Shown one piece after another: positions 1-64,000 of a stretch of 64,000 nt of DNA. A model generated the notes under the pieces. The model was not told the DNA's origin. It was given only the letters and a program-made list of their open reading frames with translations, and searched no databases. The stretch covers positions 12,097,929 to 12,161,928 of the forward strand of contig OZ316895.1 in the NCBI GenBank assembly GCA_973895155.1. The letters are read 5' to 3'. The first letter of the stretch is position 1, and each line of letters starts with the position of its first letter. This DNA is from Marsupella aquatica (lineage: Eukaryota > Plantae > Marchantiophyta). The translations under genes and the position numbers were made by a program.

Positions 1-191
1 CTTCTATGCACATATGTTAAGGTGAGGTCATAGAGTTCATTTTTTTAATGTAAATAGAAATCATGACAAAAAATAAACATGGTTATCAATTGACATATAT
101 TATAGTCATGAATTTCTCATCCACATGGTGGGCCGTGGAGTTACAGTCTAGAACTCTAGAAACCTAGGCCCCAACTCTAGCTTGTAGTTGG
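1..191 (-). mobile_element. Remnant of non-autonomous Helitron-like repeat; continues at 7647-7652 and ~20732-20775
   Basis: Matches the repeat at 61592-62278 (ctagaaacctaggccccaactctagcttgtagttgg vs ctagaagcctagtcccctactctagcttgtagttgg). Interrupted by the Copia and Sola-like insertions. Confidence 0.65.
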
Positions 192-536
192 TGTTAGATA
201 TTGCTCTAGTCTTGTGACTCAGGAGCTAACCAAAGTTAGTCTAACTCGGGTTAGGACTTAGCTAATGTTAGCGGTAGTGTTGTTGTGCATATAGCCAGGG
301 CTTATGCTAGACCCTGGGTGGAACTTAGGCTGATTGTTACGGAGCTAGTTGAGAGATAGGGAGAGCTTGTGCTATGGATGCTTGGTATGGCCGATCGGCC
401 TAGAGTGCAATAAAGCTCTTGTGTGTTCCCGTGGACGTAGCCTCATGTGGAGGTGAACCTCGTATCTCTCTGTGTCGACTATTGTGCCTTGGATGGTTCA
501 TGGGCTTGCTGTTACGAATATCGTCTATGCTCATCA
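192..536 (+). repeat. 5' LTR of Copia-1
   Basis: TGTTAGATA...GCTCATCA; direct repeat of 7297-7641. Confidence 0.97.
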
Positions 537-538
537 AG

Positions 539-550
539 TGGTATCAGAGC
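539..550 (+). promoter_or_regulatory. Primer-binding site (tRNA-iMet) of Copia-1
   Basis: TGGTATCAGAGC, 2 nt after the 5' LTR. Confidence 0.95.
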
Positions 551-2495
551 ATGCCTGGGAGGTGACGAGATTTTTTACGTGACAGGTTTTCCCAGCGTTC
601 ATTGTCGGTGGCACATTCGGAGTTTCGTCGCATGAAACTCGAATGTGTGTGGCTGAGCGGATAGGTTAGTGAGCGGGCTTTCTAACGGTGGTTAGAACTC
701 GCTGATCGGTATCTGTGGTGCAGAGGAATCAAATTTTGAGTCGTTCAGGTTTTATTCGTGTTCACCGGGTTTTTGGGGAGAGACCAGAGTTTGCGTTTTT
801 TCAACCGTATGAGCCGTGCGGTGCGGGAGGGATCGCACATTATAGCTCAAGTTGAAGGTTGAAATGAGCTGGTCATTTTGATAGCTGGATTGTTGCCGAG
901 TTGTTACCGAGTGCATCGTGACGAGTGAAGGAAGCATTCAGGTTTTTTCGCAAGCTATGCTTGGGGGTCTCACTATATGGGGACCTCCCCATCGCCTGCG
1001 ACGTTTTTAGGCCTCGGACCCCCTAAAATATAAGAATTTTTTATTATTTTTTAACACCTATAAAGTTGGAATATTCTAAAAATTGGATTAAAAAGACCCT
1101 AATGTTCTTATAAGTCTCAAAATTGAATTTAAAAGACCCTATTGTTTTTCTACAAAAATTCTTAAGTCTTCCCTTAGAACCAATAAAATGACCCTATCCT
1201 TTGTCGCACGTGATATGCCATTTTTGTGGAAGTGAAACCCCCGAGAAGCTATGGAGCTTGTTCTCATCTGAACCGGGTTTCTCTTCGTGACGTCCGACTC
1301 GGTGGAAGAAACACGAAGTGCTACGGCTCAATGGTTTGATCGCGGCGAGGCGGTCGTTTTGAGCCCAAGATTGGCACTTGATGCGGAGTGAAGTCAATGC
1401 AGCATAATTTTTTATTTTATTTTTCTCTACTGGAGCTGTAGATTGTGCTGGTGCAATTCGGCAACTTTTCCCGTCGGCGGCGTTCACTTTACTCATTGAA
1501 AACGGCGACAGCAAGGTGAGTAAACAGGGCACAATTTGTTTTAAGTAAAATTTTGGCCCTAAGAGGGTCACTTGGTGTGTGTATACACACACGAGATGTG
1601 TATACACACCGCATACCCCCTCCCGGCCCCGTGTACTAGTGTTATACCACCCCCCGCACTCCCGTTATTGTAGGCACAGTGGCGCCGGCCGGCACACTAA
1701 GCGCGACCAGAGACCCTACTGCCGGCGACCATAGCATCCCCAGCGCCCACCATAAGGCAGCCGGCGACGCCCTCCGGCCGGCCTTGGTGTTCCCTGCCTC
1801 TTCGCGAACGATTCCTACCTCCAGTCGGTGCCCCTCCCCGATGCACGGCGTTGATTCGCCCCCTGACCTTGTATCCGGCTGCGTATGTAGCCAAAGCTGC
1901 TATGCCATCGCCATCCTTACGCCCCTGCCCGCGTACGTTGCGACCCCATATGGGGTGTATTTTTACTTAAGGGGCGTTTGGACCCCCTTTAGAGCGCTGT
2001 TTTAGGCATTTTTTCCTTGTTTTTCCCCAGCTCTTCAAATTGGCTATCTTGGGCCCAGTGACCCGGCGTTTTAACTGCTCTGACAAGGGGAACGGCCCCC
2101 TGTGAGACTTGTCCGACTGTGCGGGAATATTCCCCAAAAACAAAGAGTTGTTTTTGGCCGTCCCACAAAGATTCCGCGCACGGAATAGTAACTTTTTTGG
2201 TTCTTTTTTGGCGCGGTCGTAGCCATTGAAGTTGGCAAAGCGGCGCACCAATCACATTGCAATTCCGATGACGGGTTGTACTTGGTATTTTGGTTATTCC
2301 ATGAGGTGGTCAAAACGGGGGAGTTTCCCAAGGTTTTACCCACCCAACCAAAATTTGAATAATTTTTTCGTCGAATGTTGAATTTAATTTTGGCTTTCAG
2401 TATTGGACTCCTAGATTTGTGGGCTATGCGGTGGTGTTGAGTTTTGAGTTTTATGAATAGTTTCAAAAAAAAACATTTTTTTGTGATTGTTTCAT

Positions 2496-5400
2496 ATGAG
2501 TGACTCGGAGAATAATGGAAGAATTGGTGTCGGTGGAGCTTCAAGATCACGACGATCAGACAGTGAGTCTGAGGAGGAGCTGCTACCATTTGAGGAGGAA
2601 CTGTTGAGCATCAACGACAATCACAACGGCAAGTCCATGAACCATCCAACGCACAAGAGTCGACACAGAGAGATACGTGGTTCACCTCCACATGAGGCTA
2701 CATCCATGGGAACACACAAGAGCTTTACTGCACTCTAGGCCAACTGGCCATACCAAGCATCCATAGCACAAGCTCTCTCTATCTCTCAACTGGCTCCGTA
2801 AGAATGAGCCTGAGTTCCACCTCTCCAAGCAAACACCGCTTGGGTATAGAGTGTGCACAGCATGACTAACCTAACCAAGTCTGCAACTAAGATTAGCCTT
2901 AACTACAGTACAGTCGTAACTCTAGACCTAAGAGTAAATCCTAACAGGAACTAGTATCACCGGTATGATCACCGGTGCGGCTTGCAGTGGAGGAAGCTGT
3001 ACTACTACCAAAGCTGTCAGTAGTGGGGAAGAAGAGGGAGATGGCAAGATTTGGAGGAGTGAAGTTTGAGGTGGAGAAGTACGATGGTCGTACTGACTAC
3101 TTGTTGTGGGAGAAGCAAGTGAAGGGTGTTCTACGGGCCATGGGCTTAGCTCATCTGCTCTCTTCGCGAGAGCAGTATGATGGAGAAAAGGAGATTTTAG
3201 AGAAGCAGTGGAGACAGGAGCAGGTGATTGTTGTCAATGCAGTGATGCTATATCTCAAGCTGCACATCATCCAGCAGCTGGATGATGATGCGGATTGCGC
3301 ATCATTGTTCAAGGCTCTAAGAGAGAAGTACTACCGGGAAGATGCGTCAGACCGGCTGTACAAGAAATCTCTCTTGATGAGCCTCAGGCTCAAGGAAGGG
3401 AGCAAGCTACAAGATCACTTGGATGAGTTTGACAGTCTAGCGGTGGATCTGTCAAACCTGGGCAAGGGAGTTGAAGATGAGGATAAGGTCTTGCTTCTGC
3501 TAAGCTCCCTACCGCCGTCTTATCAGGGCTTGAAACATGTACTTTTGTACAGAGATTTGAAGTTCATTTCGTATAATGAGGTGGTGAGCTCTTCACTGTC
3601 TGATGATGCCCAAAAGAAGTTGGGTCAATCACAGACAACATCTTCTTCTAGCACTGCGCTGAACGTGAACCGTGGAAGACCAGCGCAGCGCACGAATGGG
3701 CAGAATAGGTTTAGATCTACATCATGGGGGAGATGTAAATCTAGAGGGAAATTGCAAGAGAGGAAGCCTCTTGCATGTTGGAGATGTGGCAAGCCAGACC
3801 ACATGAAAAGAGATTGTCGAGTAAAGGACCCTAATGCATCAGCTAACATCGCATGAGGTAGATTAACTCGATGATGATGACATATTGTGATACCAAGGTT
3901 ATGCTCTCAACGTAGTGTCAAATCCAGGTAGAGATGATTGGATTCTAGATAGTGCATGTACTTTTTACATTTGCTCTATGAGAGATTTTCCCAGTTCTTA
4001 CACGGTTTCCAACGGGTTAGTGTTGATGGGAAATGGAATCCCATGTCAAGTAGTTAGACTTGGATCTGTTAGATTTCAGATGTTTGATGGTGCTGTGAGA
4101 ACGTTGAGGAATGTGAGACATATTCCCAGTATGATGAAAAATCTCATTTCATTTGGAGTTTTAGAAGCAAATGGCCATCAATGGAGTTCTGCTAATGGTG
4201 TCCTTCAAGTTTTAACTGGTACTAAAGTTGTATTGAAGGGAAAGAGACATAATAATCTATACGTTTTGGAGGGCAATATAGTCTGTGATGAAGCCGATGT
4301 AACCTTATCTCATGAGGAGATGGCCCGGCTATGGCACTTCTGTTTGGGCCACATGAGTGAAAAAGGTTTGGTTATTCTTCAGAAGAAAGGATTACTTTCT
4401 AATTTGTAATCTTGTAAGTTGGAATTTTGTGAGCACTGTGTGCTTGGGAAACAGCACAGAAAACCCTTCGGAGTTGAAACTCACACCAGCAAGGAGGTAC
4501 TTGAGTATGTACATAGTGATGTGTGGGGTCCAGCCCCTACTCCCTCACATTCTGGACGGTTATACTATGTCACGTTCATAGACGATTACTCAAGGTATGT
4601 GTGGATATACTTTATACACAGTAAGTCTGATGTTTTTGCCACTTTTAAGGAGTGGAAAGCCCAAGTTGAGAATCAGATTGGTAATAAGGTGAGATATCTT
4701 CGATCGAATAATGGCGGTGAATATAGTTCCGGGGAATTTGGAACGTATTGTAAGGAACAAGAGATTACCAGCCATCTCACAACAAGTTATACTCCTCAAC
4801 AGAATGGTGTTTTTGAAAGACTCAATCGAACACTATTGGACCGCTCGAGGAGCATGTTGAGTCAATCATGCTTATCACATGAGTTTTGGGCTGATGCTAT
4901 CAACACTGCAGCTTATTTGGTAAATTTTTCTCCATCCAGTTCTATTGGATTCAAGAGGCCATTTGAAATGAGGTACGGGCGTCCAGCAGATTACTCACAT
5001 CTGAGGATTTTTGGATGTGATGCTTATGTGCTTACACCTTCCCAGCTTTGATCCAAGCTGGAATCTAAGTCGAAGAAGTGTATTTTCCTTGGCTATCAGA
5101 AAGGTGTGAAGGGTTATAGGTTATGGGATCCAATAACCTATAAACTAATTGTCAGTAGAGATGTGTCCTTTAATGAATCCAGATCATCAAAGGAGGGGGA
5201 GAGTTCTCAGGACTCCCATACTGACAAGGGGAAATCTTCCATCCCGGACCAAGTTGAGGAGGAGATTAGTCATGATGATGTTCATGACAGGAGAGATGGA
5301 GAAACTTTGGACATGGAGCTGGTTCCTGTAATGGAACAAGAGGAGTAGATTGTTGCTGGGGTACCTCAAATTCAGCCAGTAGCAGCAGCAAATCAGCTTG

Positions 5401-7089
5401 AATCATTTACTAGAAGAACTTCCAATCGTTCTACTAGACTCACCTAAGCTAGATGATATTGACATTAATTGCACCTGATGAAGATGATATGGCTTTGATC
5501 TTGGAAGGAGGAGAGTCTTCTTCATATAGTGAGGCTTGTGCTTTAGAGTAGAAGCATGAACTATGGAATGCAGCAATGCAGAGGGAGTTACAATCTTTGA
5601 GTGACAACAAGACATGGGAGCTGGTGGAGCTTCCAAGAGGTCAGCAAGTGGTGGACAACAAGTGGATTTACAAGTTGAAGGACAGTCCTTCAGAGGGTGG
5701 AGATAAGATCTACAAGGCAAGGCTTGTTGCCAAGGATTCACTCAGGAGAAAGGAGTGGATTACAATGAAGTCTTTTCACCGGTGGCTAAGTATTCCACAA
5801 TTCGAATCTTGTGTCAAGTTGTTGTGTTTTTTGGTATGATGATGAATCAGATGGATGTTGTTACTGATTTTCTCTATGGCAACCTGGAAGAGATGATCTT
5901 CATGAGACAGCCAGTAGGCTTTATGAAGAAGGGCCAAGAGAACTTAGTTTGCAGATTGCTCAAGTCCTTGTATGGATTGAAGCAATCTCCTAAATAGTGG
6001 AACAAGCGGTTTGATGATTTCATGCTTGTTCGATCAAGGTTTTACAAGGATGGTATTTGATCCTTGTGTGTATACAAAATCAGTCAAGAATGATGTATTT
6101 GGTTCATCATTCTGGTTATCTATGTGGATGACATGCTGATTGTGGCTAAAGATGAATCTGAGGTTGACAAACTCAAGGCAAAATTGAGTTCTGAATTCAG
6201 GATGAAGGATCTTGGTAAGGCCAAGAGGATCTTAGGGATGGAGATTTTTAGGAACTCTGATACTGGACAGTTGTACTTGAGTCAAGGCCAGTATGCGAGA
6301 AAAGTACTTGCACGATTCAACATGAAAAATTGTAAATCAGTGAGTATTCCTTTAGCTTCACATTTCAAGTTGTCATCAACTTTCTCTCCTACAGATGCTG
6401 TGGAGAAAGGTCTGATGGCTAAGATTCCTTATGAGAAGGCAATAGGCAGTCTGATGTATTTGATGACTTGTACTAGGCCTAACTTGGCCCTGGCGATGGA
6501 CAAGGTTAGCAGATTCATGTCGAATCCAGGGAAGGTACATTGGGAAGCTGTGAAGTGGATTCTCACGTATGTGAAGGGAACACAGGACTATAGATTACTA
6601 TTTGATGCCACATCAGATAGAACGTTAGTTGGCTATGTAGATTCTAACTATGGAGGTTGTTTGGACACAAGGAGGTCTACAATTGGGTTTGTATTTAGTC
6701 TTGGAGGAGGATGTATCAATTGGAAATCTACCTTGCAGAAGTGTATATCTCACTCTACTACAAAAGTAGAGTATGTTGCATCAGCAGAAGCAACAAAGGA
6801 AGCAATTTGGTTGGACAAGTTGATCGGGGAGATGGGTTTAGAGCATGGCAAAATGACTCTAAACTGTGATAGTTAGAGTGCTCTTCATTTGGCTGCTAAC
6901 CAGGTGATGGATAGCAGAGTGAAGCACATTGATATCAGGTACCATTTTATTAGGCAAGCAGTGTCTGATAAAACTTTTGAGCTAGTCAAGATTGATGGAA
7001 AGCTCAATCCCGCTGATGCCTTTACCAAAGTGATTCCTTTGGAGAGTTTCTCAAGACACCGTGCTACTTTGCAAGTTTTGCAGTTGTAG
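2496..7089 (+). pseudogene. Copia gag-pol polyprotein, disrupted by a solo LTR, stops and frameshifts
   Basis: Gag (FEVEKYDGRTDYLLW; zinc knuckle CWRCGKPDHMKRDC), protease WILDSAC, integrase HSDVWGP and YTPQQNGV, RT QMDVVTDFL and YVDDML, RNase H GYVDS and KHIDIRYHF, spread over several ORF fragments. Confidence 0.95.
2602..2946 (-). mobile_element. Solo LTR inserted antisense into the Copia-1 gag 5' end
   Basis: 345 bp, TG..CA ends, 5-bp TSD GGAAC (2597-2601, 2947-2951), homologous to the reverse complement of the Copia LTRs. Confidence 0.92.
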
Positions 7090-7280
7090 TGCAAGTAGAG
7101 TTATTTAGCAATGTGTGATTATTTGTATATGGATTACTCATCCCTGATTGGCTACGGCTTAGTTCTAGTTAACCCTTAGTTAACCCTTGTGGTTTTTAGG
7201 GGGAGACCTGGTTTGGTGATTGTCTAGAACTTCCCGTTGAGGATTCCATATGGTAGCATTTAGTCCAGTCTAGAAGACAA

Positions 7281-7294
7281 GAGTCAAGGGGGAG
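7281..7294 (+). promoter_or_regulatory. Polypurine tract of Copia-1
   Basis: GAGTCAAGGGGGAG just before the 3' LTR. Confidence 0.85.
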
Positions 7295-7296
7295 TT

Positions 7297-7641
7297 TGTT
7301 AGATATTGCTCTAGTCTTGTGACTCATGAGCTAACCACAGTTAGTCTAACTCGGGTTAGGACTTAGCTAATGTTAGCGGTAGTGTTGTTGTGCATATAGC
7401 CAGGGCTTATGCCAGACCCTAGGTGGAACTTAGGCTCATTGTTACGGAGTTAGTTGAGAGATAGGGAGACCTTGTGCTGTGGATGCTTGGTATGGCCGAT
7501 CGGCCTAGAGTGCAGTAAAGCTCTTGTGTGTTCCCGTGGACGTAGCCTCATGTGGAGGTGAACCACGTATCTTTCTGTGTTGACTATTGTACGTTGGATG
7601 GTTCATGGGCTTGCTGTTACGAATGTCGTCTATGCTCATCA
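7297..7641 (+). repeat. 3' LTR of Copia-1
   Basis: Direct repeat of 192-536, followed by TSD GTTGG. Confidence 0.97.
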
Positions 7642-7652
7642 GTTGGGGCTTT

Positions 7653-7678
7653 ATCAGCCTATTCATTAAAAGTGTATT
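7653..7678 (+). repeat. Left terminal inverted repeat (26 bp)
   Basis: Exact reverse complement of 20702-20727. Confidence 0.95.
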
Positions 7679-7689
7679 ATTATTTGATT

Positions 7690-8015
7690 TATGTACATTT
7701 GGGCAATGAAAAGTGTACTTTTGGGCTTGGAAAAGTGTACATTTGGCCAATGAAAAGTGTACATTTGGGGATAGAAAAATGTACAATTGGCCCAAAGAGT
7801 GTACATTTGGGCAATGAAAAGTGTAAATTTGAACATCAAAATAGGTACATTTGGCTTTAAAAGTGTACATTTGAGTACATTTGGCCTAGAAAGTGTACAT
7901 TTGAGTGAAAAATGCATACATTTGGCTTAAAAAGTGTACATTTAAGTGCATTTGGTCTAGAAAGTGTAACTTTTAGTGCAACAAAGTGTACATTTGGCCT
8001 AAAAAGTGTACATTT
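7690..8015 (+). repeat. Left subterminal array of AAAGTGTACATTT(G) motifs
   Basis: Roughly 15 variably spaced copies; a variant (AAAAGTGTATT) lies inside the TIR. Confidence 0.9.
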
Positions 8016-8267
8016 GCCTACCAACTCTTCTTATAATCATTTAAAAGAAAGGAATGAATAGAAAAATATTTTTAATTATGTAGAAAAAGCAAACATTCAT
8101 ATTCATAATGATCAAAAGTTTAGAAAATGAGGAGATAGTATCAAATTAAAACTATTAGAATAGTAAATAACTAGTACGTAAATTACTATGTTTGAATGAG
8201 TGACTATCTTAGTTACATAAAAACTAGTAACTATCTATTTAATTATTATAGCTTCTAACAACTAAGT

Positions 8268-10886
8268 CTACTTGTCCATCCTTTGAAGATAATTTTGGAC
8301 AGTTTGTAGAACATTTTGAGGGATCTTCAAACCTCTGCCCGCCATGTTTTCTTCTTTCATTCCAGATTTAAAACCATACATTGCAGAATTTGCATACTGC
8401 CAATGTTGAGTATTCTCACCAAACCCTGGATCTCGTTCCCATGTCTTAGTGGACATGAAACAATTTAGATACCGCGCACTCTCAGTCACATCAAGTTTAG
8501 AGTGTTTAGGCCTCCACCATTCAACTGGGAACATTGGAGCGTACTGTCGAGGCAGAGAAGGGTTTGTTGAAGATGTAGTTGGGACTTCATGCTTTGGGTC
8601 CACCAAACCCAAAGCTCTCACCAACCAGAAATGACCTCCACCATTTTTATTCTCCCAATCATCCTCGGGTCGAAGAAATACAAAGTTTCCTTCACAAATA
8701 TCCTGTAAAGGAATCCATCGTCCTTGTTCTCTCTCAGCTCGAGATCCAACAAATGGTGTTGCTTGATCTTCCATCTCTTCCAAGACCTCATTTTGAAGAG
8801 CCGTTATCTCTGCATTCTCCTCATCTTCACTTGGAGGACCACTTTGTTCCGGTTGGTTGACCTTGTAACCAGTGCCGTGGTTAGTCTTAGGCCAAAATCT
8901 GTTTTTCAAGGGAAATTGAGTACTTCCCTCCCCTTCTAGTGCGAGCCCATTTGTCAACAACTCCACAATTCTCTCCCAATATTTCACAAGAGGAAATCTT
9001 TCCTTATATGCTATAGATGTCTCATCAGTGCAACTCCTTCTCAAAAAATCAAGGTACTTGTTAAGAAATGGGATAATCTCTTCAGATTTTTTGTGTATCT
9101 CTCCAATGGATTTAGCTAAGGGCTCTCCACTAGGTAAAAGAAGAGAATTTGTTGTCAGATCTGTTGCCCAAATGCACCTTCCACCAACTGGAGCCCAAGC
9201 TTGCTTTACATGGGACTTATACTGAAATATTGGTACATTATCTCTCATAGAGAAAAGAAATGATACAGGTTTTGAGTGACCTTGAATATCTTTCACCTTG
9301 AAAGTTTGAAGATATTCTTTGTAAGATGCAACTTCTTGTATCAATCTGGGAACTGGATGAATGCTCTCGCATTCCCATACCTCTGCCATAAGAGCAAGGA
9401 GGGTTGCAACTTCTTTGTGCTGAACTTGATATGATACCTTTGAAAAGAGTGCATCAACATCTTCGTGCGTATGACCAACCATTAGAAAAGACATTTGAAC
9501 AGTTTCAAATACTCCTCTACTCACAAGCTCGCTACAAAATGCCATGACAGTCTGGTTTTTGTTGTCCTTTGCTGAATTATCCATCTGCAATGTTAGGTGC
9601 CTTGGCAAGGGCTTGAACGATGGACTGCCTTGCTCTCCTTGCATGTCTTCTCCTTCATCCTCATCTTGTTGGTTTGGGACGGTCTCAGTCCGACTCTCAG
9701 CTCCATCTTCAGAACCAATATACCTATTCATCGGTATATTCTTTGGTTCCAAATAACCCGTCAAAAATGCTTCAAAGTCAAGTAGGGCTTGAAAGAAAGG
9801 TCTGTGAGGTTCCCAATGAAGGCCATCCAACATGTCACCTGTCTTGTCTCCATTATACTCTTCAAGGTCTCGAAGACACTTAGCCAAGGATGTCACTGTG
9901 AAATCGGCATCTCCTGGCCAAAGGCCAGTGACACTAAAGTGTGCATAAACTCCTGGATCCCTCCCGTGGGTCAACATCCCTGTGAGAGCAATAGGTAGCG
10001 GCATTCCATGACCCGAAAGAGATTTAGGAGTACTAACCATTTTTGGAATCCATGTCTTTGCTTGATCCATCTTGTCGTGAATAATGCAAAGATATTCTCC
10101 TGGGTGTTGTTTGGCCATCACTCGATGAGCGTAGTAAACATATCTACGTGACATTTGCTCACGAAGATGTTGGGCTCGCTTTTCTTCAATTTCAGCACGT
10201 TCTTTTTTCCTTCTTTCTCGCATCAAACTGTCTTTGTATTCACAACAAAGAGTACACTTGGCAAATGCACCATCTTTATGAAAACTAAAGTTTGAAAATG
10301 AGTTGCTCCAGATCTTGTAGAGAGTATTCTCTGTGACAGGAGGAAGCCCTTCTTCCTTCATCTTTGTTCTCACATCTTCCAGAATCTCTAGCTTCTTGTA
10401 ACACGCCGGAAGACGGTACTCAGTAGAGTCTGTCCCATGTGCCCCTCCATAAGGCATATGAGGCATGGGCTCTGCATTTCGAGTCAAAAAAGCCTCCAAC
10501 AGAGCTCGTGCATGCAAGGTATTTGCCCTTGTTTTCATCAAGCCCGTATTGCCATGGAACCCAATTTTGCAACACTCCACATATCTCCTTTTGTAATCAT
10601 AATATTTGGTGTGGCTAAAACCATGGATAATTGCAAATGCATGTCTGCATACGACCATACCCTTAAGAACATGGTGTCCCTTATCACGAACATCATCCTC
10701 TCTATAGTGAAAGAGGTTGAAAATGTGTGACGTTTTTGACTCGCTTGACATCCCATGAAATTCCATCCTAATATCTTCGATGTTTTCCCTTGGCATAATG
10801 AGACAACATTTTTGCTTGCAACAATTTTCTCTTTTCACGTCTCTTTGAAATTGCCTTGGTTTCCAACAACCTCCTCTTCTTTTCAT
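8268..10886 (-). CDS. Sola-like / DUF7869-type DDD transposase, main ORF (872 aa)
   Basis: Cys-rich start CCKQKCC..CRHAF, CxxC (KCTLC), putative catalytic segments IIHDKMDQ, LQMDNSAKDNKN and FLMVGHTHEDVDALFS, and a C-terminal SH3/Tudor-like segment (GNFVFLRP..HFWLVRA..VEWWRP). Confidence 0.85.
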   Translation of the reverse strand: MKRRGGCWKPRQFQRDVKRENCCKQKCCLIMPRENIEDIRMEFHGMSSESKTSHIFNLFHYREDDVRDKGHHVLKGMVVCRHAFAIIHGFSHTKYYDYKRRYVECCKIGFHGNTGLMKTRANTLHARALLEAFLTRNAEPMPHMPYGGAHGTDSTEYRLPACYKKLEILEDVRTKMKEEGLPPVTENTLYKIWSNSFSNFSFHKDGAFAKCTLCCEYKDSLMRERRKKERAEIEEKRAQHLREQMSRRYVYYAHRVMAKQHPGEYLCIIHDKMDQAKTWIPKMVSTPKSLSGHGMPLPIALTGMLTHGRDPGVYAHFSVTGLWPGDADFTVTSLAKCLRDLEEYNGDKTGDMLDGLHWEPHRPFFQALLDFEAFLTGYLEPKNIPMNRYIGSEDGAESRTETVPNQQDEDEGEDMQGEQGSPSFKPLPRHLTLQMDNSAKDNKNQTVMAFCSELVSRGVFETVQMSFLMVGHTHEDVDALFSKVSYQVQHKEVATLLALMAEVWECESIHPVPRLIQEVASYKEYLQTFKVKDIQGHSKPVSFLFSMRDNVPIFQYKSHVKQAWAPVGGRCIWATDLTTNSLLLPSGEPLAKSIGEIHKKSEEIIPFLNKYLDFLRRSCTDETSIAYKERFPLVKYWERIVELLTNGLALEGEGSTQFPLKNRFWPKTNHGTGYKVNQPEQSGPPSEDEENAEITALQNEVLEEMEDQATPFVGSRAEREQGRWIPLQDICEGNFVFLRPEDDWENKNGGGHFWLVRALGLVDPKHEVPTTSSTNPSLPRQYAPMFPVEWWRPKHSKLDVTESARYLNCFMSTKTWERDPGFGENTQHWQYANSAMYGFKSGMKEENMAGRGLKIPQNVLQTVQNYLQRMDK

Positions 10887-12006
10887 TAGGATCTACTTGA
10901 TTCCTCTTGTTGAAATTGTACGGCCTTGAACACAGTACTCCTCTATCACTTACATCCGCATTGAGTTCATCCCTATCCATTGAGTCCATCCTCTCAGAAC
11001 CTTCCACCAAAATGTCTGACAAAAATTTTCCATTTGCAACTAGTTTTGTTGAATCAATCCGCCATCGAATCAAACTCACTACTCCCTTGTGGATGTTGGG
11101 AAAGTATTGTGCTGCCACGACATCTTTCACAGCAATCCCAACATGGTCATCACCAAGAATTTCATCATCAACTGCTGCTGTCACTTGAGGGACAGTGATC
11201 GTTCCAGTGGCAACCATTTTGGTTCGATCCAAACCAGTGTAGAGTTCAACCAACTCTGACATCCAGTTTGCCCGATGAAAATAGTCACACCTAGTGTCCG
11301 TGGTGTTCGCCAAACAAGACTGTGAAACAAAATTTGCCTTGTCCTTCTGCTTCTTAGAGGAAGATTTTTTGCTCCCATCAATATCAACATTCCATACTTT
11401 ATTGTGGACGTCAACCACATCCCATAGAACCCAGGAGCCCTTTGCCTCTTCAATTGTTGCAGCTCCACCATGTGCGTAAGGTAAAGTCTTACTACCATGG
11501 ATCACATCTGTGACTTTTACACTAACCCGAGACTCACCGAGTAATATGTTATGACATCTCTCCATTGGATCGGTCTTGAAAACAACTCCAAAGGCCACAC
11601 AATGGCCAGAGATAAACATTTCAACCTCATCGCCTGGCCTTAGGGTGGTCGAAGCATCCTCCTCTACATTTGCAAAATTATGGATGTTGTTATCTTTTCG
11701 AGTCGAACAACTACCAATACTGATGCGTTTTTGAGTAATCTTATCCGCAGATCGATATGCACATGACATATCCCAAATGACACATGAGTCAATGGCATCA
11801 TGAAGATTTTCTGCCCTAGGCATTGGAAAAGGGAGCTTCCTAGTCTCACCAAAGGCCTTCTCAATGAGAACCCCAATTCGATTCTCTCCCAGCACAATAT
11901 TTTGAACACTCTCTCGCGGATCTGTCTTTTGAACTGTCCCATTTCCAACGTCGTAACCATCGATTGTCAAGGTAACATCATCGCCCCTAGAAAACCTTTG
12001 AGACAT
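10768..12006 (-). CDS. Probable N-terminal part of the transposase (frameshifted) with three Tnp1/En-Spm (Transposase_23/DUF8039-like) repeats
   Basis: Three repeats of VxxGxVxxTDPxxxxxxxxLGxxxVxVxxxxV..LP..W (e.g. VAFGVVFKTDPMERCHNILLGESRVSVKVTDV..LPY..TIEEAKGSWVLWD). Overlaps the 872-aa ORF by 119 nt. First ATG at 12006, just after an acceptor-like tttttcagtgtgcag. Confidence 0.7.
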   Translation of the reverse strand: MSQRFSRGDDVTLTIDGYDVGNGTVQKTDPRESVQNIVLGENRIGVLIEKAFGETRKLPFPMPRAENLHDAIDSCVIWDMSCAYRSADKITQKRISIGSCSTRKDNNIHNFANVEEDASTTLRPGDEVEMFISGHCVAFGVVFKTDPMERCHNILLGESRVSVKVTDVIHGSKTLPYAHGGAATIEEAKGSWVLWDVVDVHNKVWNVDIDGSKKSSSKKQKDKANFVSQSCLANTTDTRCDYFHRANWMSELVELYTGLDRTKMVATGTITVPQVTAAVDDEILGDDHVGIAVKDVVAAQYFPNIHKGVVSLIRWRIDSTKLVANGKFLSDILVEGSERMDSMDRDELNADVSDRGVLCSRPYNFNKRNQVDPNEKKRRLLETKAISKRREKRKLLQAKMLSHYAKGKHRRY

Positions 12007-12071
12007 CCTTTTCCTATTTTCCTGCACACTGAAAAAAATGGATTAAAACCAACCTCATGCAAATTTTGATT

Positions 12072-12962
12072 CAGACTACTATCCTCCAATTTCGGATTTG
12101 GACTAGGACCATCCGAGTCCGGATTTGCACCGGGACCATCCAAGTCTGGATTAGGACTGCAATCCTCCGAGTCTAGATTTGGACTACGATCCTCCGATTC
12201 TGGATTTGGCCTGGGACCATCCAAGTCCGGATTTGGACCGGGACCATCCAAGTTCGGATTTGGACTGCAATCCTCCGAGTCTGGATTTGGACTACAATCC
12301 TCCGATTCTGGATTTGGATTGGGACCATCCGAGTCCGGATTTGGACCGGGATCATCCAAGTCCGGATTTGGACTGCAATCCTTCGAGTCTGGATTTGGAC
12401 TACGATCCTCCGATTCTGGATTTGGACTGGGACCATCCCAGTCCAAGGTTGGACTAGGACCATCCCAATCCAAACTAGGACTCGGACCATCCCAATCCAA
12501 ACTAGGACTTGGACCATCCAAGTCCAAACCTGGACTCGGACCATCCCAATCCAAACTTGGACTTGGACCATCCCAATCCAAACTAGGACTTAGACCATCC
12601 AAGTCCAAACTAGGACTCGGACCATCCCAATCCAAACTAGGACTTAGACCATCCAAGTCCAAACTAGGACTCGGACCATCCCAATCCAAACTTGGACTCG
12701 GACCATCCTAATCCAAACTTGGACTCGGACCATCCAAGTTCAAACTTGGACTCGGATGATCCCAATCCAAAGTTGGACTCGGACCATCGTAATCCAAAGT
12801 TGGACTCGGACCATCCCAATCCAAACTAGGACTTGGGCCATCCAAGTTCAAACTTGGACTCGTATGATCCCAAAACAAAGTTGGACTCAGATGATCCCAA
12901 ATGAATGCAAACTTGGACTAGGACCATCCGAATCCAAACTTGGACTAGGACCATCCTAGACC
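12072..12962. repeat. 27-bp tandem array (~33 units) upstream of the transposase CDS, probably intronic
   Basis: Unit ggactcggaccatcccaatccaaactt. The left part has a 4-unit (108-bp) higher-order repeat x3. Bounded on the minus strand by a donor AAG|GTGAGT near 13163 and an acceptor near 12022-12030. Confidence 0.92.
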
Positions 12963-13499
12963 AACCCATGATGTAATGGGAGATAAACTTCAAACATCTT
13001 AAGCTAAGAAAAATCCAAATTTAGGAAGACCCCGTATTTTACGGATCTCCCTAGATATGGTGTAGCCTAAAGTTTGCGTGGTCTTAAGGCAGACCCTAAT
13101 GTCTACATCCAGTTTCATGAAATAATGGAACCTTATATTTGAATGCATTAACCTTATACTCACCTTAGTATTAAGATCTGGTAGAAGATGAATATCACAT
13201 CCAAGGGGTATACATTGTTGTTTGAATAATGGTAAAAACTTCCCAGAAGCTTGAAATACAAGCTATATGCCACTAAATCTTGGGAGTAAAAAACAAACTG
13301 AACCCTAAACCACACATGTCTGTAAAAGATAAACTGAGAGGACTCCAAAAGTCAAGAAGATGGCTAAGCTGACCCAATGAAGGTAAGTGGCTCAATACAT
13401 AACACTTTAAGAGAAACTCCACTCCGGATTACATGGAGCTTAGATTTGGGAAACTAGAACAAGAATGAGCTCCGAAGTGGGCGTCTCCCAAATTATACC

Positions 13500-13984
13500 C
13501 TTTGCTCGAGTCGGCTCAACCGGAAATCGCGTGAAGATAAGGGTTGAGTACGCGTTCACCTTAGCTTGCGGACACACCTTATCTTCACGAGCCTATTTGT
13601 GCGGGGACTACCATGGAAGGCTGTTAGGTAGGCAGGACATCAAGGAAGGAGGCCGTATGCAAGGTGAGGGCAACGGGCCGTACGCCATAGCAGGCCGTAC
13701 GCAGTAGGAGGCAACCGGCCGTACACAGGCCGGGGTGAGGCAGGAGGGGGTAAAGGGACGGAGAGGTCCAGCCAGGACCTCATTCTCATTCTCTCACTCC
13801 TCGCTCTCTCGCTCTCTCGCTCTCTCCTCCTCACTCTCTCGCTCTCCTTGCTCTCCACTCTCTCTCCGCTGTTCGTTCTCTCTCTGCCTCCCCGCCTCCG
13901 CCTGCCTCCGCCTTCCACCTTCCACCTCCATTCTTTTTTATTGCCCTAGATCGGACGCCTGCTAAGACGCCACGTGTTAGAAAG
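13500..13984. promoter_or_regulatory. Putative bidirectional promoter region between the divergent genes
   Basis: GC-rich; 13-bp inverted repeat (13530-13542, 13577-13589), four GGCCGTA motifs (~13650-13722) and a CT-rich tract (13780-13935). Confidence 0.45.
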
Positions 13985-14147
13985 ATGGAAGCGAATCGCG
14001 TCCTTGTGATGTCCTACGTGGAAGAAACGGAGGAGTTTGACCTCTCCTCTATGAGCGACAGTGTGGAACTTGCACTCGAAGACTCTAGACAATTTCAATC
14101 ATGAATCCCTAGTAAGTATCTATCACCTATCCTCCCTAAGTCTTAGA

Positions 14148-14305
14148 GGACTGGGACCATCCGAGTCCAAACTTGGACTCGGACCATCCCAATCCAAACT
14201 TGGACTCGGACCATCCAAATCCAAACTTGGACTCGGATGATCCCAATCCAAAGTTGGACTCGGACCATCCCAATCCAAAGTTGGACTCGGATGATCCTAA
14301 TCCAT
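14148..14305. repeat. 27-bp tandem array (~6 units) in predicted intron 1 of the cargo gene
   Basis: Same unit and orientation as 12072-12962; one more degenerate copy near 14355-14378. Confidence 0.92.
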
Positions 14306-15229
14306 CTGGGAGATTGAATCCCGATTGTAGGAGCAAGTCTAAAACCATCTCAAGTTGGACTAGGACCATCCTAATCCAACAAGAGTTATTCGAATGTTTT
14401 AAAGGTTTCAAGTCTAACATGGATGACGTTTATGATGCAGGGAGTGATCTTGTTGTTTTCAAACCCGCGATTGCACCGACCCACTGCCTGGACGGATTCT
14501 GACTAAATGAGAGATCCCCACGCTTTCGATGGGGGCTTGACTTCTCAAGAACCCCGCTTAATAATGAAGTGCCATCAACCACGATTGAACCTGTTTTGAC
14601 CTTAAAGTGCAGAGAAAATGATAGCCTGACTTTTGTTTGCGGACCTGTGGTCTCTGTTGGCATTGGAGGGAGAGGGATGAATACGGTCATTCTCGAGATG
14701 CACGATAAGTCCTATTGGGTTAAAGTTAACCTTCTGTCAAAGGCATACTCCTCTGAATTCAATGTCGAATGGCACGCAAGTGGGGAATTGAGCGTTTTGT
14801 CAATGGGATTTTTTCCAAAGACCTATGACACAAAGAAGTTGGTCGCCGGGGTAACTGGTATGCTTCCAGTCAACATTATGTATGGGTTTCAATATTTGAA
14901 ACTCAACATGATGAAGCACCAAGGCAATTTTTCTTTTGCAACTACCTGGACGTTAAGCAATTTACTTGAGAAAGCTGGATTGTTATCGTTGGAGTCGGAG
15001 GAGCCTGGTGTTTTAATTGATAAGGATGTTGCATTTGCTCCCAAGTTTGATTTAGTCAAAGCAAAGCAATGGATAGAATCTTTGTCCAAGATGAGAAAGC
15101 TTCCAGCGGTGAATACAAACCCTGTGCCCGAGAAAGCGCCAGAGAAAGCTCCAGAACCTACAACAGAGACCGCGGGAACTACAGCAGCGACCTCTCAAAG
15201 AGCAGTGGGAAGACGAAAACAAAGCCAAA

Positions 15230-15425
15230 GGAAACCTCCGGTTGAGAAGAAACTTCCGGTTGAGAAGCCGAGTACAAGAAGCCGAGTACGAGAAGCCGAG
15301 TACGAGAAGCCGAGTACGAGAAGCCAAGTTGACAAGCCAGTTGACAAGCCAGTTGACAAGCCGAGTACGAGAAGCCGAGTTGAGAAGCCAGTTGAGAAGA
15401 AACGTCCGGTTGAGAAGCCGAGTGC
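15230..15425 (+). repeat. Coding tandem repeats (KPSTRSRV / KPVEK / KPVDK)
   Basis: Repeated gagaagccgagtacgagaagcc and agttgacaagcc units within the open frame, followed by NLS-like KRPRQKKKQK. Confidence 0.85.
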
Positions 15426-16210
15426 AAGTGAAAAGAGACCAAGACAGAAGAAGAAACAGAAAATTGACAGTGCCATCATGGATGACACTACAGAAAACCT
15501 GACAGTGCATTCACAAGATGTGGACGAGCAGTTGGACGCTCCTGAGGAGAAGAAGGTCTTAGAAGGTAATGAGGTATTGCAACAAATGGAGCAATATTAT
15601 ACGTTTGGGATCAATTCGATATTTTCTATTCCTGTAGACAGTATTTTCCCTGCGTCGGCAAGACTCTGTTACAGAATGTTGAATGCAGAACATGTAAAGG
15701 AGGTGGCCAATTCCATGATAAGAAATCTGGGGCATGAACCACACATAGCAGACTTGATTCCTTACACTACAAAACATAGAAACCTAATGCAGTATGACAA
15801 CACAGAATCAGATAGGAGGGACTTTGTAGCAGCCGTGAAAAAGGGCGAGGTTCAATTCCTTGCCATTAGCGGTCAACATTCAGCTAGAGCAGCCAGATGG
15901 ATTCGAGAATGGGCAAACAAGGATGCCAAGCTGACAGCATTGGCGAAAAAGCTGGAATTTTGAAAGTCAAGAATATTATCTCATCGAACACCATCGTCAA
16001 TATTAGTTGAGCATTCAATGCGATCTAATGCGATCAATAGCACGATGGTGTTTCAATCATGCTTCAAAGATACAGTCGTTCATGCTAGGCGACAATTTGT
16101 GGAATGTGGAAAACCTAGCCGGCGAAAACATGGGGACAACAAAACAAACGCTCAAGACAATCAAAAATTTAAGGTACGAAGTGTTACTGCTTGATGGGTA
16201 CAATACCGTA

Positions 16211-16605
16211 GATTCATGCACATTCAGTAGAATATTTCCACTGATATCGCCTAGTTTTGCGTTGGACCGGGATGGTCCCAGTCCAAATGGATTCATGCAC
16301 ATTCAATAGAATCTTTGTCCACTGATATCGTCTAGTTTTGTGTTGGACTGGGATGGTCCCAGTCCAAATGGATTCATGCACATTCAGTAGAATATTTCCA
16401 CTGATATCGCCTAGTTTTGCGTTGGACTGGGATGGTCCCAGTCCAAATGGATTCATACACATTCAATAGATTATTTTTCCACTGACACTGTCTAGTTTTG
16501 TTCTGGACTGGGATGGTCCCAGTCCAAACTAAATCATGCACATTCAATAGAATATTTCCACTGATACTGTCTAGTTCTGTGTTGGACTGGGATGGTCTCA
16601 GTCCG
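16211..16605. repeat. Five ~80-bp tandem units (alternating 79/81 bp) in predicted intron 2
   Basis: Units start at 16211, 16290, 16371, 16450 and 16531. Each ends in the hairpin-capable TTGGACTGGGA-TGG-TCCCAGTCCAA, the reverse complement of the 27-bp motif core. Confidence 0.93.
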
Positions 16606-19198
16606 TACCTGAGTGCTATCAAACAATTGAGTTATGGAGAACTAATAGACTTTCCTTTGCAATTGTAGGATTGGTTGGCTCTTGCAAGAATGACCATGGG
16701 AAGGAAAGATTGTCGAAATGTTTACTGGTTACTGTTTGCGGACGATGCTCTTTTTGAGTTATGGAGTTTGGTATGCCAGTTGTGGTTGGATGGGAAACTT
16801 CCCGATGGAGCTGGGGTAGAAGGAAGTGAGAAGTCTGAAAAAGCAATTATTGTTGCCATGTTTTGTTGTTTTGATGGTGAGTTGATCTCACAACGAGACA
16901 TCACAAGAATACTGACGCGGGTGAAGTCAGGAAAGGTATTGCTAAAGAAAGATGCCTCTAATAAATCAGACATGCCATCTATAGAGGAGTTGGCCAAAGA
17001 TGTGAAGATCATGCGGAAACTGAAGTCCCTTATTGAAGACTACTATTGCACCAAGGATGCGGTGAATTTCCCGGCAAATACTAATTGGGGGAAAGTAGTG
17101 GAGGTTCTTCCTACGCTAGCAATTGATTCAGAGTTTAGCAGGTGTCGAAGAGCCGCTGGCGAGGTCTATCTTGCCAACCTTTTAAAACCAAATCATACGC
17201 GGGAGAGCGCAATCTTGCCGACGGCATTGGCATTCCGCCTAGATGATATATACTGCCAGAAATTTGGCGGAGGATCACGTTCTTGGACCCTACCATGGGC
17301 TACATTTTTTAGCGACAATCTCATGAAGACCATTGATCCAGAGTCATTGCAAGAAGCTCCTCCGACCTGCCCTCTTGCCATTGTTGATTTTAGCCGGCTT
17401 CCGCAAAAACAATGGACTGAAGCAGAGATTCTTGTTCTCTTTGAATACATTGTGGAGCTTCCACAAAATCCCACGATTGTTGTGACGATAACAGTTCATC
17501 CTGGACAACTTGCATTGAATGTCCATGGTGCCCTTCGTAAACTGGGACAAGAGAAAGCTTTGACCATTCACATTGAGTATGGGAGTTATTCTCGAGATGA
17601 TCAACCGCACCCTCATGACTCATGTTGGGGTGGGGGGATTGAAGAAGTTATCTTTGCGGGGATTTCTCGAGATGAAGACGTCAATTGGAATGAAGTTTTC
17701 AAGCCCAACTATCCAAAGCCAAAATTCTTGTATACTGCAAAGGATGTTGATTACGAAGTATGCAAGATCGACAAGGGAAAGGGGAAGGCTAAGGAATCAG
17801 ATGAGGGGACACAAAACGACGACCTAAAAGTGGTTTTGGACCCGGAAGAGGCCGTCAAGATTATGAATATGGCCCCTCGATTTGAGACAGTTGGCAGTCG
17901 CAGAGGGTGGGTTAATCCTCATGCCAAACCCACGCGGATGATCCGAAGGATTATTGAATCCTTGTCAGAACCGGGAGATTTGGTTCTAGATTTTTTCTCC
18001 AGTGGCCAAGTCATGAAGACATCATTTTTTTGCGATAGGGAATGCTTTGTTTATTGTGACTCTCACTCCGAGAGGCATTTTGTGGAAGCTTTTGCTTCCT
18101 ACCTTTGCGAGAGAGTTCCCTCACTTAAAGCTCATTGTGAATCACTTGCTGAAAATTCTCGACAATGGGCTACAACTGTTGCGGCTGTAGCTGTCGCTGT
18201 TGAATCTGATGGTTCTGAGTCTGAAGATGTTGCTGACAAAGTGGCTGAAGGCGTAGAGGCATCAGAGGAGGCATATGTCATGAATTTGGATGACCGTGTT
18301 GGTCAAGGTGAGCCTTACGATGTAGATGATGATATTGGACTTGCACCAAACCGTTCATCTGGTTTAGATGACATCCCTCCGGGGCCCAATGAAGTTCAAG
18401 TTGATGATAACTTGGACAAGGATGATCCCAATCCAACAACGCCGGGAGGACAGATGGAGCAACTGGAAGGAGCAAGGGTTGATACGTTTGATCATCTTTC
18501 TTCAACCAATCTGATCAATGAAGGCGCAACGAGGCTCGGAGATTCAAATGAAGCTGAAACTAAAGAATTGACTCGGGGGGAGACCGAGGGGGAGACTGGC
18601 GGATTGCCTGACATTCCGATCAATCCAGGAGGAAATGCATCAACGGCTGCTGACAACCAGGCAGGTGCTTCAACTTGTCCTGACACACTCTTTTCAGCTT
18701 CTGATGACAAATTGGTGTTTGTTCGTTCACACTCGGGGAGTCCTATTGTCCTTCCGCTCTCAAAAAAGAAAGGAAATAGAGTTGGATCAACTGGATGGAG
18801 GTCATTGGAATGCGACGCACGATGTTACGTGTGGAAAAGTGGGCCAAATCGAGGCCAAGAAATATCATTGTCCGATGCTGCTCCTTCAATTCTCAATAAG
18901 GAGGAGTATAAGAGTGGAGAATTGGGGTTGATAACTCCTATTTGGACTTCACCTTATTGGGTAGAACAAAGTACTTCAGATGTCAATTTTGAAATCCAAC
19001 AGGAGCTTGGTGCTGACATGATTATTGATGAATACGGATCTCTTATTTCGGAATGAAATTCAGCCTTTGACTTTGTATTTATTCATATCAATCTAAAATA
19101 CTTCTCGGTCTCACAGAATGCGCTCAAGAATTAAAGTCTCCATATCCGTCTACACATTGTGAGGCTTCTAAAAACGGTATGTAGGTTAATTTTCTTTT

Positions 19199-20332
19199 TT
19201 GTCAGCCATTGTCTTGTATTTTTGGACTGAGACAATCCTAATCCAAAGTTCACTTTTGGTCTTTTCTCTGAGAATGGTGTTTGGTGCACTTGCAGAATCG
19301 AGACCTGGTCCCCTCAAGCGGAAGTTGCTGATTTTGGACCTTAATAAAATACTTTGGGATTCTATTGAATTCCAAAGCAAGGGCACATCCAGGAATATTG
19401 TCACCTCAAGTGGAGTGCATTGGGATAGATCAAATGGAACTAGTCGCATGTATACAGAGAGGCCATGGCTCCATGAGTTTCTAAAGTTGGTTTTTGACCG
19501 GTTTGACGTTGCAATTTGGACATGTGCTGGGATGCCGCGAACAGTGAAAATGTTGAACATGATGTTCACAATTGAGGAGCGGTTGAAACTGAAGTTTGTA
19601 TTCACACAGGTGGAAGCCTTTGACACAGGCATTCAAAGGCGTGACGTTACAAATGGAAAGGCAAATGTGCTATTGAAGGATTTTCGGGTGGTATGGAGTG
19701 CATTTGGAAATCTATATGATGAAACCAACACACTCCTTGTGGATGACTCCCCCTTGAAGGCATTTGCCAACCCAGACATGACCGGACTATTTCCAGTGCC
19801 CTACACGCATGCCAATCGTGGAGACAATTTTCTTCTAACAATTCTTTGGTCATGTCTTGAGAAACTGTCACATGCAAGTGACATTCGTTGTTATCTTCTC
19901 CTAAACTCTCCAAAGTGGTCTCTATTGCACATTAAGAGAGACAAGGCAAAAAATGAGATTACTTATGATCAACTTAGTAAGAGATGTGCAGCAAAAATTT
20001 GGAAGTCACAGTATAGGCATAGTGTGCTGGACCTCAATAGCAATGAGATTCCTTGGGCTGTGAAGCACCGTATATGTAGCTTACGTCCTGAGGTGGAACT
20101 TGACGATGCACTTGTCACCTCACTTGCTAGATCATTTGTAGGACGGGAATATTCAGGTCTGTATAGAGAAAATCCCAGACACTTTTTGCGGGAGATTATA
20201 GCAGTTAGGAACAACACCACCAAATTTCATCTCCCTGAAGATAAAGGGAGTTGCAACCGTGACATTAGGGTAGATAGTAAAGGAGACAAAGGCACGTGCT
20301 CAAATAAATATTGTAAGGAGCACTTTGTTTAG
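19199..20332 (+). CDS. FCP1/NIF-homology HAD-superfamily phosphatase-like cargo protein (5' end uncertain, probably spliced)
   Basis: RKLLILDLNKIL, ERPWLHEFLKLVFDRFDVAIWT, LLKDFRVVW and NTLLVDDSPLKAFANP; Cys/His-rich C-terminus. Probable intron 19177-19295 and 60-nt exon 19117-19176. Confidence 0.85.
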   Translation: MSAIVLYFWTETILIQSSLLVFSLRMVFGALAESRPGPLKRKLLILDLNKILWDSIEFQSKGTSRNIVTSSGVHWDRSNGTSRMYTERPWLHEFLKLVFDRFDVAIWTCAGMPRTVKMLNMMFTIEERLKLKFVFTQVEAFDTGIQRRDVTNGKANVLLKDFRVVWSAFGNLYDETNTLLVDDSPLKAFANPDMTGLFPVPYTHANRGDNFLLTILWSCLEKLSHASDIRCYLLLNSPKWSLLHIKRDKAKNEITYDQLSKRCAAKIWKSQYRHSVLDLNSNEIPWAVKHRICSLRPEVELDDALVTSLARSFVGREYSGLYRENPRHFLREIIAVRNNTTKFHLPEDKGSCNRDIRVDSKGDKGTCSNKYCKEHFV

Positions 20333-20597
20333 AGATCTGACTCATGTTAAGCGCATTAGATAGTAAAAATGGGTGCCAGCCCTGGATATTCATTGTAAGT
20401 TTGGACACAATTGTATATAATTATTTTCACACATTATCAATCAATGGTCCTTGCCTGGGCTTCTTTGTGCGGAAATGTTTTTACAAGTATGATCTCTATC
20501 CCATGGTTCTTTGTGAACTAATAAATAATATAATACTATTATAATTAATATAATATAATATAATATATTAATATAATACTAATAAGATTTGGCCTAT

Positions 20598-20677
20598 AAA
20601 GTGTACATTTAGGTATCAAAAAGTGTATATTTGGGCTTCGTAAAGTGTACATTTGGGGACATAAAAGTGTACATTTC
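20598..20677 (+). repeat. Right subterminal AAAGTGTACATTT motifs (4 copies)
   Basis: Same motif and same strand orientation as the left array. Confidence 0.88.
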
Positions 20678-20701
20678 AGGACTGATTTGTGAACAAAAGA
20701 A

Positions 20702-20727
20702 AATACACTTTTAATGAATAGGCTGAT
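20702..20727 (-). repeat. Right terminal inverted repeat (26 bp)
   Basis: AATACACTTTTAATGAATAGGCTGAT followed by TSD CTTT. Confidence 0.95.
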
Positions 20728-21032
20728 CTTTACAAGGAAGATGACTAGCTTGTAGTTGAAGTTTGATAAGTAAAATGATTCCTTTTGGCCATGAACACAA
20801 ACAAAGTTTTTTCACGTGATTATGCATTAGCCTGTTTTTAATTTCACTCATCCATTGGGAAACTTGATCCAAGAAACTGGGAGATATTGCCCCAGGATAA
20901 TCATACATCAAAATGTGATAATATAAAATATATATATTCATTGACTTCAAAAAAATAACAAAGTTTATCATGGCATTGGGAGATGTCATACACTGTATGT
21001 GTCTTATTTTGATGTGCAGTTACTTGACTCAA

Positions 21033-21488
21033 TGTCTTGTGCTTATCCAAGATACCGGATCATGAATGGTTATTTATTTTATCTTACAGTATGACAGAAT
21101 GTCTGAATTTATTTTAGTCCCTACAGCGGCCCAAATATGTTACAACAATATTTGAATACACGTATGTCCCTTCTTGACAGGTATAGAGGTAGACTCCAGA
21201 ATTGTTGCGGTGACAGCGTAAAGGGTTGTTTTGATTGCCTACAGCTGCAACAGCCGTCCCCTCCTCAACCTGTGGGCTCTAGCTGCGAGGTTCGATCACT
21301 CCTTCCATTGGGAAACTCGATCAAAGAAAGGGGAGATGTCTTGTGCTTATCCATGAAGATACCCGATCATGAATAATTTTTTTAATTTTATCTTACAGTA
21401 TAACAGAATGTCTGAATTCATTTTAGTCCCTACAACGGCGCAAACACCTTACAAAAATAGTTGAATACATGTATATCCCTTCTTGACA
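21033..21488 (+). mobile_element. Probable TRIM (miniature LTR retroelement), old
   Basis: Diverged direct repeats 21033-21179 and 21337-21488, both TG..CA. PBS-like GGTATAGAG follows the first; PPT AAAGAAAGGGGAGA precedes the second. No TSD seen. Confidence 0.65.
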
Positions 21489-22095
21489 AACAGAATAATG
21501 AGCCCAATCAATGACCCTGCATTGCACAGAAGATGTAAAGACAAAGTGGAAATGTCAAGGTGAAGCAAACATGTTGGGGTGAGACAACAATATCAGGGCA
21601 AGGCAAAGAAATGTTGAGGGTGAAATGAAAGTAGGACAAAGAAAATGTAGACAAGACAAATAAATGCAAGTGAGACAAAGAATTTGTTGAGTCATCTTAG
21701 ATGTTGGTGCGACCATGTTGTCATGATGGAGATTGATGCAACCAGTCATTGCAACAGTATTGTCGTTATGGAGCCCAATGTCGGAACATTGCACATAAAC
21801 ATTGAGGCAAGATAAAGAAGTGCACATGAAACTGCAAGGAGTGTCTTGTTTGCCATTGTTTGTGCAATGATGCTATGAGTGCAAAAGTGTCTTGTGCAAG
21901 AATTAAGATCTTGAAACAAATGGGCACAAGAACACAGATAGAAAGCTGGGGGGTTGGCTTGGAAATATAGCTTGAAACTTGGAATATGGCTTGAAAATCT
22001 CATAGTCTGGTTTGCCCCGAAATATAGCCACTACTTGGAACTATGGCTAGTTGGTTTGGAAATAGTTGGCTTGGAAATATAGCCAGTCGGGGGTT

Positions 22096-22234
22096 GACAT
22101 ATTCAATGGACCCTTAAATTGAAAAGTATTACTTGATGGACCCCATGAGATTTGGGTGTATATTAATTCAAAGTGTGGATTACTCATGGGATACATAAGT
22201 AACACTTTGTATTTTGGGGTCCATTGAGTATATC
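22096..22234. repeat. Foldback / MITE-like inverted repeat
   Basis: Nested inverted matches: caatggaccc/gggtccattg, aaagtattactt/aagtaacacttt, cccatgag/ctcatggg. Confidence 0.6.
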
Positions 22235-22397
22235 TCTAAGCATTGGAAAATCGACCATACTGAACCATACATCTGTTCAATTGTTATTCAAATAATAAAC
22301 AAGCTTTGTTTCATGCAATAAGCAACCATATTTTATGACTTGCTGGCAACTATAACTCCATATGGATATAGCAGGAACATGGATACTAAGAGCGCGT

Positions 22398-22506
22398 ATA
22401 AGATTCTGGTCTTCGCTCGGGACCACAATGCAAGAACTTCAATACAGGGCGTCATAAGATTCTGGTCTTCTCTCGGGACCACAATGCAAGAACTTCAATA
22501 CAGGGC
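22398..22506. repeat. 56-bp two-copy tandem duplication
   Basis: ataagattctggtcttc..aatacagggc twice. Confidence 0.9.
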
Positions 22507-22614
22507 AGAGCCATGTGCACCGGCCATAGCCTGGTCAACTTCACCTAAATTTAAGCAAATTCCAAACTAAGGGATTGGAAAGTGTAAAGCGATAAATTAT
22601 GGAATAAGCTTTGC

Positions 22615-22616
<2 letters not shown>

Positions 22617-22670
<54 letters not shown>
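22617..22670. repeat. (AG)27 microsatellite
   Basis: Direct reading. Confidence 0.98.
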
Positions 22671-22673
<3 letters not shown>

Positions 22674-24655
22674 AGCCCTTTCCTACTAGCAAGCATAGCA
22701 AGCATGCTTTAAATATGAACTTTTTTGAGATAAGACTATTGCTTCACTCCATAATCTAAGTTAAGAATGACAGGCTTTGATTGTAAGTTATAATATAGAT
22801 TGTGTTTTTCTGATCAGTAAACTCCAAACAAAAAGGATAGGAGAGAAACTAGGAAAGTAAAGAAGACGTCATCACCCCATGGCCTCAGTTCCACATTAGG
22901 ATGAAAGCTTTGGGGTTATTAGAAAAGAAGGTTAATATCTTGCTTAGTTGTCGTTCTGCTTTACAAAAAATGTAACCTACACTTAGATTTCCTTGCTGAG
23001 GAATCCTTATGTGTTTGATCAACACAATGCTGCCAATGTGTTTGATGACAACACAAAATTCCCAAGATTAGTGAATACAATTATTTAGTATGATTTCTTT
23101 GATCTATAGGGCTTGGCTCTTACAGATTGCTCATCATGCAAGAGAAATTTGATGTGGGCAACCAAATATGAAACTAGACAAATTGTGTGCAGCATAAATT
23201 ATGTTTGTGAGTGTGGAAGTCTTGTCTTTTTGGTTGGGTGGTTGTTGTTGCAGAAATGTTATCATTATGTCAGAGTGCTGTTGTTGGGGAAGGCAAGAGT
23301 GCAAAGATGCAAGATGGGTGACAATGGCCATGGAGTTGCAGAATCCACCCATGATCGCCTGACAGGAGAGATAATTTTCTATTTTCTCCTTTTGCTTTGC
23401 TTTGTTTTGTTTTGTTTATTTCATGGCAGGCACAGGAAAGTAGACCACAAACAAAGCTGGTCGGACCTCCCAATGCTAAAAACAGTTTGCTTTGAGACAA
23501 AGTAAAGGAAAAAGTGAAAGACCAACTAAGTGGGAAAGACTTTTGTGATATTTTTCTTTGTATTTTTGAGTGCTTTAATTTTACATACTACTTCCCTTGT
23601 TTTGAGGAGTGACTATACAAAACACCTTACATCCAGGAGAATGTAAAAGCAAAAAGTCTTATCACATGAAACAAAATAAAAGATTGTATCTAGAATGGAA
23701 GATGCTATATCCCTCCAGTACTTCCTAATTGTCTATAGAGAATTTCAAACTCCAAATTTAACTTCTTTCACGACTTGAATCTATTTCATAGATTTATTTA
23801 TTTTTATCTTACTAGGAAAATCACTCTAGTTTTTATGTATATTAATGTAACTAGTTACTGGCATTGGGGAAAAAAAGCCCCTCAAACGTGGTTTCTTGCT
23901 TTCTCGGTTGGTTTGGATTGTGGTTTTCCGCGTTCTGGGGATTCCCCTTTCCCCGCTCTGGAGGACCCCCCTTTTTTCCTCTCTCTTGACACTCTCCTCT
24001 AGTAGTCATTAGATTTGCTTCTTCCCGCCTCCTCCCGCTGGTATAATTGATGGGTTTTGGGGGATAGCACATGTACTATTGTCCGTGCTTTCTCATATGA
24101 ATAAAGTTGTGGCATTTAAAAAACATTAAAAAATTTAAATTTAAATTTTGGGTGGTAATATATCTCACAATGTCTTCTAACCAGGACATTATTCTATACA
24201 TGGGTACAAGGGGGGCTCTAGCTAACTGTCTCGTAACTCTCATAGTAAAGTATTATACACGCAGAGCAGACTCATTTTTAGGGTTTTTCTTTCTAGCTAG
24301 GTAGCAAATTGATGTCACTTTGTACCCAGAAAAAGATGCTAAGAATGTTGCCTTGTCTAATTTTTCTCCATTGATGTTGATCTTCAGATTTCAGTATATT
24401 TAAGGATACTTGATCACTTAATTTGACTGGCTTGTGGGGTCCTACTATACAGATAAGTGGAGGAGTAGATGGCAGGGGACATGGCAGGGGACGTTTAAGG
24501 GATGGAAAACTGCATTGACCTCTCGAAGCGGGTTTGCATTGTTGATTTTTAAGGAGTTTTTGCATCTTACACAGTTTGAATTCTCGTGGAAGGCCTCTGA
24601 GCGAAGATCAGCCTTGATTCACTTTAAGGGAAGGAGGAGAGGAAGGAGGAGAGAC

Positions 24656-25735
24656 GTGATCTTCGTACTGATGGCTCTCGCAGGATGGCACCACACGCGA
24701 AATCACGTTCTTTCCTTCAGCGCCGTGTTGTTCATAGTCTTCGCCGTCTCCCGTACATCTACTCCCCACTTTCCCTCCATGACCTCTGTTACACTCCATC
24801 CGCTCTCCCTGGCCAAATGTAGCAGTAGTATATACGGTCCTCCTCTTGTGAGCCGTCTTGTGAATTGCCTCCTCCACGTCCATGACCTCGTCTGGGAGGG
24901 CACAGACAGCCACAGACTACCAGACGATATCATAAACGGTCAACTGTTAAAGGAGTTCCATTGGTCACAGACAGGTTATGCAGATGGAGTTTGTAGATAC
25001 GAGAAGCTGAACTCGCAGGGCGGATTTGTTCAGGGGAATGTGGATTGTCATAGCAGGGGACTCGCAGCTCCGATTCGTTTACCTGTCTCGTCTGGACCTT
25101 CTTATGCCCATGCCAACCCGGCCCGTATAAAGATCTCTCAGATGCATTCTTTCTATGAGTATATATAATGGGAGGAGGAGAACATCAAGTTTCAGTTTAG
25201 GTGGACGCCGTTTACTGCCAACCTGACGAACTTGATTGTTGACTATCGCCGCAACATGACTTATCCGGATGTGTTGACTATGGGAGGTGGATTATGGTAC
25301 ATGCTGTACAATTCCAACTCCACTCGATTTGGGGAGGGTCTCGCCAAGCTGCGAGATGCCTTGCTCTCACTCGTCCGTCCCATTCTTACTCGGACTCTAA
25401 GTCATATGGACAATGGGTACTGTCTCTCGTGACAATCTCAGGTTCCGCCGCACAAGTTCTGGCTAAACGTTCCGACCCTGGTCACTTCCTGGCTAACCAC
25501 TGAGGCGAAGCGGGCTACAATGAGTCCCGCAGCGTGTGAGCAATATGACGAAGCGCTTAGGACAGCAATCTGGTTCATGCCGGAGGGCCTCTCACGTTGA
25601 TTGATCTGAAGAAAATTAGTCGTGGATGTGGGTCTAGATGTACTGTGAATGGATAGCACTACAACAACGCGACCTACGAGGCTGCTGTTCACTCATGGTC
25701 AACACCCTTCTGTGGCGACATAACCATCTCCTGCA
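24656..25735 (+). pseudogene. AXY9: ALTERED XYLOGLUCAN 9-like (cell-wall O-acetylation) pseudogene
   Basis: VIFVLMALAGWHHTRNHVLSFSAVLFI..TPHFPS, WIVIAGDSQLRF, YPDVLTMGGGLWYML, FWLNVPTLV and GCGSRCTVNG*HYNNATYEAAVH..MVNTLL follow AXY9 in order. Several frameshifts and stops; N-terminal residues missing. Confidence 0.85.
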
Positions 25736-25768
25736 GAATGAGTTCGTTGCGTTTGATTCTGATCAACA

Positions 25769-25914
25769 GACACCACTGGTTCCATGGAAACATCTTGATT
25801 TTCTCGTTTCTTTTCGGATAGTTTTGCAATACGAACAACTTGACACCACCAGTTCCATGGAAACATCTTGATTTTCTCGTTTCTTTTCGGATAGTTTTGC
25901 AATACGAACAACTT
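25769..25914. repeat. 73-bp two-copy tandem duplication
   Basis: gacaccac..tacgaacaactt twice. Confidence 0.9.
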
Positions 25915-27933
25915 ATTTAGGGAGGGGTGTCCTTCTAAGTTTTCGGACAAGAAATTACCCTCAAGTGGTTTTATACTCTTTCAACCCAGTTGAGATCTTG
26001 GTTAGGGCCTAGATCTGGTCTATGCCACGCCCTTGCGTCGTCAACGCATGCACGCTTGGGCCTAGTAGCAGGTATCGAGTTACGATCATGACGCCAGTGG
26101 CGCACGACGATAGATTCAGGATATCTGAGAAGGAAAAGCAGATGGCCATTAGTGATTAGTGTCTCTTCAGCCAAATGATGACGAGGAATTGCTGTTCCGC
26201 TTGTGAACTGTACGTAAGGAACTACTGGCGGTTCTCACGCAACACTCCGTATGTAGAGGCCCTTCTTACTGTATTTGATTCATTATCCAAACGATGTGAC
26301 TGGATTATTCATCCTAGGTAGCGACGTTGCAAGACCGAAAATGCTTGTTGCATTCCCACCGGTCGTGGAGAATGGCCGGCCAGGTACTTTGAGTGTGACT
26401 GTCCCGGGAACCAGTTTTTCAATCTACTTTCTTCTCTTCTTTCAATCTCTTCAAAGAAATTGAGATTGGTGAGATTGACAAACTCTTGCCCCAACTGTCC
26501 CGACCCTTTATGCCTTTCTGTCCTCTGTTTTAAATTTGGGTCATCCAGAACCCTTGATTTCACCTAGCAACCATCTACACCATTATCTAGCACTGATTTT
26601 GTGCAGATCACACAAGGACTAAAGTTTTAAACATTTCTTTGCCAACAACACTTCAGGGATGACAACCCAACCACAACTAGACACGACCCTAATTACAACT
26701 CTGCAGTGCAAGGGCATTGGGCTAGTTCACATAATTACTCTCAATGTATAAAAAGGAATTTTCAAACTTTCTATGTGAGTTTTCAACTGTCCATCTCATC
26801 ATTTTGGTTGTTCGTAAGAGCATTGCAGTTGATAAACTTCTAGACTAGATTGACAAACTTACTTAGGGGGATTTGCAGTTTGAGATCCACTCAATAGTGG
26901 AAACAGGCCAGACGTCCCTTTAAACCATGAACTTGGGTACAATTTGGCAAGAGCATTACAGATCCTAAGCACCTGGTGGGGGTTTCTTTTTTGCTGATGT
27001 GGCCATGATTGTCGTAATAAAAGAATGGCTGCTTGATCCATTTTTATTCAGGATTTGCATTTGTTTTCTGACACAATTTGTCTTAGATACTTTTATGTGA
27101 GTGTATTCAAAGGACCTCAAGTTTGCAATGGATGAACAACGACCATTGTGCACCCTAATTCTTGTAAAACCCCTTGTGGGTGCTTAACAAGAATGGACAC
27201 TTGTGCTACCATTTCCCCATAGTAATGAATGCTAAGGAGATACTAAAATCGATATCAAAATATTAACAACCATACCTGTCTCGGCTAAAAACCAGGATGG
27301 CCTCCCGATCAGATTTTTGAACTACCTCAAGAGTCGGCCTAAAAACCAGTCTACAAACCAGACCGGATGACATGACGCACAAGGAGTACACTAGAAGCCA
27401 AGAACCCATTGAGTCAAACTAGTATCCATAAATCTACATTGGAGCTCGAGCGATGGGAGGAAGATTGCAAACCACGTCCTTTCGATTTTGTAAAGTGAAC
27501 TTTGACAAACGATCATAAATCCACGGTGGAGGTTGAGAGATGTAACGAAACAATGCAAAGTTGCGAACCTTCTTCCTCTCGTTTGGAATTACGTGCATTG
27601 TTTGATCCAGCTGGCGTCTCCTCAGGTTTGGGTGTGCATGGGGCATGATTTAGTATAGAGTGATCATAATAGTCATGACTGTCACCAGCGTACGACAAAG
27701 CAGACATTGAGGAAATCATTGCTGTACGCGGCCTTTCCTTGGCAGAATGTGATGTACCGGTTTGAGCTGAGAAACCGCCATGAGAATCGAGGACGCAACA
27801 GAAATCCCACGTGATTCTCGTGCTTGCCTATAGGTTTTAACATCTTATTATATTTCTCGTCTCTCCTTGGCACCACGGCAATTTTTGAGGTCTTTTATTT
27901 TTAAGGTGTGTCACCTTGTGTGAACCATATCTG

Positions 27934-28013
27934 CTTGATGGGATCCCAACATGAACAGCTTTATTTGATAGGACTTGATGGGATCCCAACATGAACAGCT
28001 TTATTTGATAGGA
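27934..28013. repeat. 40-bp two-copy tandem duplication
   Basis: cttgatgggatcccaacatgaacagctttatttgatagga twice. Confidence 0.92.
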
Positions 28014-31000
28014 CCCTGAAGTTTTAGGTACGTTCATTCAAGGTCAATTGATTCAAAGTCAATTTACCAACCATTTGGATCACTCAGGGGTCTATCAAGT
28101 ATTGGGATCCCATGAAACAAATACCTCCCTTGTGTGAAGGTGAAGATGTAAAGGTCAATCACATCTCCATAAATTTAAAGATAACCATTATAGCCTGGTT
28201 ACCCTAGTGAAAAGTGATTCTCAATTACAAATACTTATTTTTGATTGATTGCATGCTTGTGAGGGTGGACATATGAAAATGTCCTATCCAAAGAGTTTGC
28301 TTTGTTTCCTTTTCCTGAAATTAGCGTACACCTAGCAAAAAGGTGTGTTACTGGCCCATTTCAACAGCATTTCAACAGATAACACTGTTTTCCCAGAGCA
28401 TTTGGCCTCATATAAACCTTTTCATGCTGTCATGTCTGGAAATTTCAAAGACGCTAAGGCCTTTCACAGAAGTAGAATTAGGTGAATTTTTGCCGCTAGA
28501 AGAAAGCAGGCTTGTTTTCCTCCTCCATTTGGGAAAATAAGACAAAGTTTTCAGTGCTTGCAAGGTAAAGCCACGTGATTATTTTCCCTTGTACTGTCAC
28601 TCGTGTTTTCAGAAAATGATGTTTGGATGAATCACAATGTGTTTAGACTTTCGGCACTCAACTATAGAAATGCCCACAGGAATGCGATCATTACTGTTCT
28701 CTTTTCTAATAAAGCTGGAGATGGAAGATTGTTCAAACAAAAAAGTAATTTCATTTAGTAGCTCTCTTCTTTCTTCCATTCAAACAATCCAACGCTGACG
28801 GAAAGACTGGTTTGCCGATCGAATTGTTTGGCAAGCTGTGTTTCGATCAAACTCACCATACTTCAGGATAAAGGCTGTATTTCGTGGTCCACAGAGATCC
28901 ATTAACAGCGAGGAGGGGTCAAATTTATGTCTCTCATGGAAATTCCTATCTAACCGACTGGACCGTGAGTTCCCAGGTTAATTGATGTGAATCGTTGGGA
29001 GAATGATCAGTAAGAGTGGTCAAGACTAAGTATTATCTTTAGGAATTTGCACTGTCCAGCCTGTTATTCATACAGTAGCCAACAGAAAAATTACATGAAA
29101 GGAAACATGGGTTTTGTGGGTAGGGGATTGGAGTTCTGATTATCTGCTCGGCACCTGGTTGTCCCCTTTGTGGCCCTGATTTAATGGTCTCTCTTTCCTG
29201 GTGCGGGTCCGTGTCGGATCCGGTTGGGGCTCACCCTGGTCGGGGTTCCCTACAGCAAAAGTGTCACATGGGGATGGGGGAGTCTAATCCTATTTCCTCC
29301 CCATTTCCGTTCAAGACAAAGAAACGCGAACGTTTCCAATGAAAATCAGGAGGATGAGACTGCTAGATGCAAAGAACATTGATGCGACATTCACACCGCT
29401 GCTCAGTTAGATCAATGTCAAGATTGTTCGGGATTAGGTTGGTGAACGTCAATTAATCATAGCATGCCAACTCAAGCTATATGTCTGAGTACAAGGAGTG
29501 GTAAGGTCTGTCGTTGTCTGCCACTATAAAGCTTGATATATTAACATCTGCACTGGTGTGTTCACTTCCCAGCGACTTCGTGACATTGGTCAATTCACAA
29601 ACTAAGGTTTCTTACAAATTGAATCCACATGACCCGTAGGATCTGCTAATGGATTGGAAGTGACCATATCTAATTACTCGAGAAACAAATTGGAGAATGC
29701 ATATATGTCATGTGCATTCCCGTCTACATCACCAACCGGATCTTCTCCATTGTCATCCAGATAGAGGCAGAAACGGTAACGAACGATAATCATCTCCTCT
29801 ACGGCGTCATAGTCACGGTCAAACTGAACGAATTCCTTGCATTTGTACCAATCTTCTTATCTGGCTCCAGAGCCCCATCAAGCAAGAGTTGTGCATTATC
29901 CACGTATAACTTGTCTCGTCGTTGGGCCCATAGATATATCTTGTTGCTAAGAAGCTCAATCCGTGAAAGGAGTGTCGCCTAACTCCCTCCTCTGACTCGA
30001 CCTTGTTCAGCCTGGGAGACGTGACCAAACGAGCATCGGTGAGCCCGCATCAGTCTATGCATACCTCGCCCTCCACGCCCTTCACGCCCGACCTTAATCT
30101 CCAGCCCTGATGTTACGAAATAGTGACCTCGGACTAGGCAAATGGTTCCACTGATTTTGTTCTTTGCTTCAATTGAATAGTTTCCACCTAAATTGGCTAC
30201 TGTTTGATAGCTGTCTAGTCAATCTACCGATCAAGGTTTAGGATTATAGCTTTAATTTGTCGCATTTTCGCACTGCTAGCCCCTGCATCGATTATTTGCT
30301 CTTTGACCGGAAGACATCGATCCATCCGATGAAACCAGTAAAAAAAGAGAAAGTTGGAGGGCAAACCATGAATTCGTTTCATTCTGCCACTTGCATTCTA
30401 CAATGGAGCCCAAATTGACTCTCAAACCTTCTCAAAAACGTTTCCCTTTTCATGTGTATTTTAATCAAAGGAAGAACTTCGAAAACAGAATTTGGCTGAG
30501 AATTTAATTAAAGGAGATATATCTCAAAGTTTATATCGCACGACAGTATATTGCTGCAGGGCAAGCTCTAATTTCCGTACATAGACTTGATCAGAAAAAA
30601 CTTTGGACCCTAAACCCTGCGTTTCTCGTGGACATCATTCTGATCAAAGAGAACGTCTACAGCTGATTTCTCCAGATAACCAGATCAGATTCGCCGACTT
30701 CAAATACTTCAAGATACCACCGAATTTAATTATGACTCAATTGGAGTAACCCCTGCGTTCACAGATGCTCATATGTTCTGGACGTATGATTCTGCGACTT
30801 AAGAGTCTACTTGACACGTTGAAGAGCACCGCCCAAACCTAGCCTCGGACAAGTTGTGTTATAATCACTCTTTGTCAGGTACCGCTGGACTTGTCATGAC
30901 TCGCCGCAGAGTCCAGTCCTGTCGTCCATCTCCGCCTTTCCCTTAAGTTTTTTGGTGGGCTTGCCTTTGGGAGTCGAACACACCATTACCAATTTACTAG

Positions 31001-34000
31001 CGTAGGATCTCTGTGCTGTCACATATGACAATATGGTTGCAATGAACAGTCTAATCTCAAACAAAATGGAGTAGCCAGCAGGAAACTTGGAACACACTCT
31101 TCCTTGTGCGTTAATTAAGGGCTCAAGAAAAGAATCAACCAAGAGTATTCGGTTCACAAGACTGATACTGACAACAAGCCTACGTTTGGACAGCAATCCA
31201 ACGAACGATTGCACCGCCGCCTGCTCTGAACAGAAAGGTCCAAAACCAAATATCGTGGGCCGAAAAACACCTATTGTGGAGGTGAAAACTGGAAAGTAAT
31301 GTGGGCCGAAAGATATCTATTGTGGAGGTGCAAACTGCAAAGTAACGTGCTTCCGTGAAACAGTTGAACATCTGACCTGCTCTGGTTCAGTCAAGTGAAT
31401 TGAGCCCTACATCGAGGAAATCTAGTCAAGAAGGGCTGTACTGTAGCTTTCATCTTAGGACCCACCAACCAGCCCTTTGCCAACTCAATGGCTCTGCAGT
31501 CCACACACAAATTGCCTGCCAAATTTGCGTTCTTTCACAACGCTCCGATTCTTGCCATTGTCGTCAATAGTACCGTCCTGTACCGTACTCTTTGCCAGCT
31601 TCCAGAAGAAGCATATCGAGCACTCATCAGACCAAAATGATTGCAGGAGGCTGGTCTTTGTGCAGCTGTCTTTCGAGGACAATGGCTTGGGATAATTATG
31701 TTGGACTCACCATGTCGGTACGACCAATCGAGATATGAGATATAACTGGTTTTTTCTTTGAAAACCAAATAGGCCTTCTAACAGAGGATAGATGTCCTAC
31801 TCTAAAGCATGCCTTGTGACAAGTTAGACTGAGCAAGTCACATGCCAGTGACGTCACAAGTTAGTAATTTATATGAGAAGATGGTGGCTGCTCTGTGACA
31901 ATTGTTTTGCCCAAAAATGAAATTTGATAAGCAAGTACCGAAGTTGACGGGTGTCTGGTCGTTGAAGAATAGACACAAGAAAATGCAAGTGAAATTTATT
32001 CCCGATTTTGTTTCTTGATTTTGAGACGCTTTATATGCACTGCAACCTGAACTCAATGAAATGCGACACTTTTTAAATTTATTTTTGGCATAGACCACTT
32101 AAACATCATTGCTGATTTAAATTGAACAATTGTTGCATAGAACGCAAGCTATTGCTGGATATGTTTTTTTTAAACAACTGTCCAAAGCACGTGACGAAAT
32201 GACATCGAGTATGAATTAGATTTGAACAGAGACACGGTTGGGTGTTTTCTGTTCCGTTACATAAGGCCTCCCCCTATGTGGACCCAAACATTCTGATCGC
32301 GTGGTCCAGAGCGACCCATAACGAGGTGGTGTGGCCCGCCTAAACGAAGATGACGAGGTCGCTTTTGTGTATTTGGGATTGCGCATGACAACATTCGGAA
32401 CGAGGTGAAAAGTATCAGGGACACAGTTGTGCTAGATTTGGTACTCAAATATTTTCTCCTATGTATCTTTCTGAAGCCAACTGCACGCATTGCCTAACAT
32501 GTTGTTACTATCATGTTCATACCACTATCCAGTCGAAGATCACGTTCAAACACGTTCTGGCCCCGAAGCCTGGGGTTATATCATTAAAAGAGTTGTGCTG
32601 GTAAGGCTTGACTAAGGTTTTTATAGTTCTGCAATTACTGCTCCCCAAGATGAAGACATTGACAGTTTAAAAATATATATAGTAAGAAATTCCAAGGCAC
32701 ATAAGCTCTGGCTATCCTAATGTTAGCACAAATAGAAGGAAAGCACATTTGCAACTTAATGCGTACTGTGATTTGCGCTGATTGTTATTAATTTTTACAA
32801 CTGGCTGAAAGAATTTGATGTAAGCATACAAGTCGACGAGATGAAGGGCACAAACTATTTTAAGAGAACATCGGAAGACTACGATATAAATGTGACTCCC
32901 AACGTAGACATTAATCAACCGAAAAGACTCTCTACATAAATTGTTGAGATTCTGTGCATATCCCTACGCGTTTCTCGAGTGGAGGCGCAGCGAATATGGC
33001 CCTCTAGCTTATTGGATCTGCTCAACATGGGTATGACGTTGATGAGCCAGAAAAAGATTCTACGATGAATGGTGCAATAATTTTCAAGTAGGTCGCCGAA
33101 AATCCATGAGTGACTCCTACTTGTCAAAACAGTGTTCTGCATTGCATCCACAACACCGGTCGTCATGTCGCCAGTGACACGATGTCTCCAGGCACATTGG
33201 GAATGATAACGCTCTTCTTGGAATCTTAAAGCAAGTGGCTCGGTTGTGTACGGGGCCGGGCTGGACTGGATTGAACTCGACTGGACTGCAATTAGCCCGT
33301 CTTATCCCACCGCAGTACGTAGCTTAGCTTTGGTGCCGTAGCTCGGTTCTGCCCATCAGTGCTCACCTCAGCTGGAAAAAGTGTCCAGGCCTCCTCCGCC
33401 CTGTACAATGATGGTGTCGAGCACGTTGTGTTTCGGATGGACAGGAAGCAAAGAGACAGTTCCAAAGGCAAAGCCCACAACTCGGCACGGCAAAATTAAA
33501 GTGGTCAGGATGTTTTTACGGCACGTTCCGCCACTCCGCGCAGTTCAGCAGAAACGTCACCGTGAAGCATCTGGAACCTTGAATTGGGGCCCGGACTTCA
33601 TCTTGAACTCATGGCAGGAGCCGGGGGAGCCCACGTCGCAGAGACCCGGTTGTGCAATTTTCTGGTTGTTCTGACTGTGGAAGACTTGGGTCCCCCTATA
33701 TTGGATGTAGTGCAAGACTTTGGTGCACTCTTGGCTGCTTTCGTTGGAGAGACTTCGAAGCGCACGAGATGTTGCGAGTTGACTATGGCCGATCTAATTT
33801 CCGGCGGTCCAGCACTCCAACGCAGTGTAGGGTGTAGCCTTTTTATCCATTTGGGCGTAAGAGTGATGCTCGACTAAATAATTATTCAACCTTTTTCCTG
33901 ATAGTTTTATGGGCATGGGAATTTTTCATTGGCAGTCGATTTGTTTAACGCTTGGTCCACCACACATTTGTTTTGGGAAAAAGCGCACACACCTAACCCA

Positions 34001-35862
34001 AAGCTTTGTTTGTCGTTTTCTTTGCCCTCTTTTCGTTGTCTTCAGGTGCATTTATAGGTGCGCTTCTTGTTCTGCTGTAGTATACTGATGCAATGTGGTT
34101 TTCACTGTCCCATAACAAATGCCGACGCATATCTAGGCTTCGTGTATCTGGTTTCGCCTGGTTCTGGGTCTGGACCCTCTGATGTCGTGCATTACAGCAA
34201 TTTATTACGAAAAAAGGCTAGTGACTGTTTTGCCTATTGTAGTGATCACTTTCGGGTGAACACTTGGATGCGACGAACCCACTTGTGCCTGGAGCTAGAA
34301 TAACCATTGTTCTATATTCGAGCTTCCCTCCTTTAATTAAACAAATGCTATGCAACGAATGCATTACTGTCATGGGTCAGTCTCATGCAAAAAGGTTATT
34401 TTCCTTGATACCCGGGCTATGGCTCTTTAGGAATGTTGGCAAAAATCTTGAAAATCCACTACAAACACTGAAATCAATGGTTATGATAGGTCAAGTAGGC
34501 AATTTTCTAAAATAAATCTCTATCACGTGGCAACGGTAGTTCTCCTTGAGGTTTTCATACTCGTGTATTCAAATTTTGTTACGGATTCTAAATTGCTAGA
34601 CCTGATTTAACTGAGATGGACCCCAATGCTACCGGTAGTCTTTTTCTGGAACGGTGTAATTTGGTCAACGACGTTTGTTCTTCTTCCCCTCTTCAATTGT
34701 AACTGTTTTCAAAAAATTAGATCCTACGTCCCTGATCCAGAGAAATACGGAGTAGCACTGTTACGTCCATTTTCTACATTGCAGTAATGCTTTTCCTTTG
34801 GCCGTTCTGTTCACGGGCACTCTCCTTCTGTCCAGTTTTTGACTTATTTCTTGGCATTGTTTCAATGCACCTGCGCAAACTGTATCTAAGAGACAAATTC
34901 ACGAATTTTTTGGTGTAAAGGTCCTCCATGAATGTTCTCTAGTAACCCTGCTCCCTCTCTAGGTGGGTATGGGAGAGGGAAGTGTGTGCTAGCCTTGTGC
35001 CTTGCAGTTCACTTGCGCATGGAATTATTTTGTGGGCCATATGTGGTCCCTTTCCAATACCCTACAAATAGGGGCTGGAATTCCATGCTAATCAAGACTA
35101 AAGAAATACTAGCAATTCGGTTGCCTACCATTAGGTTAGCCCACCAACATCAGTCCCGTTGGAAATATTGACCATGGGAGCTGGAGGTTCACCTATATTT
35201 CACCTCCATGCACGCTAAGGTGGAAGTTTTGTTCCTATTGGATGAATATCGTCCCATAGAATTGGTCTCTTCCATTTTTTTGTCTGGAAGAAAACCTTAT
35301 TTGACAATAAAATAGCAAAGCCAAGAAATAATAAACAAGCCCAGACACGTATTTATTGTGTTAATATGGGAAACAAAAGTGGACTAAGGGGACCACAAGC
35401 CAGGACGTAGTAAAGCCCCCTAAAAATGTTTGTGGACATAATACTCTGGAAGAACCTAGACTTGTAGGCAATCCTCATGGTACTCGGTTATGAGAAGACT
35501 GCTTTCTTCAGTAAATGTTTCTCGGACTAAGTCTGTTGCGTTTTCTGGTGGCTGCATTCTTTACTAGTTTAATGGTCAAACTTACGAGACACGTAACAAG
35601 CATCTACTGCCAACCATGCCTAAGTGCACCATCGATAACTACATTCCATAGTATGGTTGCTGGGAACCAAAAGGAGTACCTTTTTATGGTTGTTGTGAAC
35701 CAAAAGGCGCACAGTCCATTTCTGAGGTTGCACTAATGATGAGTAATTTGTTATTGAGGGGGTTTGTGTGCTCCTCTTGTGCCAATTTTGAACCTTGAAA
35801 GAAAATGAAAAGGGGCGGGGGGGTGGTTTAGAAAAGTGTTCCAAAAATAATTAAGTGTTCCA

Positions 35863-36467
35863 TCCATCTTATTTATGAAGCGTCAACTATAATCTAGAGT
35901 CAGTGGTGGCCTAGGTTTTTAGAGTGAAGCCACTTGACCCTAACTCCATGTCTCATCATGTGGATGTAAAACTCATGATTATGATGTGCTTCAAATGATA
36001 ATCATGCATACTTTTTGTCATGATTTTTATTTGTATTAAAAAATGGGTTCTATGTCCACACCTTAACATATCTTACTTATAAATCTACAACTACAAGCTA
36101 AAGTTGGGGCCTAGGTTTCTAGAGTGAAGCCTCTAGATTGATGAGAAAACTGATGTCTATGATGTATATCATGTCAAATGATAATCATGATTGCTTTTTG
36201 TTATGATTTCTATTTATATTAAAAACTGATCTCTATGGCCCCACCATATTATATGTGCATAAGTGGGATGTAGGATAAAAAAATTATGAATGTGCATAAA
36301 AAAGAGTACTATGGTATGTTATGTCTGATTATTAAAATGATGATATGCATGATAATTTTTTTATCATTTCATTAAACTTCAAAATATGTGAATAAGGAAT
36401 ATATTTTGGTGACATTTTTATTGTCCTCCCCGCTATTCATGTTCAAAGAACGGGTAGTCAAGGCTAG
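35863..36467 (+). mobile_element. Non-autonomous Helitron-like element, with a partial second 3' end at ~36500-36651
   Basis: Inverted copy of 61592-62278. Ends in hairpin gttc-aaa-gaac then CTAG|T. 5' boundary approximate. Confidence 0.7.
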
Positions 36468-37178
36468 TGTGCATAGAAAGAAAGATGTGCATAGAAAAGA
36501 GTATAATATATTATGCATGATTATTAAAATGATGACATGCATTCAAAGAATATGAGAAACATTATCATTCAAAGAATATGAGGAAGGTATATATTTTGGT
36601 GATATTTTCATTTGCCTCCCCTCTATTCAAAAAATGGGTAGTCAGGGCTATTGATCTCCAAACCACAAATTCTCAAGGGTCTTGGTTCTTAGCCGATCTT
36701 GGCAGTGTTTCTAGTTTCAATGAGTGTGTTAGACCGCCACTATTCATTTTTCAAAATTGGCGGATCCAGGTCACTATGATTTGTGAATAATGATTTAATA
36801 AAGAAAAGAGTGAAAACTTGATTATTTTGTCCTCCCCCAACTTCTGGGACAATAGATCTTTGAAGGATAGTTTAGACTAGGCTCTGGTGTCATCAATGGC
36901 TTTTTCCTCTCCTTAAAGTGCCACTGTCCATCATCAAACACGGATCCACCCGTTTCAGCATTAATAGTTCTTGTTCTCTAAAATAGTGAAGGAGACTGAC
37001 ATTCAAGAGAATTATGTGATTAATCAAGGCTGCAGGCAAGTTGCACCCAAGGCTTGTCCCCAGGGCATGCCTGCGTGAGCGTCACCGCACAAGAATTAGT
37101 GCAGGAGACTGGCATTCTAGAGAAAGTGAGTGGATGACATGTGGAAAAAGGGGAACTTCGAGTGGGAAGTCACTTGCC

Positions 37179-37182
<4 letters not shown>

Positions 37183-37224
<42 letters not shown>
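37183..37224. repeat. (TA)21 microsatellite
   Basis: Direct reading. Confidence 0.98.
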
Positions 37225-37228
<4 letters not shown>

Positions 37229-37655
37229 CAGTGGTGGTTAAAACAACAGGTTCACATAACCCATAGTTCTCATGCTACACAATCACATGCCATTGAGATA
37301 GATAGGAGTTTCACGTACTCTGAGGTCCACCTTTTAACGTAAGCTCCTCACATTTTTTATCAGCGTGGTAGCATGAATGAAGCCAGGCAGAACAAGCAAG
37401 CCCTTTTATTAGGGCAGATGGTTTAATGAGGTGAGTGGGCATGTCGTACGTACTTGTAGGTTTGCAATAAATTTCTTGCTTTCCTTCTTCTTTTGTGGAT
37501 GGGGAATTGGAAACTTTGCTCTAGGATCTGCAAATCTCTTTGTTTTTCATTTTTAAATTATTATTTTCAAAAGGAGAAATCTGTGAAACCTCACAGAAAA
37601 CAAAAAGAGATACAAGAGAAGACTCTTGTTTTGAACCCAAAATTGAGTAAGCTAT

Positions 37656-37748
37656 CACTCAATCATGTCTTCTTGTAACATTTGAACCAGGATCTATGAG
37701 TCCACTCAATCATGTCTTCTTGTAACATTTGAACCCAGGATCTATGAC
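37656..37748. repeat. 47-bp tandem duplication
   Basis: cactcaatcatgtcttcttgtaacatttgaacc..ggatctatga twice, plus a partial third copy. Confidence 0.88.
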
Positions 37749-40700
37749 TCTCTACTCAAGTGAACTATCACTCAATCATGTCTAGGGCTTTGTTTTTCAC
37801 TTTAGAACTTAGAAGTCTTTCTCTGACTTGTTTTCTCCCCTTCAGTTTTCCTTCTCTTTTTATGTGGTTTCCTCTCTTGGAGTTCCTGTCTCCAGGGTTT
37901 GGTACTTTTGTTCTTGGCATTGTGACACCCAAAAAATAAAATACTAAGATAATGGACACTTGAGGTGCCAGGAATATTTGCTTTGCTTAGTATATAATTT
38001 TGCAACGCAGCTAAAGTCCCAGCTCTAGCAAGCTCGACGGTAGATCGTCTATCCAGAATACAAAGGGGCCGGATTAAAAGAAGTAGAGGATATTCCAGCG
38101 ACAGTGCGACACGGATGACGGTGGTGGCTGCGGACCACCTTTATAAGTCGTTGCTTCCGCTGGAATTGATTGAACGAAGCATTACGGTACTCAACTGATC
38201 GAAGTTCGTTCATCGACTCGCCTCGTTGCAATCAGAGTTCGCCGCCGCCAGCCACCACTCACTAGACTGCTTAGTGGTCTGCGGGTAAAAGCACACCTCG
38301 ATTATATGGTGAGAAGCAGCTCGATCGAACGTCTTCACTGACGCGCTGATGATCCCGAGCTCTCATCTCAAAACGTTTCTTCGTCAATTCTACCATGATC
38401 CAGTTCGTTATAAGTACGCATTGTTTGTGCACCGATTGATCATTTCGAGTTTTCATCTCGACTTTCTTGCATGAGCTTTGTCAATCCTTAGTCATCAGTG
38501 TGCATTCGATGTACAGGCTGTTTTCAGGAAAGAGTGGTCTGTATAGCTCAGAGCCTGGGGAAACTGTAGCAGTTTTTGCATGCATATCTTGAGTGTGGCT
38601 GTTTAGTTATGCGTATCGCCATTCGAGATGGCCTGTCTAGGTACAATAATTCGTGAAGTTCAAGTGTGTACCTTGCGGCTGGGAGTTCGAATTACTCATT
38701 TCTTCGTTTTTTTCTTTGCAGGCTTTTGAGGTTATGCGCATAGCTCGCAGCACCGTGCGTCGAAAGGCTGTTAATGCCCATCTTTAGAGGGGCTTCCAAC
38801 CTTGCTTCAAACCCCGCTTCCAACCTCTTGAGGCCAACGGTCCTGTTTCATGAACATCCAGAAGTCGACTCGACGCTCGTAACGTGTTGCCTGGTGTCAG
38901 CTTCGCTTGCCCCCGGCAAAGACGGTCCCGACAGTCAATTGGAGATACTATAATCTCTAGCTGTTCTCAGCAATGGATCGGGAGAATGATCCCGATGAGA
39001 AGCGGGGTGATATCCTCAAAAATATTATCTGCCGCCTGTGCGGTGGAACTGAGTCTACAGGATGCACCTGTAAGTGAACCACACTGAATGATTGTCAACA
39101 AAATCGCCAACTGGAGATCAGTTTGATGTTCAAGCTTCTCAATTCTTGACGCTCTCAACTAAGTCTCAGTTTGTTCCAGAACAGACGAGTAATCAATAGT
39201 ATTTCCCGTCCGTCATTTGCTTTGGATCCAGAGAGAGCCAACAGACCATAGTTCTCAAAAGCATTCTCTGCAGCATGTGTGAATCCACGCAATGCACCTG
39301 CTGAAATTGACCAAACTGGATAACGAGGTCGCGATCTGGAAGGCAGTTGGATGAACCTTGTGAACTCTTTAAGCTCTCCACGGTGCCGTAATTAGAGTCT
39401 CAGCCTCGGGTTCTTCCAGTCAGGCGGAACCGCCCGTATAGCAGTCATGGATCATGAGAATGATTCGAAAGACCATAGTTCTGTCCTCAAAGAAGTTATC
39501 AAGGAGGTCGTCAATGTTTGTACCGGAGAGTAATGAAACATGAATCTCTTGGACTGACTAAATTGGAGTACGAACGACGGTTGTTGTTATAGTCAAGCTA
39601 CCACCTACTTGCCAATCTGTACCGATCTTGTCCGACTTCTGAACTCCAAGCGCTTCAATCTTGTCGTGCCGTGTGGTCTCGGCCTCTGTTAGCACTCACG
39701 TTCATAGCTATATGGCTGAAGGGAATGAGCCAAAGAGAGGTGATGTCCTCCGGGGCATTATCGCCAATATCTGCGGCGGTTGCAACACAGAGCCCTGCAC
39801 CGGATGCAATGTAAAAAATGATGACGACGACGATGAGAGCAAGTGATGCTAGGAAATTGCACGATGAAGATCACGAATTGTGAAGGTGACTGGAGTTCTG
39901 AGGACGAGCCGGAGTGACTGGGACAGGGGAACACGAAGCCAACGACGGTGGCTCTGCTCTTATGATCTCTTGTATATTTTACCTGTCTAGGAGACCATCT
40001 GCTTTTCTGACACTGTTGCTGGTTGGAATGCAATTACTTGGAGCTGAAAGAATGAATTGCGCGCGGAAACAATGCGGATTCAGGTGGCTGACTTGGAGAC
40101 TTCTCGGAGGTTTCACAATTTTTGCTGGAAGGTCAGGATTGGTTAGCGGAGGGACAGTCGCCTTGTTGAGCCACTAGTATGATCGCTGCCCGAAATTGGT
40201 CGATTGGACCCCCGGTTGCACCAATTCAATTGTCGAAAGGTGTGCATGGGGAGCTTTCAGACGGTTGGACGGGAGGTTTCCAGCCTCTTGTCTGTAATTT
40301 TGTATAGACTTGTTGTGCAACTTGTAAGATGCAGGGTGGACGTATACTAGGTGAAGGTAGTTATTGAGTCGTTTTCTGGGAGTAACTTGTTTTTAGTCAG
40401 TACTTCTACGAATGGGGGTCTAGCTGTTAATAGTCGTCTGGGACGATGAGATGTGAAGTTGCTTTGACGTCATCCGATAGCTCACTAGATTATAGGGCAT
40501 TACTTGAAGATGGCGGATGCCTCAGTCTGGCAATTTTGTTCTGACTTCAAGGTTCTTGTAATATAATAGACGAGGTTGCATTCTGTAGTGCACTGGAATT
40601 GCCTTGATAATTGCGGCCTTGATTTTTCAAGCTACGCGTGGTCAAGACAAACACCAGATGTTGTTCAATAGTAGTTCTCTGTAATAAAAGCTAGCCAGGG

Positions 40701-43700
40701 TTGTACATTGGGTTATGATTAGTACCAGAAACAGTGTGGTGAACTGTACGTGCACCCTTTCGACTGTTTTGCCTGATCGTCTCTTAAATGTATTCATTTG
40801 TTTTGGGGTCTGGTATGGTCTTTGACATGAGAGCGGAGGTGCTCATTGGTCGTCCACACCTAAAGTGCACTAGTAACAATACGAGAGCTTCCGCACAAGA
40901 ACGAAAAATGACCGTCGTTTACCTCTCCAACGACTAGACAATCTTATTCATGAGAACAGAAACTTCTCCACGTGAAAATTGTCGAAATTGTCGTAGGATG
41001 GAGTGCTTCATGAATGCCTCTCACAATAGGATCCTGGCAGTGTCGCATTGTACTTGTAGTGTTTTGGGGACAGAACTCAATTGATAACGATTCTCGTGAC
41101 ACTTTTCGTCTCTCGAATGGGAAGAAGCAACTTCTCCGTGCAGAGCAGCGTTTAGAATCAGTGTGAGGGACAGTGATGTGATTACAAGGTTGCAATTCGA
41201 ACAAACCGCCTGCGGAATTCTGTAACTGTGATTCAAATGAAAGATGTGACCTCAATTTTCGGCAAATGACTGTTGGTCGTTGGATTTGAAATCGAAGTAA
41301 TTGATGTTAATAATTGGAACTCGGTCTGTCATTACTGGCACATTATTGCTATCAAGATGAGCTTTTTCTGTTCCCATAATAGTCCTTTTTTCGCCTGACA
41401 ATGCCCTGGCCTTTTCGATTTAGCTATCCCGGAAGGGTTGCATAATAGATGAATGTATGAATGAGAAATCATTAGCTCTAGCTGAGTCATACCTGAATTC
41501 ATTAAATTGTGATTGTAATTGCAGTGCCACTGTATGACGATGAGGCTCATGAACGGACCCTCCTCAGTCCAACTCATAGAAAAGCCCGATGGAAGAAAGC
41601 ATTGGAAGGTGGTTTCTGGTTCGAACGATTTCGGTCTTATCATCGAGCTACCAGCCCTCGACGAAGTAGTTGGTACAACAAATTCGCTCGCTTAATTCCG
41701 TCGAAGGAAATCTTCAATCCTCTCTTGAGCTGGAAATTCCTTGCATCTTGAATGCAAAATGGTCCAGTTCGCACAATCTTTAGTTGACACGTACTGTCGG
41801 GAAACACTGTAAATGCCATGCACAGTTGAGCCGCCTTCACAGGTCCTCATCGTCAGCATCGTAATATACGAACCTGATCTCTTCGATCTGGAGGGAAAAT
41901 AGTACGGTAACTATCATAACGAAGCCATGAGCGACTATTAAAGGGTGGACCTATGATGTTACTCCGATCCTGATCACAAAATATCTGTGCTTGTCCGGTC
42001 CCACATCTTGCTAATCCCTTTATCTTGCGTCTGTCCTTCGATCCTACAAACTGTATCGCTATTCCACCGACCATGGCTTCCGGATGACCACCACTAGTGA
42101 ACACAGTATGGTACGGACCTTTCCTTTAGCTCCAAAGATGCCTCCGATGACCGGATCTCGGTCTGGCGCACTGGACTTTGAAGTTGATAGGGATAATAAT
42201 GTACTCCGTACCATGCATCCAGTCTAAGGATATGTAAAGCTTGATAAAATTACACCGTGACTACAAAGCTTTGAGGAAAGAGGTCGCTGATTCCAGTTTT
42301 CTGCGCCAAGCTGCTCCTAAGTGATGCTGCGACCACGACCCCGTTCCGGTCTCACCATTGCTGGTCCTCCCTCATTTGGCAGCAGCGCTGTCTTGATCTG
42401 GTGAAACCTTATCACATTCAAGCATGTCACTTGAGCATTGGACAATTGACAAGCTGTACTGTCCAGAGCAGCCTGCTTGCGTCCGTCAGCTGCGAGTTCC
42501 TGTCGCACACGTTACATAGGACTGTGATGAATTACTGGCCTTCGCATCTTCTCGTATTGTTTGCAATGATGTACTGTATAATCTTCTTTGCTTTTCTCCT
42601 TCGGCATCCTCAGCTACTCACTTCTCTCTCAGTTTCCAGCAGCGAAGTACGTTCTGCACTGAATTTGGACCTGCGATACGAAATCGGGCCTGAAGAGGCA
42701 CATTCACGGGCCATGATTATTAATGTTGTGTGAGATGGTGATTTTCTTGCAGCAATTCTCTTAGCGAATGGTCGAATGCATTACCATCTGCAGGCGGCGT
42801 GCCTAGTGATTTCAGTGTTGATTGTAGTGGCGGTTAGTGCCCCACATGACCTTTGCAAAGCAATACAGCACTGCGTCGTTGTAGAATCATGCCAGTGGGA
42901 CCTGTCAGCTAAGTTGTGGGAACTGCTCTAATGTTCGTTCCGTCCTTACGCAAGTACCCCCACCAGGACAAATGATTAGTGACTGCCCACAAAAGAAAAC
43001 AGTATTGCTGCAAATAAAAAGCATAATGCTCATTCGGAATAAGAACAAACTCGGAATGATTCATTATTCACTGGAAAAGCCAAAAAGGTAAACTGCATGC
43101 CTTGGATTTGGAGAGTGAGTTTCCACTGAGGTACACGTTGACTGACCTCATTTCCCTTGGTTTTCCTTCGGTAACTTCCATAGCCATTCCGCCAAGAAAA
43201 CGTTGACCAGATGGCCGCCATTGATTGATGACAATATAAGAGCATCTTCAACCCAAAGGGGTTCTTGCTATTGTAAGTGGGTGGACATAACCAGTAAAGA
43301 ATTTTTAAAGTCAGGTAGAACCCATTGATTGTAACCTTATCTGCATTTCACTAAGTGGGTTTTTTGTTATATGGGAAAGATTTGGGAAAGTGTTTTTGTT
43401 ACCGGATCTCTATATGGGAAAGATTATACACTAGTTGACTCTTTACTTGGTTAGTTCTTGGGTTTTCAAGATCTCAATTTAGGGCAGTCAGATCTTGATA
43501 TCTACTATTTAGAGAAGATTGCCCAATCAGGGTTGACGCTACTTTTCAATTGGCCTCTAAAGATACTTACAACGAACTAAATATAGGACACTGTTAGACT
43601 GGATATTTAATGTACCCAATAAGCAAAATCCAGTTGGGTTGGAGATGCTCTAACTCCAGTTTACTTTTGCTTGGGTTCCGGTGCCTAACTGGTTTACCCA

Positions 43701-46700
43701 TAAATGAGCAGTACTTATTTCCACCTCCTACGCTTGGAAGCAGATCTCTTGATCTAGATAGTGAGACTCAAGCTTCAACTTTGATGGACCTTCATTCATT
43801 ACTTAAGGTCACCTATGGAAAAAATATGGACTACCAAATCCATAATGTTATGTCATTAAGATTGGTCATATGCCATGCCAATAAGACACTGTAGAGACTA
43901 GTGAAAAAGAAAATAGACCAAAAGCCATAGTCCACAACTTTGAAGTTTTGAGACGCACTAGCAAAGGTTTAACAAAAAACCTACTTGCCAAAAGTCACTA
44001 TCACCAGTTCATCATGAGAATATGAGTTTCCACACACTCAGGGCCCAAACAGGTCTAAACTGAGATATTCAGGGTGATGTTCAGGACACTTCCATTTCAT
44101 AGCGCAGCTTTGGACATCTGATTTGCTCACCTCGCGAAGTGCTTTCCTAATTCTTGTATGCTCACCTTTCGATGCGTATGTCTCTGTTTTCTGTCTCATC
44201 TGTTTGCCCATGGGTAAAGTGCACCGGGCAAGAAATAGTCTCTCCCCCTTCAGTTTTGCTTAAATTGTTGCAGAGTCACCTGCAACCTGAGAGTTTCCAG
44301 AAAGCTATATTCTTTTTCTGAGTAAAGCTTTCCTGAACTGCACTGAATGATGGGTGTTCAAGCCACTCCCCTAGCTTTTTGAAGCTCGCATTGGAAAATA
44401 GAATTCTAGGACTTTAGACCATTAAGGCTCAGGTTCTTCTCTCTGGGTGTTGGGGGGGTTGTGGGGTGCGAGGTGCGGTGTTAATTGTGATGCCAAAGTG
44501 CTTAAACCACACCTGCCACTATAAAAGCCTCATCTCATGTCTCACTACTCACCATAAAAGGTGGAATGCTAGGTGGAATACTTGCCAAAAAAAAAAATTG
44601 CACTCATCACCTTTTGTGGAGCTCAAAGTCTATTTTTGAACAATTTCTCTTTACAATGAGAACTACGGGTTACCCCTAGCCCTTTATAGGGGCAGGTGTG
44701 ATTTAACAAATCATTTATGGATGAAATAATTCCTTTTGAAAGGGAAAAACCATCACTCAGCTGTAGTAGTCTGGTATAATTATATTCCTCAGACAGAATG
44801 GGCGGCTCCACAAGGGCCTATTAAAATCGTGCTTTTCAGATAAAATAAATGATAGCTTTCTGCTTTCTAAAATTGATTCGGCGTGTGTCACCTGTGTGCC
44901 CCGACAACCCCATTGTGGCACAGCTTGCTTTGGGCCCACGGCATCGTCTGACATTGAGAGCCTCGACTTTATTCAAGCGCTAAGAAGTGGACGATCGAGA
45001 TCGCTCCTCAGATTGCGCAAATTACCCCAGCCGTTGCAATTAGGTGCCTTTATTCTAAGATGATGGAAAGGGCACAAGAGGAGGTGACGGCGGGAACTAC
45101 TGGATCTACAGTCTAGTACTGTAAAGTACGGTTACATGAAGCTTTTGGTGGCGATGATTGCATAGAAAAATGATAACCATAACTTAGAGATTGATCTCTG
45201 AGATTCTCTTAGGCTCCTATGGTCCTACCCTTCACCCTTGGATATCCCAAGGCATACGGTAAATAGTGCGCACCCTACTATCAAAAAGCCAGCGGTAAAG
45301 TGCTGTAGAAAGTAGACTGTCCCTTTGGGCATATCCAATGCCGAATCTATTCGACATTGTGGGCCCTGGCTAAGTGCACCCAAAGCAAAATGCAAATCCT
45401 GGCTGGTTGGGACTTGGGAAGATGCTTTCCTCAGAGAAAAAACCTTTTTTTTTTCTTTCTTTCTAGTTTTCACGACGACATTGTATTATGCTCTTTATTC
45501 TGCACTTGTGAAAACTATGCCCATATTCTATATATGTCCTTTCTAGTTTTCACAAGTGCAGAATAATAATGCTTCTGGACTAAGCGTAAAAAGTGCACTT
45601 ACAATAAGTTTTACAGCACTAGTTTTGGCTTATTAATGTGAGGGTGTCGCTGCAAAATGAGAGGGCCAGCACTTCAGTTTGTCTTTGGTGATCAAGATAT
45701 ACCAATGATTAGAGTTGGCCGTCACAGTTCACTGTAACATAAGTGAGGGGGCCAGTTCCTACTTCAATTTTCCCAATTCTAGTTTGCATATGACGGGTTC
45801 CCAACTATATGCTAGTGTGGAGAACATTTATGTTCTAGTATTAAGACGTGGCCAGGATGTAGTGTAAGAAAACATTCCCTGAAGACAAGGCCTCAATTTG
45901 TGGGAGAGTCTTAAAGCAACTATGAGAGTTCCTAAACCCGCAGTCTTTTCTAACTATCGATTTTCCAGATCTGCAACGGGACATTATGGGCTCTCCTATT
46001 GGTCTGGTAAAAGAGGGGCAAATTGCCATGCTCGTTATGTAAAGATGGCCTCAGCGGGACACCGCAAGAATGATTGGTTATTGGAGCTATCATTTTCCCA
46101 TAGAAATCAAGAGTACCAATCCAAATGGCATAAAAAAATCAATGGCTCAATAAAATCTGAGTCAGAGTATCAACAATCATTAAAATGTCAGCTTAAATTA
46201 ATGATATCCCCTTCCTCTGTCTTATAAGTACACAAAAAAACAAAATGTTGAGACTCACTGGCCTTCTCAGGGACTAGGATTAGGAACGGTCATGTTGAGC
46301 ATCTTTTTAGCCAAAGTGTGTGAAGAAGAAGATGCTCAAAAGATTCCCTATTCAATTATTTTCCTGACCGTCAGATCTCCCTAGATTTAAGGCTGACCGT
46401 TAGATTCTGGCTAAGGGGATCTGGGATTTGGTGGAACACTGGCTAATGAGACAGCAAAATAGTAGCAAATTTTTGCCAAAAGTGGCAAAGATTTTGGGGA
46501 GGTGGAATCTAGCCAATTTTTGCCACAAAAAAAATACTGGTCATGTTCCACAATTGCTCCTTTCCTCCGGTAAACCAGGAACCCTTTACACAAGCACCAC
46601 TCCAAAGTGCGGAGCACCAATCCCCTATTCTTGTTTGGAAAGCACTTTTTTAAGCCAAAATAAAACCCAATAGCTAAAACAGACCTGGTCTGCAAAGAAC

Positions 46701-49510
46701 CAACAGCCAAGGTGCCTGAAGGCCAAGCATTACCATGCTTTTCAGTATGTTCCTCACTAGGGCTTTGTTCTTTTGCTATTGTCGGGGACTCTTGGGTTTT
46801 GGGGCATTTGTGTTTTTTGGTCTTCCAGAGGTTTTCCCTTATCCCCATTCTTCATCGGGTCTCCTGCCTTTAGGATCCTGTCGGGTATCCTGTCTCCCAG
46901 TAAGGTGCTTTTTGTTCCTTGCTAGTGTTGCATATAATACTCAAAAGGGCTTTCGTTTAGGGCTTTACAATAGAAACAACATACCCAGGCATCTAACAAG
47001 AAGGCTCGAAGATGGCACGAAATCCCGGAGAGTAGGCACTCAGGAAATGGCGACACTGTGTAGTTTACCGGAAGCTTACCAAAACACGGTGTGAAGACTG
47101 CCCTGACAATTATGTAACTAGTTGAGATCATCAACACAATCATTTCAAAGTTTCTTTATTATGGCACTTTTTTCTAAGTAGATTTGTAGGGCACTTCCCC
47201 AGCCCACACGCCCACCAACCCACCACGTGAAACCGTTTTTCAGTTTCGGTGAGCTTTACGATAACAACAGCATACCCAGGTAGAAACAAAATAGTCCAGA
47301 TTGGCCCAAGCTACTCCTTCGTGAGGATGAACATACAATTTGGATCCAAGCGCATCTATAGAATGGGCCTAGTACAGGAGTGGTCCCGTAAGCGCTCCGG
47401 TCTCGAGTTAGACCTGGTTGCTTTTCGCACCAATGTAAGGAGTCCTTGGTCTGTAGAACAAATGCCCCAACAACATCAGGACCAGAATGGTACCCATTTG
47501 TTCGAGTTTCCAGCTGGTCTAGAAAGATCAGAAGATGACAATGTGATTGCAAATTGGGCAATGTAGACCTTTCTTTGGTAGGGGTTGTGTCAGAATGTGA
47601 GGCTTCTACTCAGATAATCGTCTACATTCCTTCACTGGTGCGTCGAAGTTAAATCTGTTTGTAATCTCACAGATTTCATTTAGGTCTTTCATTTTCTAGT
47701 CATGTCAACTACAGCTTTGTTAGTTGCGGTAGTCTCTTGAGATGAGTCTTGAGTGTTGGTAAATCGAGGGTCCTCAGTATAGTAACTTACTGTAAGCAGA
47801 ACGTTCACTTTAGTTAAGGGCAATAGTTTACCAGTAAAGTCGAGAGTTCGCGATCACTGTAGATTTAACCAGCGATGGCGTCATTAGTTTAGTTAGACAT
47901 TTAGCTTGAGAGTAATCTTTGAGATCCAAGAAACGGAAATTGATGATTTAGAAAAGGGGCACAAACTGCCATGGGGATTAGTTTTAGGTCTGAGGACACA
48001 CAAAGTAGCATAGAAGCTTCTTCTTCATCCAACTTTTGCTTCTTCACCGCACAAAACCTAAGTTCTACCATTTGTCGTTGAAAAACAAACACATAGTAGG
48101 CGATGTTAATGTCGAGACACTCGGGATCTGCCATAAATTCGCTCGAAAGCTGCGTTTCTTCTCGGAAAGGCAGTTTTGACAATATCGGTGGTTGTCTCGG
48201 AAGGCGCTCTGCGGAAATGCCTTTACTCGCCGAGCTCACTTTTTCCTCTGGCTGGCTGACGCTGGAGTGAATGGGGAGCAACGACTTTCATTTTGCGAGC
48301 TCTGGCCTTGCCTTCGGCAGAACTCATTTTCTTTCCACCATTCACAAGAGGTGATTTCCTGAGAGGTATTCGAAGAATCGTCACTGTGGCATCTCCCCAA
48401 CCACGACTTTTGACAGGCGGTGACGTCTAACATGTTTCTTGCTGAACTCCAACTTTCTGAGGATTCGTCATTGCCAGAAAGGCCATCTTGAAGTAAGTAA
48501 CCTACAAGGCTTAATACGATGGAGCAATAATATAAGACTACCATGAGCCAAGCTACAAAATAACGTGTAGAAGATGCAAGAATAGATATCCATATACATG
48601 TCTGAAGGTGAACACCCCTCGAATGGTTTAAGTCGAGGACACTGATCAATTGCCTTCGTCCTCGACAATTTCGGAATATGATCACTCTAACTACTTCGCC
48701 GATCAATTGTTCAGCTATGTCATATCCATGGCTCTAAGGCAGAATGTCTCAAGCTAAATGTGCTAATCCATATGGAAGTATAAGCCCATACACTATAATC
48801 TAAGAGGTTGCAATGGAATATGGAGCAAATGGTCCGGTTTTAGCTACTGATTGTCTGGAAGGAGAAACTACTACTCCTCAGCGTTCTCTTACTGACCTCG
48901 GAGGTTGGTAGGCTGGGAGGTTGGTCAAGGCAGTACTTACCAAGGACTTACCAGTATCCTCTGTAATGAGAGGGAAACTTTTCTCGGAAATTCCACGGCT
49001 TTGTAGAAAGTGGAATATGTACACCATTGTAAAAGGCCACTCAGCAGGAAGAACACTAGAAAACGCAAAGTTTCAAATGCGAGATACCAGGAGAAATGGG
49101 ATTCCTTGGCCTCCATCGGTTTTCGTGGTTGCAGCCACGATGACTCTAGCTGAGTGAGTTTGCAGCAGTAATTGGGCATAACGATGTCAACATTCATGAA
49201 TAAATTCTTAGTCGTGACCCAAAAAGCCATGGATCAATTGCTAGTATGATTTGGCCACGAAATGGCACGGCAGATTCAGTTGGTACAGTCACTTCTAGTT
49301 GTACTGTAGAGCAGTGAATTGTTGACACAAAATTGGTCCAAGATGGTAATGAAATCCAGTGCTCGACAAGAACCCTGTCTATTTGGCAAAGCAGCTCTTT
49401 CCTCCTCGTGTGCAATTCTACTCCTTGCACAACTGAAAACTGTTGTCGCCTTAAACGCTCCTGAGTGCTGTATGTGAAGCTGCTTTCCATCTCTTTATTG
49501 TCCCGATCAA

Positions 49511-49750
49511 ACGAGGGCTTGTCTGATGAGAAGTTAGAAGAACTACTGTGTCTGCCCAAACAAGCTGTTTAAAAAGGGCCAGTTGAAAACAGTCAGCATA
49601 TATTCTTGCAGGTACAAACGATGGTTGCCACGAGGGCTTGTCTGATGAGAAGTTAGAAGAACTACTGTGTCTGCCCAAACAAGCTGTTTAAAAAGGGCCA
49701 GTTGAAAACAGTCAGCATATATTCTTGCAGGTACAAACGATGGTTGCCAC
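49511..49750. repeat. 119-bp two-copy tandem duplication
   Basis: acgagggcttgtctgatgag..gatggttgcc twice, apparently identical. Confidence 0.93.
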
Positions 49751-51106
49751 AGAGAGAAGCTTTCTGGACGTCGTCGACTTGGAATTATTGACGACGTGTC
49801 TGTCAGGGCAGCCTCCAATACAAGTGAAGTAGTACTGTACACGAGAAGAGTGAAGGGCTTTCCTAAGGTTTGGATTAAAGATCGGGAAAAGGTCAATTTA
49901 GATCAACTGAATCTCCTAAGCTGGCTCTGCAAACTCTATCCAATGTGCATGTAGAAGAGCCAGTGAGATCATCTCCATTTGAGATGCCCTACTTTAAACA
50001 CCGCAAGATATTCTGCTGCCTGATTCTGGCCAGACAAAAACAATCTCGAATGATGTACGTGAGATCAAAACAAAATTTGCAGCCTCTATTGGCATAATCT
50101 CAAAGGGCTGTTTACTTTCTCATTCAAACTCGATGATACGAGCAGATTATCACAGGGGGGTATCGGTCATACTGACGACATCGTTACTTTAAGTAGTTTC
50201 CGAACCACAACGTCCATAATTCAAGATCAAGGCAAGTTCATAGAAATCCGACTTGGGCAGCCGTCTGTTCAGTCTTAGGTTCACCAGTCTTCCCACTCTT
50301 ATCTCAGATTTTACTCGGTATTCGCTAGCTCGGGAATGCATCTGATTCCTTCCTTTGTAGAGAAATGTGCAAAGTCGAAGAATTCCAAAAGGCAAACTAT
50401 TTCTCTTCCAGGCAAACTTCTAAGTCCACAGCACTTCTCAGTAGAAATAGTATGGCCTCGTCACCTGTGAGAAGCTATGCAGAAGTCGAAGTAGCTACCA
50501 GGTTGTCCTTAACCGCATTTCGTTACTACTTATTAAAATCTAACTTCATAATAAATCCATATCCATGCTCAGCTTGTCCGAAAACTATATCACCCTTGAG
50601 ATAAAGAACAAAATGAGCTGCTTATGCACCCAACAAGCACCAAATTTCAGTAAATAGCTTAGAAAAATTAGTATAGTGACTACAGAATGGAAGCCCTTAG
50701 CGCAGGTTCGACCTTCTGAACACCAATTGTGTTTCTTTACATTAGAAGATTTGTAAGTGATAGCGGGCGTAGGCTGCACATTGTCGACACACCATACAGA
50801 AACCCTGATGCTCTAAAAACCAGTCTGGCATCTCCAACAAAGCTTCCCATTCCAATCAAATGTTATTTCCTGGAGCTAATGACCAGTCTCATCATCCCTT
50901 ACTACTCAAGATGCTGCGTTGCTGGTAATTACAGTAAAATGTGCGCATAATGCAGAACATCTCGACCACAGGAAAATTAGGTCAGATTAGACCTTATTCG
51001 ACATACCGAAACTGAAATCCTCAACGAATCGTCAACAAAGCAAGAAAGCAAGCTTCCTGATCCCCCGTCAGGTCATGCAGCTACTGCAGCTATAGTACCG
51101 TCTCCT

Positions 51107-51448
51107 CTATTCATGCTCCTCATGCTTGTATTCGAATAGACCATCGGGGCCCCAAGGGAATTCCTTGTTCCGGATGTGCAAATAGGAGTATTCCTTCTTC
51201 TCCTCTTCCTCCTCGTGATGACCTCCTGCGAAACTGTAGATTCCTAGAAGAGTGCAAGTCACGTATCCTGCGATCGTTATGTTTCGCCATTTCATGGCCT
51301 CCTCCAGATCTTCGTGCTGCTGAGCTGAGGACCCAGACCCGGACTCGGCCGAGAAAGCTCTCTTGAACACATGCTGCTGCTGCTGCTGCTGCTGAGGCGG
51401 CCGTCGCAGCAGGATCGATCCAATCTTGCTCCTCAAAGCCTGCGCCAT
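51107..51448 (-). CDS. COX6A: Cytochrome c oxidase subunit 6a, mitochondrial precursor (113 aa)
   Basis: Transit-peptide-like MAQALRSKIGSILLRR..KRAFS, then KWRNITIAGYVTCTLLGIY (TM) and YSYLHIRNKEFPWGPDGLFE. CDS uninterrupted. Confidence 0.93.
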   Translation of the reverse strand: MAQALRSKIGSILLRRPPQQQQQQQHVFKRAFSAESGSGSSAQQHEDLEEAMKWRNITIAGYVTCTLLGIYSFAGGHHEEEEEKKEYSYLHIRNKEFPWGPDGLFEYKHEEHE

Positions 51449-52572
51449 TCTGTAGTCTCCCTCCTCTCCTGGCCCTGCCCTTCGGTCAGCTTTGCCCTCG
51501 ATTCGATGACAATTATCAATCCACCCTGACCTTTGCAACGCTACCGCACGACGAATGCGAAGACGCTTCTGCGCTCGCTCGCTCGCTCGCTCTATGTGAC
51601 ACAAAAGGGCCACAGGGCGAAATACCGTCGCGAACAATAATGAATCGAGCCAATGAAATATGAAAAATGCCTGAAGTACAACACTTTTTCTTTTTCTTTT
51701 TTTCCTTACCTGAAATTCAAAACTTTACCGTATGGTGAGGTACTTCCTTAACCGTGGTTGGACCAGGCCAGGAGTTGGAGATCCTAACTTTATTTCGCTA
51801 TCTCAACCCGTTGTCTAGATTTCTGGTACACTAGTGAGTGCCAATTTTATTGAACATAGATAGACGTGAGGAATGCCCATTATTTGAATAGAGGTGATTG
51901 ATAACATTCAAGTCAGCTTCACCTGTTTCAAAGACTAAGTCAGCTTCACCTGTTTCAAAGACTCACCCTGCCATCTCCTACTTCCACTTGCACCCTCAGT
52001 CTCAATTATGTCCCCAGAATTGTCTATTTTTTTGTTACACTAGCTCAAGTGCTTGTTCTTTGAACATGTATAGAGGTGAGGACATGCCCGTTCTTTGAAT
52101 GCAAATAGAGGTAATGACATGGAAGCCCGCTTCACCTATTTCAAGACTCTCTCTACCCCCATCCCGTTTTTCTACTTGCACCCTCCATTTCATTTATGTC
52201 CTCTAGATTCATGATCTAGAGGCCGGGCTAGAGGGTAACAACATTTTGCAATCAAAATGTTGTTAGAGCATAACAACAACATTTTGATTGCAATTATGCA
52301 GTTAGATACTTTTGGTACAAATTATACTCATTAACATTGTGGGCACCGGAGGTTATCTTGTTCGTTTTTGTATTTCCATTCACACCATTTTTCTTTTTAG
52401 AAAAGTTCCATTTGTTCCATGACGTGTTGATTTCCATTCACTCCCTAGCCACTTCTGGCAAATGAGGGCCATGAATGAAACTCAACAGTCATTTCTACTA
52501 TACAATGGGTTATGAGATTGCATTTCCTGACACATGGGTTCCCTGTTGGAGAATCCTCTATGAACCCCATAC

Positions 52573-52915
52573 GGTTGGGAAAACCGTCATGTAATAACCA
52601 CGAGCACAACCAGCAAGCATGCACACACCGACAACAAGAGATATGTGATTCACGTTTGTCAAGGGTACGTCCATGAGAACACGCAAGAGATTTACTCAAC
52701 TTTGGCCACCATGGCCACACAAAGCCTCTTTGCACAAGCTCTCCTCCTAACACCTAGCTAGCTCCCTCAACAATGAGCATGGGTCTCCAAGTTATAAGAG
52801 CTCTCCCTAGCCCCTCTATATGCTAAATGCAAGAGTTGCGGCTAATCACCATTAACAACCTAAGTAATGGCAGTTTAGCCTAAGTGTCAACCCAAGACTA
52901 GAGTTAACCCTAACA
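52573..52915 (-). mobile_element. Old solo LTR of a third related Copia family
   Basis: 343 bp; shares agagata-gtg-ttcac, tacgtcca-g-gaacac-caagag, caagctctcc, aacaatgagc and terminal ctaaca with the other LTRs. Imperfect TSD CATAC/CATAT; left terminus GG instead of TG. Confidence 0.65.
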
Positions 52916-52972
52916 CATATTCCAAAATTAATCATATGATTCTACCCCCTTTACAGACAATATAGTTACTAG

Positions 52973-53318
52973 TGTTGAGCATAAACGACAATCGCAATGG
53001 TAAGCACATGACACATCCAATGCGCAAGTAGTCGACACAAGAGATACGTGGTTCACCTCCTCAAGGCTACGTCCACGGGAACACACAAGAGAGCTTTACT
53101 GAACTCTAAGTCCGTCGGCTATACCAAGTCTCCACAGTGTAAGCTCTCCACATCTCTCAAGTGGCCCCATAACAATGAGCCTAAGTTCCACTTATCCAAG
53201 CAAACACCGCTTGGCATATAGTGTGCATCCTAGTTAACCTAACCACGTCTCCGACTACGGTAACTAGTCTAACTATGGTTATATGTTGTAACCCTAGACC
53301 TTGAGTAAATACCTAACA
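52973..53318 (-). repeat. 3' LTR of Copia-2
   Basis: 346 bp; direct repeat of 59132-59474 (about 14 substitutions and a 3-bp indel). Confidence 0.96.
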
Positions 53319-53490
53319 ATCTCCCCCTTGACTCTGGTCTAGGGGAGGGTAATATTGCTAACTATATGATTCCTCAACGGGAAGTTCTGGACGGAAACCA
53401 ACTAGAGCAAACCAGAACTAAGCCGTAGCCTATTACTAGGAGTGAATAAGAGCATATATCAATAATTACAACGAATGTTAAGAAAAACCC

Positions 53491-56400
53491 TTACTTGTGA
53501 CGCAATTGCAAAACCTGCAACACATCATGATGTCTAGAGAAACTTTCCAAATGAATCACTTTGGTAAATGCGTCAGCTGGGTTGAGTTTACCGTCTATCT
53601 TGACTAGCTCAAACAAATTATCAGACACAGCCTGCCTGATAAAATGGTACCTGACATCTATGAGCTTCACTCTACTGTCCATCACCTGGTTCACAGCAAG
53701 GTGGAGCGCACTCTGACTATCACAATGGAGCTTCACATTCCCCTGTGGCAATCCCATTTCAGTGATAAGTCTATCCAACCAAATTGCTTCCTTCGCTGCT
53801 TCCGCTGCTGCAACATACTCTGCTTCTGTAGTAGACTGAGCAATACACTTCTGCAAAGTAGACCTCCAACTTATGCATCCACCGCCAAGTGTGAACACGT
53901 ACCCTATTGTTGATCTCCTTCGGTCCAGATCTTGTCCATGGTCAGAATCTACATAGCCAATCAATGATCTTGCATTATTTGCATTTGCATCAAATCAAAG
54001 ACCATGATCCACGGTACCCTTCAAGTACCTGATAATCCACTTCACTGCTTCCCAGTGTACCTTCCCTGGATTCGACATGTACCTGCTTACCTTGCCCATA
54101 GCCATGGCAAGATTAGGTCTAGTGCAAGTCATCAAATACATAAGACTTCCCACTGCCTTATCATAAATTCATCGCAAATTTGTTTTAAATTAATAAACCT
54201 TTGACATCAGCCCCTTCTCTATCATATTTGTGAGACAAAAAGCTGATGATAATTTGAAGTGTGCAACCAAAGGGGTACTTACTGGCTTACTATCCCCATC
54301 TTGAACCTGACAATCACCTTCCTAGCATAATTGCTCTGTGTCAACCATAGCTTACCAGCCTCCAAGTCCCTAGTGATCTCCATACCCAAAATCCTCTTAG
54401 CTGGCCCTAAGTTCTTCATCTTAAACTCTGCACTTAGTAGTGCCTTGAGCTTAACAATCTCAGACCTATCCTTGGCCGCAATAAGCATGTCATCCACATA
54501 AAGTACTAAAACAATGAACCCAAAGACAATATTTTTCACCGGTTTCAAATATACACAAGGGTCAAACACACTCTTGTGAAACCTTGTGACCGAATCTAAT
54601 CGTCAAACCGCAGCTTGTTCCATTGTCTTGGTGACTGCTTCAACCCATACAAGGATTTCAGCAATCTACAAAGTAACTAGTTCCTCTTGTTCTCTCTTCA
54701 CAAAACCTAGCAGTTGTCTCATGAAGATCACCTCTTCCAAGGTGTCATAGAGGAAAGCTATGACAACATCCATCTGATCTAGCAGCAGACCAAACATTAC
54801 AACAAGCACACACAATAGCCGTATTGTAGAGTACTTAGCAACTAGTGAGAAGACCTCATTGTAATCCACACCTTTCTCTTGTGTGAATCCCTTTGCTACC
54901 AACCTAGCCTTGTAGACCTTCGATCCACTTCCTGTGGAATTATCCTTCAGCTTGTAAATCCACTTGCTGTCCACCACTTGCTGACCCTTAGGCAGCTTAA
55001 CAAGCTCCCAAGTTTTGTTGTCCTTCGGTGACTGCATCTCCGTTTGCATTGCTACAGTCCACTCCTGCTTCTCCTTTGAAATACTTGCCTCATGAAATGA
55101 AGAAGGTTCCCCTTCTTCCAAAACCAACGCATCACCCTCATCATTAGCTGCAAAATTGTCTTTTTGAAATTGAGATGAATCAACCCACTGTCCATACCTA
55201 GGAGGAGCGCGTACAGTGCGACCAGATGTTCTTCTAGTCGATGACTCCGATTGAATTGCATCTATTGGTATAATTTGAAGCTCAGCAGCATCCACTTGCT
55301 GCTCACCGGCATCAACAAACTCCTCTTATTCCTCTGGCAAAGGAACCAGCTCCATGCTTGGAGCACCTTCTTCTCTCTGATCATGTACCTCATGATCAAT
55401 CTCCCCCTCAACGAGATCCGGGATAGGAGATTTTCCTTTGTTAGTACGAGAGACTTGAGTATTCTCCCCCTCCTTCAATAATCTTGATTCATTGAAGGAA
55501 ACATCCCTACTGACAACGAGCTTACAAGCAATAGGATCCCATAGCCTGTAGGCCTTCACACCACTCTGATACCCAAGAAAAATACATCTCTTGGACGTAG
55601 GATCCAACTTGGTCCTATTTTGCTTCGGTGTGAGAGCATATGCATCACTTCCAAAAAATACCAAGCCATGATAGTCTGTTTTCCTCTTATAACGCATTTC
55701 AAACGGCGTTTTGAAATTGATTGCACTAGAAGGAAAAATATTTACCAAATAAGCTGTAGTATTGACAGCTGCTGCCCAAAATTCCTATGGTAAACCTAAT
55801 TGGCTCAACATACTCCGTGACCGCTCCAATAGTGTTCGATTGAGCCTCTCAGCAACACCATTCTGTTGCGGAGTATAAACTATGGTGAGATGATGAGTTA
55901 TCCCCTGTTCTGCACAGTACTCTTCAAATTCTATTGAAGTGTACTCCCCATCATTGTCTGACCTCATACTCTTCACCCTTGTATCCAAACACTTAACCGT
56001 GTTTCCTGTCTGATTCTCCACTTGGGCCTTCCACTTCGTAAAAATGGACAAGACATCAGACTTATGCGTCATGAAATAAATCCATACAAATCTTGAGTAA
56101 TCGTCAATAAATGATACATAGTACAATTTTCCAGAGTGTGAGGGAGTCGGGGATGGACCCCACACGTCACTATGTATGTACTCGAGAACCGCTTTGGAAC
56201 GATGAGTTCCAAAAAAGAAAGCACAACGATGTTGCTTTCCAAAAATGCAATGCTCACAGAAATCCAATTTACAAGATTGCAAATCAGAAATGAGCCCATT
56301 CTTCCGCAAGATAGCCAATCCCTTCTCACTCATGTGGCTTAGCCGTGAATGCCACAGTTAAGTCATTTCCTCGTGAGACTTGGTTACATTGGCCTCTCCA

Positions 56401-57744
56401 CATATTCTTCTGTCTGCTCCCCTTCAAAATCACTGTCTCTCCCGACATGACTTGAAGTTCACCATCAATTACTCACCATTGATGACCATTTGTATCCAAC
56501 ACACCGAGTGAAATCAAATTCTTACGCATGCCAGGTACAAACCTGACTCCAGACACTATGCGCACAATGTCATCAAACATTTGAATCTTTACAGACCCAA
56601 TACCCTCAACTCGACAAGATTGATCATTTCCCATCAAAACTGAACCGTTTGACACAGAATAAGAATTGAAATACTCGCGAATGTAACAAATGTGAAAGGA
56701 GCAAGCACAATCAAGAATCCACACATCATTTTCTCTCCTAGATGATGTGCACAGGGCATACTTCTGACTTCATAAAACATACTCATCATTGAGTAAATCA
56801 ACTTCTCCATCAGCACTAGCCACATTGGCTGATGAAGATTCAGCTGCCTTACCCTTACAATCCCTCTTAACGTGACCAACCTTGTGACACTTCCAGCAGA
56901 CTACTGGCTTTCTCTCCTGGGACTTCCCCCTTGAAGCAAATCTTGTCCTAGATTTACTTCTTCCCATGCCCTACGTGCGCTGCTCTTGACGCTTTTGTGA
57001 CCTCCCACAATTCACATTCAAGGCAGCACCAGACGATGATGATGGCTGAGAGGGCATGGTCAATTTCTGCTGCAAGTCATCAGTCAACAGAGCACTTACA
57101 ACTTCATTGTAAGTGATAGTCTTCCTGTCACGATGAAACAGCATTCGTGACAATGGCTGATACGATGAGGGTAAAGAGCTAAGCAAGTGAAGAGCCTGCC
57201 GCTCATCACTCAAATCCTCCCCCAGATTTTGCAAATCAACGACCAGGTCGTTGAAACCATTGATATGGTCCTGAATCTTTGCACTTCCCTCCATCTTGAA
57301 GCTCATAAGCTTCAAAGATGTGTAGAGCCGATTCGATAGCTCCTTTTGATGGTACTTTTGCTCCAACATGGTGAACAATGATGCACAATCGACATGGTCT
57401 GCCAATTGCTTGATGACATTAGGCTGAAGATAGAGCATCACGGTGCTCACAGCTTGCTCCTGCATGTCCTGCCAGTCATCATTGTCAACATCATTTGGCT
57501 GGTCTTTTAGCAATTTCCCAAGCCCCGTTGCACGGAGTACCCCCTTCACTTGTCGCTCCCACAACAAGTAGTCCGTGCGACCATCGTATTTCGTAACCTC
57601 AAACTTGGGACCTCCAAGCTTGATTGTCCCCATCCTTTTTCTTGTCACTCGCCGCAATACCGGTGACCATAATTCTGCTAGATCTTCCGCTTCCTCCTTT
57701 GTTCTCTCCGGTGACTCAACAGAACCCTCCTCCAAGTCACTCAT
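53491..57744 (-). pseudogene. Copia gag-pol polyprotein, disrupted
   Basis: FEVTKYDGRTDYLLW, CWKCHKVGHVKRDC, WILDCAC, HSDVWGP, YTPQQNGVAER, LYVDDML, GYVDSD and DVRYHF across broken ORFs. Confidence 0.95.
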
Positions 57745-59117
57745 GTGAGAAATCAAGAAAAAATGACGTTTTTCTCAACTTCTCAAAAAACTCAAAAGTT
57801 ATCACCGCCACGTAGCCCACAAGCCTAGCTTTCCAACGTTGAAAACCAAAATCAAAACCGAACTTCGACGTAAAAGTTATTCACTTTTCGGTCGGGGTGG
57901 GTAAAACTTGGAATTCTCCCCCGTTTTGACCACCTCGGGGAATAACCAAAATGTGAACTAGTACCCAACGTCGGAAATGCAATTCAATTTGTGCACCGCG
58001 TTGCCAACTCCGATGGCTAGCAATTTGTCAAAGATGAACGAAAAAGTTACCTTTCAGCGAACGGAATCAGAACGGAATCTTTGACGGACGGACAAAAAAT
58101 AGTTCTCTGGTTTTTTGGAATATTCTATGACCCTTGTACTCTATGGGAATTTTGGAAGAACAACCGAGGGGCTGACACGTGTCCTCAAACCCCCAAAACC
58201 CCCTACCACCCTTCGTCGTCGAAATTTGGTCACGCGCGCAGAAAATACACATGGCAGAATGTACCCCTCGATACCAAATGCATGATATCTCACTCAGGTT
58301 TTGACAAAATAAAGATCTGATTTCAGATTTGGAAACTAGACTCCGAGGCGGTGAAGATTGATATAAGAAGCACCCAAAACAAGGAAAGAGCGAGGGAGAA
58401 AAAATTGGTAAATATGACATATTTCTCTCAATTGCCATAGTCAATTTCGAATCAATTTTTCAAAGAGAAAAAAATGGTACCTTGTCAACAACGAATGTTG
58501 ATGAATTGCACTTGGTGTCGTCACCAAGTTCAACAAGGTAATTGATTTCGCTTAGCCTTCCTCTTTGCATCAAAGAGCCAATCCCAGACTCAAAACAATC
58601 GTCTTGCCTCAATCTCTCCATTGAGTCAAAACACTTGACGCTTCTCCCTCCGAGTCGATTGCCACGACAAGAAACCCCGCTCAGGCAAAAGAGGACTCCA
58701 TAGCCGGTCAGAAAATCAGAATGCTTCTTTTGCTCGTCCCGTCGCACACGGTACTCACTTGGTAACAAATCAGCTACCAAAACAAACAGCTCGTCCCGAT
58801 CTACAAGCAGAGCTATAGCATGCGATGTCTCCTTCGCCGTAGAGCTCATATTGTCGAGAAAATAAACTCTGGTCCCTCCAAAAAACCGTCGAACATGAAT
58901 GTTGCCAACTTTTTTCACAAAATCCAGAACGACAAAAACTTAGATCTCTCCGCACCACAAGCTCTGTTCAACGATTTCTTCACACCGTTAGAAAGTTTTT
59001 GCCCCGATCTATCCGTTGAGCCCATAAACTCCAAGTTCCATGCGACGAAACTCCGGGAAATCCACCGACACTCAATGTTGGAAAAACCGTCACGAACAGA
59101 CGTCACCTCCTAGGCAT

Positions 59118-59129
59118 GCTCTGATACCA
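59118..59129 (-). promoter_or_regulatory. Primer-binding site (tRNA-iMet) of Copia-2
   Basis: gctctgatacca = reverse complement of TGGTATCAGAGC. Confidence 0.95.
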
Positions 59130-59131
59130 AT

Positions 59132-59474
59132 TGTTGAGCATAGACGACAATCGCAACGGTAAGCACATGACACATCCAACGCGCAAGTAGTCGACACAAG
59201 AGATACGTGATTCACCTCCTTGAGGCTACGTCCACGGGAACACACAAGAGAGCTTTACTGAACTCTAAGCCCGTCGGCTATACCAAGTCTCCACAGTGTA
59301 AGCTCTCCTCATCTCTCAAGTGGCCCCATAACAATAAGCCTAAGTTTCACTTATCCAAGCAAACACCGTTTGACATATAATGTGCATCCTAGTTAACCTA
59401 ACCACGTCTCCGACTACGGTTAGTCTAACTATGGTTATATGTTGTAACCTTAGACCTTGAGTAAATACCTAACA
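59132..59474 (-). repeat. 5' LTR of Copia-2
   Basis: 343 bp, TG..CA, followed by TSD ACTAG. Confidence 0.96.
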
Positions 59475-60403
59475 ACTAGGTGCTTTTTCTTGTCTGGAGT
59501 AACCCTAGATGATTACAAATTTGATTCAAGGTTACAAAAAAGGAATGTGAGAGTATATGCATAATTGGTTACACATTCAAACACTCCCCACTACTACCTC
59601 CACCCACAATAGTATTTGTAGTGATAGATGATATGGATTTAGCGGGGGATTTGGAGTGTGCCATTTTGGGATCCCATCTGTGTCTAAAGGCTTGGATGGA
59701 AATCCTCTTCAAGCTTATGAATCTACAAAACATAGTTCATTAACAGCCCATCCCAAGCTTATACTCTGAAAACACACGTCATCACACCTTACAATGAAGT
59801 GAAATCCCAAGCAAGAGGAGAAGGTGATTTATTTTTTGATTGAAGGAAATGAAGTACAAAAGGGGGACCTTATTGCACATTGGTGATATCCTAGGGCAGG
59901 CAGCCATGGTAAGGTAGTTTTCTTTTGCACAGAATAAACAGAACTTCCAACAAGAGAAACAAGTAATAGAAATGTAGAGGGTATTCACACATCTGGGTTC
60001 TTGAAAGGGACTTAGAGTTCCCCACCTCTCCCGTCTATCACACCCATCAAAATGGGTTAGCCATGATTCAAATCATTGTCAAGTGCACTCGTCGGAGCAT
60101 TTGTAGAGTCATCAAACTCTATGATACTCAATCCCGCCCATTTGTGGGCGTCATCCTCTTTCAAAAGCATATATGGGCGGGAATCAAGCTCAGCCGTTGC
60201 ATCTAAAGTGCATTTTTTCCTTACCTTTGGATCACACAAATTTACCTTTGTTTATTACCCACAGTGCTTTGTAGCCTAGATCACTGTGCTTTTGTGGCAG
60301 CCCCTGCCCAGGCTACGTCAATCCCAAAGCAAGGAAGGTACAGTCCTTGCCTCCAGTTCCTTGCCTGGGCCACAATACCTACATGCACCTAGGCTGCCTG
60401 TGT

Positions 60404-60467
60404 CTAGACTGGTTTACAATGCATACATGCACTTAGGCCTAGACTGGTTTACAATGCATACATGCAC
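60404..60467. repeat. 35-bp-period tandem duplication
   Basis: ctagactggtttacaatgcatacatgcac twice. Confidence 0.88.
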
Positions 60468-61591
60468 GTAGGCTTCCTCTATTCTTTGTCTGTCTCTTTT
60501 TATTTGCCTCATAATTATGACATTCTCTTCCACTTATTTTAAAAGGACTCCCAACAAAAATAACCCAAATTTCATTTTCTTTTTTCAATGGCAATGCATG
60601 TAGGTTTCTTGGGTGTAGGTTTTCTTTTAATGGCCTGGAATTGTTTTCATCCTATAAAGATAGGGTGTTAGGGTTGGTAAATATTGTCTATTCACCTTGG
60701 CCGGGACCTTGACCCTCCCATCTTGCGGTTATTTTGGAGGGTGGGGGTGGTGTATTTATTTTCTTTCAATTGAGGGTGGGGTGAATTTTATCTGGCCGGG
60801 GAAGGAGGGCAGCCAGGGCTAACAAGGAGGGAGCACTAGGGGACTAATTTGTCTGATCCAACAATTGAGCAAAATCTTGTGCTCACCCCTAACCTCGTTT
60901 ATACAACAACATCTTTAACAGCAACTACCTCTTTATGCAGCAACTTCTTTTACATGACAATATCTCGTCCTCCAATCACAAGATCTTTGCACAATGACAT
61001 CTTTTTCTAGCAACAACATATTTTGCATAACAACATCTGTTACATATCCACATCATTCGTGCAACAACGTCTTTTGTGCAACGCACAGTTATTGAGCTAG
61101 TTTGGTACAAACTGAGAGCCATGACATATCACGATAGTCTATTGTACTTGTCAGGCTTTGTCCTACTAGCTTGTGCAGAGGAGGACTTCGAGCCTTGGGG
61201 AGGAAAATACATCTGCTTCAAACTTGGGGTGGCCAACCTGGCACACGATGGGGGTAAAAACAAAATGGGCACTTGGGCTGGTCCTGCTATAAAAAATGAC
61301 CTTGCAGGATGGTCCTGCCATATTTGCTCCTGGCCGTGAAACAGATTGGTGGGGGTGGTCTTAGAACAGAATATATAGATGCTGAGAAGTTTGTTAAGTC
61401 CTCCTGTAACCACTTGAAGTAAATTAAGGCTCCTTGGTTAGTAGTGTCAGATATCAAAGTTCACACATGTGTGCATCTTGGGTGACCCTCACACAAAGGC
61501 CCGAGTTGTTGTGTGGCAGTGTGATATAATTATATCAGCTTTTACCACATTACCACATTACAATTTTGTCACTGTTTTTTGTATTTACAAA

Positions 61592-62278
61592 CTAGCCCCG
61601 ACTACCCGTTCTTTGAACGTGAATAGCGGGGAGGACAATAAAAATGTCACCAAAATATATTCCTTATTCACATATTTTGAAGGTTAATGAAATGATAAAA
61701 AAATTATCATGCATATCATCATTCTAATAATTAGACATAACATACCATAGTACTCTTTTTTATGCACATCCCTAGTTTTTCTATCCTACATCCCACTTAA
61801 TATGCACATATAATATGGTGGGGCCGTAGAGATCAGTTTTTAATATAAATAAAAATCATAACAAAAAGCACTCATGATTATCATTTGACATGACATACAT
61901 CATAGATATCAGTTTTCTCATCATTCCACATGATGAGCCATGGAGTGGCGGTCTAGAGACTTCATTCTAGAAGCCTAGGCCGCAACTGTAGCTTGTAGTT
62001 ACAGATTTATAAGTAAGATATATTGTAGTTTTTGTATACAGTTATCATTTTTCTCATCATTCCACATGATGAGCCATGGAGTTATGGTCTAGAGACTTCA
62101 CTCTAGAAGTCTAGTCCCCAACTCTAGCTTGTAGTTCGAGATTTATAAGTAAGATATAGTTATCAGTTTTCTCATCATTCCACACGATGAGCCATGGAGT
62201 TAATGTCTAGAGACTTCACTCTAGAAGCCTAGTCCCCTACTCTAGCTTGTAGTTGGAGATTTATAAATAAGATATAGA
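61592..62278 (-). mobile_element. Complete non-autonomous Helitron-like element (~687 bp)
   Basis: On the minus strand: A|TCTATATC 5' end, 3' hairpin cgttc-aaa-gaacg about 11 nt before CTAG|T, no TSD, and three internal ~120-bp tandem subunits. Confidence 0.78.
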
Positions 62279-64000
62279 TATATTGCAGTTTAGGGTTTAG
62301 GGTTACTATAGTGAACTTGTCATCCATAAATGAACTATGGCATATTTATAAATACAAAAAAAATTTATGACAGTATTGTCAATTAGAACATCTGTAATTA
62401 GAATATGTGCAATACTTAATATTATATACATTAGAACATCTGTAATTAGAATATGTTTAGTACTTAAAATTATATACAGCCTAATAGAAAGAGAGTAAAA
62501 AGATAAAACCAAATGTCTTTACCGCGAATTCCCTAAAGCAAGAGTTGAAAAGGCCACGTCAAATGTCTTTACCGCGAGAAGCCTGGGGTTTCCGTGTAAT
62601 CCTTTTCCCGAAGTTACCATGTAACCGCCCATCATATCCTTGTCCTGTCCTCGTACACAAACCCCGCCGCTTCGGCGCTTCCACGCGCTGGTTGGCTGGT
62701 CTCCTCCCGCCTCTCTTGATTTGAATGCCACTGCCGGAGTTCCCAATTCTGCATGAGAGAATGTGAGATCGTCACATGTCATCATCGTTCGGCCAATTCT
62801 GCCGTCTCCACTTTCTTCCTTCTCTCGATTCATTTCGTGAAGCTTTATCGCTTCGCTCTCCCCTCATTTTCGTAAATTGCGTTGCTGGTTGGCTGCTCTG
62901 TTCCCGAGTTCTCAATTGTGGCGAGAACGTCAGCTTGCACTTCTTCGGACATTTCACGGCATCTCTAGTTTCTCCTTCTCTCGATAAGTTCAGAATACTT
63001 TCTCGTTTCGTATGTTCGGAATTAAGTTATCACGAGACTTAAGTCCTTGCATCATACCGCCGCACCTTGGCACTCTTGATCGGCCTTTATGCAGCAGAAT
63101 GAGCGCTTGGAGGGGCTACGCGAATTGTGATGATTATAGCTCTGGCAATCTGGCAATTGCAATGCCATGGAAAGGCTTGACTGCAGGGATAAAAGCTGTG
63201 AGGTGTACCGGAATTCGAAAGCTCAGTAAGCTTCACAAATTAGTTCGTCACAACACTCACTTCAGTTATAGTACCTAGGCGAGTGAATTAAAGACGCATC
63301 GATCCACACACGTCTGGTCGAGTGCCGTCAAGAAACGCTTTCCGTACATCTTTCCTTTTCTTCGGTCTGCTCGCTTTCCTGTTTCTTGGTCTGCTGGCAG
63401 TGTTCACTAAATCTAAATTGCCTTAGTGTCCAGCTAACATTCAGCAAGTTCCAAGAGTGAGCTTAGTGGAGAGATGCAACTTGTCGACTCTTTATCGAGA
63501 GGCAGCGTTTTTGAGGTTTCGAATTGGACTTGACTGAGTACAATTGTGCCGATTGGTGCCACTCAATAGTAATCCCTTGAGCTTCCTGGAAACATATGGA
63601 GCGTGCGCTTGTTCAGCATACGGCGTCTACTGCCCCGATTTCAGAAAGCCTCTGGATAATTCATGAAATGCAGCGGTAGACGAGTGTTCCTGATGTGTAT
63701 CTTCCTTCTTAATGTTTACCGCAATGATGTTTATCTATTTATTGGCTTCCAAAGTTTGGTTGCGGCCAAAATTTGAATCACGAATCCCTCCCGGATTGAT
63801 TCCTTCATTCCAGCAATGCAAGTATTCGATGTGGACTATACTCGGCTTGTTTTCTGGAAACCTCAGGTCTGGGCCATCTCTGTGACTGTTGTATCCAGCC
63901 ATCTGCCTTGATGCCGTCGTTTTGGTCCCGCAATGCTAATTGTGATGGAACATCGAGAGTGCCCGATAGAAGAAACCGGTCTGCTGATTCTAGAAGGGCA

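Follow-up and report, generated by a model that had tools for sequence, protein, structure and literature searches.

The 64,000-nucleotide stretch of Marsupella aquatica DNA that was analysed (the window) was found to hold a spliced gene predicted to join a ParB-like part to a methyltransferase fold. This fusion gene sits inside a TIR element together with a DUF7869 transposase, which we take to be Sola-like from the resemblance of its motifs, and a gene for a NIF phosphatase (Table 1). The initial annotation had placed the gene in a plant transposon, and TIRs, a TSD and a transposase were indeed found around it. A host repeat lying at 61.9-62.3 kb of the window was colinear with the empty site of the transposon, and all 30 bins of the element were covered by many divergent contigs in 4/4 sequencing runs.

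Table 1. Positions of the element, its genes and its repeats in the window.
Feature	Position	Strand	Remarks
Left TSD	7649..7652	+	CTTT
TIR DNA transposon holding the fusion gene	7653..20727		13,075 bp; 26-bp perfect TIRs, 4-bp TSD
Left TIR	7653..7678	+	26 bp
Left subterminal repeat array	7692..8020		22-nt repeats
DUF7869 DDE-type transposase	8268..12042	-	Pfam PF25273, E 1e-43; divided in two by a frameshift at about 10840-10850
Tandem array between the divergent genes	12074..12964		27-nt unit; 23 palindrome copies
Proposed exon 1	13985..14111	+	Putative ATG at 13985; TGA at 14102
Intron 1	14112..14440	+	GT-AG, phase 1, 329 nt, GTAAGT...ATGCAG; 7 palindrome copies
Exon 2	14441..16173	+	Conserved N-terminal domain, K/E/P-rich linker, ParB/Srx-like domain; TGA at 14500 and 15961
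ParB/Srx-like domain of exon 2	about 15559-16137	+	Fold predicted from the 62%-identical P0113
Intron 2	16174..16668	+	GT-AG, phase 0, 495 nt, GTACGA...TTGTAG; 79-nt tandem unit, 5 palindrome copies
Exon 3	16669..19056	+	Predicted HTH-type domain, helical linker, methyltransferase fold, acidic tail, conserved C-terminal segment
Predicted ParB-type helical DNA-binding domain, exon 3	about 16669-17022	+
Predicted beta-class methyltransferase fold, exon 3	about 17278-18108	+
Methyltransferase motifs	17386; 17914; near 17990	+	DFSR; NPHAKP; DFFSSG
NIF/FCP1-like HAD phosphatase ORF	19190..20332	+	Second cargo gene; Pfam NIF, E 6.5e-15
Right subterminal repeat array	20598..20676		22-nt repeats
Right TIR	20702..20727	-	26 bp
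Right TSD	20728..20731	+	CTTT

Homologs of the transposase (1250-1334 aa) cover both window ORFs in two frames, and the motifs HDKMD, QxDN and GHTHED were invariant among them. Because the transposase is frameshifted and the fusion gene contains three TGA stops, the window copy of the element is dead. Relatives of the transposase were found in Physcomitrium and in invertebrates; a literature search found no mention of DUF7869. By description the element resembles Sola1 in its TIRs, its 4-bp TSD, its DDE-type motifs and the distribution of its relatives, Sola1 being listed for Physcomitrella (PMC9033089). It differs from Sola1 in its length of 13 kb, in its two cargo genes and in its TSD, since CTTT does not match the AWWT target preference (PMC3845634); a single insertion is not enough to establish the preference of this element. 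The phosphatase ORF also matched HAD-IIID (E 2e-16, under the cut-off of that family), and a NIF gene is present in a related element (loci L010-L012). The usual substrate of NIF-domain phosphatases is protein (the Pol II CTD). The C-terminus of protein P0108 resembled the start of NIF at E 0.29 only.

A 25-bp palindrome, TTGGACTGGGA-NNN-TCCCAGTCCAA, was found in 38 copies in the element when up to three mismatches were allowed, compared to 0.04 expected by chance, although the copies are not independent because they arose mostly by tandem amplification. No copy was found in the rest of the window, and 36/38 copies lie outside the coding exons. Palindrome arrays were not part of the initial annotation's account of the element. 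The related DUF7869 elements L010-L012 contained 22 copies of another motif, GGTGGCCACC, and L002 and L004 contained another palindrome; the ParB-methylase gene was detected in none of these elements.

Both GT-AG introns of the initial annotation were recovered at their places and are phase-compatible, so that the three exons join to 1415 codons followed by a stop at 19054-19056. The joined frame contains three internal TGA codons that had not been described. The codon at 15961 occupies a position that is mostly R in homologs, and the one at 14500 is turned into a sense codon by a G>T change at 14501 in contigs of 4/4 sequencing runs. Judged from homologs, intron 2 is well supported. In 8/14 homologs of the ParB part K[FY]Q|V, RFQ|V or FE|V stands at the GT of the donor, one of the 14 ends there and four continue into exon-3 sequence; one further full-length homolog model is also continuous across the position, and many homolog ORFs of exon 3 start with Q|[DE]W. 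The acceptor of intron 1 has indirect homolog support, as [FC]A|[EVA] was found 28-30 residues ahead of the first conserved W in 4/5 homologs (30 residues in the window); a weaker alternative to its putative phase-1 donor lies at 14061. Neither intron was among the joints listed from the run contigs (15 of 96), and no RNA run was among the six sequencing runs listed; neither observation has a bearing on expression.

The N-terminal part of the fusion protein is predicted to adopt a ParB/Srx-like fold. The claim of such a fold was upheld by the AlphaFold model of P0113 (pLDDT 94), which matches ParB, Noc and Spo0J; the match of the helix-turn-helix was weaker. When the PDB was searched with this model, Noc, ParB, KorB and Srx filled the top rows (best E 0.003, none at E<=0.001), and among viral structures phage ParB/Spo0J came out on top (E 9e-5). 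In VIA the seven best rows were ParB/Srx-fold proteins with Z 5.2-7.7, the best with rmsd 3.6 over 98 residues, where Z below 8 may reflect a common arrangement. SerK (Z 7.2) and SbnI (Z 6.3) scored level with the ParB proteins. The alignments to KorB (model residues 20-322, Z 7.5, with a high rmsd of 12.9) and Spo0J (residues 42-311, Z 4.3, rmsd 4.5) run through the helical domain, and the ParB part thus probably includes a helix-turn-helix domain, with a predicted recognition helix at about residues 215-228 of P0113. Neither the exon 2 ORF nor its homologs were assigned to a ParB family by Pfam, PHROGs or NCBIfam. Profiles of the ParB part found nothing meaningful among PDB sequences, and DndB matched 2/18 proteins weakly (E 0.03 and 0.05).

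The ISGQHSARA motif starts at 15865, as had been claimed. Where the ParB CTPase clamps have the arginine-rich GERRxRA (PMC7333895), the family has GQHSxxA, with H and S invariant in 19/19 rows covering the motif (of 42). The alignment thus indicates that the GxxR arginine is replaced across the whole family, and since the CTP-binding arginine is S in 19/19 rows, sliding as a clamp is not assured. The pocket residues H107, S108, N157 and N160 are invariant in the family.

A prokaryote-type beta-class methyltransferase fold had also been proposed, and the structural comparisons bear this out. The AlphaFold model of the window domain (pLDDT 89) aligned to CcrM with Z 18.3 and rmsd 3.3 over 215 residues (model 99-382 onto chain 3-258), and a structure search matched beta-class enzymes at E 2e-7. 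Pfam N6_N4_Mtase was found in the window at E 9e-6 with a score of 26.2, just below the gathering score of 26.7, which was reached by 3/18 homologs scanned; the family profile matched M.RsrI at E 5e-10. The domain assignments are thereby better than expected by chance. Motif IV precedes motifs X-I, as in the beta class.

AIVDFSR (17377) and NPHAKP (17914) lie where the initial annotation put them, and so does the replacement of DPPY by the former. Strand 2 of the model ends at D133 of DFSR, which is the motif IV position, and none of 119 family proteins contained [DNS]PP[YFW] (the bacterial-looking P0100, which bears DPPF, was excluded from family counts). In the alignment the loss of DPPY is therefore a trait of the family and not decay of the window copy. 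The family reads DF[ST]R here, with D in 28/31 rows and R in 23/31. The K of NPxxKP is kept in 38/41 rows and the DFFSGG-like motif I has D in 30/34, F in 32/34 and G in 31/34, the window copy reading DFFSSG; homologs 14-52% identical across the domain retain D133, K313 and DFFSGG, which speaks for selection. Compared with M.RsrI, motif I lacks one residue, and the GD motif ahead of the first helix varies among homologs. The position of the aromatic residue that CcrM and N4CMT use for stacking with the target base (PMC10406627) is occupied by R/K in the family. Since DPPY was lost family-wide but the SAM-side motifs were largely kept, it is only likely that the methyltransferase is catalytically dead; the family may represent a pseudo-methyltransferase that has been conserved, or else an amino-methyltransferase whose catalytic motif is new.

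Named relatives of the fusion gene were found in liverworts only, where they are located on chromosomes. For two of eight Riccia gene models a DUF7869 gene is found at a distance of two locus tags (P about 0.004, assuming a uniform model); for the other six there was no transposase among those listed within 30 tags. The best 80 of 503 distant-transposase loci, obtained with a 27%-identical relative as query and many of them short or decayed, gave no ParB or methylase match, while the window control gave E<=4e-46. Generic palindrome and TIR/TSD scans of the 80 loci returned mostly noise and no family-wide TSD rule. Scanning metagenomes with exon 3 yielded 67 pattern matches and scanning viral contigs with the ParB alignment yielded 25, none of them a relative, and phage tblastn gave 24 records with a best E of 0.01, covering motif X-I only. 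It is the fold only that points to a bacterial or phage origin of the module, and these searches found no close bacterial or phage donor. No description of the gene was found in the literature searched, a body of papers that leaves out the majority of subscription articles as well as Repbase and the supplements of bioRxiv preprints.

Several known systems resemble the fusion in part. In the red-algal Plavaka elements, PAG2 combines a PF01555 methylase with SET, and PAG3 combines a ParB-like domain with a 2OG oxygenase, adjoins tandem inverted-repeat arrays and was proposed to be self-binding (10.1101/2025.02.11.637652). By description, a large DNA transposon carries a ParB-like and an N6_N4-methylase-type domain among its accessory genes in both systems; the two domains are in separate genes in Plavaka and are predicted to be joined in one protein in the liverwort. 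The transposases differ (Plavaka/EnSpm and DUF7869), the liverwort element has NIF-phosphatase cargo, and no SET or 2OG domain was matched by Pfam in the window ORFs or 18 homologs. Bacterial and phage ParB/Spo0J/Noc/KorB (PMC7333895) resemble the fusion in the predicted ParB/Srx fold followed by a helical domain and in palindromes in cis. The fusion differs from bacterial ParB in GQHSARA for GERRxRA, in lacking a ParA, in the attached methyltransferase fold, in 9-17% identity in structural alignments and in a 25-bp site with 11-bp arms. With the beta-class CcrM, M.RsrI, M.PvuII, rotifer N4CMT and Marchantia MpDN4MT1 it has the whole predicted fold and the motif order in common, NPxxKP resembling HPTQKP and DFFSGG resembling DFFAGSG. 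However, MpDN4MT1, a bacterial-type 4mC methylase, retains TSPPY (10.1101/2021.02.12.428880) and N4CMT retains SPPY (PMC10406627); these are host genes with an SPPY-type motif IV, whereas the fusion is transposon cargo with DF[ST]R. ParB-HTH-fused Dam methylases of chlorophytes and chytrids, as described in PMC4738411, likewise carry a ParB-related part on the N-terminal side of an amino-methyltransferase, and they too are eukaryotic. They belong to an M.EcoKI/M.TaqI-type group, whereas the liverwort protein matches the beta class and is located in a land-plant transposon. Phage loci with ParB-Tls methylases are also described there (PMC4738411).

We give an even chance to the fusion gene being a transposon accessory gene, the product of which binds the element's own palindromes as a ParB-type dimer and controls expression or silencing. 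The intact product would dimerize and, through its helix-turn-helix domain, bind the 25-bp palindromes in the promoter region and introns of the element; the window copy would have been served in trans, if at all. Its role may be anti-silencing or self-regulatory, by analogy with the PAG3 proposal and the reports on VANDAL. Given DF[ST]R in place of DPPY, the methyltransferase fold would most likely be a further module for binding DNA or a base, and not a classical writer of 6mA/4mC. The eudicot VANDAL/VANC system offers a likeness in that an accessory protein recognizes tandem motifs within the non-coding DNA of its own transposon, as is proposed here for the liverwort; the anti-silencing role of VANC is experimentally established, and no relation of sequence or fold to VANC is claimed. 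According to the red-algal report, only for VANDAL has it been established that accessory proteins of a transposon bind their own element in a sequence-specific way (10.1101/2025.02.11.637652). It is unlikely that liverwort transposons run a whole ParB/parS system transplanted into the plant nucleus, in which a ParB dimer with a re-tuned nucleotide pocket loads at palindromes specific to the element, spreads along it, and brings in a non-canonical methyltransferase by which the element is marked or shielded from silencing.

An active ParB-targeted methyltransferase that writes 6mA/4mC on its own element with DF[ST]R as a non-canonical motif IV appears unlikely. The predicted complete beta-class fold, the D and R of motif IV, the K of NPxxKP, the largely kept motif I and the known bacterial-type liverwort 4mC methylase are in its favour, while the missing [DNS]PP[YFW], the R/K at the base-stacking position, the shortened motif I and the variable GD motif argue against it. 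Related elements have palindrome arrays upstream of the transposase and no detected ParB-methylase gene, which makes the transposase a candidate for the binding protein. Together with the absence of ParB or methylase matches at the distant-transposase loci, this agrees with the palindromes being transposase-binding sites and the fusion protein acting elsewhere, for instance by bridging the ends, by directing where the element inserts or by promoting its transmission. We nevertheless regard this as distinctly unlikely, as both ends have separate 22-nt subterminal repeats, where transposase sites are usually found, while the palindromes are located internally and within introns of the fusion gene, and many of the loci compared are short or decayed.

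The ParB/Srx domain, the methyltransferase and the HAD phosphatase might also work together as an enzymatic cassette for the modification of a nucleotide, a base or a protein, similar to SerK/SbnI/DndB-type enzymes or phage ParB-terminase modification loci. The level scores of SerK and SbnI, the weak DndB matches, the invariant pocket residues, the adjoining NIF gene and the phage ParB-Tls loci would fit. We find it hardly probable, since a ParB-like helical DNA-binding domain is predicted after the N-terminal domain, NIF is present in a related element lacking the fusion gene, and NIF domains normally act on protein. The folds, predicted to be of prokaryote type, could suggest a domesticated single-copy host gene or bacterial or phage DNA assembled into the window. 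This is largely refuted and extremely improbable: relatives keep spliceosomal introns and lie on liverwort chromosomes, the element has TIRs and a TSD and occurs in many divergent copies in four runs, the window copy carries stops, and phage matches were weak (E>=0.01).

Should binding of its own palindromes by the fusion protein be true, it would provide a second, testable case of self-binding in land plants, with one protein, one 25-bp site and annotated liverwort genomes that contain relatives, and a bacterial partition module would have been reused in eukaryotic chromatin. The methyltransferase part would add a conserved pseudo-methyltransferase or a new catalytic motif in a lineage where 4mC has been found. 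The nearest language-model neighbour of the ParB-like domain was the fungal Starship gene DUF3723, for which no connection to ParB was found in the literature searched. The link to DUF3723 hints at the fold that the product of this core Starship gene may have. Under the unlikely reading of a transplanted ParB/parS system, PAG3, DUF3723 and the liverwort fusion would point to ParB-like self-binders recurring in giant eukaryotic transposons.

The ParB-methyltransferase fusion reported in the initial annotation is a real observation, and the gene is a transposon accessory gene of a kind only recently recognized. Both GT-AG introns were found where they had been placed, the joined exons gave 1415 codons plus a stop as against the estimated ~1415, and every motif was found in its given position. 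Three internal TGA codons interrupt the joined frame. Since homologs mostly carry R at the position of the 15961 TGA, and contigs of all four runs read G>T at 14501, the window copy is a pseudogene. The alternative intron 1 donor is weaker but would bypass the TGA at 14102, and exon 1 is therefore uncertain.

Features of the TIR element, related loci and the remaining window (window positions unless a locus is named).
Feature	Position	Details
TIR element	7653-20727	13,075 bp; 26-bp perfect TIRs; CTTT duplication
Subterminal arrays of element		22-nt units
DUF7869 transposase of element		E 1e-43; frameshifted in window copy
Fusion gene exons	13985-14111, 14441-16173, 16669-19056
Fusion gene introns	14112-14440, 16174-16668
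Internal TGA codons	14102, 14500, 15961
Alternative intron 1 donor	14061
Conserved N-terminal domain	14467-15100	exon 2; ~200 aa
ISGQHSARA, AIVDFSR, NPHAKP	15865, 17377, 17914
Conserved C-terminal segment	18637-19050	W..GP..G...[DE]EYGS, behind acidic tail
NIF/HAD phosphatase ORF	19190-20332	within element; first motif DLNKIL
Palindrome copies		23 between divergent genes, 7 intron 1, 5 intron 2, 1 after gene, 2 coding
DUF7869 element	L010 1202-12482 (also L011, L012)	pair of 36-nt inverted repeats; NIF gene(s) in decay
32-bp palindrome arrays	L002 8685-9350, L004 60-923	upstream of DUF7869 transposase
Decayed Copia LTR retrotransposon	192-7641	LTRs ~95% alike over 300 nt; 5-bp TSD GTTGG
Second decayed Copia	about 52970-59420 (-)	gag, integrase, RT matches; 289-nt repeats at 52973 and 59132, 96% alike
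COX6A-matching ORF	51110-51724 (-)	E 7e-6, above Pfam cut-off
Long inverted matches	35933-36483 vs 61576-62275	93-95% over 126-224 nt

Homologs were compared at the splice junctions (slash). For intron 1, [FC]A/[EVA] lies 28-30 residues ahead of a conserved W in four of five homologs, which fits a phase-1 acceptor. At the intron 2 donor 8 of 14 ParB-part homologs read K[FY]Q/V, RFQ/V or FE/V and one terminates; the predicted Calypogeia models P0027 and P0113 read KFQ/D[WY] across the junction, and homolog P0111 is a single 1009-aa frame from the ParB part through the methyltransferase. On the acceptor side of intron 2, Q/[DE]W starts many exon-3 ORFs, in a list that includes misaligned rows. 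The N-terminal domain, common to homologs P0001 and P0003-P0007, had zero matches in Pfam and PDB sequence searches. The C-terminal segment is common to many homologs and could be a dimerization or reader domain.

The ParB-like structure was predicted for the natural homolog P0113 (62% identity to the window ParB stretch; pLDDT 94). Foldseek ranked Noc, ParB and sulfiredoxin at the top, all weaker than E 0.001; the best seven VIA rows were PadC, KorB, SerK, pNOB8 ParB, SbnI, Srx and Atu1540, with Z 7.7-5.2, a range that according to the tool can arise from common arrangement alone; and a viral structure library returned phage ParB/Spo0J (E 9e-5). As these searches agree, the proposed ParB/Srx-like fold is supported, at modest scores. 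The KorB and Spo0J alignments extend into helices past intron 2 and, loose as they are, suggest that the modelled helices may be a helix-turn-helix domain of the ParB type. In ParB the arginine motif GERRxRA binds CTP (PMC7333895, in part); the family has GQHSxxA at this site, and all 19 of 19 rows share its H and S. The further pocket positions N157 and N160 are invariant. In the ESM Atlas the clusters nearest to P0111 residues 55-260 were fungal DUF3723 (PF12520; 0.95), with a ParB_N cluster at 0.91. From this proximity DUF3723, a conserved Starship gene (10.1101/2021.12.13.472469, in part), may be ParB-like, as a lead only; the literature searched nowhere mentions DUF3723 and ParB together.

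The methyltransferase part was folded from the window's own sequence (pLDDT 89). The model matched CcrM, M.BceJIV, M.MboIIA, M.RsrI, M.PvuII and N4CMT at Z 14.8-18.3 (E 2e-7 in a separate structure search) and the family profile matched M.RsrI (E 5e-10), in agreement with the suggested beta-class fold. AIVDFSR does occupy the expected DPPY/SPPY position: strand 2 of the model ends at the D of DFSR, and CcrM has DPPY at the corresponding site (PMC10406627, in part). Motif IV is covered by 31 of 69 rows, of which 28 have the D, 25 the F and 23 the R. The DPPY-like motif that had been sought in intact relatives did not appear, [DNS]PP[YFW] occurring in 0 of 119 family proteins, while NPxxKP and DFFSGG are retained across homologs as low as 14-52% identity; the motif IV change is thus old and maintained.

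The element belongs to a multicopy family, since all its 30 bins were covered by many divergent contigs in 4/4 runs. Excised in silico, it leaves a sequence colinear with the host repeat at 61.9-62.3 kb. The first Copia is inserted in the same host repeat as the element, 2 bp from the element's left TSD. Most relatives of the transposase belong to Riccia sorocarpa; more distant ones came from mosses and from marine invertebrates. The transposase's QxDN and GHTHED motifs presumably resemble Sola1. Sola matches the element in its 4-bp TSD length, but the Sola1 TSD is AWWT, which differs from CTTT (PMC3845634, in part). Among the active TIR elements of plants, Sola is uncommon (PMC12973397; PMC9033089, table; both in part).

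The 27-nt and 79-nt tandem units have TTGGACTGGGA-NNN-TCCCAGTCCAA in common, with 38 matches at <=3 mismatches vs 0.04 by chance, the pattern being derived from the same repeats and tandem copies being non-independent. Outside the element the window holds no copy. We favour, at about even confidence, that the intact protein would bind these palindromes as a ParB-type dimer and regulate or protect its own element, perhaps through anti-silencing, with the methyltransferase fold serving as binding module. What speaks against taking them simply as ParB sites is that relatives of the element have palindrome arrays of other kinds but no detectable fusion gene. Loci L010-L012 have 22 copies of the GGTGGCCACC palindrome and also NIF, with the fusion gene below detection; the L002 and L004 arrays hold 5-7 motif copies that differ from the fusion-gene palindrome; and the gene was found in none of the best 80 of 503 distant-transposase loci. 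Such arrays beside transposase genes would suit use of the palindromes by the transposase, which we consider rather unlikely. Fusion protein and NIF lie in one element, but their forming an enzymatic cassette is improbable, NIF also being carried by L010-L012. The first motif of the NIF/HAD ORF, DLNKIL, departs from the DxDxT of FCP1-type enzymes.

An active methylase with a non-canonical motif is unlikely. The initial annotation's 'perhaps catalytically dead' is likely: the base-stacking aromatic is gone, which argues against classical catalysis, but the D of motif IV and the SAM-side motifs are still present, so the fold may yet be active. A host gene or contamination is very improbable. Exon 3 retrieved 101 proteins by phmmer (E<=0.001); 10 of the 30 looked up were organism-named, all Riccia or Calypogeia; of 16 ParB-part matches 7 were named, every one a liverwort. 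The host of the window is probably a liverwort. Of eight Riccia gene models of the family, two have a DUF7869 gene two locus tags away (under a uniform model P is about 0.004); for the other six the closest among the 71 DUF7869 genes listed is at a distance of 32-243 tags.

The fusion gene has its closest known case in PAG2/PAG3, accessory genes of red-algal Plavaka DNA transposons, compared by description; PAG2 is PF01555 + SET, PAG3 ParB-like + 2OG oxygenase, and inverted-repeat arrays adjoin (10.1101/2025.02.11.637652, in part). Chlorophytes and chytrids have Dam methylases fused to ParB-HTH (PMC4738411, in part). Unlike the DFSR of the fusion protein, Marchantia MpDN4MT1 retains TSPPY (10.1101/2021.02.12.428880, in part); PMC12344493 (in part) leaves ParB unmentioned. 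In the literature searched, with most subscription papers and Repbase outside its scope, ParB-methyltransferase fusions in liverwort transposons are undescribed.

Elsewhere in the window, the COX6A-matching ORF is possibly a host gene or retrocopy, and the long inverted matches are tied to a 118/136-nt tandem repeat resembling the insertion target.
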